Shown here: piece after piece, positions 1 to 64,000 of the stretch
How positions within the stretch are numbered: position 1 is the first letter of the stretch
Layout of the letters: each line of letters begins with the position of its first letter
Source: Escherichia coli
GTDB taxonomy: Bacteria; Pseudomonadota; Gammaproteobacteria; Enterobacterales; Enterobacteriaceae
NCBI RefSeq assembly: GCF_036507355.1
Contig: NZ_AP027877.1
DNA: 64,000 bases
Strand: one strand, 5' to 3'
Position numbers and translations under genes: made by a program
The notes under the pieces: generated by a model
Told to the model about the DNA's origin: nothing
Databases searched by the model: none
Seen by the model: the letters and a program-made list of their open reading frames with translations, nothing else

Positions 1-279
1 AACCGGTTGGCCATTGGCATCTGTTTGATACGTTACCAGACGCTTGCCCAGCCAGTTTTCTGCAAAAGCACGGATGTCTTCTTTACTGTTTACAACTTTC
101 ACACCGCCCGCTTTACCGCGGCCACCAGCGTGAACCTGACATTTCACTACCCACGGACCGGCACCGATTTTTGAAGCGGCTTCTTCTGCTTCGCGCGGAG
201 TAGTACAGGCATAACCCACCGGTGCTGGTAAGCCATAGCGGGCAAAAAGTTGTTTTGCCTGATATTCATGTAAGTTCAT
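1..279 (-). CDS. sucC: Succinyl-CoA synthetase beta subunit, 5' part only (gene continues beyond window start)
   Basis: Reverse complement of 241-279 reads ATGAACTTACATGAATATCAGGCAAAACAACTTTTTGCC = [13 protein letters not shown], the SucC N-terminus; no stop inside the window; follows sucB on the same strand. Confidence 0.85.
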
Positions 280-372
280 GTGTTCTGTCCATCCTTCAGT
301 AATCGTTATCTTTTAAACCGTAGACCGACACCCTATCCACGTCGGTCTACAGTGCAGGTGAAACTTAAACTA

Positions 373-1590
373 CTACACGTCCAGCAGCAGACGCGTCGGA
401 TCTTCCAGCAACTCTTTGATCGTTACCAGGAAGCCCACGGATTCGCGACCATCGATCAGACGGTGATCGTAGGACAGCGCCAGGTACATCATCGGCAGGA
501 TCTCAACCTGACCATTCACCGCCATCGGACGATCTTTGATAGCGTGCATACCCAGAATTGCGCTCTGCGGCGGGTTGATGATCGGCGTAGACATCAGGGA
601 ACCGAACACACCACCGTTGGTGATGGTGAAGTTACCACCGGTCAGATCTTCAACCGTCAGCTTGCCATCACGGCCTTTGACTGCCAGCTCTTTGATTTTC
701 TTCTCGATGTCTGCCATGCCGAGGGTATCGACATCACGCAGAACCGGCGTCACCAGGCCGCGCGGCGTAGAAACCGCCATGCTGACGTCGAAATAGTTGT
801 GGTAAACCACGTCATCGCCGTCGATAGAAGCATTCACTTCCGGGTAACGTTTCAGGGCTTCAACCACCGCTTTCACGTAGAAGGACATAAAGCCCAGACG
901 GATGCCGTGGCGTTTTTCAAACGCTTCACCGTACTGCTTACGCAGATCCATAATCGGCTTCATGTTGACTTCGTTGAACGTGGTCAGCATGGCGGTGGAG
1001 TTTTTCGCTTCCAGCAGACGCTCTGCCACACGCTTACGCAGGCGAGTCATCGGGACACGTTTTTCACTACGTGCAGCCAGAGCCGGTTGCGCCGCCGAAG
1101 CAGCCGCTGCCGGAGCAGACTCTTTCGCCGGAGCTTTCGCCAGATGTTTTTCCACATCTTCACGGGTCAGACGACCACCCACACCGGTGCCTTTAATGGC
1201 GCTGGCGTCGAGGTTGTGTTCAGCCAGCAGGCGACGGATCGCCGGGCTTAACGCATCGTTGTTTTGCTCTTCCAGAGACGCCTGCTGGCGTTGCGCCGGA
1301 GTGGACGCTTTCTCTTCAGATTTGGCGCTGGTTTCTTTACCGGCGCTGTTGCCTTCACGCAGGCGACCAAGGATCTGACGAGACGTTACCGTTGTACCTT
1401 CATCTTCCAGAACCGCATCCAGAATGCCGTCTGCTGATGCCGGTACTTCCAGTACCACTTTGTCAGTTTCGATTTCTACCAGCACTTCATCACGTACGAC
1501 TGCGTCGCCGGGTTTTTTATGCCAGGTTGCGACGGTGGCATCGGCTACGGATTCAGGCAGGTCAGGGACCAGAATATCTACGCTACTCAT
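373..1590 (-). CDS. sucB: Dihydrolipoyllysine-residue succinyltransferase (E2 of 2-oxoglutarate dehydrogenase)
   Basis: 405-aa [32 protein letters not shown]..., lipoyl domain plus Ala/Pro linker plus catalytic domain; length matches SucB. Confidence 0.97.
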
Positions 1591-1604
1591 TGTGTATCCT
1601 TTAT

Positions 1605-4406
1605 TTATTCGACGTTCAGCGCGTCATTAACCAGATCTTGTTGCTGTTTCTGGTGAACGGACATATACCCTACCGCCGGAGAGGCGGAGGCCGGGCGGCC
1701 TGCATAACGCAGAGAAGCCCCAAACGGAATCACTTCACGGAAATGATGCTGGCTGCAGTACCATGCGCCCTGGTTGAGCGGCTCTTCCTGGCACCAGACA
1801 AAATCCTTGACGTGAGCAAACTGCTGCAACACTTCCTGCATCGCTTTATGCGGGAACGGGTAGAGTTGCTCGATACGCACAATGGCGACATCGTGTTGAT
1901 TGTTCTTACGACGCTGTTCCAGCAGGTCGTAATAAACCTTACCAGAACACATCACTACGCGCTTCACGCCCTTCGGATCAAGCTCGTCGATTTCACCGAT
2001 GGCTGGCAGGAAGGTGCCGTTCGCCAGTTCTTCGAGGCTGGAAACCGCCAGCGGATGACGCAGCAGGGATTTCGGCGACATCACGACCAGCGGACGACGC
2101 ATCCCGCGCAGCGCCTGACGACGCAGCATGTGGTAAACCTGTGCCGGGGTAGACGGTACGCAAACCTGCATGTTTTGCTCAGCACAAAGTTGCAGATAAC
2201 GTTCCAGACGCGCGGAGGAGTGCTCCGGCCCCTGCCCTTCGTAACCGTGCGGCAGCAACATCACCAGCCCACACATCCGGCCCCATTTCTGTTCGCCAGA
2301 GGAGATGAACTGGTCGATAACCACCTGCGCGCCGTTGGCGAAGTCACCGAACTGCGCTTCCCAGATAGTCAGAGTGCGTGGTTCTGCGGTGGCATAACCG
2401 TATTCAAACGCCAGCACTGCTTCTTCAGAAAGTACGGAGTCCCAGACACGGAACGCGCCCTGGCCGTTATGAATATGTTGCAGCGGCGTGTAAGTAGAAC
2501 CGTTAGACTGATTGTGGATCACCGCGTGGCGGTGGAAGAAGGTACCGCGACCGGAGTCTTCACCCGACAGGCGAACCGGAATGCCTTCATCAACCAGCGT
2601 GGCGTAAGCGAGGTTTTCCGCGCCGCCCCAGTCGAACAGTTTCTCACCGGCAGCCATCGCCTGGCGATCGCCATAAATCTTGGCAACGCGAGACTGCATT
2701 TCAACTGCTTCCGGCACCGTGCTGATGCGTTTCGCCAGCTCCTGCAGGCGCTTCATCTCAACTTTGTTCGGGTACTCTTCGTCCCATTCGTGGTTGAGGT
2801 ACGGCGACCAGGTGAAAGAGTGCATGTTCATCGGACGCCACTCTGCCACTACGCAATCGCCAGCATCCAGCGCATCGCGGTACAGGTTAACCATCTCGGT
2901 GGCATCTTCCAGCGTCGCCACTTTTTCCTGCTCCAGCTTGTCAGCGTAGATTTTGCGCGGTGTCGGATGTTTTTTGATTTTCTGATACATCAGCGGCTGG
3001 GTTGCGCTCGGCTCGTCGGCTTCGTTGTGGCCGTGACGGCGGTAGCACACCAGGTCGATGAAGACATCACGTTTAAAGGTGTTACGGAAATCGAGCGCCA
3101 GACGGGTCACAAAGGCAACGGCTTCCGGATCATCCGCGTTAACGTGGAAAATCGGTGCCTGAACCATCTTACCGATATCAGTACAGTACGGTGTAGAACG
3201 GGCATCCAGCGGGTTAGAGGTGGTGAAGCCAACTTGATTGTTGATAACGATACGTACCGTACCGCCAACTTCATAACCACGCGCTTTCGACATGTTCAGG
3301 GTTTCCTGAACCACGCCCTGCCCGGTCACTGCGGCGTCACCGTGGATGGTGATTGGCAGCACTTTGTTGCTGCTCGGCTCATCAAGTCTGTCCAGACGGG
3401 CACGAACAGAGCCGATAACAACCGGGCTTACAATCTCAAGGTGAGACGGGTTAAACGCCAGCGCCAGGTGTACCAGGCCGCCATCGGTCTGGAAGTCAGA
3501 CGAGAAGCCCATGTGGTATTTCACGTCACCCGTGCCGAGGTGTTCTTTATGTTTACCGGCGAACTCGTCGAACAAGTCTTGCGGTTTTTTACCCAGCACG
3601 TTCACCAGCACGTTCAGACGACCACGGTGCGCCATCCCGAGAACCACTTCCCGGGTGCCGCTGTTGCCAGCGTGGCGGATCATCTCTTTAAGCATCGGGA
3701 TTAACGCGTCACCGCCTTCCAGCGAGAAGCGTTTTGCACCAGGGAATTTTGCACCGAGGTAACGTTCAAGGCCTTCAGCGGCGGTCAGTTCGCTTAAGAA
3801 GCGTTTTTTCTCTTCGCTATTGAAAGTCGCGCGACCAGACTCGATACGCTGTTGGATCCAGCGTTTTTCTTCGGTGCTGGTGATGTGCATATACTCGGCA
3901 CCAATCGGGCCGCAGTAGGTTTGCTTGAGGGCTTCCAGCAGCTCGCCGAGTTTCATGGTTTCTTTGCCGCTGGCAAATGAACCGACGTTGAAGGTCTCCT
4001 GGAAGTCTGCTTCGGTCAGATCGTGGAAAGACGGATCCAGATCGGCCACTTTATCTTGCTGCCACAGTCCCAGCGGATCGAGATTCGCATGCTGGTGACC
4101 ACGGAAGCGGTATGCGTTAATGAGCTGCAGGACTTTAACCTGCTTCACATTGGTGTCAGGGTCGGAGATCGTTGAAGAGTAACGTGAAGCGTCTTTCGCC
4201 AGGCGGCGGAAATATTCACGAGTTTGAGAGTGGAATTGATCCGGTTTGACTCCCGTACCAGGTAACTGCTGGAACGTCGAACGCCAGTTAGCGTCAACCG
4301 AGTCAGGATCGGTTAAGAAGTCTTCATAGAGCTGTTCTATCCAGCTCTGGTTTGCGCCAGAGAGGTAAGAAGAGTCCAACCAGGCTTTCAAAGCGCTGTT
4401 CTGCAT
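1605..4406 (-). CDS. sucA: 2-oxoglutarate dehydrogenase E1 component
   Basis: 933-aa [33 protein letters not shown]...; full-length SucA. Confidence 0.97.
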
Positions 4407-4585
4407 CGTGATCCCTTAAGCATCTTTTTTATGCTTACTTCGCCGTGGATACTACCACGCACAGTGATGTGCGTGCCGGGGTTCACTTGCGAGCTCTTGT
4501 CTACGTAGTGGCTCGCGAAGGAACCTTTAAAAACTGTCTTAGTGTCAGGGGCAGTTTTTAAAGATTTCCTGCATTTCTTTGTTAC

Positions 4586-4704
4586 GCCTGATGCGCTGCG
4601 CTTATCAGGCCTACGGGTAATGACTTGTAGGCCGGATAAGACGTTCACGCCGCATCCGGCACTGGTTGCCTGATGCGACGCTTGCGCGTCTTATCAGGCC
4701 TACG
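4586..4704. repeat. REP/BIME cluster (three REP units) in the sdhB-sucA intergenic region
   Basis: Imperfect palindromic units of the type gcctgatgcg...cttatcaggcctac and gtaggccggataag...gccgcatccggca, repeated in alternating orientation. Confidence 0.6.
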
Positions 4705-4706
4705 GT

Positions 4707-5423
4707 TTACGCATTACGTTGCAACAACATCGACTTGATATGGCCAATGGCGCGCGTCGGGTTCAGCCCCTTCGGACATACACTGACGCAGTTCATGATG
4801 CTGTGACAGCGGAATACACTGAATGCATCGCTCAAACCGTCGAGGCGGCTGTCAGTCTCGGTATCACGGCTATCGATCAGGAAACGATATGCCGCTAACA
4901 AGCCTGCCGGGCCGATAAACTTATCGGGATTCCACCAGAAAGACGGACAAGAGGTTGAACAACATGCGCAGAGAATACATTCATACAGCCCGTCGAGTTT
5001 TTCGCGCTGCTCTGGCATCTGTAAATGCTCACGAGCTGGCGGATTTTGTCCATTATTCAACAGGTAAGGCTTAATTTTCTCATATTGCGCATAGAATTGT
5101 CCCATGTCTACCACCAAATCGCGGATCACCGGTAAACCTGGCAGCGGGCGAATCACAATCTTCTTGCCCGGCTGGTTGAGTGCCGAAATAGGGGTAATAC
5201 AGGCCAGACCATTCTTGCCGTTCATGTTCAGACCGTCGGAACCGCACACACCTTCACGGCAGGAGCGACGGAACGACAGGCTGGGATCTTTCTCTTTTAG
5301 CTGGATAAGCGCATCCAGCAGCATCATGTCGCGACCTTCTTCCGCTTCCAGGGTGTAATCCTGCATACGCGGAGCATCATCAACATCCGGGTTATAGCGA
5401 TAAATTGAAAACTCGAGTCTCAT
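4707..5423 (-). CDS. sdhB: Succinate dehydrogenase iron-sulfur subunit
   Basis: 238-aa ORF MRLEFSIYRYNPDVDDAPRMQDYTLEAEEGRDMMLLDALIQLKEKDPSLSFRRSCREGVCGSDG...; 2Fe-2S and 4Fe-4S cysteine motifs. Confidence 0.97.
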   Translation of the reverse strand: MRLEFSIYRYNPDVDDAPRMQDYTLEAEEGRDMMLLDALIQLKEKDPSLSFRRSCREGVCGSDGLNMNGKNGLACITPISALNQPGKKIVIRPLPGLPVIRDLVVDMGQFYAQYEKIKPYLLNNGQNPPAREHLQMPEQREKLDGLYECILCACCSTSCPSFWWNPDKFIGPAGLLAAYRFLIDSRDTETDSRLDGLSDAFSVFRCHSIMNCVSVCPKGLNPTRAIGHIKSMLLQRNA

Positions 5424-5438
5424 TTTCCTGTCTCCGCA

Positions 5439-7205
5439 TTAGTAAGTACGAATCTTCGGCGGGAATGCCGGGCGCAGTTTCGGTTCCATGTTGACGCTTC
5501 GGCGCGTCATGGATTCCGACTCTGGCAGATACAGGGAGTGGCACAGCCAGTTTTCATCATCACGATCCGGGAAGTCGAAGCGGCTATGTGCGCCACGGCT
5601 TTCGGTACGGAAGTTGGCAGAAACAGCCGTTGCATACGCCGTTTCCATCAGGTTATCCAGTTCCAGGCACTCAACGCGCTGGGTGTTGAACTCGCTGGAA
5701 GTGTCATCCAGACGGGCATTTTTCAGACGCTCGCGGATAACTTTCAACTGCTCAAGCCCTTTCGCCATCGCATCACCTTCACGGAAGACCGAGAAGTTAT
5801 GCTGCATACATTCTTGCAGCGCTTTACGAATCGCCACCGGATCTTCACCGTTACGATTATTGTTCCAGCGGTTCAGACGATCCAGAGACGCTTCAACATC
5901 AGACTCGCTGGCATCGCGCAGTGCGCCCTGCTCGGCGATAGACTCTTGCAGATGCAGACCTGCCGCACGACCAAAGACCACCAGGTCCAGCAGCGAGTTG
6001 CCGCCCAGACGGTTAGCGCCGTGTACCGATACACAAGCGATTTCACCTACCGCGAACAGCCCCGGAACAACCACATCTTCGCCTTTCTCATTCACAGTCA
6101 GCGCCTGACCGGTAACTTTGGTCGGAATACCGCCCATCATGTAGTGACAGGTTGGGATAACCGGAATCGGCTCTTTCACCGGATCAACGTGAGCGAAGGT
6201 ACGGGAAAGCTCCAGGATACCCGGCAGACGGGATTCGAGAACTTCTTTACCCAGGTGATCGAGTTTCAGTTTCGCGTGTGGCCCCCACGGACCATCACAG
6301 CCGCGACCTTCACGGATTTCGATCATGATGGAACGCGCCACCACATCACGGCCCGCCAGGTCTTTGGCGTTCGGCGCATAACGCTCCATAAAGCGTTCGC
6401 CATGTTTGTTCAGCAGATAACCGCCTTCACCACGGCAACCTTCGGTGACCAGTACGCCCGCACCGGCAATGCCGGTCGGGTGGAATTGCCACATTTCCAT
6501 ATCCTGCACCGGTACACCTGCACGGATAGCCATGCCGACGCCGTCGCCAGTGTTAATGTGGGCGTTAGTGGTGGACTGATAAATACGCCCTGCTCCGCCA
6601 GTCGCCAGCACGGTAGCGCGGGCTTTGAAATAAACCACTTCACCGGTTTCGATGCACAGTGCGGTACAACCCACCACCGCGCCATCCTGGTTTTTCACCA
6701 GATCCAGCGCATACCACTCAGAGAAAATGGTGGTGTGGTTTTTCAGGTTCTGCTGATAAAGCGTGTGCAACAGTGCGTGACCGGTACGGTCAGCCGCTGC
6801 CGCAGTACGTGCCGCCTGCTCGCCGCCGAAGTTTTTCGACTGACCGCCAAACGGACGTTGATAGATACGACCATCATCAAGACGCGAGAACGGCAGGCCC
6901 ATGTGTTCGAGTTCCAGAATCGCTTCCGGCCCGGTTTTACACATATATTCAATCGCGTCCTGGTCACCGATATAGTCCGACCCTTTCACGGTGTCGTACA
7001 TATGCCATTCCCAGTTATCTTCATGGGTATTACCCAGCGCAACGGTAATGCCGCCTTGCGCAGAAACGGTATGGGAACGGGTCGGGAAGACTTTAGAGAG
7101 CAGCGCACAGGTCTGGCCGCTCTGGGAAATTTGCAGCGCCGCGCGCATACCTGCGCCGCCGGCACCAATCACAACTGCATCAAATTCTCTGACTGGCAAT
7201 TTCAT
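5439..7205 (-). CDS. sdhA: Succinate dehydrogenase flavoprotein subunit
   Basis: Track ORF 5439..7217 begins [26 protein letters not shown]...; start placed at MKLPVREF, giving 588 aa; FAD-binding GAGGAG motif. Confidence 0.96.
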
Positions 7206-7552
7206 CACACACCCCACACCACAACGAATCCATAAATCACGTAAACCACCAGTGCAACGACAATCACCAGTTGCAGCATCAGGCGCAAGGCCAGCGGTTT
7301 AACGTAGTCGGTCAACACCTGCCACATGCCGATCCAGGCATGGATCAAGATAGAAAACAGCGCCAGCAGGGTGAACACTTTGGTGAACGCAGAGGCGAAG
7401 AAACCGATCCAGACTTCATATGTCAGTTCGCCACTGGTAGCGAAAAAACCGACCATATAAATGATGTAGAGCGTCAGGACGATAGCGGTAGCGCGAACGA
7501 GGATGAAATCATGTACGCCATTGCGTCCTAATGCGGAGGCGTTGCTTACCAT
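7205..7552 (-). CDS. sdhD: Succinate dehydrogenase hydrophobic membrane anchor subunit
   Basis: 115-aa [40 protein letters not shown]...; its stop overlaps the sdhA start by 1 nt (TGATG). Confidence 0.95.
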
Positions 7553-7935
7553 ACGAGGACTCCTGCGAGAAGTGAAAGCACGACAGTAATAACAAAGGAG
7601 ATTTTGGCGGAGCGTTTACCCGCTTCGAATGTTTCTTCCAGATAGCCAAAATCCATCATCATGTGGCGAATACCTACGACGACGTGATACGCCAGAGCGG
7701 TAAGGATGCCCCACATGATAAATTTGACGAAGAAGCTGCCCATAATCGCGGAAGCTTGCTCGAAACCTTCAGGGGAAGAGAGGCTGGTACCCAGAAGCCA
7801 CAGCAGGATGCCCACTGCAACAAAGGTGATCACACCGGAAACGCGATGGAGAATGGACGCTATCGCCGTGATGGGGAACCGGATGGTCTGTAGGTCCAGA
7901 TTAACAGGTCTTTGTTTTTTCACATTTCTTATCAT
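7546..7935 (-). CDS. sdhC: Succinate dehydrogenase cytochrome b556 subunit
   Basis: Track ORF extends to 7950 ([10 protein letters not shown]...); start placed at [34 protein letters not shown], giving 129 aa. Confidence 0.92.
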
Positions 7936-8643
7936 GAATAACGCCCACATGCTGTTCTTATTATTCCCTGGGGACTACGGGCACAGAGGTTAACTTTCTG
8001 TTACCTGGAGACGTCGGGATTTCCTTCCTCCGGTCTGCTTGCGGGTCAGACAGCGTCCTTTCTATAACTGCGCGTCATGCAAAACACTGCTTCCAGATGC
8101 GAAAACGACACGTTACAACGCTGGGTGGCTCGGGATTGCAGGGTGTTCCGGAGACCTGGCGGCAGTATAGGCTGTTCACAAAATCATTACAATTAACCTA
8201 CATATAGTTTGTCGGGTTTTATCCTGAACAGTGATCCAGGTCACGATAACAACATTTATTTAATTTTTAATCATCTAATTTGACAATCATTCAACAAAGT
8301 TGTTACAAACATTACCAGGAAAAGCATATAATGCGTAAAAGTTATGAAGTCGGTATTTCACCTAAGATTAACTTATGTAACAGTGTGGAAGTATTGACCA
8401 ATTCATTCGGGACAGTTATTAGTGGTAGACAAGTTTAATAATTCGGATTGCTAAGTACTTGATTCGCCATTTATTCGTCATCAATGGATCCTTTACCTGC
8501 AAGCGCCCAGAGCTCTGTACCCAGGTTTTCCCCTCTTTCACAGAGTGGCGAGCCAAATAACAAACGGGTAAAGCCAGGTTGATGTGCGAAGGCAAATTTA
8601 AGTTCCGGCAGTCTTACGCAATAAGGCGCTAAGGAGACCTTAA
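7936..8643. promoter_or_regulatory. Divergent gltA / sdhCDAB promoter-regulatory region (about 700 bp, AT-rich)
   Basis: Long non-coding, AT-rich spacer between divergently oriented gltA (+) and sdhC (-). Established knowledge places multiple promoters and global-regulator sites here; individual sites were not mapped. Confidence 0.6.
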
Positions 8644-9927
8644 ATGGCTGATACAAAAGCAAAACTCACCCTCAACGGGGACACAGCTGTTGAACTGGAT
8701 GTGCTGAAAGGCACGCTGGGTCAAGATGTTATTGATATCCGTACTCTCGGTTCAAAAGGTGTGTTCACCTTTGACCCAGGCTTCACTTCAACCGCATCCT
8801 GCGAATCTAAAATTACTTTTATTGATGGTGATGAAGGTATTTTGCTGCACCGCGGTTTCCCGATCGATCAGCTGGCGACCGATTCTAACTACCTGGAAGT
8901 TTGTTACATCCTGCTGAATGGTGAAAAACCGACTCAGGAACAGTATGACGAATTTAAAACTACGGTGACCCGTCATACCATGATCCACGAGCAGATTACC
9001 CGTCTGTTCCACGCTTTCCGTCGCGACTCACATCCAATGGCAGTCATGTGTGGTATTACCGGCGCGCTGGCGGCGTTCTATCACGACTCGCTGGATGTTA
9101 ACAATCCTCGTCACCGTGAAATTGCCGCGTTCCGCCTGCTGTCGAAAATGCCGACCATGGCAGCGATGTGTTACAAGTATTCCATTGGTCAGCCATTTGT
9201 TTATCCGCGCAACGATCTCTCCTATGCCGGTAACTTCCTGAATATGATGTTCTCCACGCCGTGCGAACCGTATGAAGTTAATCCGATTCTGGAACGTGCT
9301 ATGGACCGTATTCTGATCCTGCACGCTGACCATGAACAGAACGCCTCTACCTCCACCGTGCGTACCGCTGGCTCTTCGGGTGCGAACCCGTTTGCCTGTA
9401 TCGCAGCAGGTATTGCTTCACTGTGGGGACCTGCGCACGGTGGTGCTAACGAAGCGGCGCTGAAAATGCTGGAAGAAATCAGCTCCGTTAAACACATTCC
9501 GGAATTTGTTCGTCGTGCGAAAGATAAAAATGATTCTTTCCGCCTGATGGGCTTCGGTCACCGCGTGTACAAAAATTACGACCCGCGCGCCACCGTAATG
9601 CGTGAAACCTGCCATGAAGTTCTGAAAGAGCTGGGCACCAAAGATGACCTGCTGGAAGTGGCTATGGAGCTGGAAAACATCGCGCTGAACGACCCGTACT
9701 TTATCGAGAAGAAACTGTACCCGAACGTCGATTTCTACTCTGGTATCATCCTGAAAGCGATGGGTATTCCGTCTTCCATGTTCACCGTCATTTTCGCAAT
9801 GGCACGTACCGTTGGCTGGATCGCCCACTGGAGCGAAATGCACAGTGACGGCATGAAGATCGCCCGTCCGCGCCAGTTGTACACCGGCTATGAAAAACGA
9901 GACTTTAAATCAGATGTTAAACATTAA
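8644..9927 (+). CDS. gltA: Citrate synthase
   Basis: 427-aa [50 protein letters not shown]...; full-length type II citrate synthase. Confidence 0.97.
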
Positions 9928-9954
9928 TTATCTGATTTGAACCATATATCGTTT

Positions 9955-9986
9955 AGCCCGCCTGAATATCTGGCGGGCTTTTTTTT
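9955..9986 (+). terminator. Rho-independent terminator downstream of gltA
   Basis: agcccgcc-tgaatatct-ggcgggct stem-loop followed by a T8 run, about 28 bp after the gltA stop. Confidence 0.75.
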
Positions 9987-10313
9987 GTTCGTTAGTTATG
10001 TCTATCGACAAAAAAACGTAATCGGACACAAATACATAATTACACGTTACAAGAATACATATCCGATAACTAAATAAAATCCTAATTTTTCATTCACCAC
10101 CACCGTTATCCCGCCAATCGATGTAGAATACATTGGGTAGCACCCACAATTAAATAAACTCGTAATAGGATTAATTCACTTTATTTATGATTCGAGAGCT
10201 TTGAGAAACTCTCAAACATAATGTAGCAACATTAATATTATTACATGAGCAAAAAACCACTATTCTGTCGGAATAATTAGTATACTTTATCATAGCCCAT
10301 GAAGGATTCATGT

Positions 10314-10880
10314 ATGTTTAAAGGACAAAAAACACTGGCCGCCCTGGCCATATCTCTACTATTCGCTTCACCTGTTTTTGCTGCAGATGAAGGATCTGGT
10401 GAAATCCACTTTAAAGGTGAAGTTATTGAAGCACCTTGTGAAATTCACCCTGATGACCTTGATATGAACATTGACCTGGGTGAAGTAACCACATCCCACA
10501 TAAATCGAGAACATCATAGCGAGAAAAAACCTGTCAATATTCGCTTAATCAACTGTGATATTGCAGACTGGGATGATGGCAACGGTGGCGTGGTCTCAAA
10601 GGTAGGCGTGACCTTCGACAGCACAGCTAAAACGACAGGTGCAACGCCGCTCCTTAGTAACATCAGTGCTGGCGAGGCTACCGGCGTTGGCGTACGTCTC
10701 ATGAACAAAGATGAATCATTTGTTGTATTGGGAACAGAAGCGCCAACAATTGACTTATTGGCAAGTTCAACAGAACAAACGTTAAACTTCTTTGCCTGGA
10801 TGGAACAGATGGATAACGCAGTTTCGGTTACCGCGGGGGCCGTTACTGCTAACGCAACTTACGTTCTGGATTACCAATAA
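10314..10880 (+). CDS. ybgD: Fimbrial subunit (type 1 / chaperone-usher family)
   Basis: Track ORF 10299..10880; start chosen at MFKGQKTLAALAISLLFASPVFA (signal peptide) giving 188 aa; C-terminal ...ANATYVLDYQ typical of fimbrial subunits. Confidence 0.85.
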   Translation: MFKGQKTLAALAISLLFASPVFAADEGSGEIHFKGEVIEAPCEIHPDDLDMNIDLGEVTTSHINREHHSEKKPVNIRLINCDIADWDDGNGGVVSKVGVTFDSTAKTTGATPLLSNISAGEATGVGVRLMNKDESFVVLGTEAPTIDLLASSTEQTLNFFAWMEQMDNAVSVTAGAVTANATYVLDYQ

Positions 10881-10888
10881 TCCTTTTT

Positions 10889-10914
10889 AAGGCGGCTGAT
10901 TAGCCGCCTTTTGC
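10889..10914 (+). terminator. Possible intra-operon attenuator hairpin between fimbrial subunit and usher genes
   Basis: aaggcggct-gatt-agccgcctt stem followed by a short T run (tttt). Confidence 0.45.
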
Positions 10915-10929
10915 GAATATTGTTCAGGT

Positions 10930-13389
10930 ATGGATGCCGTGAATATTTATCGACTCTCTGTTCTTTCCTGTCTGGCAATGGTAACCCCTCCTGCGCTGGC
11001 AGCTGAATTTAACCTTAACGTTCTCGATAAGTCGATTCGGGATAGCGTTGATATTTCGTTGCTCAATCAAAAAGGCGTCGTAGCTCCCGGCGATTACTTT
11101 GTTAGTGTTACGGTTAATAATAATAAAATCAGTAATGGGCAACAAATTCGCTGGCAAAAATCTGGCGATAAAATTATTCCTTGTATCAATGAATCGCTGA
11201 TCGAACTCTTCGGACTTAAATCCGACTTTCGTAAAAAATTACCGGCAATAAAAGAATGTGTCGATTTTAGTGTCTTCCCTAAAATCATCTTTACTTTCGA
11301 TCAGGCAAATCAACAGCTCAATATTACAATCCCGCAGGCATGGCTGGCGTGGCATTCAGAAAACTGGACGCCACCCTCAACGTGGAATAACGGTATTCCT
11401 GGCTTCCTGATGGATTACAACCTGTTTGCCAGCACTTATCGCCCACAAAGCGGCAGCAGCAGCAACAACCTGAACGCCTATGGCACCACGGGCCTCAACG
11501 CCGGGGCATGGCGTCTGCGCAGCGATTATCAGCTTAGCCAGTCCGATAGCGGCGACAACCGTGAACAATCCGGGGCGATTTCACGGACCTACCTGTTCCG
11601 CCCGTTACCGCAAATAGGTTCCCGATTAACCCTGGGCGAAACCGATTTTAGCTCTAACATTTTTGATGGTTTCTCCTATACCGGTGCGGCGTTAGCCAGC
11701 GACGATCGAATGCTCCCCTGGGAGTTACGCGGCTACGCGCCGCAAATCAGCGGCATCGCACAGACTAACGCCACGGTCACGATAAGCCATTCTGGTCGCG
11801 TGATTTACCAGAAAAAAGTTCCGCCAGGCCCATTTATTATTGATGACCTGAATCAGTCAGTGCAAGGTACACTGGATGTCAAAGTGAGCGAAGAAGATGG
11901 ACGGGGGAATAACTTCCAGGTTTCAGCGGCCTCTACCCCGTTCCTGACGCGTCAGGGCCAGGTGCGCTATAAACTGGCTGCCGGTCGCCCGCGTTCCTCT
12001 ATGTCGCACCACACCGAGGATGAAACCTTCATTAGCCATGAAGTCTCCTGGGGGATGCTCTCCAACACTTCACTATATGGCGGCATGCTTCTCGCAGGCG
12101 ATGACTATCGTTCCGGCGCGCTGGGTATTGGGAAAAATATGCTCTGGCTGGGGGCGCTGTCGTTTGACGTGACCTGGGCCGACAGCCATTTTGATACTCA
12201 ACAGGATGAGCAGGGTTACAGCTACCGCTTTAACTACAGCAAACAGGTTGATGCGACCAACAGCACCATCTCATTGGCAGCCTATCGCTTCTCCGATCGC
12301 CATTTTCACAGCTACGCTAACTACATTGATCACAAATACAATGACGCCGACGCGCAGGATGAAAAGCAAACCATCAGCCTCTCCTTCGGTCAGCCTATTA
12401 CTCCGCTGAATCTTAATCTCTACGCCAACATCCTGCATCAGAGCTGGTGGAATGCGGATACCTCCACCACGGCCAACATTACCGTCGGTTTTAACGTCGA
12501 CATTGGCGACTGGAAAGATATTTCTGTCTCGACCTCGTTCAACACCACCCATTATGAAGATAAAGATCGCGACAACCAGATTTACTTTTCGATCTCCTTA
12601 CCGATTGGGGAAAGTGGTCGACTGGGTTATGACATGCAGAACAACAGTAATACTACCACCCACCGCATGTCGTGGAACGATACCCTGGATGAACGAAACA
12701 GTTGGGGAATGTCGGCTGGAATACAATCCGATCGCCCGGATAACGGTGCGCAGGTCAGCGGCAATTACCAACACCTCAGTTCGGCGGGGGAATGGGATCT
12801 GACCGGAACCTATGCCGCCAATGATTACACTTCCGCCAGTGCCAGTTGGAGCGGCTCGTTTACCGCGACTCAACATGGCGCGGCATTCCATCGCCGCAGT
12901 TCCACCAATGAACCACGCCTGATGGTCAGCACCGACGGCGTGGGCGATATTCCGATTCAGGGCAATATTGACTACACCAACCGCTTTGGTATTACCGTGG
13001 TACCGTTTGTTTCCAGCTACCAGCCTACGACGGTGGCGGTCAATATGAACGACTTGCCTGACGGCGTTACCGTTTCCGAAAACGTGGTGAAAGAAACCTG
13101 GACCGAAGGCGCCATCGGCTTTAAATCGCTGGCGTCCCGCGCCGGGAAAGATCTCAACGTCATTATCAGCGATGCTAACGGGCATTTCCCGCCGCTCGGT
13201 GCCGATGTTCGCCAGGCTGAAGGCGGTGTCAGCGTCGGGATGGTTGGCGAAAACGGTCACGCATGGCTGAGTGGGGTCGATGAAAATCAACAATTTACCG
13301 TGCACTGGGGCGACCAGAAAACGTGTGCCATTCATCTGCCGGAACATCTGGAAGATGTGACTAAGCGCCTGATTTTACCCTGTCATTAA
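10930..13389 (+). CDS. ybgQ: Outer-membrane fimbrial usher protein
   Basis: 819-aa ORF with N-terminal signal peptide and usher-sized beta-barrel protein; sits between the subunit and chaperone genes. Confidence 0.9.
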   Translation: MDAVNIYRLSVLSCLAMVTPPALAAEFNLNVLDKSIRDSVDISLLNQKGVVAPGDYFVSVTVNNNKISNGQQIRWQKSGDKIIPCINESLIELFGLKSDFRKKLPAIKECVDFSVFPKIIFTFDQANQQLNITIPQAWLAWHSENWTPPSTWNNGIPGFLMDYNLFASTYRPQSGSSSNNLNAYGTTGLNAGAWRLRSDYQLSQSDSGDNREQSGAISRTYLFRPLPQIGSRLTLGETDFSSNIFDGFSYTGAALASDDRMLPWELRGYAPQISGIAQTNATVTISHSGRVIYQKKVPPGPFIIDDLNQSVQGTLDVKVSEEDGRGNNFQVSAASTPFLTRQGQVRYKLAAGRPRSSMSHHTEDETFISHEVSWGMLSNTSLYGGMLLAGDDYRSGALGIGKNMLWLGALSFDVTWADSHFDTQQDEQGYSYRFNYSKQVDATNSTISLAAYRFSDRHFHSYANYIDHKYNDADAQDEKQTISLSFGQPITPLNLNLYANILHQSWWNADTSTTANITVGFNVDIGDWKDISVSTSFNTTHYEDKDRDNQIYFSISLPIGESGRLGYDMQNNSNTTTHRMSWNDTLDERNSWGMSAGIQSDRPDNGAQVSGNYQHLSSAGEWDLTGTYAANDYTSASASWSGSFTATQHGAAFHRRSSTNEPRLMVSTDGVGDIPIQGNIDYTNRFGITVVPFVSSYQPTTVAVNMNDLPDGVTVSENVVKETWTEGAIGFKSLASRAGKDLNVIISDANGHFPPLGADVRQAEGGVSVGMVGENGHAWLSGVDENQQFTVHWGDQKTCAIHLPEHLEDVTKRLILPCH

Positions 13390-13403
13390 TTAAGGAAAAG
13401 ACG

Positions 13404-14135
13404 ATGACATTTGTTAAAGGATTCCCTTTGATTCTTCTGGTTGCCAGTATGTGCAGCCACGGCGCAGTGCAGCCTGACCGCACGCGCATCATCTTTAATA
13501 GCAAAGATAAAGCAACCAGCCTGCGCGTGGAAAACCGCAGCGATAAACTCCCCTACCTCGCCTATTCATGGATAGAAAATGAAAAGGGAGAGAAAAGCGA
13601 TGAATTTCTCGTCGCCCTGCCGCCTATCCAGCGACTGGAGCCAAAAGCGACTTCGCAGGTTCGGATCATGAAACAAGCCGCCACCGCGAAATTACCCACC
13701 GATCGCGAATCTCTCTTTTACTATAACCTGCGTGAAATTCCGCCTGTCCCGGAAGGCAGCGAGGGCCATGCGATCCTGCAAGTCGCCGTCCAAAGTCGCA
13801 TTAAGCTATTCTGGCGGCCCGCCGCATTACGCAAAAAAATGGGCGATCATGTTGAGCAACAGCTACAGGTTAGCCAGCAGAATAACCAGCTTACCCTGAA
13901 AAACCCGACCGGATACTATCTGACTATTGCCTATCTTGGGCGGGATGAGAAAGGCGTGCTGCCTGGCTTTAAAAGCACGATGGTCGCACCGTTCAGTTCG
14001 GTCACCACCAGCACGGGCAGCTATAGCGGCAAGCAGTTTTATATTGGCTACATGGACGACTACGGCGCATTGCGTATGAACACGCTCTCCTGCCAGCGGC
14101 AATGCCGCCTGCAGCCGGTGGAGAATAAAAAATGA
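13404..14135 (+). CDS. ybgP: Periplasmic fimbrial chaperone (PapD-like)
   Basis: 243-aa [65 protein letters not shown]...; chaperone family pattern. Confidence 0.9.
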
Positions 14136-15193
14136 GATTCGCCAAAGGCGTGTTGCTCGCCATCTGTCTGATTTTTTTGCCGCTAAAAGCGGCGCTGGCG
14201 CTGAACTGCTATTTTGGTACCACAAACGGTGCTGTAGAAAAATCGGAAGCTATTATGCCCTTCGCCGTTCCGGCCAATTCCAAACCCGGCGATAAAATCT
14301 GGGAATCTGACGATATAAAAATTCCGGTCTACTGTGACAACAACACAAACGGTAATTTTGAAAGCGAGCACGTCTACGCCTGGGTAAACCCTTACCCCGG
14401 TATTCAGGATCCCTATTATCAATTGGGCGTAACCTATGAAGGCGTGGACTATGACGCAAGCCTTGGGAAAAGCCGCATCGACACGAATCAGTGCATCGAC
14501 AGTAAGAATATTGATATTTACACCCCGGAGCAGATCATTGCGATGGGCTGGCAAAATAAACTTTGCTCCGGCGATCCAACCGTTATGCACAAATCGCGGA
14601 CGTTTGTGGCGCGTATGCGGCTTTACGTTAAAGTTCGCGCCATGCCGCCCCATGATTATCAGAGCAAACTCAGCGATTACATCGTCGTACAGTTTGATGG
14701 CGCAGGCAGCGTGAACGAAGACCCTACCGCGAAGAGTCTGAAATATCACATTACCGGTCTGGAAAATATCCGCGTGCTGGATTGCAGCGTCAACTTTGCT
14801 ATCTCACCTGAAACCCAGGTCGTTGATTTTGGCCGATTTAACGTGCTGGATATTCGTCGCCATACGATGTCGCAGCAATTTAAAATAACTACAACCAAAT
14901 CACAAAACGACCAGTGTACCGACGGTTTTAAAGTCAGCTCTTCGTTTTATACCGATGAAACCCTTATCGACGAAGATAAATCACTGCTCATTGGCAATGG
15001 CCTGAAGCTTCGATTGTTGGATGAAAATGCCTCACCCTATACTTTCAACAAATACAGTGAATATGCCGATTTTACCAGCGACCTGTTAGTGTATGAAAAA
15101 ACCTACACGGCAGAATTGTCATCCACGCCGGGTACGCCCATCGACGTTGGTCCCTTTGATACAGTGGTACTTTTCAAAATTAACTACAACTGA
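14132..15193 (+). CDS. ybgO: Fimbrial adhesin-like protein (putative tip adhesin)
   Basis: 353-aa ORF with signal peptide ([23 protein letters not shown]); start overlaps the chaperone stop (ATGA); last gene of the chaperone-usher cluster. Confidence 0.85.
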
Positions 15194-15341
15194 TTTAGCC
15201 TATTGCCCTTTCCAGCCGGAGAGGGCTTCTTCGGTTAATTGCCAATTTTCCGGCTTTTATTGATTACCGTTATTTTTTCCATGCCCGGCATTCTTTATGC
15301 TGTATCGATACACCAAAGAGTAAATAATGAGGGAGCAAAGG

Positions 15342-16388
15342 ATGCCAGTTTTGCAGTGGGGAATGTTATGTGTGCTATCACTTCTCCTTTCTATTGGTTT
15401 ACTCGCGGTACATCTCCCGGCGGCATTATTACTTGGGCCGATGATCGCCGGGATCATCTTCAGTATGCGCGGGGTTACCCTGCAACTCCCCCGCTCCGCT
15501 TTTCTCGCCGCGCAGGCCATTCTTGGCTGCATGATTGCGCAAAACTTGACCGGTTCGATCCTGACCACGCTGGCGGTTAACTGGCCGATTGTGTTAGCTA
15601 TTTTACTGGTGACGTTGCTTTCCAGCGCTATCGTGGGATGGCTACTGGTGCGCTATAGCTCACTGCCCGGAAATACTGGTGCCTGGGGCTCCTCGCCTGG
15701 CGGCGCGGCGGCAATGGTCGCTATGGCGCAAGATTACGGCGCAGATATTCGCCTGGTGGCGTTTATGCAATATCTGCGAGTGCTGTTCGTCGCGGGGGCC
15801 GCGGTCCTGGTCACCCGCATGATGCTGGGTGATAACGCTGAAGCGGTTAACCAGCAAATCGTCTGGTTCCCGCCAGTGAGCATTAATCTCCTGCTTACGA
15901 TTTTGCTCGCGGTCGTTGCCGGTACGGCGGGATGCCTGCTGCGTCTTCCTTCCGGCACGATGCTCATCCCGATGCTGGCGGGCGCAGTGCTCCAGTCTGG
16001 TCAGCTCATCACCATCGAACTACCAGAATGGCTGCTGGCGATGGCGTATATGGCAATTGGCTGGCGGATTGGTCTTGGTTTCGATAAACAAATCTTACTG
16101 CGGGCACTACGCCCGCTACCGCAAATCCTGCTGTCGATTTTTGCTCTGCTGGCTATTTGTGCGGGTATGGCGTGGGGGCTGACCCGGTTTATGCACATTG
16201 ATTTTATGACTGCCTACCTCGCCACCAGCCCCGGCGGGCTTGATACCGTGGCGGTCATCGCCGCAGGGAGCAATGCCGATATGGCGCTCATTATGGCGAT
16301 GCAAACCCTACGCCTGTTCAGTATTTTGCTGACAGGGCCTGCCATTGCGCGGTTTATTTCAACCTATGCACCGAAGCGATCGGCCTAG
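15342..16388 (+). CDS. abrB: AbrB-family inner-membrane protein (putative regulator of aidB expression)
   Basis: Track ORF 15327..16388; start placed at [37 protein letters not shown]; polytopic membrane protein of 348 aa. Confidence 0.85.
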
Positions 16389-17176
16389 TGCTGGCAGCCA
16401 GGGCACCAGTAAAACGGGCGAGATGACAGCGTGGTTTTCTCAATGATGCCGCCACAACGTTCGCACGGTTCTCCATCACGATGAAAAACCTTAAAGCGGA
16501 ACAGCGCGCCGTGATGTTTTTTCTCATCCACCTGCCCCCGCGTAGCGTAGGAAAATCGAGGAATATCCAGTAACGCGTGTGCGAGTGCATCCAGTTGCGC
16601 CGCATTGAGATCTTTCGCTTTATGATTTCCAGTCACCCCAACCTGCCAGAGGATCTCCACCCGCAAATAATTGCCAAGCCCAGCCAGAAACGCCTGATCG
16701 AGCAGTAATCCAGCAAACTGACGGTTACGAAAGCGCGGCGACAATAACCGTTCTTTCACCACCTCCGGCGTCAGATTCGGATCCAGCACATCGGGACCAA
16801 CGCGTTGTAAAAACGGATGCGTGGTCAGTTGTTCCGGGGTCAACATCTCAATATCCGAGGCGCTATAAAGCAGAATGGTTTTGTCAGCCGTTTGCAGTTT
16901 TACCCGCAATACTCGCGTGGTCTGCGGCTCTTCGCCGGTATCAACCACGCGCCAGACGCCGTAAAGCTGATTATGGCTGTAGAGCGTTAAGTCGTTGGAA
17001 AAATGAGTTAACAGCGCCTTACCACGCGTTTCCACATGGGTAACGTGTTGACCGATAAGTGGTGATTGATAAGATTTTAACTGCGGGAAAGCAAACCAGA
17101 CATCAGTTAGTGGTTTGCCTTTGATCGCCGCCTCCAGGTTATCCGCTGCACGGCGGATCTCCGGGCCTTCAGGCAT
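16385..17176 (-). CDS. nei: Endonuclease VIII (DNA glycosylase/AP lyase)
   Basis: 263-aa [36 protein letters not shown]... with C-terminal zinc finger [26 protein letters not shown]. Confidence 0.96.
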
Positions 17177-17211
17177 GGTGATATCCTTTTTTCATTCTTT
17201 ATTAAACGGGG

Positions 17212-17946
17212 TTATGCTGCGACAACAATCCCCTTTTCGGCAAATGCAGAGCGTAGTCGGCGGGCGAACGCCAGTGCGTGCTCGCCGTCGCCATGCAGGC
17301 AGACCGTTTGCGCCGTGACCGTTGCCCATTCGCCGGTGATACTTTTGACTCTGCCGTGTTGCACCATCTCCAACGTTTGCGCCAGCGCCTGTTCTTCGTT
17401 TTCAATCAACGCGCCTGACTGGCTTCGCGGCACCAGCGAGCCGTCAGCCTGATAACCGCGATCGGCAAACACTTCCTCGCGCGTTGTCAGGCCATATTGC
17501 TTGCCTGCACGAATCAGCTCGCTTCCTGCCAGCCCAACGAGAACCAATGCTGGATCGCAAGCGTATACCGCTCTGGCGATGGCGTCTGCCAGTTGTGCTT
17601 CTTTCGCCGCCTGGTTGTACAACATGCCGTGCGGTTTGACATGACGCATTACGCCGCCTTGCGCACGGGTAATCGTTGCCAGCGCGCCAATTTGATACAG
17701 CGTCTGGGCGTAAACGGTTTCTGGCGGCAGCTGCATAGCGCTGCGACCAAAATTTTCCCTGTCGGGAAAACTCGGATGAGCGCCAATCGCGACACCATTT
17801 TTTATTGCTTCACGCACGCAAGCCTGCATGGTTTGCGCATCGCCTGCATGAAATCCACAGGCAATATTGGCAGAGGAAACCAGCGTTAATAGCTCTGCGT
17901 CGCTGGTGCAGCCTTCGCCCAGATCGGCGTTCAGGTCAATTTTCAT
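17212..17946 (-). CDS. pxpA: 5-oxoprolinase subunit A (LamB/YcsF family)
   Basis: 244-aa [47 protein letters not shown]... Confidence 0.93.
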
Positions 17947-18868
17947 TGTGCAGCCGCCACGCTAATTGTTCGAAATAACGTTGCTGATCTTGCCGCGCTT
18001 TCAGTGCCTCTTCCAGTGAACACTGGACAAAATGAATCGGCTGACCGAGCGGAATTTGCGCCAGATGGTACATATCAGCCTCAATGATACAGGCAATACG
18101 CGGGTAACCACCGGTGGTCTGTGCGTCGTTCATCAACACAATGGGCTGCCCGTTATGCGGCACCTGCACCACGCCCGGTAACAAACCGTGAGATAACAGT
18201 TCGCGATCGGTGGTGCGTTTTAAAATTTGCCCCTGTAAGCGATAGCCCATGCGGTTACTTTGCGAGCTAAGCTGCCAGGGCGAACGCCAGAATGCATCCT
18301 GCGAGGCGCGATCGAACTCATGATATTCCGGGCCCGGCAAGGCGCGAATGCGGTTGCCCCACAGCAGCTGTTTAACGCCCTGCGCTTCCATAAAATCACG
18401 CTTCGATTTGCCAATCGGGAGTCGGTCACCATCCTTCAGTAAACGGCCTTCCAGCCCGCCAATCCCCACTTTGAGATCGGTGCTGCATGACCCCATTACC
18501 GGCGGAACATCAATACCACCCGCGACCGCCAGATAACTGCGCATCCCGTGCTGCGGGCGTTTAAGCGTTAAACGCTGGCCTGCTTTCATCGGCAATCGCC
18601 AGCCGGTCCAGACGGCATTATCATCCAGCAGCGCTTCGCAACCGGCACCCGTCAGAGCAAACCCCCCATCAGTTTCGAACTCAACCGTTAACTGACCGAG
18701 CGTGATCTCCAGCGCGGGGGCATTGGCGTCATTACCCACCAGCAGGTTAGCAATGCGCAGCGCAGGCATATCCAGTGCGCCGCAGTGGCTGATACCCGAC
18801 TGGCGAAAACCGTGACGACCGCCATCTTGCACAGTGGTATACATGCCCGCACGAATAATCTTCAGCAT
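17936..18868 (-). CDS. pxpC: 5-oxoprolinase subunit C
   Basis: 310-aa [50 protein letters not shown]...; overlaps pxpA and pxpB as in a translationally coupled operon. Confidence 0.93.
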
Positions 18869-19518
18869 ACTCCCTCCTTTTGCGGTACAAAGCGCACGCT
18901 GTCTCCCGGACGTAATAAGATGGGTTCGTCACGCGCCGGATCAAACAGGCTGAGTGAGGTATGACCAATCAACTGCCAGCCACCCGGCGTTGCCAGCGGA
19001 TAAACACCAGTCTGCGGCCCGCCGATCCCGACAGAACCTGCCGGAACGAGCAAGCGCGGTTCAGCGCGCCGTGGCGTGTGTAGTTGTTCCGGCAAACTCC
19101 CGAGATACGGGAAGCCCGGTTGAAAACCTAAAAACCAGACCACGTATTCCACGGAGGAGTGCAATTCAACAACCTGTTTTTCGCTCAACCCGCAATGCGC
19201 CGCGACCACCGCCAAATCCGGTCCGCCTGCACCACCGTAAACCACCGGAATTTCAATAAAGCGAGACTCAGGTTCCAGGGCCTCGCTCTCCTCCCACCAG
19301 CGTTGCAAACGCTCTATGGCATCCAGCGCCAGCGACTCAGGATTACGCAAAATCACCGTGATATTGTTCATGCCGGGAATGGCTTCAACCACATTCGGCA
19401 TATCCACCAGACGCTGCGCCAGTCGCCAGATCCGTTTCTGGCTAGCCAGCGTCACCGGCGGTTCCAGTTCCAGCACTACCGCCGTTTCACCTATCAGATA
19501 ACAACGCGCTCGTTGCAC
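18862..19518 (-). CDS. pxpB: 5-oxoprolinase subunit B
   Basis: 218-aa [42 protein letters not shown]... Confidence 0.93.
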
Positions 19519-19540
19519 TTTCGATCCCTCTGATTATTCG

Positions 19541-20284
19541 TTATGCAGGATTAGGAATATCAATAAAGGTCACATCAAGATCGGTATTTTCATTCAGCCA
19601 CTCGCTCAATGCGCGAATACCACCGCGTTCAGTGGCATGGTGACCTGCAGCATAAAAATGCAATCCCTGCTCGCGGGCTGAATGAATGGTCTGTTCAGAA
19701 ACTTCGCCAGTAATAAAAGCATCCACGCCAAAACGCGCGGCGCTATCGATAAAACTTTGCCCGCCGCCCGTGCACCAGGCGACGCGCTGGACCACCTCAG
19801 GTCCGGTATCGCCACACCATAACGGCTTACGTCCCAGACGCGCTTCAATCCAGGAAGCCAGCTCCAGTCCCGGCACAGGCATGGTCAGTTCGCCCCACGG
19901 CACCAACGGCTCAATTTCGCCCATGACCGTAATCCCCAGTAACGCCGCCAGCTGTGCGTTATTGCCCAGCTCAGGATGTGCGTCAAGCGGCAAATGCCAG
20001 CCATACAGGTTGATATCATTCGCCAGCAACGTTTTTAAACGGTTACGCTTCATGCCGCGAATGACCGGAGATTCGCCTTTCCAGAAGTAGCCATGATGCA
20101 CAATGACCGCATCCGCGCCCAGACGCACTGCCTCATCGAGCAAAGCCTGGCTGGCAGTGACACCGGTAACAATTTTTTGCACCGTCTCTTTGCCTTCCAC
20201 CTGCAAACCATTCGGCGCGTAATCACTAATCGCCGCGCTGTTCAGTTTTTCGTTAATCAGTTGTTCCAGTTCGGTGTTTTTCAT
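19541..20284 (-). CDS. ybgI: Nif3-family dinuclear metal-binding protein (GTP cyclohydrolase 1 type 2 homolog)
   Basis: 247-aa ORF MKNTELEQLINEKLNSAAISDYAPNGLQVEGKETVQKIVTGVTASQALLDEAVRLGADAVIVHHGYFW... Confidence 0.93.
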   Translation of the reverse strand: MKNTELEQLINEKLNSAAISDYAPNGLQVEGKETVQKIVTGVTASQALLDEAVRLGADAVIVHHGYFWKGESPVIRGMKRNRLKTLLANDINLYGWHLPLDAHPELGNNAQLAALLGITVMGEIEPLVPWGELTMPVPGLELASWIEARLGRKPLWCGDTGPEVVQRVAWCTGGGQSFIDSAARFGVDAFITGEVSEQTIHSAREQGLHFYAAGHHATERGGIRALSEWLNENTDLDVTFIDIPNPA

Positions 20285-20371
20285 CTTCGCGCCTTCCGTA
20301 TTCTGATAGCTACACCGTTAACATAGCGTTACCTCGCCTGTTCGTCGATAGCCAATCTTTTGACATATTAA

Positions 20372-22036
<1,665 letters not shown>

Positions 22037-22050
22037 CAGGTCAAACCGAT

Positions 22051-22165
22051 GCCTGATGCGACGCTTAACGCGTCTTATCAGGTCTACGTATTTCCTGCAA
22101 TTTATTGAATTTGCACAAATTTGTAGGCTGGATAAGGCGTTTACGCCGCATCCGGCATCTGGGCT
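22051..22165. repeat. REP/BIME units between convergent dtpD and phr
   Basis: gcctgatgcgacgcttaacgcgtcttatcaggtctac and gtaggctggataaggcgtttacgccgcatccggca palindromic units. Confidence 0.6.
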
Positions 22166-22184
22166 CGATTGCCTGACGCGTCTG

Positions 22185-23603
22185 TTATTTCCCCTTCCGC
22201 GCCGCCTCATACGCTGCCAACGTTTGTACTCTCGCCTCTTTGTGATCGACTATCGGTTGCGGATAATCCAGCGTCACACCTGCTTTCTGCGCCCACTTCC
22301 ACGGCTCATGCACCGCTTTCCCCGGTACATTGCGCAGTTCCGGTAGCCACTGGCGGATAAACTCGCCTTCGCGGTCAAATTTCTCGCCCTGGGTTGTCGG
22401 GTTGAAAATACGAAAATACGGCGCTGCATCAGTACCCGTAGAAGCCGCCCACTGCCAGCCACCGTTATTGGCTGCCAAATCACCATCAATCAGCTGCGAC
22501 ATGAAATATCGCTCGCCTTCGCGCCAGTCGATCAACAAATCTTTCACCAGAAAACTGGCTGTAATCATCCGTAGCCTGTTATGCATCCAGCCAGTGCTAT
22601 TAAGCTGACGCATGGCAGCATCGACAATCGGGTATCCCGTTATGCCTTCCTGCCAGGCCTTTAAATGGGCGGGATTGCTTTGCCACTGTACACGATCCGT
22701 CCAGGCAATAAACGGACAATGTTTACACAACGAGGGGTAATATGTCATCAGATGACGGTAAAACTCGCGCCAGATCAGCTCATTAAGCCAGACACTACCG
22801 GCCCCACCGTCCAGCGCCTGCGGCTGTTCCGCCAACAGGCGATGCAAACACTGGCGAGGTGATAACCCGCCCGTTGCCAGGCTGGCGGACAAACGACTGG
22901 TGCCTTCCACTGCCGGAAAATCTCGTTGTTGCTCATATTCTCCGGCACCGTTCTGGCAAAACTGGCGTAATTGCGCAATCGCCGCTTTTTCTTCCACCGG
23001 GAAATGCGCAGTATCGAAAGACTGACGAGGATAATTCAGCGTAATGGATGGCGCGGGCTTTATCGATCCGCTACTACGAACTTTTGGTGCAGCGACGCAC
23101 TCCGGCATCCCTTCCCGCAGCCGTTTCAGCCAGGCATTCTTAAAAGGCGTAAAGACTTTGTACATCTCATGATTGCCGGTCATCACCGCGCCAGGCGGCA
23201 GGATCACGCTGTCATCAAATCCTTCACACACCACGTTACGCAGCGTTCTCTCAACCTGCACATCCCGCGCCCGCTCATTCACCTCATACTGATAGTTATA
23301 AAAAAGATGAGTAACGCTGTTTTCCGCGCACACCTGTTTAACTATTTCGACGCTGGCGGCAAAGTCATCCACTTCACGGAACAATAAAGGAATGCCTTTT
23401 TCCGCCAGCGCGATTTGTAGCCCGTTCAGTTGAGCATTGATAAGTTCAGCCTGACGCGGCGACATATTATGCGCCGCCCACTGGCGTGGTGTAGCGATAT
23501 ACAACGCCAGCACGCGTGCAGACGAATTGCGGCAGGCGGCAGCCAGCGCGAGATTATCGTGCAGACGTAAATCCTGGCGAAACCAGACCAGATGAGTAGT
23601 CAT
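22185..23603 (-). CDS. phr: Deoxyribodipyrimidine photolyase
   Basis: 472-aa ORF MTTHLVWFRQDLRLHDNLALAAACRNSSARVLALYIATPRQW...; full length. Confidence 0.96.
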   Translation of the reverse strand: MTTHLVWFRQDLRLHDNLALAAACRNSSARVLALYIATPRQWAAHNMSPRQAELINAQLNGLQIALAEKGIPLLFREVDDFAASVEIVKQVCAENSVTHLFYNYQYEVNERARDVQVERTLRNVVCEGFDDSVILPPGAVMTGNHEMYKVFTPFKNAWLKRLREGMPECVAAPKVRSSGSIKPAPSITLNYPRQSFDTAHFPVEEKAAIAQLRQFCQNGAGEYEQQRDFPAVEGTSRLSASLATGGLSPRQCLHRLLAEQPQALDGGAGSVWLNELIWREFYRHLMTYYPSLCKHCPFIAWTDRVQWQSNPAHLKAWQEGITGYPIVDAAMRQLNSTGWMHNRLRMITASFLVKDLLIDWREGERYFMSQLIDGDLAANNGGWQWAASTGTDAAPYFRIFNPTTQGEKFDREGEFIRQWLPELRNVPGKAVHEPWKWAQKAGVTLDYPQPIVDHKEARVQTLAAYEAARKGK

Positions 23604-24109
23604 AAAACTCCTGAATGGCGCAAGTTAATCACACGCGGCCAAAGTTCGAAATAACGCTGCCCTGAAAGCCAGGCGTCAGGATAAAGCGCCATATAGTGTT
23701 TGATACGCATCAGCGGCGCAAGAAGTGGTTGCTCGCCACGGCGATAACTGTCGATAAGCGCAGCCAGCTGCTGGCGTTCTGTGGAATCAATATGCGGGCG
23801 AAAATAACCCTGAACGTGCATCAAAACGTTGGTGTGATCGCGCGGGTTGGCGGGATGAGAAAGCAAAACAATTACGCGTTGGCGGTACTGGCTGTAAAAA
23901 TCATCCAGATTTTGCCACTGATGAATATCAGCCACAAACGGGCCAAGTTTGCGGTATTCCGGCTGAGAATGAGCCAGAAAGACGAGTTTATAGCGGCTGT
24001 GATAATCGAGAAGCGCCCCGCGCGTTAAGCCATGTTCTTTCAGTCGATGTAACTCATGAAGGGCGAAGATACGGATTAGGGTGCTGTCATCAAATCGTTG
24101 CTGATTCAT
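23600..24109 (-). CDS. ybgA: DUF1722-family protein, co-transcribed with phr
   Basis: 169-aa ORF MNQQRFDDSTLIRIFALHELHRLKEHGLTRGALLDYHSRYKLVFLAHSQPEYRKLG...; stop overlaps the phr start (ATGA). Confidence 0.9.
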   Translation of the reverse strand: MNQQRFDDSTLIRIFALHELHRLKEHGLTRGALLDYHSRYKLVFLAHSQPEYRKLGPFVADIHQWQNLDDFYSQYRQRVIVLLSHPANPRDHTNVLMHVQGYFRPHIDSTERQQLAALIDSYRRGEQPLLAPLMRIKHYMALYPDAWLSGQRYFELWPRVINLRHSGVL

Positions 24110-24339
24110 TACTGCTCCTGAGATATTAACAGGAGTAAGTGTAGACGTTGGGAAATGATTTTTGTGAAGTTAATCCGCTAGCAGGGCAAGATTACGAAAG
24201 CGCGCTCCCCGCAAGCAACTCATCAAGGTAGTTAATCATGGCTTAACACGATATTACGCCAGAAGTCACCATTTCCAAAACACAGCGCCGCTATAAAGTC
24301 GGCTATGTCAGAGCCCGCCACATAAACAGCAAAACCTAC

Positions 24340-24567
24340 ATGACCACGTACTACTCACGACACCCCTGCCTGAACCTTAAGGGCGACTGGCTGAAAGAGG
24401 CCGGATTTGATACCGGGCGGGGTGTCACGGTGAAGATTTCGGAGGGGTGCCTGACCATTATCGCTGACAGTGACGAGGTGCAGGAGCTGCGGGAGGAACT
24501 TTATCAGGTTAAACAGGTGGTTAAGGGGATACGGAGCGGGATGTTTAGTGTGCTGGACGAGAGTTAA
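24340..24567 (+). CDS. SymE-like small protein (SymE/AbrB-fold type I toxin family); possibly N-terminally truncated
   Basis: 75-aa ORF MTTYYSRHPCLNLKGDWLKEAGFDTGRGVTVKISEGCLTIIADSDEVQELREELYQ... resembles the SymE core (..[33 protein letters not shown]..). The in-frame upstream sequence still looks SymE-like but has no start codon before the stop at 24244. Confidence 0.6.
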   Translation: MTTYYSRHPCLNLKGDWLKEAGFDTGRGVTVKISEGCLTIIADSDEVQELREELYQVKQVVKGIRSGMFSVLDES

Positions 24568-24572
24568 ATAAT

Positions 24573-24612
24573 AAAAAAGCCGGGAAGATGTTATTTTCTT
24601 CCCGGCTTTTTT
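24573..24612. terminator. Bidirectional rho-independent terminator shared by the SymE-like gene (+) and the Rhs immunity gene (-)
   Basis: gccgggaag-(10 nt loop)-cttcccggc stem flanked by an A run on one side and a T run on the other. Confidence 0.75.
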
Positions 24613-24904
24613 AAAGTTTATTTATAGCTTGGTTAATTTCAAATAATAATGAGACAATATCTTTCGCAGAACCATTATAAATGGGGGTATCCCAATCAAA
24701 GTCCTTTATTAAACAAATATAAAAATTCCCATTTAAATTAAAAGATGGTCGCCACCCAACATCCAAAAGATACCCACCAGGATATTCAACTTGGAGCATA
24801 TCTTCCTTAAGTTCATCTCGCTGTTCATTAAGAGGGATGCTTTGTTTCAGGGAGAAGTCATTAAAAATTACATTCCCTTTTTTTCCTAAGAAATCAATGT
24901 TCAT
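24611..24904 (-). CDS. Putative Rhs immunity protein (cognate to the toxin tip immediately upstream)
   Basis: 97-aa AT-rich ORF MNIDFLGKKGNVIFNDFSLKQSIPLNEQRDELKEDMLQVEYPGGYLLDVGW...; its ATG overlaps the toxin stop (ATGA at 24901-24904). Position and composition are typical of rhsI genes; no family assignment was possible. Confidence 0.6.
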   Translation of the reverse strand: MNIDFLGKKGNVIFNDFSLKQSIPLNEQRDELKEDMLQVEYPGGYLLDVGWRPSFNLNGNFYICLIKDFDWDTPIYNGSAKDIVSLLFEINQAINKL

Positions 24905-26151
24905 GGTGTTGTTAGCCTTCGGAATTCATCAAGTGATATGGGATGTCCATGTATTGTCCCACCGCTAAGTTCAACTCGAACCCATTGAGATTCTTTACCC
25001 TCACTGGCCCCAATAACTTTCCCCATATCTTTTACTTTCCATGGTTTACCGTTGGTAACAGGTGTGCCTGTATTAAAAACATCGTATTCCAGCGTTTTAA
25101 TATCAATATCGGGAGAATATTTTGCCGGGCCTGATTTTGTTGATTTAATTATATCCTTCCATGATTTGTTTTTTGGAGGAAAATGTTTGTATCCATGATT
25201 TGTCCATTCAGGTTGCCCACACTTTAAACCTAACGGGTCGATCCACCCCAACGGATTCGGCGCGTATTGGTATAAATTTAATCCACCAAGCAGCCCTATC
25301 GGATCCGTTACCATGAACCGCCCGACATCCGGATCATAGTACCTGTGCAGATTGTAGTGCAGCCCCGTTTCCCTGTCGAGGTACTGTCCCTGGTAGCGCA
25401 GGTTCTGCTCCACCCTGCCGTGGTCCTTCTCCTGTATCGTGTTACCCCAGACCTGATACCCCGTCTCCCACACGATTCTCCCGTCGCTGTCCGTCATCTC
25501 TTCCGGCGCACCGTTCACATCCGTGTGAAAATACAGTATCCGGTTCGGGCCCTCTTTGCCTGCCTTATCCACCCGCGCCAGCGGTTCATAACTCCCCGGG
25601 TCCCTGTAGATGTACAGGCTGCCTGTTCCCTCCGGCCTGCTCTCCTGCGCCAGCCGCATTCCGTCCCATAAAAATTTTGTCCGGTTGTACGGTTTACCGT
25701 CAGGGCTGATGTGCTGTTTTTCCGTCCGCCTCCCCAGTGCATCGTACACATACCGGTATGCCCCCCGCGCTGTCGTCACTTCCACCATCCGGTGTTCCGC
25801 ATCATAACGGTAACTCTGCGTTCCGCTCCGGCCCTCCTTTTCCACCGCACGGCCAAATTCGTCATAACGGTAGTGCACACCACGGTAAGACATCAGCCGG
25901 TTGAACGGCACCACGCTGTTTTCTGCCGTGGCCCTTTCCCCCGCGCGCCTCCCCAGCAGGTTTCCCGCCGCGTCGTACTGCCAGCTCGCCAGATACCCCT
26001 CATCCTCCGAACGGCACGCCGTGATGCGCCCCGTGGGGTCGTAGAAGTAATCCGTTTCCCCCCGCCGGCTGTGCCGCGTCTTCAGCAGTTCATCCTCGCC
26101 ACTGTAGCTGTACTGCCGGTCCGTGAACGTCTCCGGTACCACCCCGCGCAT
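24901..26151 (-). CDS. Rhs protein, C-terminal part: end of YD-repeat core, PxxxxDPxGL motif and a 107-aa toxin tip. Same frame as the upstream fragment, separated from it by an in-frame TAG
   Basis: ORF contains YD repeats (YRYDEFGR, YRYDAEHR, YVYDALGRR) and the hallmark YYDPDVGRFMVTDPIGLLGGLNLYQYAPNPLGWIDPLGL, followed by a low-GC tip KCGQPEWTNHGYKHF...TIHGHPISLDEFRRLTTP. Frame arithmetic: the TAG at 26221-26223 is in frame with this ORF. Confidence 0.85.
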   Translation of the reverse strand: MRGVVPETFTDRQYSYSGEDELLKTRHSRRGETDYFYDPTGRITACRSEDEGYLASWQYDAAGNLLGRRAGERATAENSVVPFNRLMSYRGVHYRYDEFGRAVEKEGRSGTQSYRYDAEHRMVEVTTARGAYRYVYDALGRRTEKQHISPDGKPYNRTKFLWDGMRLAQESRPEGTGSLYIYRDPGSYEPLARVDKAGKEGPNRILYFHTDVNGAPEEMTDSDGRIVWETGYQVWGNTIQEKDHGRVEQNLRYQGQYLDRETGLHYNLHRYYDPDVGRFMVTDPIGLLGGLNLYQYAPNPLGWIDPLGLKCGQPEWTNHGYKHFPPKNKSWKDIIKSTKSGPAKYSPDIDIKTLEYDVFNTGTPVTNGKPWKVKDMGKVIGASEGKESQWVRVELSGGTIHGHPISLDEFRRLTTP

Positions 26152-26220
26152 CCCGCTGTATGTCTCCCTGCGCTTCAGCCGCCCGCCGGGGTCGTAAAGC
26201 TGCCGCGTGCTCAGTCGCCC

Positions 26221-28380
26221 CTAGCTTCTGAGCACCTCACGGTGCAGGTGGTCGCGCGTGAACTCGCTGATGACCTCCCGGTCCAGATTTATCTGCTGGA
26301 GATGGCCGCTGCCGTAGTACAGATGGCGCTGCGTTCTGCCGTCCGGAAAGGTGGTGGCAGTCCGGTTGCCCAGTTCATCGTACTGGTGGGTCAGGATGCC
26401 CTGCGCCGTCTCCTCGCTCAGCATCCGCCCCAGTCTGTCGTAGCTGAAGCAGATAACTTCCGGCGCGTCAGTTTCGTGCCGCTGGCGGCGGATTTCACCG
26501 CCCCGGTCCCCGGTGAACACCACTTCCGTGACCGCGTTCAGCGCGTTGTAGCGGTACGACTGGCGGCAGCCGTCCGGATTTATCTGCTCCGCCAGACGGT
26601 CCAGCACGTCATGGCGGAACCGGTAGCGTTCTCCGTTCTCGTTCGTGAGCGTGACCAGACGCCCGTAAGCGTCGTACCCGAACGCCGTCCTGCGCCCCAT
26701 CGCGTCCGTCCGGCTGCGCACCCGGCCCTGCCCGTCCCGCTGCCAGCGCGTTATCCTCCCCATCGGGCTGGTGTACTTCACCAGACTGCCCGCCGCGTCT
26801 GACTGGTAATTCACCGTGCGGCCGTCCGCCAGTATCACCTCCGTCAGATGACCGCTGTCGTCATACCCGTAGCGCGTGCTGTGGCTCTCCGCATCCGTCA
26901 TTCTGATAAGCCGCGTGCGTTCGTCGTAGAACCACGCCGTCTGCGAGCCGGAGCAGTCCGTGTGCCGCATGAGCTGCCCGTCTTCATTCCACTGGAGGTG
27001 TTTATTCCCCCCGCGCGCATCCGTTATCTGCACCACCTGGCCGTGGTGGTCATACTGATACCGGGTGTTCTGCTGCAGCGGGTCGGTCACGGCAAGAAGG
27101 TTGCCGCGTTCATCGTACACACAGCGCCAGGTGTTTCCCGCCGCGTCCACCTCCGTTTCCGGCTGGTGCCACACCGGGTGCCACTGTGTCTGCGCCACCC
27201 GCCCCAGCGGGTCGTGCGTCTCCGTGATATGCCCCTGCCGGTCATACACATAGCGCCATTTGCCGCCCTGAGGGTCGGTCATCCCCAGCAACAGTCGTTC
27301 TTCGTCGCTCCAGCGGAATGTCGTCACCTGTCCGGCTTCGTCCTGGTACGCCGTCACCTGATTCTGCGCATCCCACTGGTGATAACGTGTGCGCCCCAGT
27401 CCGTCCGTCACGCACAGCCTGCGCTGCGCCAGGTCCCACGCCAGCCGGTACTGTTCACCGCTGTCCGTGTGGTGCCCCGTCACCCGCCATGCCGCGTCAT
27501 CCGGACCGTCATACCAGCCCCACTGGTAATAATACCCTTCGCCGCCCGGCTGGCGGTGCAGCGTCATGCAGTGGTTTTCGTCGTAAGCAAACTCACGCAG
27601 CAGGTGCCCCGTGCTGTCGTACACGCCGTTCAGGTGGCCGGCCTCGTCATAGCTGTAACGACGCAGCAGTAAAGGTGCAGTCTCAGGGAAATGCTGATAA
27701 ATCTGTGTCACCCGCCGGGGATGCGCCGCCAGTTCGTAATACAGACGGATGCACGGACGCTGCTGTTCGCCGCTGATTTCCACAATGCGGCCCCGGTCGT
27801 CGTAGTACAGATTCAGACAGTTGCTGTTACGGTCGCCCAGCATTTTCAGCCGCTGGCGCTGCGGGTGGTGCGGGTCGCCTTCAAACAACCAGTGGATACC
27901 ATCATCGCTGCTGATAAGCCAGTGCCCCTGCTCACCACGCCTTACCGCCAGCCCTTCACCGGGGCTGTAAAACCCGCCCCCCGGCAGTACGGCTTCCATA
28001 TCCAGGCGTCGCCCCATACCCGACACAAAGGTCATGCAGTTTTCGTCTGCGCCACCCGGCAATACAAATGCCACCTGACACTGGTACACCTGCTCGTTAT
28101 CACGGAGAAACTGGCTCTGTATTTCCAGCCCTTGTTCACCGTCATTAATCCCTACCCGTGTTACCTGAACTGGCGTGTAGTGAAGATCCTTTACCTGTTT
28201 CTCCAGTTTTTTCATTTGCTGTTCAATCTGGGAGGCTAATTCGTCTCCTTCCTGCATCTGGCCCCGACTGATAATGAGTGCAGCGTCGGGATCGCTGAGG
28301 CGCAGCATATTAATAGTGCTGTCCTGAATAATATTCCCGGGAAAAGTTACAACAGTTTCATTGAGATAATACTCCGTCAT
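26221..28380 (-). CDS. Rhs protein, N-terminal part: DUF1795-like N-terminal domain plus YD-repeat core, ended by an in-frame amber codon (probable pseudogene or disrupted gene)
   Basis: 719-aa ORF. Core shows classic Rhs repeats (YQYDHHGQVV, YGYDDSGHLTEV, FGYDAYGRLV) and ends ...FTRDHLHREVLRS*, where intact Rhs proteins continue ...TRDRLHRETLRSFG.... Confidence 0.85.
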   Translation of the reverse strand: MTEYYLNETVVTFPGNIIQDSTINMLRLSDPDAALIISRGQMQEGDELASQIEQQMKKLEKQVKDLHYTPVQVTRVGINDGEQGLEIQSQFLRDNEQVYQCQVAFVLPGGADENCMTFVSGMGRRLDMEAVLPGGGFYSPGEGLAVRRGEQGHWLISSDDGIHWLFEGDPHHPQRQRLKMLGDRNSNCLNLYYDDRGRIVEISGEQQRPCIRLYYELAAHPRRVTQIYQHFPETAPLLLRRYSYDEAGHLNGVYDSTGHLLREFAYDENHCMTLHRQPGGEGYYYQWGWYDGPDDAAWRVTGHHTDSGEQYRLAWDLAQRRLCVTDGLGRTRYHQWDAQNQVTAYQDEAGQVTTFRWSDEERLLLGMTDPQGGKWRYVYDRQGHITETHDPLGRVAQTQWHPVWHQPETEVDAAGNTWRCVYDERGNLLAVTDPLQQNTRYQYDHHGQVVQITDARGGNKHLQWNEDGQLMRHTDCSGSQTAWFYDERTRLIRMTDAESHSTRYGYDDSGHLTEVILADGRTVNYQSDAAGSLVKYTSPMGRITRWQRDGQGRVRSRTDAMGRRTAFGYDAYGRLVTLTNENGERYRFRHDVLDRLAEQINPDGCRQSYRYNALNAVTEVVFTGDRGGEIRRQRHETDAPEVICFSYDRLGRMLSEETAQGILTHQYDELGNRTATTFPDGRTQRHLYYGSGHLQQINLDREVISEFTRDHLHREVLRS

Positions 28381-29163
28381 AATGATATGAGTCCTTTTTA
28401 ATTAATAAATTATTTAATGATGGTTTTTGTTTATTTTTAGTCATGAAAATGATACCCATCACTGCTTTACAGCACACTTTATCTTTCCAGCCATAATCAC
28501 TAATAATATTAAGCAATTACCAATATTTACACCGACCAGAGCGGATACATAGTTATGTATTTAACAATCCCAATATATTCACTATGCAAATAAAACCACT
28601 AGTAACAGACACGCTACCGCCTCCATATAAAAATGGACACCTTATAAAATTGTATCTTGCATAGAAAAAGCTGAAATATCGGATGCGTTTTAATTATCCA
28701 CTATAAGTCTATAAGCTTTTTATTAACAACAAAACATCTTATTGGATTAGATATGTTAACAATTAATTATTCTTAATATATCAATAAAGTATATATTACT
28801 CTCTTTACTATCTGCTTTTCTTGCGGTAGCGATACTAATAGCAAAATTCGGAATTTATTTAGATGCTGGAATTAGAAAAAGGGATGGCGGCCTTCTCACC
28901 TTACCCTGAAGTCTCAGGAAAGTGTGTAAGGAAGTATGCAACCTAACTGGAGATTTCTGATGATCTAGCCGCTTAGAGCGACAATGAAGGTGACCGCATC
29001 CTGGGTAGCCCTATGAAAGGATACTATTGAAACTTGATGCTAAAACAGTGATGAAATGAATAACACGATGGAAACGTCTTCCATGTTAATTATCATGGAA
29101 GACGTTGATGTAAAATACCTAAACCAGCCCCCTGATACGAGGCTGGCTTAAGCGCGCAGGCAA

Positions 29164-29370
29164 TCAATAAAAATCACCGGTTGCCTTTTCGGCCTGATCC
29201 ATCCAAACCGGTTTATCGCTGGTTTTCGACCAGACGCGATGCAGGTAGCTGTAAAAGCGGGCGCGGTCTTTCCAGAAAAGCATGAAAGGCAGCGCCAGAA
29301 CGCCCGCTGCAACCGCATAAGTACGGCGTAAAAAGATAAGCCATGCAGGATATTCTCTGTAGAGTTCCAT
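29164..29370 (-). CDS. ybfA: DUF2517-family small protein
   Basis: 68-aa [71 protein letters not shown]. Confidence 0.85.
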
Positions 29371-29579
29371 ACTTTTCTCCCCCTTTTGTATCTACCCGGT
29401 GAATAGCACCGGAAAAATGAATTTGTTTATCTGATGAAAATAGTACCGCTTTTTGTGTAATTTTACTACTCATCCGACCACTTATTTTTGCTTATTGATG
29501 GTTTATTTACATTCACCCTGTAATTAAGTTACACAAAAGTTAAATTAATACTAAACATTAGTTAAATCATGGCTTTTGC

Positions 29580-29682
29580 CATTTTTATACTTTTTTTACA
29601 CCCCGCCCGCAGATTTTTGCGAAATCTTTGCAGCCAGAATTCTACCCTTCCGGTATCACTTTTAGGCCACTGGAGGTGCACT
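29580..29682 (+). promoter_or_regulatory. kdpFABC promoter region with T-rich KdpE-binding sequence
   Basis: atttttatactttttttacaccccgcccg at 29581-29609 matches the KdpE operator as I recall it, lying just upstream of kdpF; exact -35/-10 not assigned. Confidence 0.5.
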
Positions 29683-29772
29683 GTGAGTGCAGGCGTGATA
29701 ACCGGCGTATTGCTGGTGTTTTTATTACTGGGTTATCTGGTTTATGCCCTGATCAATGCGGAGGCGTTCTGA
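29683..29772 (+). CDS. kdpF: K+-transporting ATPase small subunit F
   Basis: In-frame within track ORF 29569..29772: (GTG)[28 protein letters not shown], a 29-aa hydrophobic peptide; stop overlaps the kdpA ATG. Start codon inferred as GTG at 29683. Confidence 0.8.
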
Positions 29773-31445
29773 TGGCTGCGCAAGGGTTCTTACTGATCGC
29801 CACGTTTTTACTGGTGTTAATGGTGCTGGCGCGTCCTTTAGGCAGCGGGCTGGCGCGGCTGATTAATGACATTCCTCTTCCAGGTACAGCGGGCGTTGAA
29901 CGCGTACTCTTTCGTTTACCTGGCGTCTCTGACCATGAGATGAACTGGAAGCAATATCTCTGTGCCATTCTCGGCCTGAACATGCTGGGGCTGGCGGTGC
30001 TTTTTTTTATGTTGCTCGGTCAGCACTATCTGCCGCTTAATCCACAGCAGTTGCCGGGGCTGTCATGGGATCTGGCGCTGAATACCGCCGTCAGCTTTGT
30101 CACGAATACCAACTGGCAATCTTATAGCGGTGAAACCACGTTGAGCTATTTCAGCCAGATGGCGGGCTTAACGGTGCAAAACTTTCTTTCTGCCGCCAGC
30201 GGGATTGCGGTGATTTTTGCCTTCATCCGTGCATTTACTCGCCAGAGCATGAGCACACTCGGGAATGCCTGGGTCGATCTGCTACGCATCACGTTATGGG
30301 TGCTAGTCCCTGTGGCGTTGTTGATCGCACTGTTTTTTATTCAACAAGGTGCGCTGCAAAACTTTCTGCCCTATCAGGCAGTGAATACCGTTGAAGGAGC
30401 GCAACAGCTGTTACCCATGGGTCCGGTGGCTTCTCAGGAAGCGATCAAGATGCTCGGTACTAACGGCGGTGGCTTCTTTAATGCCAACTCGTCGCATCCG
30501 TTTGAAAACCCAACCGCACTGACCAACTTCGTGCAGATGCTGGCGATCTTCTTGATCCCAACAGCGCTGTGCTTTGCCTTTGGTGAAGTGACGGGCGATC
30601 GCCGCCAGGGGCGCATGTTGCTGTGGGCGATGTCAGTGATTTTTGTCATCTGCGTAGGCGTGGTGATGTGGGCAGAAGTTCAGGGTAATCCTCATCTGCT
30701 GGCGCTCGGCGCAGACAGCAGCATCAATATGGAAGGTAAAGAGAGCCGTTTCGGCGTGCTGGTCAGTAGCCTGTTTGCGGTCGTGACTACGGCGGCTTCC
30801 TGTGGCGCGGTGATTGCGATGCATGATTCGTTTACCGCTCTCGGTGGCATGGTGCCGATGTGGCTGATGCAAATTGGTGAAGTGGTATTCGGCGGTGTCG
30901 GTTCTGGTCTTTACGGCGTGATGCTGTTTGTCCTGCTGGCGGTGTTTATTGCCGGGCTGATGATTGGTCGTACACCGGAATATCTGGGTAAAAAAATCGA
31001 CGTACGTGAGATGAAATTGACTGCACTGGCGATTCTGGTTACTCCAACACTGGTGCTGATGGGCGCGGCGCTGGCGATGATGACCGACGCCGGACGTAGC
31101 GCCATGCTCAACCCTGGCCCGCATGGTTTTAGCGAAGTGCTGTACGCCGTGTCATCCGCCGCTAACAACAACGGCAGCGCCTTTGCCGGATTAAGCGCCA
31201 ACTCTCCGTTCTGGAACTGTTTACTGGCGTTCTGCATGTTTGTCGGTCGCTTCGGGGTGATTATCCCGGTGATGGCAATTGCCGGTTCGCTGGTGAGTAA
31301 AAAGAGCCAACCCGCCAGCTCCGGCACGCTGCCAACGCACGGCCCGCTGTTTGTTGGCCTGTTAATCGGCACCGTGTTGCTGGTTGGCGCACTGACCTTT
31401 ATCCCTGCCCTGGCGCTTGGTCCGGTGGCGGAATATCTCTCCTGA
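29772..31445 (+). CDS. kdpA: K+-transporting ATPase subunit A
   Basis: Start placed at [33 protein letters not shown]... (557 aa) inside track ORF 29628..31445. Confidence 0.95.
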
Positions 31446-31467
31446 TGATATTGAGTGAGCACTGAAT

Positions 31468-33516
31468 ATGAGTCGTAAACAACTGGCGCTATTCGAACCA
31501 ACACTTGTCGTTCAGGCGCTGAAAGAAGCGGTGAAAAAATTAAACCCGCAGGCGCAATGGCGCAATCCGGTGATGTTTATCGTCTGGATCGGCAGTCTGC
31601 TGACCACCTGTATTAGCATCGCGATGGCAAGCGGTACGATGCCTGGCAATGCGCTGTTTAGTGCGGCAATTAGCGGTTGGCTGTGGATCACCGTACTGTT
31701 CGCTAATTTCGCCGAGGCGCTGGCAGAAGGCCGCAGTAAAGCGCAGGCCAACAGTCTGAAAGGGGTGAAAAAAACTGCCTTTGCCCGCAAGCTGCGTGAG
31801 CCGAAATATGGCGCTGTGGCAGACAAAGTTCCTGCCGATCAACTGCGTAAAGGCGATATCGTACTGGTAGAAGCTGGCGATATTATCCCCTGCGATGGTG
31901 AAGTTATTGAAGGGGGTGCATCGGTGGATGAAAGCGCCATCACCGGGGAATCGGCACCGGTGATCCGTGAATCCGGCGGCGATTTTGCCTCCGTCACTGG
32001 CGGCACGCGTATTCTTTCTGACTGGCTGGTGATTGAGTGTAGCGTTAACCCCGGCGAGACATTTCTGGATCGGATGATCGCGATGGTGGAAGGCGCACAG
32101 CGACGTAAAACGCCGAACGAGATTGCCCTGACTATTCTGCTGATTGCCCTGACTATCGTCTTTTTACTGGCAACCGCCACGCTGTGGCCGTTTTCCGCGT
32201 GGGGCGGTAATGCAGTCAGTGTAACGGTACTGGTGGCGCTGCTGGTCTGTCTGATCCCAACCACTATTGGCGGCCTGTTGTCAGCGATCGGCGTCGCCGG
32301 GATGAGTCGGATGCTGGGCGCGAATGTGATTGCCACCAGCGGACGTGCAGTTGAAGCGGCAGGTGACGTTGACGTTCTGCTACTGGATAAAACCGGCACC
32401 ATCACACTCGGTAACCGTCAGGCATCGGAGTTTATCCCCGCGCAGGGCGTGGATGAAAAAACGCTGGCTGACGCCGCACAACTGGCTTCGCTGGCTGATG
32501 AAACGCCGGAAGGCCGCAGTATTGTGATCCTCGCCAAGCAACGTTTTAACCTGCGCGAGCGCGATGTGCAGTCGCTCCATGCCACCTTTGTACCGTTTAC
32601 TGCGCAAAGCCGGATGAGCGGGATAAACATCGACAACCGCTTGATCCGTAAAGGTTCTGTCGATGCCATTCGCCGCCATGTTGAGGCTAACGGTGGTCAC
32701 TTCCCTGCCGATGTTGATCAAAAAGTCGATCAGGTTGCGCGTCAGGGAGCCACGCCGCTGGTGGTGGTGGAAGGTTCTCGTGTGCTGGGCGTTATTGCGC
32801 TGAAAGATATCGTCAAAGGCGGTATTAAAGAGCGCTTCGCCCAGCTGCGTAAAATGGGCATTAAAACGGTGATGATTACCGGCGATAACCGTCTGACTGC
32901 CGCCGCGATTGCTGCGGAAGCGGGTGTCGATGATTTTCTCGCCGAAGCGACACCGGAGGCCAAGCTGGCATTGATCCGTCAGTATCAGGCGGAAGGCCGT
33001 TTGGTGGCGATGACCGGCGACGGCACCAACGATGCTCCGGCGCTGGCGCAGGCAGATGTCGCGGTGGCGATGAACTCCGGTACTCAGGCGGCGAAAGAAG
33101 CGGGCAATATGGTGGATCTCGACTCTAACCCGACCAAGTTGATCGAGGTGGTGCACATTGGCAAACAGATGCTGATGACCCGTGGCTCGCTAACCACCTT
33201 CAGCATTGCCAACGATGTGGCGAAATACTTCGCCATTATTCCGGCGGCATTCGCGGCAACGTATCCACAGTTAAATGCGCTGAACATCATGCGCCTGCAT
33301 TCGCCCGACTCAGCCATTCTCAGTGCGGTCATTTTCAACGCCTTGATTATCGTCTTTTTGATTCCCCTGGCGTTAAAAGGCGTGAGTTATAAACCGCTTA
33401 CCGCTTCTGCCATGTTGCGCCGTAACTTATGGATTTACGGTCTGGGTGGGCTGCTGGTGCCGTTTATTGGTATCAAAGTCATTGATTTACTGCTGACCGT
33501 TTGCGGTCTGGTGTGA
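31468..33516 (+). CDS. kdpB: K+-transporting P-type ATPase subunit B
   Basis: 682-aa ORF with P-type ATPase motifs ([23 protein letters not shown]). Confidence 0.97.
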
Positions 33517-33524
33517 GGTTTACC

Positions 33525-34097
33525 ATGAGTGGATTACGTCCGGCATTATCGACATTTATCTTTCTGTTATTGATTACTGGCGGCGTTTACCCGCTGCTGA
33601 CCACTGTGCTGGGGCAATGGTGGTTTCCCTGGCAGGCCAATGGTTCGTTGATTCGTGAAGGTGATACGGTGCGCGGTTCGGCATTAATCGGGCAGAATTT
33701 TACCGGCAACGGCTATTTTCAGGGTCGCCCGTCGGCAACGGCAGAAATGCCCTATAATCCACAGGCTTCTGGCGGGAGCAATCTGGCAGTCAGTAACCCT
33801 GAGCTGAATAAACTAATAGCCGCACGCGTTGCTGCATTACGGGCCACTAACCCGGATGCCAGCGCGAACGTTCCGGTTGAACTGGTGACGGCGTCGGCAA
33901 GCGGGCTGGACAATAACATCACCCCGCAAGCGGCGGCCTGGCAGATCCCACGCGTAGCGAAAGCGCGTAATCTCAGCGTTGAACAGCTCACGCAACTGAT
34001 CGCAAAATACAGCCAACAACCGCTGGTGAAATATATCGGCCAGCCGGTCGTCAACATTGTCGAACTCAATCTGGCGCTGGATAAACTTGATGAATAA
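33525..34097 (+). CDS. kdpC: K+-transporting ATPase subunit C
   Basis: Start placed at [41 protein letters not shown] (190 aa) inside track ORF 33501..34097. Confidence 0.93.
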
Positions 34098-36774
34098 CGA
34101 ACCCTTACGTCCCGACCCCGATCGTCTGCTGGAACAAACTGCCGCGCCGCATCGGGGGAAGCTGAAAGTTTTCTTCGGTGCCTGCGCAGGCGTCGGGAAG
34201 ACCTGGGCGATGCTGGCAGAAGCCCAGCGACTGCGGGCGCAAGGGCTGGATATTGTGGTTGGCGTGGTAGAAACCCACGGGCGGAAAGATACCGCCGCCA
34301 TGCTGGAAGGGCTGGCTGTTCTGCCGCCAAAACGCCTGGCGTACCGTGGGCGGCACATCAGCGAGTTTGATCTCGATGCCGCCCTCGCCCGCCGTCCGGC
34401 GCTGATCTTAATGGACGAACTGGCGCACAGTAATGCGCCAGGTTCTCGTCATCCTAAACGCTGGCAGGATATCGAAGAACTGCTGGAAGCTGGCATTGAT
34501 GTTTTCACAACCGTCAACGTTCAGCATCTGGAAAGTCTGAATGATGTGGTCAGCGGCGTCACCGGAATTCAGGTACGGGAAACCGTGCCCGATCCTTTTT
34601 TCGATGCCGCCGACGACGTGGTGCTGGTGGACTTGCCCCCGGACGATCTGCGCCAGCGGCTGAAAGAAGGCAAAGTCTATATTGCCGGGCAGGCGGAGCG
34701 CGCCATTGAACATTTTTTCCGCAAAGGCAATCTGATCGCCCTGCGCGAACTGGCACTGCGCCGTACTGCCGATCGCGTTGATGAGCAAATGCGCGCCTGG
34801 CGGGGGCATCCTGGCGAAGAGAAAGTGTGGCACACGCGCGACGCGATCCTTTTATGCATCGGGCATAACACCGGCAGTGAGAAACTGGTCCGCGCGGCGG
34901 CGCGGCTGGCGTCGCGGCTGGGTAGCGTCTGGCACGCGGTGTATGTTGAAACCCCTGCCCTGCATCGCTTACCGGAGAAAAAACGTCGGGCAATTCTCAG
35001 CGCCTTACGTCTGGCGCAGGAGCTGGGCGCGGAGACGGCAACACTTTCTGATCCAGCGGAAGAGAAAGCGGTAGTGCGTTATGCCCGTGAACATAATCTC
35101 GGCAAGATTATTCTCGGTCGCCCAGCCTCGCGCCGCTGGTGGCGTCGGGAAACGTTTGCTGACCGACTGGCGCGCATCGCCCCCGATCTCGATCAGGTGC
35201 TGGTCGCGCTTGATGAACCACCCGCCCGCACGATTAACAACGCGCCGGATAGCCGCTCTTTTAAAGACAAGTGGCGGGTACAGATTCAGGGATGCGTGGT
35301 TGCCGCCGCGTTATGCGCCGTTATCACCTTAATTGCCATGCAGTGGCTGATGGCGTTTGATGCCGCCAATCTGGTGATGCTGTATCTGCTTGGCGTGGTG
35401 GTGGTGGCGCTATTTTATGGACGCTGGCCTTCGGTGGTTGCCACCGTCATTAATGTGGTGAGTTTCGATCTCTTTTTTATCGCCCCACGCGGCACGCTCG
35501 CCGTCTCTGATGTGCAATATCTGCTGACCTTCGCGGTGATGTTAACCGTCGGGCTGGTGATCGGGAACCTTACTGCTGGCGTGCGTTATCAGGCGCGGGT
35601 AGCCCGTTACCGCGAACAACGCACACGGCACTTATATGAAATGTCGAAAGCTCTGGCGGTGGGCCGCAGTCCGCAGGACATCGCCGCCACCAGCGAACAA
35701 TTTATTGCCTCCACGTTTCATGCCCGCAGCCAGGTATTGTTACCCGATGACAACGGTAAATTGCAGCCGTTAACGCATCCGCAAGGAATGACGCCGTGGG
35801 ACGATGCCATCGCGCAGTGGAGTTTTGATAAAGGCCTGCCTGCGGGTGCGGGCACCGACACGTTACCCGGCGTGCCATACCAGATTTTGCCGTTAAAAAG
35901 CGGTGAGAAAACTTACGGGCTGGTGGTGGTGGAACCGGGGAATCTGCGCCAGTTGATGATCCCGGAACAGCAGCGCCTGCTGGAGACGTTTACGCTGTTA
36001 GTCGCCAATGCCCTTGAGCGGCTGACGCTGACCGCCAGCGAAGAACAGGCGCGGATGGCAAGTGAACGTGAACAGATCCGCAACGCTCTGCTGGCGGCGC
36101 TTTCGCACGATTTACGCACTCCGCTCACGGTGTTGTTCGGTCAGGCAGAAATCTTAACGCTCGATCTGGCAAGCGAAGGATCGCCCCACGCCCGCCAGGC
36201 CAGCGAGATTCGTCAGCATGTGCTGAACACTACCCGACTGGTGAATAATCTACTGGATATGGCGCGAATTCAGTCCGGCGGCTTTAATTTGAAGAAAGAG
36301 TGGTTAACGCTGGAAGAAGTAGTCGGCAGCGCGCTGCAAATGCTGGAACCGGGTTTATCGTCGCCCATCAATCTTTCTCTGCCAGAACCGCTGACCTTAA
36401 TCCACGTTGACGGGCCACTCTTTGAACGGGTGCTGATTAATCTGCTGGAGAACGCGGTGAAATATGCGGGTGCGCAGGCCGAAATTGGTATCGATGCCCA
36501 CGTTGAGGGCGAAAATCTACAACTGGATGTCTGGGATAACGGCCCCGGCCTTCCGCCAGGCCAGGAGCAGACGATATTTGATAAGTTTGCTCGCGGGAAT
36601 AAAGAGTCGGCAGTACCGGGGGTAGGGCTTGGACTGGCAATTTGTCGGGCGATAGTGGATGTACACGGGGGCACTATTACCGCGTTCAACCGACCGGAAG
36701 GTGGTGCCTGTTTTCGTGTTACACTTCCCCAGCAAACTGCCCCTGAACTTGAAGAATTTCATGAGGATATGTGA
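34090..36774 (+). CDS. kdpD: Sensor histidine kinase KdpD
   Basis: Start placed at [42 protein letters not shown] (894 aa); overlaps kdpC by 8 nt; histidine kinase HDLRTPL motif present. Confidence 0.95.
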
Positions 36775-37448
36775 CAAACGTTCTGATTGTTGAAGATGAA
36801 CAAGCTATTCGTCGCTTTCTGCGCACGGCGCTGGAGGGCGACGGTATGCGCGTCTTTGAGGCCGAAACGCTGCAACGCGGCTTGCTGGAAGCGGCAACCC
36901 GTAAGCCAGATTTGATTATTCTCGATCTCGGCCTGCCCGATGGTGATGGGATTGAGTTTATCCGCGACCTGCGCCAGTGGAGCGCGGTGCCGGTGATAGT
37001 GCTTTCCGCACGCAGCGAAGAGAGCGACAAAATCGCCGCGCTGGATGCCGGAGCGGATGATTATCTGAGTAAGCCGTTTGGCATTGGCGAATTGCAGGCC
37101 CGTCTGCGCGTCGCATTACGCCGCCATTCAGCCACTGCCGCGCCCGATCCGCTGGTGAAATTTTCCGATGTGACCGTCGATTTAGCCGCCCGCGTGATCC
37201 ATCGGGGCGAGGAAGAGGTGCATCTCACGCCGATTGAGTTCCGCCTGCTGGCGGTGCTGCTCAACAATACCGGAAAAGTGCTCACCCAGCGCCAGCTCCT
37301 TAACCAGGTGTGGGGGCCAAACGCGGTCGAACACAGTCATTATTTGCGTATTTATATGGGGCATCTGCGACAAAAACTGGAGCAGGATCCCGCCCGCCCC
37401 CGCCATTTCATTACCGAAACCGGTATTGGGTATCGGTTTATGCTTTAG
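36771..37448 (+). CDS. kdpE: Response regulator KdpE (OmpR family)
   Basis: 225-aa ORF (GTG start overlapping the kdpD stop) [39 protein letters not shown]...ITETGIGYRFML. Confidence 0.95.
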   Translation: MTNVLIVEDEQAIRRFLRTALEGDGMRVFEAETLQRGLLEAATRKPDLIILDLGLPDGDGIEFIRDLRQWSAVPVIVLSARSEESDKIAALDAGADDYLSKPFGIGELQARLRVALRRHSATAAPDPLVKFSDVTVDLAARVIHRGEEEVHLTPIEFRLLAVLLNNTGKVLTQRQLLNQVWGPNAVEHSHYLRIYMGHLRQKLEQDPARPRHFITETGIGYRFML

Positions 37449-37740
37449 GGGTTGAAATGCCGGATGCGGCGTAAACGCCTTATCCAGCCTACTCATCGTC
37501 CCGTAGGCATGATAAGACGCGTCAGCGTCGCATCAGGCATGGCTCTGTGAATAACGTCGGCAAAAACTGGAAAAAGACCCCGCCCTCGCCATTTTATTAC
37601 CGAAACCGGTATTGGGTATCGGTTTATGCTTTAGGGGCTGACTTGCCGGATGCGGCGTGAACGCCTTATCCAGCCTACTCATCGTCCCGTAGGCATGATA
37701 AGACGCGTCAGCGTCGCATCAGGCATTGGCACTCATGGCT
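37449..37740. repeat. REP/BIME cluster containing an imperfect tandem duplication of the kdpE 3' end
   Basis: Segment 37371-37542 recurs at 37561-37728 at roughly 90% identity, including REP units gccggatgcggcgtaaacgccttatccagcctac and gtaggcatgataagacgcgtcagcgtcgcatcaggca. Confidence 0.7.
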
Positions 37741-37747
37741 AAATATT

Positions 37748-38242
37748 TTAATGTGTATTTATCGCTTTCAACTCTTGCTGGCATTTTTCTGACTGGCAGC
37801 GTCGCAACTCAATAATCCCGACATGCATCATCGAGCCAATAAAGCCGCTTTCGCTGACATAATCCTCATTAACTATCGGTCGAGTGCCGGGCTTGCCCTG
37901 GCAAACCAGCATAAAAAATGAGGTGTAGCACTGCCAGCCGGGATTTAAACCGGCTTTTTCTTGTGCTGACATATCGTGAAGATAAATAAGTTCTTTTTCG
38001 TTCCCGCCTGACAACTGCCAGCGGCGGGTATTATCAGGTAAGTTATCGCTACAACAATTTGTCTTACACCGGGAAGGCGCAATATTTACCGCAATGCTAC
38101 CCTTTAACCCTCTGGTTTTATCTTTAGGGGTCAGTAACCAGTCGCCAGCTAATGATGATTGTTCAGGTTGGGCACATGCAGTCAGCAGTAGTGTGGCGGC
38201 AATGAATGTTACTCTTACGACCAGACTCCTTTTGGTCTTCAT
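37748..38242 (-). CDS. ybfP: Putative lipoprotein
   Basis: 164-aa ORF MKTKRSLVVRVTFIAATLLLTACAQPEQSS... with lipobox LLTAC; position next to pgm as in K-12. Confidence 0.75.
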   Translation of the reverse strand: MKTKRSLVVRVTFIAATLLLTACAQPEQSSLAGDWLLTPKDKTRGLKGSIAVNIAPSRCKTNCCSDNLPDNTRRWQLSGGNEKELIYLHDMSAQEKAGLNPGWQCYTSFFMLVCQGKPGTRPIVNEDYVSESGFIGSMMHVGIIELRRCQSEKCQQELKAINTH

Positions 38243-38292
38243 TTTGAATTCCCTTGAGCTATTCAGTTTGTTGGCAAAGTGCGCGTTGTTTT

Positions 38293-38333
<41 letters not shown>

Positions 38334-38371
38334 ATGCAAATTCAATATATTGCACCATCAGGCAGTCATAC

Positions 38372-38406
38372 GTAAAAAAGGGCGATCTTCCGACCGCCCT
38401 TTTTCT
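38372..38406 (-). terminator. Rho-independent terminator downstream of pgm
   Basis: On the minus strand: agggcggtcggaagatcgccct stem followed by a T run; also T-rich on the plus side. Confidence 0.7.
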
Positions 38407-38418
38407 TATTTAATGTGT

Positions 38419-40059
38419 TTACGCGTTTTTCAGAACTTCGCTAACAATCTCAACCGCTTCTTTCTCAATCTGCTTGCGATGTTCTTCACCGAGGAAGCTT
38501 TCGCAGTAGATCTTATATGCGTCTTCCGTGCCTGACGGACGCGCGGCGAACCAGCCGTTGTCAGTCATCACTTTCAGACCGCCAATAGAAGCACCGTTGC
38601 CCGGAGCAGCAGTCAGGCGCGCGGTGATCGGGTCACCTGCCAGGGTGCTGGCGCTCACCATTTCCGGAGACAGCTTAGACAGCGCCGCTTTTTGTGCGGA
38701 AGTCGCAGCTGCCTGCAAACGGTTGTAGCTCGGCGCACCAAAGCGTTTTGCCAGTTCGTTGTAGTGTTCCTGCGGGTTCTTACCGGTGACAGCGGTGATT
38801 TCCGCCGCCAGCAGACACATGATGATGCCGTCTTTGTCGGTGGACCACGGCGTGCCGTCGAAACGCAGGAAGGAAGCCCCTGCGCTCTCTTCGCCGCCAA
38901 AGCCGAAGCTGCCGTCGAACAGACCATCAACAAACCATTTGAAACCTACCGGGACTTCTACCAGCTTACGACCCAAGTCATTGACCACACGGTCGATCAT
39001 CGCAGAAGAAACCAGCGTTTTACCAACGGCAACATCTTTGCCCCACTGCGGACGATGCTGGAACAGGTAATTGATCGCCACCGCCAGGTAGTGGTTCGGA
39101 TTCATCAAACCTGCCGGAGTGACGATACCGTGACGGTCATAATCCGGGTCGTTAGCAAAAGCCAGATCGAACTTATCACGCAGTGCCAGCAGGCCCGCCA
39201 TCGCACACTCGGAGGAGCAGTCCATACGGATCGCGCCGTCTTTATCAAGGTGCATAAAGCGGAAGGTTTGATCGACCTGATTGTTAACGATGGTCAGGTT
39301 GAGGTTGTAATACTCGCCAATACGCTTCCAGTATTCGATACCGGAACCGCCCAGCGGATCAACGCCAAGCGTCAGGCCCGCTTTCTGAATCGCCGCCATA
39401 TCAACGATATCGGCCAGCCCTTCCACGAACGGCTGCACCAGATCCTGCTCTTTCACATGACCGGATGCCATCGCTTCGTCGAGGGAGATACGCTTCACGC
39501 CTTTCAGGCCATCGGCCAGCAGTGCGTTGGCTCTGTCTTCCACCACTTTAGTGACGTTGGTATCTGCCGGGCCACCATTTGGCGGATTGTATTTGATTCC
39601 ACCATCTTCCGGCGGGTTATGGGACGGTGTAATCACGATACCGTCTGCCAGCGGGCCACCTTTTTTATTGTGAACCAGGATGGCATTGGAAACGGCAGGC
39701 GTCGGGGTGAAGCCATTGTTTTCCTGCACAATAACATCTACGCCGTTCGCTGCCAGCACTTCCAGAACGGAAATAAATGCAGGTTCGGACAGGGCGTGAG
39801 TATCTTTACCCACATAGCAAGGGCCAGTGATGCCGTTTTTCGCACGTTCTTCAGCAATTGCCTGAGCGATCGCCAGAATGTGCGGCTCGTTAAAGCTGTG
39901 GCGCGCTGCACTGCCACGGTGACCGGAAGTACCGAATTTCACCGCGTGCTCCGCATTCCCTGCTTCTGGTTTCAGTACATAATATTGCGCCGTCAGTTGG
40001 GCGACGTTAATCAAATCACTCTGTTGTGCAGGTTGGCCTGCACGATTGTGGATTGCCAT
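38419..40059 (-). CDS. pgm: Phosphoglucomutase
   Basis: Start placed at [49 protein letters not shown] (546 aa) inside track ORF 38419..40110; phosphoserine loop TPSHNP present. Confidence 0.96.
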
Positions 40060-40084
40060 TGCTTTGTCCTTTGTCTGCAACGTT

Positions 40085-40630
40085 TTAGATAGTTCCGCAA
40101 ACCTTCTCAATCAATTCCGCCGGGAATTGCATCGACTGCATGATGTGTTCGATCATGCTGCATTTACGGCCGGTGTTGGTGTTGGTGATCACCCAATACG
40201 GCGTGCCTGGCACATGTTTCGGCTTGGTCTGATTACCATTTTTCAGCAGCGTTTGTTCATCTGCCGCAAAGTAAACGCGTGTACGACCGTGCAACGATTC
40301 CGTTGCTTCGGCAAACGCCTGGGCGTCAAGAGAATATAGTGTAGACAACAGCAGCATAAAGCGATTGACCGCTCGCTTTTGCTCTGCGTATTCATCCGAA
40401 AGCAGAAGTTCACGCATTGCGCGAACCTTGTCTTTAATCGTTTTGACCGGCTTCGCTTCGACGATAGCAGGTGACGCAACGCGAACCTCTTTCGTCACCG
40501 GAGCAGCAGGCTGTGATGCGGCGGAAAATTTCAACATACGCCGTAAAATGTCGGATGCGCTCTCGCCGATATGCTTAGTGTGGCTGGCAATATAGCTGTA
40601 GAGTTCATCATCAACTTCAATCGTTTTCAT
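40085..40630 (-). CDS. seqA: Negative modulator of replication initiation, binds hemimethylated GATC
   Basis: Start placed at [35 protein letters not shown] (181 aa) inside track ORF 40085..40765. Confidence 0.95.
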
Positions 40631-40814
40631 CTTAATCCAGTGCAGTGTCTTAGCTGAATACAAGTCGCCAGGAGTATATGAATAAATCCCGGCAGCGGAT
40701 AGCGTCAAGCCTGGCTTGCAGAAAAACTCGGAATAAACCTTATTTGTTGCAGCCCTGTGGCACAATGGTCAACATAATACCCTAACCCGACAACGCGAAA
40801 AAAAGAACTTTGCC

Positions 40815-41579
40815 ATGAAATTGAATATCCGCGCGCAAACTGCACAAAACCAGCACAATAATTCTCCCATCGTTCTTGTCCATGGTCTGTTTGGCAGCCT
40901 CGACAACCTTGGCGTACTGGCTCGCGATCTGGTAAACGATCACAATACCATCCAGGTTGATATGCGTAACCACGGTCTTTCACCGAGAGATCCGGTAATG
41001 AATTACCCGACGATGGCGCAGGATCTTGTTGATACCCTGGATGCACTGCAGATCGACAAAGCAACATTTATCGGTCACTCCATGGGCGGTAAAGCGGTAA
41101 TGGCACTTACTGCACTGGCCCCCGATCGCATCGATAAACTGGTGGCGATCGATATCGCACCGGTCGACTATCACGTACGCCGTCATGATGAGATTTTCGC
41201 GGCTATCAACGCGGTCAGTGAATCGGACGCACAAACTCGCCAGCAAGCAGCAGCAATAATGCGCCAGCATCTTAATGAAGAAGGGGTGATTCAGTTTCTG
41301 TTGAAATCTTTTGTTGACGGGGAGTGGCGCTTTAACGTGCCGGTATTGTGGGATCAGTATCCGCATATTGTGGGTTGGGAGAAAATCCCGGCATGGGATC
41401 ACCCTGCCCTGTTTATCCCTGGTAGTAATTCTCCGTATGTTAGCGAGCAGTACCGTGATGATTTACTGGCACAATTTCCACAGGCACGGGCGCATGTGAT
41501 TGCAGGCGCGGGTCACTGGGTCCATGCTGAAAAACCGGATGCGGTATTACGCGCTATCCGTCGCTATCTCAATGATTAA
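40815..41579 (+). CDS. ybfF: Alpha/beta-hydrolase esterase
   Basis: 254-aa ORF MKLNIRAQTAQNQHNNSPIVLVHGLFGSLDNLGVLARDL... with GHSMGG nucleophile elbow. Confidence 0.93.
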   Translation: MKLNIRAQTAQNQHNNSPIVLVHGLFGSLDNLGVLARDLVNDHNTIQVDMRNHGLSPRDPVMNYPTMAQDLVDTLDALQIDKATFIGHSMGGKAVMALTALAPDRIDKLVAIDIAPVDYHVRRHDEIFAAINAVSESDAQTRQQAAAIMRQHLNEEGVIQFLLKSFVDGEWRFNVPVLWDQYPHIVGWEKIPAWDHPALFIPGSNSPYVSEQYRDDLLAQFPQARAHVIAGAGHWVHAEKPDAVLRAIRRYLND

Positions 41580-41582
41580 CGC

Positions 41583-41602
41583 AACTGATTAAAAACCCAG
41601 CG
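41583..41602 (+). promoter_or_regulatory. Candidate LexA box upstream of ybfE
   Basis: aaCTGattaaaaacCCAGcg fits the CTG-N10-CAG spacing with an AT-rich centre; ybfE is reported as SOS-regulated. Assignment is tentative. Confidence 0.4.
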
Positions 41603-41718
41603 TCCGCGTCGCTTTCCGCGCGTGGGCGTTGGCGTGACTCATCGCGCTGATGTATTATGGCGCGCTATCCATCCGGGCAGAGGCCTGGCTGATTGTTTCC
41701 CCCGAAGTCACCAAGATC

Positions 41719-42012
41719 ATGGCCAAAGAACAAACGGACCGTACGACATTAGATCTGTTCGCGCACGAGCGTCGACCGGGACGACCGAAAACAAATCCGC
41801 TTTCGCGCGATGAACAGCTGCGTATTAATAAACGCAACCAGCTAAAACGCGACAAAGTACGTGGCCTTAAGCGTGTCGAACTGAAGCTGAACGCGGAAGC
41901 TGTCGAGGCGCTGAACGAGCTGGCGGAATCGCGCAATATGAGCCGTAGCGAACTGATCGAAGAGATGTTAATGCAGCAACTGGCGGCGCTGCGTAGTCAG
42001 GGCATCGTTTAA
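41719..42012 (+). CDS. ybfE: LexA-regulated small protein (CopG/ribbon-helix-helix-like)
   Basis: Start placed at [47 protein letters not shown] (97 aa) inside track ORF 41650..42012. Confidence 0.8.
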
Positions 42013-42151
42013 ATTTCCACTTTCATGTAGCACAGTGTGCAGTCCTGCTCGTTTGCTGATTCCGCAAGACTGCCTGTTCTGCTATGATTGCCTTTATCCG
42101 TGGGCAATTTTCCACCCCCATTTCAATAAGTTTCAAGAGGTTATTTCACTC

Positions 42152-42682
42152 ATGGCTATCACTGGCATCTTTTTCGGCAGCGACACCGGTAATACCGAAA
42201 ATATCGCAAAAATGATTCAAAAACAGCTTGGTAAAGACGTTGCCGATGTCCATGACATTGCAAAAAGCAGCAAAGAAGATCTGGAAGCTTATGACATTCT
42301 GCTGCTGGGCATCCCAACCTGGTATTACGGCGAAGCGCAGTGTGACTGGGATGACTTCTTCCCGACTCTCGAAGAGATTGATTTCAATGGCAAACTGGTT
42401 GCGCTGTTTGGTTGTGGTGACCAGGAAGATTACGCCGAATATTTCTGCGACGCATTGGGCACCATCCGCGACATCATTGAACCGCGCGGTGCAACCATCG
42501 TTGGTCACTGGCCAACTGCGGGCTATCATTTCGAAGCATCAAAAGGTCTGGCAGATGACGACCACTTTGTCGGTCTGGCTATCGACGAAGACCGTCAGCC
42601 GGAACTGACCGCTGAACGTGTAGAAAAATGGGTTAAACAGATTTCTGAAGAGTTGCATCTCGACGAAATTCTCAATGCCTGA
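42152..42682 (+). CDS. fldA: Flavodoxin 1
   Basis: Start placed at [48 protein letters not shown] (176 aa) inside track ORF 42035..42682. Confidence 0.96.
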
Positions 42683-42887
42683 TGTGATGCGGCGTAGACT
42701 CATGTCTACGCCGTATTAATAGATAATGCCAATCAAAATAATTGCTACAAATTTGTAACTTTTGCTGTTGTACCTGTACAATGTTCCGGTGTTCAAGTGG
42801 CCTTGCCGTTGTAAATGTAAGCTGTGCCACGTTTTTATTAACAATATTTGCCAGGGACTTGTGGTTTTCATTTAGGCGTGGCAATTC

Positions 42888-42906
42888 TATAATGATACGC
42901 ATTATC
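42888..42906 (+). promoter_or_regulatory. Fur box (autoregulatory iron box) in the fur promoter region
   Basis: tATAATGATAcgCATTATC matches the GATAATGATAATCATTATC consensus at about 15 of 19 positions and overlaps a TATAAT hexamer. Confidence 0.65.
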
Positions 42907-42978
42907 TCAAGAGCAAATTCTGTCACTTCTTCTAATGAAGTGAACCGCTTAGTAACAGGACAGATTCCGCATGACTGA
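42892..42978 (+). CDS. uof: uof leader peptide (28 codons), translationally coupled to fur
   Basis: ATG at 42892 gives MIRIISRANSVTSSNEVNRLVTGQIPHD; its stop overlaps the fur start (ATGACTGA). Length matches the reported 28-codon uof. Confidence 0.6.
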   Translation: MIRIISRANSVTSSNEVNRLVTGQIPHD

Positions 42979-43417
42979 TAACAATACCGCCCTAAAGAAA
43001 GCTGGCCTGAAAGTAACGCTTCCACGTTTAAAAATCCTGGAAGTTCTTCAGGAGCCGGACAACCATCACGTCAGTGCGGAAGATTTATACAAACGTCTGA
43101 TCGATATGGGTGAAGAAATTGGTCTGGCTACGGTATATCGCGTACTGAACCAGTTTGACGACGCTGGTATCGTCACCCGCCACAATTTTGAAGGCGGTAA
43201 ATCCGTATTTGAACTGACACAGCAACATCACCACGATCACCTGATCTGCCTCGACTGCGGCAAGGTTATCGAATTTAGTGATGATTCCATCGAAGCGCGT
43301 CAGCGTGAAATTGCCGCAAAACATGGCATTCGCCTGACTAACCACAGTCTCTATCTTTACGGTCACTGTGCCGAAGGCGATTGCCGCGAAGATGAGCACG
43401 CGCACGAAGGCAAATAA
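42971..43417 (+). CDS. fur: Ferric uptake regulator
   Basis: 148-aa ORF MTDNNTALKKAGLKVTLPRLKILEVLQEPDNHHVSAEDLYKRLIDMGEEIGLATVYRVLNQFDDAGIVTRHNFEGG... Confidence 0.97.
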   Translation: MTDNNTALKKAGLKVTLPRLKILEVLQEPDNHHVSAEDLYKRLIDMGEEIGLATVYRVLNQFDDAGIVTRHNFEGGKSVFELTQQHHHDHLICLDCGKVIEFSDDSIEARQREIAAKHGIRLTNHSLYLYGHCAEGDCREDEHAHEGK

Positions 43418-43435
43418 GCCAGTCTGAACGAGAAA

Positions 43436-43461
43436 AGCCAACCTGCGGGTTGGCTTTTTTA
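43436..43461 (+). terminator. Rho-independent terminator downstream of fur
   Basis: agccaacc-tgcg-ggttggct stem followed by tttttt. Confidence 0.75.
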
Positions 43462-43500
43462 TGCAAGGGAAATAAGAAAAGCGAGAGTTACAGCTCTCAC

Positions 43501-43827
43501 TTATTTGTTATTACTGCGAATTTCCTGCCAGACCTTATCACAATCGGCTTTCACCGCCTGATCATTTCCGGTTTGCGTTGCACGCAGACACTGCTGATAA
43601 TCCAGTACGCGTACACTTTCCTGGTCGGCAAACTGCTGATGTTGTTTCTCTTTCTTCAGCACGTTTAACACGCTCTGGCAGGCTTCAATTTTTTCTGGCG
43701 AACCTTGTGCGGTGTTGATACAGGCGCTGTATGCCTCTTTCAGACGGCTGTCTTCCTGTGGCGCGGTTGATTGCGCACAAGCCACCAGCCCCGATGCCAT
43801 CATGGCGATGAGAATCAGTTTTTTCAT
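43501..43827 (-). CDS. chiQ: Lipoprotein encoded downstream of the chitoporin gene
   Basis: 108-aa ORF MKKLILIAMMASGLVACAQSTAPQEDSRLKEAYSACINTAQGSPEKIEACQ... with lipobox LVAC. Confidence 0.85.
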   Translation of the reverse strand: MKKLILIAMMASGLVACAQSTAPQEDSRLKEAYSACINTAQGSPEKIEACQSVLNVLKKEKQHQQFADQESVRVLDYQQCLRATQTGNDQAVKADCDKVWQEIRSNNK

Positions 43828-43876
43828 AGCAAATTCCTCAAACGTGCGGCAGGCACAAAACCTGCCGCGTCGGGCA

Positions 43877-45283
43877 TCAGAAGATGGTGAATGGTGCGAT
43901 TACCATAAATTTCACGTCACGCTCATCCTGGAAGATGTTGCCGTAACCACCGCCCCAGCTTGGGATGTCGGAGTGGTTGTCGTATTCGGTGAAATGCAGT
44001 TTGAACATCGTGCCTTTGGCGCGGCCGTCCTGAATGGTGTAGACCGCATCCAGGCTGTATGCAGACTCTTCAATAGTCCGGTTTTTGTCGTAGTACGCAT
44101 CCGGATTGCTCTGCCAGGTCGCAGGTTTAGCATCCCATGCGTAAACGTAGGAAGCGCCGATGGCGAAGCCTGGAAGATTCCAGTTTTTCAGGTCATACAT
44201 CGCACCGAAGAAGACCGCTTTTTCGCCGTTGGCGTTGAAGTCAGAACGGTTATCCCACCAGATATCCAGGCGACCGTTCGAGGAAGCGTAGGTTGGAGTC
44301 ATACGTTGCAGGAAGTATCCCTGCTGACCGTCAGCTTTAACCCAGGTGCCTTCGAGGCGCAAATCCACTACGTCAGCCGCCCGGTAACCAAAGGTCAACG
44401 CTTGCAGCCAGGCGGTGCCGTCATAAAGATCGTTGACGCTGCGATCGTCAACTTTATCGCGCGTACCGTAGAACTGGTAGCTGGTGGTTAACGGGCTACC
44501 GGCGATATCAAATTTGTAGCTGGCTTTGGCAAAGTATTGATCGATATACCCTTCCGCCTGACCAAATGCCGCTTCCAGTACGAAGTTATTTTTGAAGTCG
44601 TATTTCGCACCGATGGAGTGCAGATAATCAACTTTGGTAGTTTTATCGTTCTGATAAAACTCATCCATTTCCAGATGCCACGGTGCTTTGTATTCGTTGG
44701 TCCACATGTAGGAGAAACTCAACGCACCGGCATCGCCGTAATCAAAATTCGCTCCGGCTTCCGCACCCTGATAGGTACCTGGCATAAAGCTCCAGTGCGG
44801 CGCTAACAGCGTCTGACCGGTTGGCTGAATATAACCTGCCCTCGCCCAAACCGGACCGTATTTAAATTTGGCCGCAGCTTTATACAGGCTTATACCGCTT
44901 TTGTCGCCGGACCAGTCTTCGTCATAGGCTTTATTACTTTTTGAAAACGCGATTTCGTTCGGGTGAGAGCTGTCGCCGTTTTCCGCCATTTCAATCGCCG
45001 TAAACGCAGCAATATCAAGGCCGAACATATCAGCAGCATAACCGGACTGAAAATCGAGGTTGGCATTCCAGGTGGAGTGAGAAAGGTTGGTTTTGTATTT
45101 GTCGCCGTCGGTAACATCTTTACGGTCGCGTTCACGCTGCCAGTAATATATACCGCCGGTTAAGGTTGAATCGTCGATGAATCCTTCGGCGCGAGCCTCC
45201 GGCATTGCCATAAAGCCCGACATTGCTGTAACACCGGCGATAGCCAGCGCCAGCGTACTACGTTTGCCACTAAACGTACGCAT
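43877..45283 (-). CDS. chiP: Chitoporin (OprD-family outer-membrane porin)
   Basis: 468-aa [56 protein letters not shown]... ending in aromatic C-terminal ...VIAPFTIF. Confidence 0.95.
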
Positions 45284-45684
45284 GGGTTAATCCTCTTTGA
45301 CGTATAAATTGCTGCACCAAAGGTGAACAGCGAAAAAAAATAAAAATTAAAAAAGTAGCGTTGAGAAAAGTCTCGCTGACTACAGGAACAGACTATTTTT
45401 CGCGACGCGAATTATCAATCTCTTTCTGTAACCAGAATGTAAGAACATGAGCAACCGCACATATTTTGATGATTTTTGTTACAAGGCTTAAGTTTGCGGT
45501 TGAAAGGCTTGCAGAAGAATAAAAGCGTGAATTTCCAGCAAGATGAAAGCGGTTACATTTTATTTAATTATGTTTTGTTATTTTAAATTTATTTTATGGA
45601 TAAATTGCGAAGCGGAATTAATTCGCGAAGAAAAGCAGAAAAAACGCCGCTGAACGCGGCGTTTTGGATTGTTTGCATATTTCT

Positions 45685-45850
45685 TGCCGGATGCGGCGTG
45701 AACGCCTTATCCGGCCTACAAAAGCACGCAAACTCAATATATTGCAGAGATCATGTAGGCCTGATAAGCGTAGCGCATCAGGCAATTTAGCGTTTGAAAC
45801 TGTTTGTCTGTTCCTTGCCGGATGTGGCGTAAATGCCTCACCCGGCCTGG
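45685..45850. repeat. REP/BIME cluster between glnS and the chiP upstream region
   Basis: ttgccggatgcggcgtgaacgccttatccggcctac, gtaggcctgataagcgtagcgcatcaggca and ttgccggatgtggcgtaaatgcctcacccggcct units. Confidence 0.6.
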
Positions 45851-45862
45851 TAGAACTTAAAA

Positions 45863-47527
45863 TTACTCGCCTACTTTCGCCCAGGTATCACGCAGCCCAA
45901 CGGTGCGGTTAAATACCGGTTTTTCCGCCGTGGAATGGCGACTGTCGAGGCAGAAGTAACCTTCACGCTCAAACTGGAATGCTTTACCCGCTACCGCATC
46001 TTTCAGCGACGGTTCAGCAAAGCCCTGTTTGATCACCAGCGATTCAGGGTTAATCACCGACAGGAAATCATCCGCAGCACCTGGGTTCGGCACGCTGAAC
46101 AGACGGTCATACAAACGGATTTCAACCGGCAGCGCATGTGCCGCGCTCACCCAGTGAATAACGCCTTTCACTTTACGACCATCAGCCGGATCTTTGCTTA
46201 AGGTGTCGGCGTCATAAGTACAGAAGATGGTGGTGATATTACCTTCGGCATCTTTCTCGACGCGTTCTGCCTTAATCACATAAGCATTACGCAGACGCAC
46301 TTCTTTACCGAGCACCAGACGTTTGTACTGCTTGTTAGCTTCTTCGCGGAAATCGGCGCGATCGATCCAAATCTCACCGCTAAACGGCACCTGACGGCTC
46401 CCCATTTCCGGTTTGTTCGGATGGTTCGGCATGGTAACCATTTCGCCTTCGCCCTGATAGTTTTCGATAACCAGTTTCACCGGATCGATAACCGCCATTG
46501 CGCGCGGGGCGTTTTCGTTGAGATCTTCACGGATGCAGGATTCCAGCGACGCCATCTCAATGGTGTTGTCCTGCTTGGTCACGCCGATGCGTTTGCAGAA
46601 CTCACGAATAGAAGCCGCAGTGTAACCACGACGACGCAGACCGGAAATGGTCGGCATACGCGGGTCATCCCAGCCTTCAACGTGCTTATCGGTCACCAGC
46701 AGGTTCAGCTTACGCTTGGACATCACAGTGTATTCCAGATTCAGGCGCGAGAATTCGTATTGGCGCGGGTGAACAGGAATGGTGATGTTGTCCAGTACCC
46801 AGTCGTACAGACGACGGTTATCCTGGAACTCAAGCGTACACAGAGAGTGCGTAATACCTTCCAGGGCATCGCTGATGCAGTGGGTGAAGTCGTACATCGG
46901 GTAGATGCACCACTTGTTGCCAGTCTGGTGGTGTTCAGCAAATTTAATGCGGTACAGCACCGGATCGCGCATCACGATAAACGGTGAAGCCATGTCGATT
47001 TTCGCACGCAGGCAGGCTTTACCTTCTTCAAAACCGCCGGTACGCATTTTCTCGAACAGCGCCAGGTTCTCTTCAACGCTACGGTCGCGGTACGGGCTGT
47101 TTTTACCCGGCTGCGTCAGGGTGCCGCGGTATTCGCGGATCTGTTCCGGCGTCAGTTCATCAACGTACGCCAGGCCTTTATTGATCAGTTCGATCGCATA
47201 GGCGTGGAGCTGATCAAAATAATCGGAGGAGTAACGGACGTTACCAGACCAGTGAAAACCTAACCACTCTACGTCGTTTTTGATCGAATCGACATACTCG
47301 ATATCTTCTTTTACCGGGTTAGTGTCGTCGAAACGCAGGTTGCACTGGCCTTTATAGTCCTGGGCGATCCCGAAGTTCAGGCAGATAGATTTCGCATGGC
47401 CAATATGCAGATAGCCATTCGGCTCCGGCGGGAAACGGGTGTGTACTGTGGTGTGCTTACCACTGGCCAGATCTTCATCGATGATCTGACGGATAAAGTT
47501 AGTCGGGCGGGCTTCTGCCTCACTCAT
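45863..47527 (-). CDS. glnS: Glutaminyl-tRNA synthetase
   Basis: 554-aa [51 protein letters not shown]... with HIGH and VMSKR class I motifs. Confidence 0.97.
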
Positions 47528-47647
47528 CGTGGATTCCTCAAAGCGTAAACAACGTATAACGGCGTATGATCTTATAAGCGGGACAGGCTGACAACTGTTA
47601 GTTAGCGAAAATCGAAAATCTCACTGAGATTATGGGGATGATTGACG

Positions 47648-47682
47648 AAAAAAAAAGCGGCAGAGAAGATCTCCACCGCTTT
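47648..47682 (-). terminator. Rho-independent terminator downstream of nagE
   Basis: On the minus strand: aagcggtggagatcttctctgccgctt stem followed by a T9 run. Confidence 0.7.
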
Positions 47683-47739
47683 TGCCAGTCCCGCGTCATT
47701 GTTGGATGCGCGTCTTATCCAACCAGGACTGAGCTTTTG

Positions 47740-47778
47740 TAGGCCTGATAAGACGCGTCAAGCGTCGCATCAGGCATA
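47740..47778. repeat. REP unit downstream of nagE
   Basis: gtaggcctgataagacgcgtcaagcgtcgcatcaggca. Confidence 0.55.
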
Positions 47779-47785
47779 AAGCAGA

Positions 47786-49732
47786 TTACTTTTTGATTTC
47801 ATACAGCGGCGTTTGACCCGCCACAACATGCCCCTGAGCTTTAATGATAAGGCCACTGAAATCGTCGATATTGCTGCAAACCACCGGGCTAATCATCGAA
47901 CGGGCGTTAGCGTTCAGGTAATCCAGATCCATTTCCAGAATCGGTTGCCCTGCGCTTACCTGCGCGCCCTCTTCCACCAGACGTTTAAAGCCTTTACCTT
48001 CCAGCGCTACGGTGTCGATACCCATGTGGACGACAATCTCCGCGCCTTTTTCGGTTTCCAGGCAGAACGCGTGGTTGGTGTTGAAGATTTTCACGATTGT
48101 CCCTGCGGCTGGTGATACGACGATTTTATCTGTCGGTTTCACCGCCACACCGTCACCCACCGCTTTGCTGGCGAATGCTTCGTCAGGAACCTGATCCAGT
48201 GCCACGACATCACCGGTAATCGGCGATACCAGCTCCGCGATAGATACCGCGTTTGGTACAGCCTGCGGTTTTGCTACAGGAGCGGCAGTTGCCGGAGTTG
48301 CTTCAGCAGAGGCAGCTGCTACCGGGCCACGGGCAACGACTTTCTTCATCGCATCGCCGATGGATTCTGCTTTCGCGCCAACAATCACCTGAATAGTCTG
48401 TTTGTTCAGTTTTACTACCCCAGAAGCCCCCAGACGTTTACACATCGTATCGTTAACGCGGGCAGAGTCAGCCACTGTAAGGCGCAGACGGGTGATACAG
48501 GCGTCAATTGCTTTCAGGTTGTCAGTGCCGCCAACCGCAGCAATATAGTTGGTCGCCAGTTGATTGAGGCCTTCTTCAGTGTTGCTGTTGGCTTCTTCAG
48601 TAACGATCTCATCTTCTTTATCTTCACGACCCGGCGTTTTCAGGTTGAACATGCGGATAACCAAACTGAACACCACGAAGTAGATAGCGAAGAAGACAAC
48701 ACCCATCACCAGCAGCATCCAGACGTTCTGGCTGGCGGCCGGCAGGTTATACATCAACGCGTAGTCGATAGCCCCCGCAGAGAAAGAGAAGCCGGCATGG
48801 ATACCCAGCAGCGTTGCCACAAACAGGCTGATACCGGTCAGCAGTGCGTGCAGGAGGTACAGCAGCGGAGCAAGGAACATGAACAGGAATTCCAGCGGCT
48901 CAGTCACACCGGTCAGGAACGCAGTAACAGCAACAGAAAGCAGCATCCCGCCAACCATCGGACGACGCTCTTTCGGTGCTGCGAAGTACATCGCCAGCGC
49001 CGCACCCGGCAGACCGAACATCATGATCGGGAAGAAGCCGGACATGAACATCCCCGCGGTGCCGTCACCAGCGTAGAAACGGTTGATGTCGCCGTGGAAA
49101 ACCGTACCCGCCGCGTTGGTGAATTCACCAATCTGGAACCAGGCGATGGTGTTCAGCACCTGATGCAGACCGGTTGGGATCAGCAGACGGTTGATGAAAC
49201 CAAAGATACCGGAACCCAGCGCGCCCGCAGAAACGATCCACTCGCCGCCTGCATGGATAGCGTGCTGTACCGGCGGCCAGACATAACCAAAAATGGCCGC
49301 CAGCACCAGGCAGAAGAAGCCGGTGGCGATCGGCACAAAGCGTTTGCCGCCAAAGAAGCTCAGGAAGTCCGGCAGTTTAATATCGGACCAACGGTTATAG
49401 GCTGCGCCACCAACCAGACCGGTAATGATACCCGCCAGTACACCCATGTTAATTTCTGGGTTGATGGTCACCATCGCTTTGGTTAACACAAAGTAACCTA
49501 CCGCACCCGCCAGCGCCGCCGCACCTGCGCTGTCTTTCGACCAGCTGGATGCCACACCGATGGCGAAGATTAATGCGAGGTTATCAAAAATCGCACCGCC
49601 CGCCTGGGCAATAAACGCAACGTTAAGTAAATCTGGCTGACCGAATCGCAGCAACAGTGCCGCCACCGGCAGCACCGCGATAGGGAGCTGTAACGCCCTA
49701 CCGAGTCGCTGGAAAAAACCTAAAATATTCAT
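47786..49732 (-). CDS. nagE: PTS N-acetylglucosamine-specific EIICBA component
   Basis: 648-aa ORF MNILGFFQRLGRALQLPIAVLPVAALLLRFGQPDLLNVAFIAQAGGAIFDN...; membrane EIIC followed by EIIB and EIIA domains. Confidence 0.96.
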   Translation of the reverse strand: MNILGFFQRLGRALQLPIAVLPVAALLLRFGQPDLLNVAFIAQAGGAIFDNLALIFAIGVASSWSKDSAGAAALAGAVGYFVLTKAMVTINPEINMGVLAGIITGLVGGAAYNRWSDIKLPDFLSFFGGKRFVPIATGFFCLVLAAIFGYVWPPVQHAIHAGGEWIVSAGALGSGIFGFINRLLIPTGLHQVLNTIAWFQIGEFTNAAGTVFHGDINRFYAGDGTAGMFMSGFFPIMMFGLPGAALAMYFAAPKERRPMVGGMLLSVAVTAFLTGVTEPLEFLFMFLAPLLYLLHALLTGISLFVATLLGIHAGFSFSAGAIDYALMYNLPAASQNVWMLLVMGVVFFAIYFVVFSLVIRMFNLKTPGREDKEDEIVTEEANSNTEEGLNQLATNYIAAVGGTDNLKAIDACITRLRLTVADSARVNDTMCKRLGASGVVKLNKQTIQVIVGAKAESIGDAMKKVVARGPVAAASAEATPATAAPVAKPQAVPNAVSIAELVSPITGDVVALDQVPDEAFASKAVGDGVAVKPTDKIVVSPAAGTIVKIFNTNHAFCLETEKGAEIVVHMGIDTVALEGKGFKRLVEEGAQVSAGQPILEMDLDYLNANARSMISPVVCSNIDDFSGLIIKAQGHVVAGQTPLYEIKK

Positions 49733-50064
49733 CTTATTCCCCCTACGAGAACCCTATTTGGCTCGTTTAAAGCCGTATTTTTATTGTGCTGCAAATTGTA
49801 CTGCCGATGTTCTGTAATCAGATTGTTAGATCATCTGCCACAGAGTGTGTGAAAATTTAATTCGTATCGCAAATTAAACGCGTGTCTTTTGTGAGTTTTG
49901 TCACCAAATATCGTTATCATCACTCCCTTTTACTGGCTAAATCAGAAAACTTATTTTATCATTCAAAAAATCAGGTCGGATTGACGCCTGTCTGCGCAAA
50001 TCCAAGTTACGCTTAAAGATGCCTAATCCGCCAACGGCTTACATTTTACTTATTGAGGTGAATA
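49733..50064. promoter_or_regulatory. Divergent nagE / nagBACD promoter-operator region
   Basis: Non-coding spacer between divergent nagE (-) and nagB (+). Established knowledge places NagC operators and a CRP site here; not mapped base-by-base. Confidence 0.6.
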
Positions 50065-52073
<2,009 letters not shown>

Positions 52074-52081
52074 GAGAAAGT

Positions 52082-53302
52082 ATGACACCAGGCGGACAAG
52101 CTCAGATAGGTAATGTTGATCTCGTAAAACAGCTTAACAGCGCGGCGGTTTATCGCCTGATTGACCAGTACGGGCCAATCTCGCGGATTCAGATTGCCGA
52201 GCAAAGCCAGCTTGCCCCCGCCAGCGTAACCAAAATTACGCGTCAGCTTATCGAACGCGGGCTGATCAAAGAAGTTGATCAGCAGGCCTCCACCGGGGGC
52301 CGCCGCGCTATCTCTATCGTCACCGAAACCCGCAATTTCCACGCAATCGGCGTACGGCTTGGTCGTCACGACGCCACCATCACCCTGTTTGATCTCAGCA
52401 GCAAAGTGCTGGCAGAAGAACATTACCCGCTGCCGGAACGTACCCAGCAGACGCTGGAACATGCCCTGCTGAATGCCATTGCTCAGTTTATTGATAGCTA
52501 CCAGCGCAAACTGCGCGAGCTGATCGCCATTTCCGTTATCCTGCCAGGGCTTGTTGACCCGGACAGCGGCAAAATTCATTACATGCCGCATATTCAGGTA
52601 GAAAACTGGGGGCTGGTAGAAGCACTGGAAGAGCGTTTTAAAGTGACCTGTTTCGTTGGTCACGATATCCGTAGTCTGGCGCTGGCGGAGCACTACTTCG
52701 GTGCAAGTCAGGATTGCGAAGACTCCATTCTGGTGCGTGTCCATCGCGGAACCGGGGCCGGGATTATCTCTAACGGGCGCATTTTTATTGGCCGCAACGG
52801 TAACGTCGGTGAAATTGGCCATATTCAGGTCGAACCGCTGGGTGAACGCTGCCACTGCGGCAACTTTGGCTGCCTGGAAACTATCGCTGCCAACGCCGCT
52901 ATTGAACAACGGGTGTTGAATCTGTTAAAGCAGGGCTACCAGAGCCGCGTGCCGCTGGACGACTGCACCATCAAAACTATCTGCAAAGCCGCGAACAAAG
53001 GCGATAGCCTGGCCTCGGAAGTGATTGAGTATGTCGGTCGTCATCTGGGCAAAACCATCGCCATTGCCATCAACCTGTTTAACCCGCAAAAAATTGTTAT
53101 TGCCGGAGAAATCACGGAAGCCGATAAAGTGCTGCTCCCTGCTATTGAAAGCTGCATTAATACTCAGGCGCTGAAGGCGTTTCGTACTAATCTGCCGGTG
53201 GTACGTTCTGAGCTGGATCACCGCTCGGCAATCGGCGCTTTTGCGCTGGTAAAACGCGCCATGCTCAACGGTATTTTGCTCCAGCATTTGCTGGAAAATT
53301 AA
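52082..53302 (+). CDS. nagC: ROK-family transcriptional repressor of the nag regulon
   Basis: 406-aa ORF MTPGGQAQIGNVDLVKQLNSAAVYRLIDQYGPISRIQIAEQSQLAPASVTKITRQLIERGLI... with N-terminal HTH and ROK sugar-kinase-like domain. Confidence 0.96.
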   Translation: MTPGGQAQIGNVDLVKQLNSAAVYRLIDQYGPISRIQIAEQSQLAPASVTKITRQLIERGLIKEVDQQASTGGRRAISIVTETRNFHAIGVRLGRHDATITLFDLSSKVLAEEHYPLPERTQQTLEHALLNAIAQFIDSYQRKLRELIAISVILPGLVDPDSGKIHYMPHIQVENWGLVEALEERFKVTCFVGHDIRSLALAEHYFGASQDCEDSILVRVHRGTGAGIISNGRIFIGRNGNVGEIGHIQVEPLGERCHCGNFGCLETIAANAAIEQRVLNLLKQGYQSRVPLDDCTIKTICKAANKGDSLASEVIEYVGRHLGKTIAIAINLFNPQKIVIAGEITEADKVLLPAIESCINTQALKAFRTNLPVVRSELDHRSAIGAFALVKRAMLNGILLQHLLEN

Positions 53303-53349
53303 TGTGCTTTTATAGTGGCGCTTATTGTTGTCAATATTCTGGGTAGTCC

Positions 53350-54102
53350 ATGACCATTAAAAATGTAATTTGCGATATCGACGGCGTGCTGATGCACGAT
53401 AACGTCGCCGTACCGGGTGCAGCGGAATTTTTGCACGGGATTATGGATAAAGGCCTGCCGCTGGTGTTGCTGACCAACTATCCTTCGCAGACCGGGCAAG
53501 ATCTGGCGAACCGCTTTGCCACTGCCGGTGTCGATGTACCTGACAGCGTGTTTTATACCTCTGCGATGGCGACCGCCGATTTCCTGCGTCGCCAGGAAGG
53601 CAAGAAAGCGTATGTGGTGGGCGAAGGCGCGCTGATTCATGAGCTGTACAAAGCCGGTTTCACTATTACCGATGTGAACCCTGATTTTGTGATTGTTGGC
53701 GAAACTCGTTCCTACAACTGGGACATGATGCATAAAGCAGCTTATTTCGTCGCTAACGGTGCACGCTTTATCGCCACCAACCCGGACACCCACGGGCGCG
53801 GTTTTTATCCGGCCTGTGGCGCGTTGTGTGCAGGGATTGAGAAAATCTCCGGGCGCAAACCATTCTATGTGGGTAAGCCGAGTCCGTGGATCATCCGCGC
53901 GGCATTAAACAAAATGCAGGCCCACTCGGAAGAAACGGTGATTGTCGGCGATAACCTGCGTACCGACATTCTGGCGGGCTTCCAGGCGGGTCTGGAGACG
54001 ATTCTGGTGCTTTCTGGTGTTTCATCGCTCGACGATATCGACAGTATGCCTTTCCGCCCAAGCTGGATTTACCCGTCAGTCGCTGAAATCGACGTTATCT
54101 GA
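53350..54102 (+). CDS. nagD: UMP phosphatase (HAD superfamily)
   Basis: 250-aa ORF MTIKNVICDIDGVLMHDNVAVPGAAEFLHGIMDKGLPLVLLTNYPSQTG... with DxDG HAD motif. Confidence 0.95.
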   Translation: MTIKNVICDIDGVLMHDNVAVPGAAEFLHGIMDKGLPLVLLTNYPSQTGQDLANRFATAGVDVPDSVFYTSAMATADFLRRQEGKKAYVVGEGALIHELYKAGFTITDVNPDFVIVGETRSYNWDMMHKAAYFVANGARFIATNPDTHGRGFYPACGALCAGIEKISGRKPFYVGKPSPWIIRAALNKMQAHSEETVIVGDNLRTDILAGFQAGLETILVLSGVSSLDDIDSMPFRPSWIYPSVAEIDVI

Positions 54103-54107
54103 ATAGC

Positions 54108-54140
54108 AACCACGTCTCAGGACGTGGTTTCTTATTTTTA
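54108..54140 (+). terminator. Rho-independent terminator downstream of nagD
   Basis: aaccacgtc-tcag-gacgtggtt stem followed by a T-rich run. Confidence 0.7.
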
Positions 54141-54358
54141 CCCATCATTAAAATCATTCCATTCAATAAAACCCGCCAAAAATTATCGATCCATCAATAA
54201 ATACATCACCGCACCCTCCCCTTTTTCACAAATCAGCAATCACCATTACGTTTTTTATTTTTTCACCGCCAAATCGCTTGCGCACAGTGCTGCTTTGCGG
54301 CATTTTTTTAAACAAGCAAACACAACAAGCAACAAATACCAGGTTAACGGAGAAGGTT

Positions 54359-56023
54359 ATGTGTTCAATTTTTGGCGTATTCGATATCAAAACAGACGCA
54401 GTTGAGCTGCGGAAGAAAGCACTCGAGCTGTCACGCCTGATGCGTCATCGTGGCCCGGACTGGTCCGGTATTTATGCCAGCGATAACGCCATTCTCGCCC
54501 ACGAACGTCTGTCAATTGTTGACGTTAACGCGGGGGCGCAACCTCTCTATAACCAACAAAAAACTCATGTACTGGCGGTAAACGGTGAAATCTACAACCA
54601 CCAGGCATTGCGCGCTGAATATGGCGATCGTTATCAGTTCCAGACAGGGTCTGACTGTGAAGTGATCCTCGCGCTGTATCAGGAAAAAGGGCCGGAATTT
54701 CTCGACGACTTGCAGGGCATGTTTGCCTTTGCCCTGTACGACAGCGAAAAAGATGCCTACCTGATTGGTCGCGACCATCTGGGGATCATCCCACTGTATA
54801 TGGGCTATGACGAACACGGTCAGCTGTATGTGGCCTCAGAAATGAAAGCGCTGGTGCCAGTTTGCCGCACGATTAAAGAGTTCCCGGCGGGGAGCTATTT
54901 GTGGAGCCAGGACGGCGAAATCCGTTCTTACTATCATCGCGACTGGTTCGACTACGATGCGGTGAAAGATAACGTGACCGACAAAAACGAGCTGCGTCAG
55001 GCTCTGGAAGATTCCGTTAAAAGCCATCTGATGTCTGATGTGCCTTACGGTGTGCTGCTTTCTGGTGGTCTGGATTCCTCAATTATTTCCGCTATCACCA
55101 AGAAATACGCAGCCCGTCGCGTGGAAGATCAGGAACGCTCTGAAGCCTGGTGGCCGCAGTTACACTCCTTTGCTGTAGGCCTGCCGGGTTCACCGGATCT
55201 GAAAGCAGCCCAGGAAGTGGCAAACCATCTGGGCACGGTGCATCACGAAATTCACTTCACTGTACAGGAAGGTCTGGATGCCATCCGCGACGTGATTTAC
55301 CACATCGAAACCTATGATGTGACCACTATTCGCGCTTCAACACCGATGTATTTAATGTCGCGTAAGATCAAAGCGATGGGCATTAAAATGGTGCTGTCCG
55401 GTGAAGGTTCTGATGAAGTGTTTGGCGGTTATCTTTACTTCCACAAAGCGCCGAACGCTAAAGAACTGCATGAAGAGACGGTGCGTAAATTGCTAGCCCT
55501 GCATATGTATGACTGCGCCCGTGCCAACAAAGCGATGTCCGCCTGGGGCGTGGAAGCACGCGTTCCGTTCCTCGATAAGAAATTCCTTGATGTGGCGATG
55601 CGTATTAACCCACAGGATAAAATGTGCGGTAACGGCAAGATGGAAAAACACATCCTGCGTGAATGTTTTGAGTCGTACCTGCCTGCAAGTGTTGCCTGGC
55701 GGCAGAAAGAGCAGTTCTCCGATGGCGTCGGTTACAGTTGGATCGACACCCTGAAAGAAGTGGCGGCGCAGCAGGTTTCTGATCAGCAACTGGAAACTGC
55801 CCGCTTCCGCTTCCCGTACAACACGCCGACCTCAAAAGAAGCGTATCTGTACCGGGAGATCTTTGAAGAACTGTTCCCGCTTCCAAGCGCCGCTGAGTGC
55901 GTGCCGGGCGGTCCTTCCGTCGCGTGTTCTTCCGCTAAAGCGATCGAATGGGATGAAGCGTTCAAGAAAATGGACGATCCGTCTGGTCGTGCGGTTGGTG
56001 TTCACCAGTCGCCGTATAAGTAA
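54359..56023 (+). CDS. asnB: Asparagine synthetase B (glutamine-hydrolysing)
   Basis: Start placed at MCSIFGVFDIKTDAVELRKKALELSRLMRHRGPDWSGIYASD (554 aa; the catalytic Cys follows the initiator Met) inside track ORF 54278..56023. Confidence 0.96.
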   Translation: MCSIFGVFDIKTDAVELRKKALELSRLMRHRGPDWSGIYASDNAILAHERLSIVDVNAGAQPLYNQQKTHVLAVNGEIYNHQALRAEYGDRYQFQTGSDCEVILALYQEKGPEFLDDLQGMFAFALYDSEKDAYLIGRDHLGIIPLYMGYDEHGQLYVASEMKALVPVCRTIKEFPAGSYLWSQDGEIRSYYHRDWFDYDAVKDNVTDKNELRQALEDSVKSHLMSDVPYGVLLSGGLDSSIISAITKKYAARRVEDQERSEAWWPQLHSFAVGLPGSPDLKAAQEVANHLGTVHHEIHFTVQEGLDAIRDVIYHIETYDVTTIRASTPMYLMSRKIKAMGIKMVLSGEGSDEVFGGYLYFHKAPNAKELHEETVRKLLALHMYDCARANKAMSAWGVEARVPFLDKKFLDVAMRINPQDKMCGNGKMEKHILRECFESYLPASVAWRQKEQFSDGVGYSWIDTLKEVAAQQVSDQQLETARFRFPYNTPTSKEAYLYREIFEELFPLPSAAECVPGGPSVACSSAKAIEWDEAFKKMDDPSGRAVGVHQSPYK

Positions 56024-56032
56024 GAAATGCGA

Positions 56033-56066
56033 AACAGCCCCGGTGAAATCCGGGGCTGTTTCAGTT
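56033..56066 (+). terminator. Rho-independent terminator downstream of asnB
   Basis: aacagccccgg-tgaaat-ccggggctgtt stem with a weak T tract. Confidence 0.65.
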
Positions 56067-56333
56067 ATTGAGGTGCTTGTTGATTCTGATATGCAGTAAG
56101 GAAATGTTCCGGGTTTGCCACATCACTGTTTGACAACTCATCACTGTAGGCCAGTATTTCATAGATTAATTTCCCACCACTATTGTTTAATTCCGAATTT
56201 CATCCTGTATGACAAAAGAATGGCTGTAGGGTGGGAAAAAACACAAAGTAAACAATAATTGACGAATATAGCGCCACGCTGTTCGCAACCTAACCAAACA
56301 GTCACTTTCGAGCAATTTTCCTTGAAAAAGAGG

Positions 56334-56362
56334 TTGACGCTGCAAGGCTCTATACGCATAAT
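56334..56362 (+). promoter_or_regulatory. Promoter of the metT tRNA operon (sigma70 type, GC-rich discriminator)
   Basis: TTGACG, 17-bp spacer, CATAAT, followed by gcgccccgc; typical stable-RNA promoter architecture about 40 bp upstream of the first tRNA. Confidence 0.55.
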
Positions 56363-56402
56363 GCGCCCCGCAACGCCGATAAGGTATCGCGAAAAAAAAG
56401 AT

Positions 56403-56479
56403 GGCTACGTAGCTCAGTTGGTTAGAGCACATCACTCATAATGATGGGGTCACAGGTTCGAATCCCGTCGTAGCCACCA
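56403..56479 (+). tRNA. metT: tRNA-Met (elongator, anticodon CAU)
   Basis: ggctacgtagctcagttggttagagcacatcactcataatgatggggtcacaggttcgaatcccgtcgtagccacca; cloverleaf with CAT anticodon and encoded CCA. Confidence 0.95.
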
Positions 56480-56487
56480 TCTTTTTT

Positions 56488-56572
56488 GCGGGAGTGGCGA
56501 AATTGGTAGACGCACCAGATTTAGGTTCTGGCGCCGCAAGGTGTGCGAGTTCAAGTCTCGCCTCCCGCACCA
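56488..56572 (+). tRNA. leuW: tRNA-Leu (anticodon UAG, long variable arm)
   Basis: gcgggagtggcgaaattggtagacgcaccagatttaggttctggcgccgcaaggtgtgcgagttcaagtctcgcctcccgcacca. Confidence 0.93.
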
Positions 56573-56595
56573 TTCACCAGAAAGCGTTGTACGGA

Positions 56596-56670
56596 TGGGG
56601 TATCGCCAAGCGGTAAGGCACCGGTTTTTGATACCGGCATTCCCTGGTTCGAATCCAGGTACCCCAGCCA
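56596..56670 (+). tRNA. glnU: tRNA-Gln (anticodon UUG)
   Basis: tggggtatcgccaagcggtaaggcaccggtttttgataccggcattccctggttcgaatccaggtaccccagcca; anticodon loop ttTTGat. Confidence 0.93.
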
Positions 56671-56704
56671 TCTTCTTCGAGTAAGCGGTTCACCGCCCGG
56701 TTAT

Positions 56705-56779
56705 TGGGGTATCGCCAAGCGGTAAGGCACCGGTTTTTGATACCGGCATTCCCTGGTTCGAATCCAGGTACCCCAGCCA
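56705..56779 (+). tRNA. glnW: tRNA-Gln (anticodon UUG), second copy
   Basis: Identical to the preceding tRNA-Gln(UUG) sequence. Confidence 0.93.
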
Positions 56780-56794
56780 TCGAAGAAACAATCT

Positions 56795-56871
56795 GGCTAC
56801 GTAGCTCAGTTGGTTAGAGCACATCACTCATAATGATGGGGTCACAGGTTCGAATCCCGTCGTAGCCACCA
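56795..56871 (+). tRNA. metU: tRNA-Met (elongator), second copy
   Basis: Identical to the metT sequence. Confidence 0.93.
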
Positions 56872-56919
56872 AATTCTGAATGTGTCGAATATGTTCGGCA
56901 AATTCAAAAACCAATTTGT

Positions 56920-56994
56920 TGGGGTATCGCCAAGCGGTAAGGCACCGGATTCTGATTCCGGCATTCCGAGGTTCGAATCCTCGTACCCCAGCCA
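56920..56994 (+). tRNA. glnV: tRNA-Gln (anticodon CUG; wild-type, not the supE amber-suppressor allele)
   Basis: tggggtatcgccaagcggtaaggcaccggattctgattccggcattccgaggttcgaatcctcgtaccccagcca; anticodon loop ttCTGat. Confidence 0.93.
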
Positions 56995-57031
56995 ATTTAT
57001 TCAAGACGCTTACCTTGTAAGTGCACCCAGT

Positions 57032-57106
57032 TGGGGTATCGCCAAGCGGTAAGGCACCGGATTCTGATTCCGGCATTCCGAGGTTCGAATCCTCGTACCC
57101 CAGCCA
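57032..57106 (+). tRNA. glnX: tRNA-Gln (anticodon CUG), second copy
   Basis: Identical to the glnV sequence. Confidence 0.93.
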
Positions 57107-57113
57107 CATTAAA

Positions 57114-57146
57114 AAAGCTCGCTTCGGCGAGCTTTTTGCTTTTCTG
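57114..57146 (+). terminator. Rho-independent terminator of the tRNA operon
   Basis: aagctcgc-ttcg-gcgagctt stem followed by tttttgcttttct. Confidence 0.75.
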
Positions 57147-57189
57147 CGTTCATTCAATGTCGAATGCGATGTTGACACGTCTTATCCTT

Positions 57190-57250
57190 CAATGTCGGAT
57201 GCGACGCTGCCGCGTCTTATCCGACCTACGGTTGGCACGCATCCGGCAAT
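57190..57250. repeat. REP-like palindromic units between the tRNA operon and ubiF
   Basis: atgtcggatgcgacgctgccgcgtcttatccgacctac and ggcacgcatccggca. Confidence 0.5.
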
Positions 57251-57259
57251 GTTGTAAGG

Positions 57260-58435
57260 CTACAACCCTAACGCATATTTCAGCGCCTGACGTTTCAACA
57301 CGCCAGCACGCTCCGCCGCCATCAAACCAAGATTACGCACAAAACGCAGCGGCGGCAGATTATTACTGAATCCGGCATAAAACAGATCCATACCGCTCTG
57401 CATAATGAAGTTATCCGCCATGCGCCGCATCTGGTAGCGCTTGAGGACAGGATAACTGGCCCACGCTTCGCCGTAGCTGCGGGCATTCACCAGAACATCA
57501 ATCAGGGCATCGACATCACGATAACCAAGATTCACCCCCTGCCCCGCCAGCGGATGGATGGTATGCGCGGCATCGCCCACCAGCGCAAGCCCTGGCTGCA
57601 CATACTGCAACGCATGGCGACGCGTCAGCGGAAACGCACCAGCGGCAAGCGGTGTAACGTAACCCAGACGCGACGGGAAATGCTTCGCGATTTCCGCCTG
57701 TAACTGCGCCATGTTCATATTCTGCAACTGGCGAATACGCGCCGGAGAGTCATACCACACCAGCGATGCCCAGTTATCAAACAACGGCAGAAACGCACGC
57801 GGTCCGTCCGGAGTAAATTGCTGCCAGGTGCTATCGCCGGGATCGTTCTCGCACTGGACGCTAATCAACATGCACGACTGCGCATACTGCCATGCATGAA
57901 CGCCAATTCCCGCCATCTGCCGCACCTGCGAATTTGCGCCGTCGGCACCAATCACCAGCTTCGCGCGAATCACTTCACCGCCTTTCAGCTCCAGCTCCTG
58001 AAGATCATTATCTCGATGTAATGCAATCAGCGAGGTTGGCACACGTAACGTTACTTTCGGATGCGCTTCCAGCGCCTGCCACAATGCCTGTTGCAGGACA
58101 GTGTTTTCTACCATATAGCCAAGCAACGGCAACTTTAATTCGGCTGCGTCAAATACCACATGCGCCGTTTCCCACTCCCACGTTTCCAGTCTGCGGTAAG
58201 GATGGCAACGCATAGCCTGTACTGCATCCCAGACCCCTAACCCTTTAAGCAATGATACCGAAGCCGCGCTGATCGCCGAGATCCGCACGTCCGGTTGGCT
58301 ATCAGCGACAAACGGTGCAGGTTCTGCGTGCTCGATCACCGTTACCGTAAATCCGTGCTGTGCCAGCCCCAGCGCCAGTGCGCCGCCGACCATTCCTCCG
58401 CCGACAATGGCAATTTCCGTTGGTTGATTTGTCAT
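57260..58435 (-). CDS. ubiF: 3-demethoxyubiquinol 3-hydroxylase (FAD-dependent monooxygenase)
   Basis: Start placed at MTNQPTEIAIVGGGMVGGALALGLAQHGF (391 aa; the track ORF begins two codons earlier at MTMTNQ); Rossmann GxGxxG motif. Confidence 0.93.
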   Translation of the reverse strand: MTNQPTEIAIVGGGMVGGALALGLAQHGFTVTVIEHAEPAPFVADSQPDVRISAISAASVSLLKGLGVWDAVQAMRCHPYRRLETWEWETAHVVFDAAELKLPLLGYMVENTVLQQALWQALEAHPKVTLRVPTSLIALHRDNDLQELELKGGEVIRAKLVIGADGANSQVRQMAGIGVHAWQYAQSCMLISVQCENDPGDSTWQQFTPDGPRAFLPLFDNWASLVWYDSPARIRQLQNMNMAQLQAEIAKHFPSRLGYVTPLAAGAFPLTRRHALQYVQPGLALVGDAAHTIHPLAGQGVNLGYRDVDALIDVLVNARSYGEAWASYPVLKRYQMRRMADNFIMQSGMDLFYAGFSNNLPPLRFVRNLGLMAAERAGVLKRQALKYALGL

Positions 58436-58580
58436 GGTCAATCATCCTGTTAGCAATATGCTTTAAGTTTACAGGATTTTTACCCCCAAGGGCTGATAAC
58501 GCTCATACTGGTCACAACGGCAGCAAAGCATTACACTATGCGCCCTGCATTCCTGGCTACTATTTCGCAAGAGCAAGTCG

Positions 58581-60005
58581 ATGACCAAAAAACTCCATAT
58601 TAAAACCTGGGGCTGTCAGATGAACGAGTACGATTCATCGAAGATGGCCGATCTGCTGGATGCCACCCACGGCTATCAACTGACCGACGTGGCGGAAGAA
58701 GCGGATGTGCTGCTGCTGAACACCTGCTCAATCCGCGAGAAGGCTCAGGAAAAAGTCTTCCATCAGTTGGGTCGCTGGAAACTGTTAAAAGAGAAGAATC
58801 CAGACCTGATTATCGGCGTCGGTGGCTGCGTGGCATCGCAAGAAGGCGAGCACATTCGCCAGCGCGCCCACTATGTCGATATTATTTTTGGGCCGCAAAC
58901 GCTGCACCGTCTGCCGGAGATGATCAACTCCGTGCGCGGCGACCGCAGCCCGGTTGTAGATATCAGCTTCCCGGAAATCGAGAAGTTTGACCGTCTACCG
59001 GAACCGCGCGCCGAAGGGCCGACCGCGTTTGTCTCCATCATGGAAGGCTGCAATAAATATTGCACCTACTGCGTGGTGCCTTACACCCGTGGTGAAGAGG
59101 TAAGCCGTCCGTCTGACGATATTCTGTTTGAGATTGCCCAGCTTGCGGCTCAGGGCGTGCGTGAAGTCAACCTGCTCGGTCAGAACGTGAACGCCTGGCG
59201 TGGTGAAAACTACGACGGCACCACCGGATCGTTTGCCGATCTGTTGCGTCTGGTTGCTGCGATCGACGGGATCGATCGTATTCGCTTTACCACCAGCCAT
59301 CCGATCGAATTCACCGACGATATCATCGAAGTGTATCGCGACACGCCGGAGCTGGTGAGCTTCCTGCACCTGCCGGTACAGAGCGGTTCCGATCGTATTC
59401 TGAACCTGATGGGACGTACCCATACGGCGCTGGAGTACAAAGCGATCATCCGTAAACTGCGTGCGGCGCGTCCGGATATTCAGATCAGTTCTGACTTCAT
59501 CGTTGGCTTCCCTGGCGAAACCACCGAAGACTTCGAGAAAACGATGAAGCTGATTGCCGACGTCAATTTCGACATGAGCTACAGCTTTATCTTCTCTGCA
59601 CGTCCAGGAACGCCTGCCGCTGATATGGTTGATGATGTTCCGGAAGAAGAGAAGAAGCAGCGTCTGTATATTCTGCAAGAACGTATCAATCAGCAAGCGA
59701 TGGCATGGAGCCGTCGGATGCTCGGCACCACCCAGCGTATTCTGGTAGAAGGGACTTCACGTAAGAGCATCATGGAGCTTTCCGGGCGTACCGAAAATAA
59801 TCGTGTGGTCAACTTCGAGGGCACACCGGATATGATCGGTAAATTCGTCGATGTAGAAATTACCGACGTCTACCCGAACTCTCTGCGCGGTAAAGTGGTG
59901 CGAACTGAAGATGAAATGGGTCTGCGCGTGGCAGAAACACCGGAATCGGTGATTGCCCGTACTCGCAAAGAAAACGACCTTGGTGTGGGTTATTATCAGC
60001 CGTAA
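58581..60005 (+). CDS. miaB: tRNA-2-methylthio-N6-dimethylallyladenosine synthase (radical SAM methylthiotransferase)
   Basis: 474-aa [61 protein letters not shown]... with CxxxCxxC radical-SAM motif (CNKYCTYC). Confidence 0.96.
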
Positions 60006-60157
60006 TTCTCAGGCCCGCCGTTCCGGTGGGCCTTGTTTTTTCTCTCTTTATCCCCATCTTTATCGCAATGCTTGCGCCTTTTTCCTGTGGCGTGAATAAT
60101 TTCCTTATAGGCCGGTGAATGTTCAGCTTCCGGCGGCATACAGATAAGAGGAACGGT

Positions 60158-61198
60158 TTGAACATAGACACTCGCGAAATCACCCTGGAGCCAGCAGACA
60201 ATGCGCGTCTGTTGAGCCTGTGCGGCCCGTTTGATGACAACATCAAGCAGCTCGAACGCCGTCTCGGCATCGAGATCAATCGCCGCGATAACCACTTTAA
60301 ACTGACCGGCCGTCCGATTTGCGTCACCGCTGCGGCAGACATTCTGCGTAGCCTGTATGTCGATACTGCCCCGATGCGCGGTCAGATTCAGGATATCGAA
60401 CCGGAACAGATCCACCTTGCGATTAAAGAAGCGCGGGTATTGGAGCAAAGTGCGGAGAGCGTGCCGGAGTACGGCAAAGCGGTCAATATCAAAACCAAAC
60501 GCGGCGTAATTAAGCCGCGCACGCCAAACCAGGCGCAGTACATCGCCAATATTCTCGACCATGACATTACCTTCGGCGTTGGCCCGGCGGGTACGGGTAA
60601 AACCTACCTGGCAGTGGCTGCAGCAGTTGATGCCCTGGAGCGTCAGGAAATTCGCCGTATTCTGCTGACTCGTCCGGCGGTCGAAGCCGGTGAGAAACTG
60701 GGCTTCCTGCCTGGCGATTTAAGCCAGAAAGTAGCCCCGTATCTGCGCCCACTGTACGACGCGCTGTTTGAAATGCTGGGCTTTGAGAAAGTCGAGAAAC
60801 TGATTGAGCGCAACGTTATTGAAGTCGCGCCGCTGGCCTATATGCGTGGTCGTACGCTGAATGACGCCTTTATCATTCTCGATGAGAGCCAGAACACCAC
60901 CATCGAACAGATGAAGATGTTCCTGACCCGTATCGGTTTTAACTCAAAAGCGGTTATCACCGGCGACGTCACACAGATCGACCTGCCGCGTAATACTAAA
61001 TCAGGCTTACGTCATGCCATCGACGTGCTGGCCGATGTCGAAGAGATCAGCTTTAACTTCTTCCACAGCGAAGACGTGGTTCGTCACCCGGTGGTGGCGC
61101 GTATCGTTAACGCCTATGAAGCCTGGGAAGAAGCCGAACAAAAACGTAAAGCGGCGCTGGCGGCAGAACGCAAGCGCGAAGAACAGGAACAAAAATGA
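60158..61198 (+). CDS. ybeZ: PhoH-like ATPase
   Basis: Track ORF 60119..61198 (359 aa from ATG). Start chosen at the in-frame TTG at 60158 giving (M)[23 protein letters not shown]... of 346 aa, my recollection of the annotated protein; the ATG at 60119 is the alternative. Walker A GPAGTGKT present. Confidence 0.88.
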
Positions 61199-61662
61199 GT
61201 CAGGTGATCCTCGATTTACAACTGGCATGTGAAGATAACTCCGGATTGCCGGAAGAGAGCCAGTTTCAAACATGGCTGAATGCGGTGATCCCGCAGTTTC
61301 AGGAAGAGTCGGAAGTGACGATTCGCGTGGTCGATACCGCCGAAAGCCACAGTCTCAATCTGACCTATCGCGGTAAGGATAAGCCAACCAACGTGCTCTC
61401 CTTCCCGTTTGAAGTGCCGCCCGGCATGGAGATGTCGCTACTGGGCGATCTGGTTATCTGCCGTCAGGTGGTTGAGAAGGAAGCACAGGAGCAAGGCAAA
61501 CCACTGGAGGCGCACTGGGCGCATATGGTGGTGCACGGCAGTCTGCATTTGTTAGGTTACGATCACATCGAAGATGACGAAGCAGAAGAAATGGAAGCCC
61601 TCGAAACAGAGATTATGCTTGCTCTGGGCTATGAGGATCCGTACATTGCCGAGAAAGAATAA
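61195..61662 (+). CDS. ybeY: Endoribonuclease YbeY (rRNA maturation factor)
   Basis: 155-aa [58 protein letters not shown]... with HxxxH..H zinc motif ([11 protein letters not shown]); start overlaps the ybeZ stop. Confidence 0.95.
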
Positions 61663-61751
61663 TTTGCCAGGCATTTGACTGGCAGACGTCCCCGCCGTTG
61701 GTGATTAACGACGGCGTTTTGATTAACTAACATGAGAACCCATACGACGCC

Positions 61752-62630
61752 ATGAGCGACGACAATTCACACAGTAGTGACACGATAAGCAACAAGAAGG
61801 GATTTTTCTCCCTGTTACTCAGCCAACTTTTCCACGGTGAACCGAAAAACCGTGACGAACTGCTGGCGCTGATCCGTGATTCCGGGCAGAACGACCTTAT
61901 CGACGAAGATACGCGCGATATGCTCGAAGGGGTGATGGACATCGCAGACCAACGCGTCCGCGACATCATGATCCCCCGCTCCCAGATGATTACCCTGAAA
62001 CGCAACCAGACGCTGGACGAATGCCTTGATGTCATCATCGAGTCCGCCCACTCACGTTTCCCGGTGATTAGCGAAGACAAAGATCACATTGAAGGGATTC
62101 TGATGGCGAAAGACTTGCTGCCGTTTATGCGCAGCGATGCTGAAGCCTTCAGCATGGACAAAGTGTTACGTCAGGCGGTTGTCGTTCCTGAAAGTAAGCG
62201 CGTAGACCGAATGCTGAAAGAGTTTCGCTCTCAGCGTTACCACATGGCGATCGTCATTGACGAATTCGGTGGGGTTTCCGGTCTGGTGACCATTGAAGAC
62301 ATCCTGGAACTGATTGTTGGTGAGATTGAAGACGAGTATGACGAAGAAGATGATATCGACTTCCGTCAGCTGAGTCGTCATACCTGGACCGTGCGCGCAC
62401 TGGCTTCCATTGAAGACTTCAACGAAGCGTTCGGCACCCACTTTAGCGATGAAGAAGTCGACACTATCGGTGGTCTGGTGATGCAGGCATTCGGGCATCT
62501 TCCAGCGCGTGGTGAAACCATCGACATCGACGGTTACCAGTTCAAAGTGGCGATGGCTGACAGTCGGCGTATTATTCAGGTTCATGTCAAAATCCCGGAT
62601 GACTCACCCCAGCCGAAGCTGGATGAATAA
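61752..62630 (+). CDS. corC: CBS-domain Mg2+/Co2+ efflux-associated protein CorC
   Basis: 292-aa [82 protein letters not shown]... Confidence 0.93.
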
Positions 62631-62654
62631 AACCGAAACTGGATAGATAACTAC

Positions 62655-64000
62655 ATGGCTTTTGCCTCATTAATTGAACGCCAGCGCATTCGCCTGCTGC
62701 TGGCGTTATTATTCGGTGCCTGCGGAACGCTGGCCTTCTCTCCTTACGACGTCTGGCCTGCGGCGATTATTTCGCTGATGGGGCTTCAGGCGCTGACCTT
62801 TAATCGCCGTCCACTCCAGTCTGCCGCTATTGGCTTTTGCTGGGGATTTGGCCTCTTTGGCAGCGGTATTAACTGGGTCTATGTCAGCATCGCGACCTTT
62901 GGCGGAATGCCTGGCCCGGTTAACATCTTCCTGGTGGTACTGCTGGCGGCGTATTTGTCGCTGTATACCGGACTGTTTGCTGGCGTGCTGTCGCGCCTGT
63001 GGCCGAAAACCACCTGGCTGCGCGTGGCGATTGCCGCTCCTGCTCTCTGGCAAGTGACCGAGTTTCTGCGCGGTTGGGTACTGACAGGCTTCCCGTGGTT
63101 ACAGTTCGGCTATAGCCAGATTGACGGCCCGTTAAAAGGGCTGGCACCGATAATGGGCGTGGAAGCCATTAACTTCCTGCTGATGATGGTTAGTGGCCTG
63201 CTGGCACTGGCGTTGGTCAAACGCAACTGGCGTCCGCTGGTAGTGGCCGTCGTGCTGTTTGCCCTACCCTTCCCGCTGCGTTACATCCAATGGTTTACCC
63301 CGCAACCGGAGAAAACCATTCAGGTTTCGATGGTTCAGGGCGATATTCCGCAATCGCTGAAATGGGACGAAGGCCAGCTTCTTAATACGCTGAAGATTTA
63401 CTACAACGCAACGGCACCGCTGATGGGCAAATCATCGTTGATTATCTGGCCGGAGTCGGCGATAACCGATCTGGAAATTAATCAGCAACCGTTCCTCAAA
63501 GCACTGGACGGTGAGTTGCGTGATAAAGGGAGTACGCTGGTGACCGGGATTGTTGACGCGCGTCTTAATAAGCAGAACCGTTACGATACCTACAACACCA
63601 TCATCACACTGGGTAAAGGTGCACCGTACAGCTACGAATCAGCCGATCGCTATAACAAAAACCATCTGGTGCCGTTTGGCGAGTTTGTCCCGCTGGAGTC
63701 GATTCTGCGTCCGTTAGCACCGTTCTTTGATCTGCCGATGTCGTCGTTCAGCCGTGGGCCATATATCCAGCCGCCGCTGTCGGCAAATGGTATTGAGCTT
63801 ACTGCGGCTATTTGCTACGAGATCATTCTCGGCGAGCAAGTGCGCGATAACTTCCGCCCGGATACCGACTATCTGCTGACTATCTCCAACGATGCGTGGT
63901 TTGGTAAGTCTATTGGTCCATGGCAGCACTTCCAGATGGCGCGAATGCGTGCGCTGGAGCTGGCGCGCCCACTGTTGCGCAGCACCAACAACGGCATTAC
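62655..64000 (+). CDS. lnt: Apolipoprotein N-acyltransferase, 5' part (gene continues past window end)
   Basis: ATG at 62655 opens [49 protein letters not shown]...; reading frame open to the window end, which is why it is missing from the stop-delimited ORF track. Confidence 0.9.

Follow-up and report, generated by a model that had tools for sequence, protein, structure and literature searches.

The spacer between fldA and fur of Escherichia coli very probably carries two classes of sigma-70 promoter, a proximal one that is repressed by Fur and yields a short fur mRNA without the upstream reading frame uof, and a distal one that yields a uof-fur mRNA. The proximal class would be composed of TTTTCA-17-TATAAT with its start at A42901, the -10 hexamer forming the left end of the Fur operator. 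The distal class would be composed of TTGTAA-18-TACAAT with its start at G42789, an OxyR-type site (42719-42755) being placed against its -35 hexamer. Because the promoter of the Fur box starts transcription past the uof ATG, fur mRNA is made without uof; the whole of uof would be carried only by the distal transcripts and by read-through from the fldA and ybfE promoters. All positions given here are those of the window, that is, the entire stretch of 64,000 nucleotides that was analysed.

Locus and sequence comparison

The window displays the E. coli gene order ybfE-fldA-uof-fur. In the RefSeq annotation, expressed in window coordinates, ybfE extends from 41719 to 42012 and fldA from 42152 to 42682, the fur coding sequence (148 aa) occupies 42971-43417 on the plus strand and chiQ is located on the strand opposite to fur. 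The upstream ORF uof, designated 'fur leader peptide' in RefSeq, comprises 28 codons at 42892-42978 on the plus strand (MIRIISRANSVTSSNEVNRLVTGQIPHD). An earlier note on this DNA, prepared from the sequence alone, had claimed that uof and fur overlap. The overlap is indeed present as ATGACTGA at 42971-42978 (plus strand), where the end of uof, with its TGA at 42976-42978, overlaps the beginning of fur, with its ATG at 42971-42973.

Positions 42000-43500 of the window match 5424 of the 5426 complete E. coli genomes with an identity of at least 95%. The locus is the same as that of the fur promoter-operator of E. coli K-12 (de Lorenzo et al. 1988; furpa/furpb in EcoCyc/RegulonDB), to which the sequence is essentially identical, a few SNPs separating the window from K-12 with no difference of substance. 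At position 42784, between the distal -10 hexamer and its start, the window has a T and K-12 MG1655 a C (ACAATGTTCCGG and ACAATGTCCCGG, respectively), so that the strain is not a K-12. A search of Rfam returned no family match in or near the fur leader. Sub-threshold matches were obtained between fur and chiQ, at 43427-43508 on the minus strand, to STnc370 (29 bits for a gathering score of 54) and to isrD (20 bits); they overlap the terminator hairpin of fur and are probably chance matches to this terminator.

The fur loci of 80 Enterobacterales were compared, and the fldA-fur spacer from 21 genera was assembled into an alignment, referred to as A1. The footprints apparent in this alignment are (i) ATAGATAAAAGCAAT.AAAATAATTGCTACAAATTTTTAACTTTT ... 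CCTGTACAATG, which corresponds to the distal promoter with the block that precedes it; (ii) CTTGCAGTTTTCATTTAG ... GGCAGTTCTATAATGAGACGCATTA, which corresponds to the proximal -35 hexamer, TATAAT, which does not vary, and the left Fur half-box; and (iii) AACAGGACAGATTCCGCATGACTGA, which corresponds to the Shine-Dalgarno (SD) sequence and start of fur and is almost invariant in the 21 genera.

Mapped transcription starts

Transcription starts were taken from Table S1 of Kim et al. (2012, PLoS Genet), a genome-wide collection of 5'-triphosphate ends obtained from MG1655 in exponential phase on M9-glucose, with enrichment of the primary transcripts by Terminator exonuclease. The coordinates were converted according to window position = 752840 - MG1655 coordinate, fur (709423-709869) and uof (709862-709948) being on the minus strand of MG1655 (Kim 2012). 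The read numbers of the starts considered below for the short fur mRNA, the uof-fur mRNA and the minor end upstream are low (46, 8 and 5) and originate from one condition. The strongest start of the fldA-fur spacer is that of the short fur mRNA at A42901 on the plus strand (MG1655 709939, 46 reads), which leaves a 70-nt leader and whose printed flanks end in ...TTTTCATTTAGGCGTGGCAATTCTATAATGATACGCA and ...TTCTATAATGATACGCA. It is located 8 nt past TATAAT and 9 nt past the A of the uof ATG, on the first base of uof codon 4; RNA initiated at 42901 is therefore devoid of the uof AUG and cannot encode uof. The uof-fur mRNA starts at G42789 on the plus strand (MG1655 710051, 8 reads, assigned to uof; flank ...TTGTAACTTTTGCTGTTGTACCTGTACAATGTCCCGG), 103 nt before uof. 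A minor and weak 5' end is found at A42758 on the same strand (MG1655 710082, 5 reads), 134 nt before uof. Further upstream, the start of fldA is mapped at 42044 (MG1655 710796, 5 reads) and that of ybfE at 41667 (MG1655 711173, 889 reads). The same table contains a 5' end at A42964 (MG1655 709876, 28 reads), 7 nt before the fur ATG. An RNA with this end would be without SD sequence, as the end falls between AGGA (42957-42960) and the fur ATG; it could reflect a weak internal promoter (TAGTAA, 42950-42955) or be a processing or decay end.

Two RNAs were also detected by Sinha et al. (2018, RNA 24:1496) on northern blots hybridized with a uof probe, a uof-fur RNA from Puof, upstream of uof, and a fur mRNA from Pfur, 'located within the uof ORF'. 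A database map of the EcoCyc type (PMC7867234) places +1uof upstream of uof and both +1fura and +1furb inside it, the Fur box overlapping the -10 of Pfura. The same publication locates an OmpR site inside uof, upstream of +1fura/+1furb. Such a placement fits poorly with a start situated 9 nt into uof, so the starts recorded in databases may be some bases off 42901. The supplements of SMRT-Cappable-seq do not mention these genes.

The earlier note had reasoned that transcription would begin downstream of the uof start codon if the TATAAT hexamer were the -10 element. This reasoning proved correct, as the hexamer works as a -10 element with its start at 42901 (Kim 2012; Sinha 2018). The option that the proximal promoter lies further upstream, considered in the same note, is to be abandoned since TATAAT itself drives this mapped start. 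A start upstream of 42892 from a promoter that does not use the hexamer, which the note regarded as evidence against it, does exist at 42789, but it does not displace the start of the hexamer and both coexist.

The proximal promoter and the Fur operator

The Fur operator, or Fur box, TATAATGATACGCATTATC (42888-42906) agrees with the Fur consensus GATAATGATAATCATTATC at 16 of 19 positions. It is the sole site of the 64 kb with no more than three mismatches to this consensus, 0.01 being expected by chance. Both its location and the presence in it of the uof ATG (42892-42894) are as the earlier note had described them. The overlap with TATAAT reported there is confirmed as well, at coordinates that had to be corrected from 42886-42891 to 42888-42893: the Fur box begins with the proximal -10 hexamer (plus strand), which fills its first six positions and shares its own final two bases, A and T, with the uof ATG. 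The proximal -35 hexamer found by the promoter scan is TTTTCA (42865-42870, plus strand), separated from TATAAT by a 17-bp spacer, the two hexamers totalling 10/12 matches to the consensus. In alignment A1, TATAAT is invariant across the 21 genera and GTTTTCATTT at the -35 is conserved in all of them. With its spacing, its start located 8 nt past the -10 and the conservation of both hexamers, TTTTCA-17-TATAAT thus has the features of a sigma-70 promoter. The Fur box overlaps this promoter, as it spans -13 to +6 of the 42901 start and includes the -10 hexamer. At a distance of at most 140 nt upstream of fur, TATAATGA is present in 72 of the 80 Enterobacterales loci.

Binding of Fur to this site is documented in the literature. 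Holo-Fur shifts a 110-bp fragment carrying TATAATGATACGCATTATC in EMSA, and the sequence is called there the Fur box of the fur promoter (PMC10318462). A Fur ChIP-exo peak with uof,fur as its target was reported at 4301615-4301627 in the iron-replete strain KO11FL (PMC10164565). As uof is located at 4301601-4301687 in KO11FL, this peak corresponds to positions 42906-42918 of the window, at the 3' border of the proximal Fur box. Of the nine strains, a single one has a peak listed as uof (PMC10164565). Iron-loaded Fur bound at 42888-42906 would exclude RNA polymerase and thereby ensure negative autoregulation, which we infer from the fact that the operator covers the proximal -10 hexamer (-13 to +6). 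Fur might possibly act in addition as a roadblock to the transcripts begun upstream. The title of a 1988 publication by de Lorenzo is said to imply a CRP site at the fur promoter. The best match to TGTGA-n6-TCACA in the fldA-fur spacer reaches 7/10 at 42816-42831 (centre at -77.5 of the 42901 start); it was rejected as being at chance level, 174 positions of the window scoring at least 7/10.

The distal promoter and the site upstream of it

The hexamers of the distal promoter are TTGTAA (-35, 42753-42758) and TACAAT (-10, 42777-42782), both on the plus strand. Both were found by the promoter scan. The former is part of a conserved block of alignment A1. The latter is located 7 nt upstream of 42789, and GTACAAT is invariant, or nearly so, in the 21 genera. 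TTGTAA-18-TACAAT matches the consensus at 9 of 12 positions and has a mapped start at 42789, which makes it a sigma-70 promoter as well. Binding of the RNA polymerase holoenzyme to the uof/fldA spacer was observed by genomic SELEX, and TTGTAA-18-TACAAT is listed for uof-fur in that study (Shimada 2014).

A site resembling the OxyR consensus, ATAGATAATGCCAATCAAAATAATTGCTACAAATTTG, is located at 42719-42755, from -70 to -34 of the 42789 start, and adjoins the distal -35 hexamer. These 37 bp represent the best match of the 64 kb to ATAGnTnnnAnCTAT-n7-ATAGnTnnnAnCTAT, with 14/20, a score that taken alone is at chance level since shuffled sequences contain a mean of 1.7 such sites per window. The match ranges from 14 to 17/20 in all 21 genera, with E. 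coli among the lowest scores and 17/20 attained in Klebsiella, Raoultella and Kluyvera. Within the site, conservation amounts to 0.93 in the columns where the consensus specifies a base and to 0.82 elsewhere. Zheng et al. are said to have obtained OxyR footprints on the fur promoter in 1999. Reviews mention OxyR and SoxRS as regulators of fur. The assignment of 42719-42755 to OxyR is one that we infer from the sequence together with these reported footprints.

The uof reading frame

The open reading frames that begin at the conserved ATG vary widely among the 80 loci. An ORF of 28-30 codons ending in ATGACTGA is found in 36 of them, whereas 7 use for their end the alternative frame that also overlaps fur (ATGA). 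Only 4-20 codons are left in Salmonella arizonae, Citrobacter sedlakii, Klebsiella oxytoca, Raoultella, Pantoea and others. Four further loci (L056 and L058, which are from Buttiauxella, L055 and L061) have the ORF joined in frame to Fur. In these four loci the ATG of TATAATG is located about 66-69 nt upstream of fur and is followed by no stop, which results in a conceptual Fur protein with 22-23 additional N-terminal residues; if the proximal start is conserved there, the fused ATG is absent from the short mRNA. The fur start of an Enterobacter asburiae locus (L044) reads ATGACAGA instead of ATGACTGA, the uof stop is gone and the ORF, of 49 codons, continues in another frame into fur, a natural variant in which the stop/start overlap is broken. 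A mini-ORF of two codons, ATG AAG TGA (42935-42943), is present in another frame inside uof. The loss of 1 nt in species such as Salmonella arizonae and Citrobacter sedlakii joins the upstream ATG to the frame of this mini-ORF, and the resulting ORF stops at the TGA of the latter, 30 nt before fur.

Alignment A1 displays a poorly conserved mid-uof region, with indels that are not multiples of three, and an invariant uof/fur overlap ATGACTGA. Given the varied ORFs that stand behind a kept ATG, the conservation of this ATG is attributed to the -10 hexamer and the operator, not to uof. No excess of variability at the third position was observed in codons 6-17 of intact uof, the summed variability being 2.86, 1.41 and 2.27 at positions 1, 2 and 3 in a small sample of 22 distinct sequences. 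Such a distribution would fit a uof that matters through being translated rather than through its peptide product.

No canonical SD sequence precedes the uof ATG, and folding predictions place the uof AUG of the long RNA in a weak hairpin formed by the palindrome of the Fur box. This AUG is carried by the RNAs starting at 42789 or 42758 and by read-through RNAs, and is absent from the most abundant fur-specific RNA (42901). As relayed by reviews, Vecerek 2007 found that uof is translated and that the translation of fur depends on that of uof. The overlap between the uof stop and the fur start (AUGACUGA) would allow coupling by termination and reinitiation on the RNAs that carry uof, and uof and fur are presumably coupled in this manner here. 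Other starts were considered for the short RNA and rejected. The GUG at 42940, taken as the in-frame start of a shortened uof, is replaced by GTA or GTT in Klebsiella, Raoultella and Kluyvera. The 5'-terminal AUU was judged an unlikely leaderless start, as leaderless initiation in E. coli requires AUG.

The fur leader and RyhB

AGGA (42957-42960, plus strand), the SD sequence of fur, precedes the ATG of this gene by 10 nt. Folding predictions keep it largely paired, with P(unpaired) of about 0.25, in the 110-nt short leader as well as in the 222-nt long leader, the predicted masking pair being formed by UCUGUC (42919-42924) and GACAGA (42959-42964). The pairing of the SD sequence in these models would agree with the reported need for upstream translation. 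Were the translation of fur strictly tied to that of uof, the predicted pairing in the short leader would count against the reading preferred here.

A candidate core for pairing with RyhB is GAGCAA (42911-42916, plus strand), which is complementary to U42-C47 of RyhB and includes the partners of G44 and C45. This GAGCAA/UUGCUC complementarity was read directly from the window and a verified RyhB sequence. The hexamer corresponds to uof codons 7-9; the long RNA contains it, and so does the short one, at a distance of 10 nt from its 5' terminus. Regulation requires nucleotides G44 and C45 of RyhB (Sinha 2018, citing Vecerek 2007), and RyhB lowers the level of the short fur mRNA, not that of the uof-fur mRNA (Sinha 2018). 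Unrestricted RNAduplex calculations of RyhB against the leader produced unrealistic whole-molecule pairings. A windowed scan of the leader with the RyhB core produced many sites of about -13 kcal/mol, none of them at the genetically implicated region, and did not single out GAGCAA. The authors of PETcofold found likewise that the published RyhB interaction was not predictable. It is proposed here, tentatively and as a possibility rather than a favoured reading, that a large share of Fur synthesis may bypass uof coupling, especially at low iron when the operator is vacated. RyhB would then mainly pair with the short RNA at GAGCAA instead of blocking the translation of uof, and uof coupling would be confined to the OxyR, SoxS and read-through transcripts. 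This proposal is partly foreshadowed by Sinha 2018.

Alternative explanations

The start at 42901 can be disputed in two ways. TATAAT might not be a working -10 element and might be kept only as a part of the Fur box, in which case the real promoter would be located upstream and every fur transcript would contain uof. The existence of the distal promoter, with its mapped start at 42789, is in line with this explanation, and so is the coupling model of Vecerek, which according to reviews takes uof-fur as a unit. It is nevertheless very improbable, as the strongest start of the spacer is positioned exactly 8 nt past TATAAT, itself separated by 17 bp from TTTTCA, as the short fur mRNA is visible on northern blots (Sinha 2018), and as TATAAT and GTTTTCATTT remain invariant in genera whose Fur box, degraded in its right half, reaches 11-13/19. 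An equally small probability is attached to the 42901 end being generated by RNase cleavage of longer uof-fur transcripts instead of by initiation. The method of Kim 2012 enriches triphosphate ends; although such exonuclease enrichment is never complete and the end begins with AUUAUC, an AU-rich stretch of the kind preferred by RNase E, its position matches a near-consensus promoter, it outnumbers the starts of its supposed precursors, and published maps put the fur promoters inside uof (PMC7867234; Sinha 2018).

With initiation at 42901 retained as the preferred reading, the origin of the RNA that does contain uof has to be considered. Read-through from ybfE and fldA, rather than the distal promoter, might be its main source, which is judged unlikely while remaining the most serious of the alternatives. 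RNA-seq established that ybfE-fldA-uof-fur are co-transcribed as an operon with three promoters (Conway 2014), and the ybfE start totals 889 reads as compared with 5 for fldA and 8 for the distal start of uof (Kim 2012); the LexA-regulated promoter of ybfE may contribute much of the read-through into fldA-uof-fur. A stem-loop is located right after the fldA stop, at 42690-42713, with a 10-bp GC-rich stem (CGGCGTAGAC-TCAT-GTCTACGCCG) followed by TATTAATAG and without U-tract. The scan did not classify it as a terminator, and in other genera compensatory changes preserve its stem (e.g. GGCGCAG...CTGCGCC); such a hairpin would fit a leaky terminator or a stabiliser that permits read-through from fldA to fur. 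On the other hand, a dedicated start is mapped at 42789, its promoter belongs to the best conserved blocks of the spacer, and the uof-fur unit persists in stationary phase while ybfE and fldA fall (Conway 2014). The suggestion of the earlier note that uof is translated mainly from the fldA read-through transcript is consequently retained in part: read-through contributes but is not the sole source, because the distal promoter (42789) in the fldA-uof spacer supplies uof as well. The same note had pointed out a second Fur-box-like sequence after fldA, at about 42723-42746. This sequence is present, at 42722-42745 (gataatgccaatcaaaataattgc) and thus inside the OxyR-like site, but it does not qualify as a Fur site. 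A second genuine Fur operator at 42722-42740, cooperating with the proximal box, is improbable: GATAATGCCAATCAAAATA does match the Fur consensus at 14/19 in an AT-rich region near a promoter, yet this is a chance-level score, expected about 0.9 times per 64 kb (sites with at least 14/19 number 3 in the window and 0.87 per shuffled window). In the 20 other genera, the match of these columns drops to 8-12/19 even though the block is conserved. No Fur ChIP-exo peak is reported at the upstream box, the sole uof/fur peak being located about 170 bp downstream (PMC10164565), and the box, which spans -67 to -49 relative to the distal start, does not overlap a core promoter. The upstream box is most likely a putative OxyR site of the distal promoter, and the likeness that it bears in E. 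coli to a Fur box is a coincidence originating from AT-rich repeats. Annotation should accordingly treat it as a probable OxyR site belonging to the distal promoter, rather than as another Fur operator.

Comparison with known systems and significance

The fur control region is textbook material, and the puzzle raised by the earlier note is already answered in print, as two promoter classes are known from the literature and databases. In 1999, Zheng et al. reportedly described an OxyR-activated transcription of fur and a SoxS-activated fldA-fur transcript. The window compares with that system by the OxyR-consensus-like site at the distal -35 hexamer and by the position of fldA directly upstream, with read-through; 42719-42755 would represent the OxyR footprint. 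The features shared with the uof-fur/RyhB system of Vecerek, Moll and Blasi (2007), as portrayed in reviews, are a uof of 28 codons, its stop over the fur start and the RyhB-complementary GAGCAA. As portrayed there, the model usually involves one uof-fur mRNA, whereas the mapped starts indicate that the most abundant fur-specific RNA is without the uof AUG. The fur promoter of Yersinia enterocolitica has in common with the window the order fldA then fur and a Fur box in the spacer, the spacers being 86% identical according to the authors (PMC7867234). The same authors state that uof is absent from Y. enterocolitica, which agrees with the patchy conservation of the ORF among the 80 loci. The share of Fur that is produced from the short mRNA devoid of uof, together with the translation of this mRNA and its targeting by RyhB, would bear on the reach of the uof/RyhB model of 'iron-responsive decoding'.

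Follow-up and report, generated by a model that had tools for sequence, protein, structure and literature searches.

Escherichia coli carries a long AT-rich stretch in front of the chitoporin gene chiP, and the question that it raises is how much of this stretch is transcribed as leader RNA and how much acts as promoter and operator DNA. An earlier note on this DNA had treated the whole of it, about 300 bp, as the chiP leader, and had named the small RNA ChiX and the repressor NagC as its regulators without mentioning that chiP lies on the minus strand, that the leader is annotated as an sRNA (the ChiZ sponge), that GalR binds here, or that a CRP site is probable. Here we report an analysis of positions 45284-45600 in a 64,000-nucleotide stretch of DNA, called the window throughout, together with a comparison of 80 Enterobacteriaceae chiP loci, for which motif counts are given over 79 or 80 loci and an alignment covers 26 genera.

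The window is a piece of the E. coli chromosome that runs antiparallel to the K-12 coordinates, as established by spacer matches, annotated genes, and gene order. A 701-bp query crossing the spacer matched over at least 80% of its length in 5303 complete E. coli genomes, a strain with 99.9% identity has both neighbouring genes annotated in RefSeq, one as chitoporin ChiP and the other as glutamine--tRNA ligase, and the order in that strain is nagE-glnS-chiP-chiQ-fur. The segment itself is single-copy and, of 5426 complete E. coli genomes, 5417 have it at a minimum of 90% identity; RefSeq-style annotations of the strain studied here list no feature at 45284-45600. The boundaries of the spacer are set by the following features.

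43877-45283, minus strand: chiP, an open reading frame of 468 aa with its ATG at 45283
45641-45665, minus strand: intrinsic terminator hairpin of glnS, AAAACGCCGCGTTCAGCGGCGTTTT followed by a T-run, found by a terminator scan and kept across genera in the alignment
45863-47527, minus strand: glnS, an open reading frame of 554 aa

The complete glnS-chiP spacer measures 579 bp. Its AT-rich part extends from chiP to about 45640, where the glnS terminator hairpin forms the upstream edge. The GC content of 45284-45600 is 33.8%, versus 52.4% in the whole window and 51-53% in the flanking genes, and equally AT-rich 317-bp intervals make up 1.2% of those across the 64 kb, confined to a handful of other segments. 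Open reading frames that overlap 45284-45600 are mechanical only, 26-64 aa long, mostly on the opposite strand and mostly with TTG or GTG starts. An AT-rich stretch of some 300 bp without a credible gene thus does precede chiP in gene orientation, as had been noted; such a regulatory spacer is normal for E. coli, and the observation is real and not unusual. Segments at least as AT-rich lie at 28265-28993, 9874-10364, 8154-8507, 24551-24939, and 29328-29645, and the GC minimum of the window, 27%, is found near 28493.

An Rfam scan of 45284-45600 returned no family at or above its gathering score and only weak REP-type matches located upstream of 45607. REP/BIME-type palindromic repeats occupy approximately 45690-45850, in the part of the spacer that runs from the glnS terminator to the stop codon of glnS. 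They give weak Rfam naRNA4 and ES036 matches, BLAST places them at as many as 40 or more positions per genome, and most of the strain-to-strain variation in the spacer is due to them. Elsewhere in the window, the Hfq-binding RNA isrA is matched with 113 bits at 24309-24437 on the minus strand, and a cluster of seven tRNA genes lies at 56403-57103 on the plus strand.

Transcription start and extent of the chiP leader

In the K-12 RefSeq record, the non-coding RNA chiZ (b4808) spans 708236-708333 and abuts the start of chiP at 708334. Adams et al. (2021; PMC7815308) described an RNA of about 90 nt from the chiP 5' UTR with a Term-seq 3' end at 708334, which is the A of the chiP ATG, and their constructs, based on dRNA-seq, start with GTAGTCAGCGAG or TAGTCAGCGAG. 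Both the chiZ annotation and these constructs place the transcription start site in K-12 at 98 nt upstream of the ATG. Between about 45665 and the start codon of chiP, only one A/T SNP and a U-run of 8 instead of 6 set the window apart from K-12. Because of this near-identity and the annotated chiZ start, the K-12 mapping can be carried over, which would put the start site at G45383 and give a 5' UTR of 100 nt.

45284-45383, minus strand: chiP 5' UTR, equivalent to the ChiZ sRNA, 100 nt (98 nt in K-12), from chiZ b4808 orthology and the primers and Term-seq row of PMC7815308

Alignment with the characterised leader bears this out, since the 100 nt are those of K-12 708236-708333 with the U-tract lengthened by two T. 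With the start site only 100 nt from the ATG, the earlier description of the entire 300 bp as leader holds for one-third of it, and the remaining two-thirds (45384-45600) are, on the carried-over start site, untranscribed promoter and operator DNA. For the same reason, together with the lack of an Rfam match at gathering score, the region does not belong among long (300 nt or more) structured leaders, riboswitches, or other curated families of cis-regulatory RNA.

A longer transcript, either initiated at a promoter close to 45590 or reading through from glnS, would allow the upstream part to act as RNA after all. A promoter-like TTAAAA-18-TAAAAT does occur on the chiP strand at 45586-45557, and minor bands of about 200-500 nt were seen with a chiP probe, although Adams et al. 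(PMC7815308) interpreted them as degradation or read-through. The promoter-like match is at chance level (one found versus 1.3 expected in shuffled sequences), the annotated chiZ start and the dRNA-seq-based constructs both point to a start at -98 in K-12 or -100 in this strain, and a strong glnS terminator (45665-45641) stands in the way of read-through. Moreover, the conserved blocks upstream of 45383 are palindromic motifs of the kind bound by proteins (NagC, CRP-like, and GalR) at fixed distances from the promoter, and the sequence between them is not conserved. We therefore consider a leader of the full length improbable.

Promoter and operators upstream of the leader

The short leader leaves more than 200 bp in which the following DNA elements were recognised; positions in brackets are relative to G45383.

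45390-45395, minus strand: putative -10 hexamer TAGTCT (-12 to -7), assigned by position relative to the start site
45413-45418, minus strand: putative -35 hexamer TTGATA (-35 to -30), assigned by position relative to the start site and invariant across genera
45394-45416, minus strand: proximal NagC operator GATAATTCGCGTCGCGAAAAATA (-33 to -11), an exact match to a published 23-bp site
45446-45461, minus strand: CRP-like site TGTGCGGTTGCTCATG of the TGTGA-N6-TCACA type (centre -70.5), from conservation and position
45476-45484, minus strand: palindromic box TTGTAACAA, TTGTWACAA across genera (centre -97), from conservation
45543-45557, minus strand: GalR operator TGTAACCGCTTTCAT, 14-bp core with its centre at -167.5, the reverse complement of the published ATGAAAGCGGTTACA
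45599-45639, minus strand: distal NagC-like box of two overlapping 23-mers, a predicted second operator, from a position weight matrix (PWM) and conservation

The two hexamers are separated by a spacer of 17 bp. TAGTCT agrees with TATAAT at three of six positions and would make a weak -10 element, which fits dependence of the promoter on an activator; a generic promoter scan did not call the TTGATA/TAGTCT pair and gave only the chance-level match TTAAAA-18-TAAAAT. The proximal NagC operator covers the spacer and, given the inferred hexamers, overlaps both of them. It is identical, letter for letter, to the 'ybfM proximal' NagC site in Table 1 of PMC3098098, and repression of the chiP promoter by NagC in vivo has been reported (PMC4098024; bioRxiv 10.64898/2026.05.02.722398, a 2026 preprint). 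With a PWM built from nine other published NagC sites, none of them from chiP, the operator scores 22.2 bits and ranks second in the 64 kb, behind the nagE operator and ahead of that of nagB. The promoter/NagC block is nearly invariant in all 79 loci counted. The earlier statement that this promoter is NagC-controlled is thus supported by a published 23-bp operator, present exactly and lying across the core promoter. Both the nagE and the nagB operators are also found exactly as published, at 49856-49878 and 49950-49972 in the divergent nagE-nagB spacer, and the next-best PWM matches in the window lie at 37968-37990 (15.0 bits) and 7921-7943 (14.7 bits).

The label 'ybfM proximal' in PMC3098098 implies that a distal NagC site exists as well. 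About 70 of 79 loci have, just downstream of the glnS terminator, a NagC-like box ending in GCGAATTAAT, with scores as high as 22.5 bits in other genera. Its homologue in the window is TCTGCTTTTCTTCGCGAATTAAT (45639-45617, centre -245) with 9.4 bits, and an overlapping alternative, TTAATTCCGCTTCGCAATTTATC (45621-45599, centre -227), scores 11.7 bits, so that in E. coli the box reaches 9-12 bits, no better than the nearby AT-rich background. The best alternative NagC match inside the interval, at 45569-45591 with 12.6 bits, was rejected as belonging to that background and not conserved. Across genera, the distances between the distal and proximal centres cluster at about 192, 201, 212, 223, 235, and 245 bp, with a period close to 10.7 bp (R=0.46, p~0.006 when each distance is counted once, a statistic that ignores phylogenetic non-independence). 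This suggests helical phasing, and hence that NagC may loop the DNA from the distal box; we hold looping as inferred because the phasing test takes no account of shared ancestry.

This arrangement would resemble that of the NagC-repressed promoters with paired operators (nagE-nagB, chbB, glmU, and galP), in that a high-scoring 23-bp NagC operator lies over the core promoter and a weaker NagC-like box lies upstream of it at an apparently helically phased distance. At chiP the predicted loop measures about 223 bp, within a range of about 192-245 bp for the genera compared, and its distal box is weak in E. coli, whereas the loop between the nagE and nagB operators is roughly 90-100 bp.

GalR occupancy has experimental support in K-12. 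Table 3 of PMC5110547 gives ATGAAAGCGGTTACA as the site inferred for a GalR ChIP-chip peak at K-12 708069 (chiP), which ChIP-qPCR validated, and counts it among the known operators; the peak maps onto 45557-45543 of the window. Independently of this, about 50 of 79 loci show a footprint of the LacI-family type, TGTAACCGCTTTCA, at -164 to -169. The chiP box fits the 16-bp consensus GTGNAANCGNTTNCAC of the gal regulon operators (galE OE/OI, galP, mglB, galS, galR), and the mglB site TTGAAAGCGGTTACA is one position away from it in the table of PMC5110547. In contrast to the gal operators, it has a remote upstream position (-167.5) at a promoter with no relation to galactose, and its ChIP signal is 4.9 versus 78-115 for galE and galP (PMC5110547). 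The core is intact in the window and in K-12. In the E. coli lineage L005 (at about 1230-1245, the counterpart of 45544-45557; TGTAATTGCGTTCA, with the central CG lost) and in E. albertii (L006) it is disrupted, and GalR control is therefore not universal.

The remaining two boxes were recognised mainly by their conservation. The half-sites of the CRP-like element match the consensus at 4/5 and 3/5 positions in E. coli; TATGTGC and TCAT (TATGTGC-N6-TCAT) are invariant in the 26 genera, and all 79 loci counted have TGTG-N7-TCA at one and the same offset. Its centre at -70.5 is a class-I-like position (reference positions being near -61.5, -71.5, and -82.5), and ybfM appears, as a gene listing, among the genomic-SELEX targets of CRP (PMC3105977). 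Between this element and the GalR operator, the palindrome at -97 has the GalR half-site TGTAAC within it. Two of its bases, G219 and C223, do not vary in the 26 genera, the adjoining bases are at least 90% conserved, and an exact TTGTWACA or TGTWACAA stands at -100 or -101 in 41 of 79 loci. We found no literature on a TTGTWACAA box at chiP. The palindrome could be an auxiliary half-site for GalR, or the site of another factor that bridges to the upstream operators.

Since 33.8% GC falls in the lowest 1.2% of intervals of the same size, the stretch could also be read as mainly a silencing patch of the H-NS type, or as a horizontally acquired remnant, in place of a set of specific operators. 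This is very improbable: the glnS-chiP arrangement and its upstream region are present in 80 Enterobacteriaceae species genomes, motifs fixed in position amid freely diverging sequence are the signature of specific sites, and three of the motifs match experimentally supported ones. H-NS binding could nevertheless coexist with the specific operators. Least probable of all is a hidden small protein or independent sRNA gene upstream of the promoter, for which one could cite mechanical open reading frames of 26-36 aa at 45380-45460 (minus), 45476-45586 (plus), and 45543-45653 (plus), but these overlap the conserved DNA operators, have mostly TTG or GTG starts and are mostly antisense to the flanking genes, the underlying sequence is not conserved as coding across genera, and the interval has no Rfam family match and no RefSeq annotation other than chiZ.

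ChiX pairing and the architecture of the leader RNA

Within the leader, four RNA elements can be placed in 5' to 3' order.

45355-45383, minus strand: 5' terminal hairpin (GUAGU...GCUAC), from minimum-free-energy folds
45333-45354, minus strand: U/A-rich tract UUUUUUAAUUUUUAUUUUUUUU of 22 nt, single-stranded in the folds, a probable Hfq (rim) site
45311-45331, minus strand: second hairpin (GCUG UU CACC UUU GGUG CAGC), from folds, just 5' of the ChiX box
45291-45302, minus strand: ChiX pairing box CGUCAAAGAGGA, forming 12 contiguous Watson-Crick pairs with ChiX nt 45-56, UCCUCUUUGACG

The ChiX query is an 84-nt sequence from between ybaK and ybaP, present in 5422 of 5426 complete E. coli genomes and scoring 82 bits against Rfam sroB; the chiX gene is absent from the 64-kb window. 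Within the pairing box lies the Shine-Dalgarno sequence GAGGA (45295-45291), with a gap of 7 nt between it and the AUG (45283-45281). Any other 12-mer in the 64 kb that is complementary to ChiX is of low complexity (an A- or U-run). In an accessibility-corrected short-window scan, the hybrid has an energy of -21.0 kcal/mol, or -15.7 kcal/mol after opening costs, and no favourable site besides 45302-45291 was returned. An energy-based test gave z=-6.6 for the duplex, with none of 1000 composition-preserving shuffles as good. This test is the one we trust, a shuffle test on the longest exact match being contaminated by A-run and U-run matches (54 of 5000 shuffles reached 12 or more). An RNAduplex run of full-length ChiX against 517 nt produced -45.5 kcal/mol with giant loops, was equalled by 23 of 500 shuffles, and was discarded as meaningless in favour of the short-window scan. 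The earlier note had named the chiP 5' UTR as a ChiX target and a lack of complementarity as the result that would speak against it; what is found is a perfect 12-nt complement to the ChiX seed over the Shine-Dalgarno sequence.

The consequences of this pairing are known from the literature: ChiX represses chiP (PMC4098024), its pairing unmasks a Rho-dependent terminator within chiP (PMC12360218, Table 2), and an additional 3' end has been mapped inside the gene at K-12 708624, about 44993 of the window (supplementary tables of PMC7815308). ChiZ, in turn, sponges ChiX (PMC7815308). In the comparison of loci, CAAAGAGGA lies 15-17 nt before the ATG (mostly at -16) in 74 of 80, all except five Kosakonia-type loci and one Leclercia MAG. 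The promoter, the operators, and the ChiX box are conserved in about 79 Enterobacteriaceae species genomes.

The architecture 5' of the ChiX box appears to be shared in form more than in sequence. The order hairpin, U-tract, hairpin, box recurs across genera with different stem sequences. For the 5' hairpin, the stems in other genera include GGUAGUUA/ACUACC, GUGGU/ACCAC, and CACCGG/CCGGU, and most genera have a GC-rich counterpart of the second hairpin, often followed by a U-run. These likenesses come from individual folds; when 26 leaders were aligned with MAFFT and given to RNAalifold, no pairs were predicted and hence no consensus structure, the 5' hairpin included. The U/A-rich tract at 45354-45333 is the probable site of Hfq (rim) binding, and fits the Hfq CLIP-seq peak of the Salmonella chiP 5' UTR, which has crosslink mutations in UA-rich sequence and for which rim binding (Schu 2015) is cited (PMC5207318).

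Combined control of chiPQ and its variation among lineages

Taken together, positions 45284-45600 very probably form the complete cis-regulatory region of the chiPQ operon, acting at both the DNA level, from 45384 to about 45640, and the RNA level, from 45383 to 45284. In the proposed mechanism, a sigma-70 promoter with a good -35 and a weak -10 element would start transcription at G45383. NagC bound to the proximal operator would exclude RNA polymerase until GlcNAc-6-P derived from chitosugars releases it, and the distal NagC-like box about 223 bp upstream would probably stabilise repression through a DNA loop. The CRP-like site at -70.5 would probably provide class-I activation and thereby catabolite control, and GalR would occupy its operator at -167.5. 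On the RNA, constitutive ChiX, encoded about 200 kb away between ybaK and ybaP, would, together with Hfq, pair with the leader box over 12 bp that cover the Shine-Dalgarno sequence, blocking translation and so exposing the Rho-dependent terminator in chiP, by which chiQ would be silenced too. The same leader would accumulate as the sRNA ChiZ of about 90 nt and titrate ChiX in return.

For NagC repression, GalR occupancy, the action of ChiX, Hfq, and Rho, and sponging by ChiZ, this mechanism draws on the literature; our analysis supplies the sequence identities, positions, pairing energetics, and conservation, and nothing in it contradicts the overall picture. Every major element has already been described for chiP of E. 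coli or Salmonella, and the locus in the window is the reference locus itself and no new variant: the chiP (ybfM) 5' UTR of K-12 and Salmonella, the target of ChiX (also MicM, SroB, or RybC) and source of ChiZ b4808, belongs to the same glnS-chiP locus. The K-12 leader shares with the window the start site and the 12-nt ChiX box over the Shine-Dalgarno sequence, and differs in having a T6 U-tract and 98 nt, against T8 and 100 nt here. Sponges derived from 5' UTRs (ChiZ, IspZ) and Rho-dependent polarity triggered by an sRNA (chiPQ, galKM) both have the chiP locus as their founding example, and no difference was seen between the locus in the window and the ChiZ and chiPQ systems. The chiP leader is thus a textbook case of sRNA silencing relieved by a decoy mRNA and of sRNA-induced Rho polarity, and it also exemplifies the class II sRNA/Hfq rim-binding targets and the sponges derived from 5' UTRs. 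The practical gain is a base-resolution map for this strain, with a corrected leader length and the blocks that are conserved across about 79 species.

The leader varies in several respects among the lineages compared. The final U-run of the U/A-rich tract (45340-45333) is T8 in the window, T6 in K-12 MG1655, and T7 in E. coli SCPM-O-B-8794 (L005). We put forward as a tentative and rather unlikely proposal that the palindrome at -97 is an operator for a regulator new to chiP and, separately, that the T6/T7/T8 length tunes repression by ChiX and Hfq between lineages.

The five Kosakonia-type loci (L048, L049, L057, L058, and L066) carry the box CGUCCAGAAGGA or CGUCUAGAAGGA 19 nt before the ATG, which against the E. 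coli ChiX gives two mismatches and one G-U pair. A ChiX seed reading UCCUUCUGGACG in Kosakonia would be a case of compensatory change in nature, matched to the chiP box there; if the seed had stayed as it is in E. coli, regulation would be weakened. A search of metagenome contigs for the compensated seed ATTCCTTCTGGACNGGCC returned 64 stretches, none of them in a ChiX-like context.

The second hairpin is weaker in E. coli than in many other genera. In L007, L039, L053, and other loci, a GC-rich version runs straight into UUUUU(A), as in CGCCG...CGGCGUUUUUAAAAGUC, an arrangement reminiscent of an intrinsic terminator or of a module for Hfq binding immediately 5' of the ChiX box. In six loci of the Citrobacter freundii-complex type (L013, L020, L021, L022, L024, and L026), a structured insert of about 120 nt sits between the second hairpin and the ChiX box (for example at L020:1352-1482) and lengthens the 5' UTR to 218-224 nt. 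The insert matches a dispersed, unannotated repeat of about 125 bp, of which E. coli genomes have a median of 6 copies at 60-84% identity, and it resembles the ERIC/IRU consensus.

Follow-up and report, generated by a model that had tools for sequence, protein, structure and literature searches.

The window analysed here, a 64-kb stretch of Escherichia coli DNA, carries exactly seven tRNA genes on its + strand, at 56403-57106 (ARAGORN). ARAGORN, Rfam and the RefSeq annotation of an identical sequence give the same gene order on this one strand: Met(CAU)-Leu(UAG)-Gln(UUG)-Gln(UUG)-Met(CAU)-Gln(CUG)-Gln(CUG). A scan of the whole 64-kb window returned no tRNA genes beyond these seven. All seven match Rfam RF00005 at 57.6-71.1 bits, with a gathering score of 29 and E-values of 8e-10 or better. 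These scores are far beyond chance and are independent of ARAGORN. An earlier note on this DNA, written from the sequence alone, had described a seven-tRNA array with the same coordinates and anticodons, and both ARAGORN and Rfam RF00005 bear it out. With near certainty, the locus is the metT (supB-E) tRNA operon of E. coli in its intact, wild-type, seven-gene form, situated between asnB and the convergent ubiF. The genes and the elements that accompany them are the following.

56334-56362, + strand: putative sigma-70-type promoter, with -35 TTGACG (56334-56339), a 17-nt spacer and -10 CATAAT (56357-56362), matching 10/12 in a consensus scan
56363-56402, + strand: GC-rich discriminator (GCGCCCCGC) and then a 5′ leader ending in AAAAAAAAGAT directly before metT
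56403-56479, + strand: metT, read as elongator tRNA-Met (CAU; CAT in DNA), 77 nt including the encoded CCA; ARAGORN, Rfam (71.1 bits), RefSeq (tRNA-Met)
56488-56572, + strand: leuW, tRNA-Leu (UAG; TAG in DNA), 85 nt, with a long variable arm; ARAGORN, Rfam (57.6 bits), RefSeq
56596-56670, + strand: glnU, tRNA-Gln1 (UUG; TTG in DNA), 75 nt; ARAGORN, Rfam, RefSeq
56705-56779, + strand: glnW, tRNA-Gln1 (UUG; TTG in DNA), 75 nt; ARAGORN, Rfam, RefSeq
56795-56871, + strand: metU, read as elongator tRNA-Met (CAU; CAT in DNA), 77 nt; ARAGORN, Rfam, RefSeq
56920-56994, + strand: glnV, tRNA-Gln2 (CUG; CTG in DNA), 75 nt, anticodon at 56952-56954; ARAGORN, Rfam, RefSeq
57032-57106, + strand: glnX, tRNA-Gln2 (CUG; CTG in DNA), 75 nt, anticodon at 57064-57066; ARAGORN, Rfam, RefSeq
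57112-57145, + strand: predicted rho-independent terminator (hairpin-plus-U at 57112-57137), with an 11-bp perfect stem (AAAAAGCTCGC / GCGAGCTTTTT), a TTCG loop and a T-rich tail; terminator scan and inverted repeat
57150-57251, no strand assigned: REP-like palindromic repeats that separate the terminator from the convergent ubiF and lie beyond the transcription unit proper; repeat search

The genes include three identical pairs, as had been claimed for them. A base-for-base comparison shows that metT and metU, glnU and glnW, and glnV and glnX are each 100% identical, and CCA ends are encoded in all seven genes. Both CAU genes have a paired G1-C72 and the anticodon stem CAUCA/UGAUG, and they lack the 1-72 mismatch and the three consecutive G-C anticodon-stem pairs that are typical of initiator tRNA. 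RefSeq labels both of them tRNA-Met in the identical stretch, and their sequence equals that of the copies in K-12 (C600). Judged by these sequence features, metT and metU are genes for elongator tRNA-Met, and for neither initiator tRNA-fMet nor tRNA-Ile2. Between glnU and glnV there are seven differing positions, made up of the wobble base and three fully compensated stem pairs (at gene positions 30/38, U-A to A-U; 49/63, C-G to G-C; and 50/62, U-A to A-U). The Gln1 and Gln2 isoacceptors have the same predicted cloverleaf.

The surroundings of the array are those expected of the metT operon. The 1011-nt stretch at 56250-57260 is 100% identical to E. coli NZ_CP062811.1, where RefSeq places nagC, nagD and asnB before the tRNA-Met, Leu, Gln, Gln, Met, Gln and Gln genes, and ubiF (- strand), miaB, ybeZ and ybeY after them. 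In the window, asnB lies upstream on the same strand, while ubiF is downstream and convergent, from 57260. Of 5426 complete E. coli genomes, 5424 contain matching sequence, and 5280 cover at least 80% of the 1011-nt stretch. The locus in NZ_CP062811.1 aligns to window positions 52250-61260 at 98.6% identity. Collinearity of the entire window with that record was rejected, since the two are only 97.6-99.1% identical outside the operon stretch and the RHS region does not align. The window therefore belongs to a different E. coli strain. The stretch at about 24166-29160 of the window, which has no alignment to NZ_CP062811.1, corresponds to an RHS core-protein and immunity-gene region in that record, indicating that the RHS tip is variable between strains.

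Several other features of the window were seen in passing. Rfam gives gathering-level matches to isrA (112.9 bits, 24309-24437, - strand), ES036/CssrF (70.5 bits, 22080-22122, - strand) and naRNA4/CssrE (82.3 bits, 4630-4700, + strand). By alignment to a related annotated record, the isrA match is apparently at the edge of the RHS/ISAs1 region. Alignment to a related record also places glnS, the gene for glutaminyl-tRNA synthetase, at about 45863-47527 on the - strand, some 9 kb upstream of the four tRNA-Gln genes.

Comparison with K-12 strain C600 shows five differences over the 1237-nt asnB-ubiF intergenic region, one of which is the supE44 base. The two loci share gene order, flanks (asnB and ubiF), promoter, leader and terminator. 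The metT-leuW spacer of the window is one T shorter (8 nt vs 9), two base substitutions and one extra A fall outside the genes, and the window has G, not A, at the supE44 site. These differences are trivial strain polymorphisms only.

The supE44 site deserves separate mention, as the earlier note had stated that glnV and glnX carry no amber suppressor of this type. In supE44, the third anticodon base of glnX is changed from G to A, converting CUG to CUA (PMC11148124 and PMC4444293, both citing Singaravelan et al. 2010). In C600, used as a positive control, the seventh gene has the anticodon CTA, and the change aligns to window position 57066. The window has the wild-type G at this position in glnX and at the equivalent position 56954 in glnV, so that both genes read CTG and the statement holds. 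The supE44 (glnX44) allele of laboratory K-12 thus concerns the same gene and the same base, anticodon base 3 of the seventh tRNA, with G in the window and A in C600. Suppressors of the supB type read ochre codons and have a UUA anticodon in a tRNA-Gln1 gene (glnU or glnW). Both of these genes read TTG in the window, with no ochre-suppressor (UUA) form. At the metT operon the window carries neither a supE-type (CUA) nor a supB-type (UUA) suppressor, which has no bearing on the rest of the genome.

We also considered whether the array exists in plasmid-borne, mobile copies, and rejected this candidate. A PLSDB search returned 35 records, and the near-full matches are mostly Enterobacterales records of 0.28-5.4 Mb, several of them chromosome-sized. 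Four opened records with usable annotation carry chromosomal genes, namely asnB and ubiF in three and kdpE in the fourth. CP043024.1 is a 28.8-kb 'plasmid' that has kdpE and a noisy array at 93% identity, with indels inside tRNA genes. The search, with its 35 records and the four annotated ones opened, yielded no evidence of a genuinely mobile array copy. Many array-bearing PLSDB records, including 'plasmids' of 4-5 Mb, appear to be mislabelled chromosomes or chromosome fragments. Such mislabelled records supplied the arrays of other genera, which have the following composition.

Klebsiella and Enterobacter: same seven-gene order as E. coli; flanks asnB and ubiF
Yersinia: Met-Leu-GlnUUG-GlnUUG-Met-GlnCUG; flanks asnB and ubiF
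Proteus: Met-Leu-GlnUUG-GlnUUG-Met-GlnUUG-Leu, with no GlnCUG; flanks not annotated
Aeromonas: a different mix of Met, GlnUUG and Leu; flanks not annotated

The Enterobacterales orthologues (Klebsiella, Enterobacter, Yersinia and Proteus) have in common with E. coli a Met-Leu-GlnUUG-GlnUUG-Met core and an invariant promoter core, and share the asnB-ubiF position wherever it is annotated. Their 3′ part varies, with one GlnCUG in Yersinia and a GlnUUG plus a second Leu in Proteus, and their spacers differ from those of E. coli in length and sequence.

This conservation bears directly on the promoter. The consensus scan found the TTGACG-17-CATAAT site and no second + strand promoter-like site in 56000-57400. 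One match against a shuffle mean of 1.6 is not significant alone, and the weight of the promoter call consequently lies with its invariance across genera. Neither GTTGACG nor ATACGCATAAT varies among E. coli, Klebsiella, Enterobacter, Yersinia and Proteus. Indeed, the block GTTGACG ... ATACGCATAATGCGCCCCGCAACGCCGA is invariant across those five genera while the surrounding sequence varies, and GCGCCCCGCAACGCCGA is likewise invariant in five Enterobacterales. This pattern suggests that the site acts as the promoter of the operon, with transcription probably starting near 56369-56371. GC-rich discriminators are a classical mark of stringently controlled stable-RNA promoters, and the discriminator found here points to a metT promoter of that type. 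Further, the leader agrees with experimental data from an RNase P mutant, in which species VI, measuring about 125 nt, consists of metT whose 5′ end is still unprocessed (PMC2241853), a size that fits a leader of roughly 30-45 nt.

After glnX the terminator scan finds the single + strand terminator of the unit, whose hairpin has a predicted folding energy of -17.9 kcal/mol. Upstream, a hairpin at 56030-56063 lies just past the asnB stop codon and probably insulates the tRNA unit from asnB. The stretch at 57150-57251 contains a 35-nt direct repeat at 83% identity and two inverted repeats, which are probably REP elements of the kind familiar from E. coli intergenic regions.

One promoter-like site, one terminator and the full-length transcript seen on northern blots of K-12 (PMC2241853) together uphold the description of the array as a single seven-tRNA transcription unit. 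Sequence and conservation suggest that one strong promoter of the stable-RNA type would drive a transcript of about 770 nt, which is predicted from the sequence to end at a hairpin-plus-U terminator. Following published experiments, RNase E would act first, taking off the terminator and helping to separate the last three tRNAs, metU-glnV-glnX. RNase P would then cut each mature 5′ end, and exonucleases would shorten the 3′ ends as far as the encoded CCA. In K-12, northern blots with nine probes displayed the full-length seven-tRNA transcript and defined intermediates, and RNase E was found to remove the terminator before RNase P processing; a retained terminator inhibits RNase P (PMC2241853). 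In K-12, according to published work, the operon contains every gene that the cell has for elongator tRNA-Met, for tRNA-Leu(UAG) and for the two tRNA-Gln isoacceptors. Because the sole genes for these four tRNA species reside in the operon, the transcription unit is essential in K-12, and its deletion is possible only when a plasmid complements the loss (PMC11480407). By analogy with the K-12 work, from which they are carried over, co-transcription, RNase E/RNase P processing and essentiality should apply to the strain of the window too.

A possible structural feature of the precursor involves the end of the leader. Every base of the leader segment AAAAAAGAT (56394-56402) is complementary to a stretch made up of A76 and all 8 nt of the metT-leuW spacer (ATCTTTTTT, 56479-56487). 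There is no covariation between AAAAAAGAT and ATCTTTTTT, both sides being conserved from E. coli to Proteus except in the lengths of their A- and T-runs. Their pairing might lengthen the acceptor stem of metT in the precursor.

The six spacers of the array measure, in order, 8, 23, 34, 15, 48 and 37 nt. The earlier note had seen internally duplicated units here, with spacers that are themselves repeated. For each pair of spacers, the local alignment score was compared with those of 300 shuffles, and all 15 of the 15 alignments fell inside the shuffle distribution (smallest p about 0.14), revealing no similarity between spacers. Further, in a repeat search with a 7-nt seed, the gene repeats reach only 2-9 nt into their flanks. 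The claim of repeated spacers, which span lengths of 8-48 nt, is therefore not sustained. The idea of duplicated units survives in part: the gene content does resemble Met-(Leu)-Gln-Gln followed by Met-Gln-Gln, but only the genes are repeated and the spacers are not part of any unit.

These data also bear on the age of the duplications. A recent segmental duplication of gene-plus-spacer units would make the spacers repeats as well. It would account for the two-unit gene order, for the 6 of 9 bases common to the 9 nt before metT and metU, and for the same 2 nt found upstream of glnV and glnX. Nevertheless, we regard such an event as very improbable. Not one of the 15 spacer comparisons leaves the shuffle null, and the spacers differ in length. 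Between E. coli and Klebsiella or Enterobacter, orthologous spacers share 45-100% identity, whereas the paralogous spacers of E. coli are unrelated to one another. In the K-12 study, a distinct oligonucleotide for each spacer was used as a specific northern probe, and these individual-spacer probes worked as unique (PMC2241853), in agreement with the unique spacers found here. Since orthologous spacers are alike and paralogous ones unrelated, the duplications appear to be old, predating the Enterobacteriaceae, and only the genes have stayed identical. The comparative pattern thus suggests an origin in old tandem gene duplications, after which the spacers would have diverged beyond recognition, while purifying selection, combined with either gene conversion or unequal crossing-over, would have kept the paralogues identical.

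How this identity is maintained can be read from the other genera. Compared with E. coli, the Met copies differ by 1, 4, 5 and 7 nt in Klebsiella, Yersinia, Proteus and Aeromonas, respectively, yet they are identical within each genome. The GlnUUG genes of Yersinia are 8 nt from those of E. coli and 0 from each other. Across the six genomes, paralogues that are identical within a genome and different between genomes suggest concerted evolution, in which gene conversion or copy turnover adds to the effect of purifying selection. It is unlikely that purifying selection alone, with neither gene conversion nor copy turnover, keeps the pairs identical, even though tRNA sequences are very strongly constrained and Klebsiella has the same GlnUUG, GlnCUG and Leu sequences as E. 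coli. Where tRNAs have changed, as in the Met genes and the GlnUUG genes of Yersinia, all copies in a genome carry the same changes, which makes independent parallel fixation unlikely. Moreover, E. coli assemblies often lose or gain whole gene-plus-spacer units of 109 nt or 112 nt and include a glnW/glnX-type recombinant, which indicates that recombination between copies occurs. In Enterobacter hormaechei CP103578.1, the second GlnCUG (1232-1306 of the retrieved locus) does not match the first at 10 aligned positions, whereas the pairs of E. coli and Klebsiella are identical. This mismatch may represent either real divergence or a shifted indel from sequencing error.

Sequenced E. coli assemblies contain from 4 to 10 genes at this locus, and roughly 4-5% of complete assemblies depart from the seven-gene form. 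Contracted arrays, shorter than the canonical 705 nt, occur in 183 of the 5424 matching genomes, as counted with a 300-nt query of the two flanks, which were joined only when they lay no more than 650 nt apart. Queries of the form spacer-gene-spacer detected about 64 expanded arrays: 29 genomes have three or more GlnCUG units in tandem, and 35 have three or more GlnUUG units. Examples of both kinds are given below.

E24377A: six genes, with one GlnCUG
ECCTRSRTH03: five genes, each Gln isoacceptor being represented once
N18-04097: four genes, Met-Leu-GlnUUG-GlnCUG, with metU removed
K-12 GM4792: five GlnCUG genes, ten tRNAs in all
Strain M8: three GlnUUG genes

The four-gene array of N18-04097 implies recombination between a Gln1 and a Gln2 gene. 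Assembly error must account for some of the copy-number variants. In PapRG-04-4 and CP043024.1 there are tRNA genes that contain indels, and the expanded set includes several laboratory-strain assemblies with adjacent accession numbers. The array of the window itself is the standard seven-gene form.

Contracted complete assemblies that retain one of each Gln isoacceptor, or one Met, would make the second copies individually dispensable, and on this ground some of the duplicated copies might be taken for silent or decaying spares and not working genes. We find this scarcely credible. All seven genes score well above the tRNA gathering threshold, the pairs are identical and show no decay, and copy identity is kept across genera. 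Further, all copies are included in one transcript, from which processing intermediates have been seen experimentally (PMC2241853).

The most extreme case is the chromosome of CEA224S (NZ_CP166080.1), from which the entire array is missing. The gap, equivalent to window positions 56402-57106, starts one base ahead of metT and ends with the final base of glnX. The junction falls at 3152/3153 of the retrieved locus, leaving promoter, leader and terminator intact, and it is unique among 5426 genomes. No relocated copy of the array was found elsewhere on the chromosome, and the plasmid has no tRNA. The lysT operon of this assembly is intact, and there has thus been no general loss of tRNA arrays. 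This operon, lysT-valT-lysW-valZ-lysYZQ, is the other seven-tRNA operon of E. coli and is likewise a tRNA-only array of repeated identical genes. It encodes different tRNAs at a different locus (cpoB-nadA), and is the nearest analogue of the metT operon in kind only. Because the metT transcription unit is essential in K-12, the CEA224S gap is most likely an artefact of assembly or curation.

We tentatively entertain a broader view, although we consider it rather doubtful. Owing to its identical paralogues, the array may be a recombination-driven, copy-number-variable locus in natural E. coli populations, one that could tune the supply of tRNA-Gln and tRNA-Met if the variation is real, and CEA224S might then be a real genotype with its tRNA genes on unassembled DNA.

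The metT operon is a long-known and fully characterised housekeeping locus, and its presence here is no discovery. The original description is that of Nakajima, Ozeki and Shimura (Cell 1981;23:239), as cited in PMC4041420. The operon has belonged to textbook knowledge since then, and there are studies of its transcription, its processing, its suppressor alleles and its essentiality. The value of the present analysis is a practical one of annotation, in that the window is E. coli with an intact wild-type operon, free of supE44 and supB alleles at this locus. Concerted evolution, the variants of 4-10 genes and the CEA224S gap may help in assessing assembly quality or tRNA gene dosage, and as side results they only extend the known behaviour of tandem tRNA genes. 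A last observation concerns the annotation of suppressor alleles. The supE44 tRNA of C600 (1283-1357 of the retrieved C600 locus) is left unannotated by RefSeq and is called tRNA-Pyl by ARAGORN, a miscalling that is a small annotation trap for alleles of this kind.
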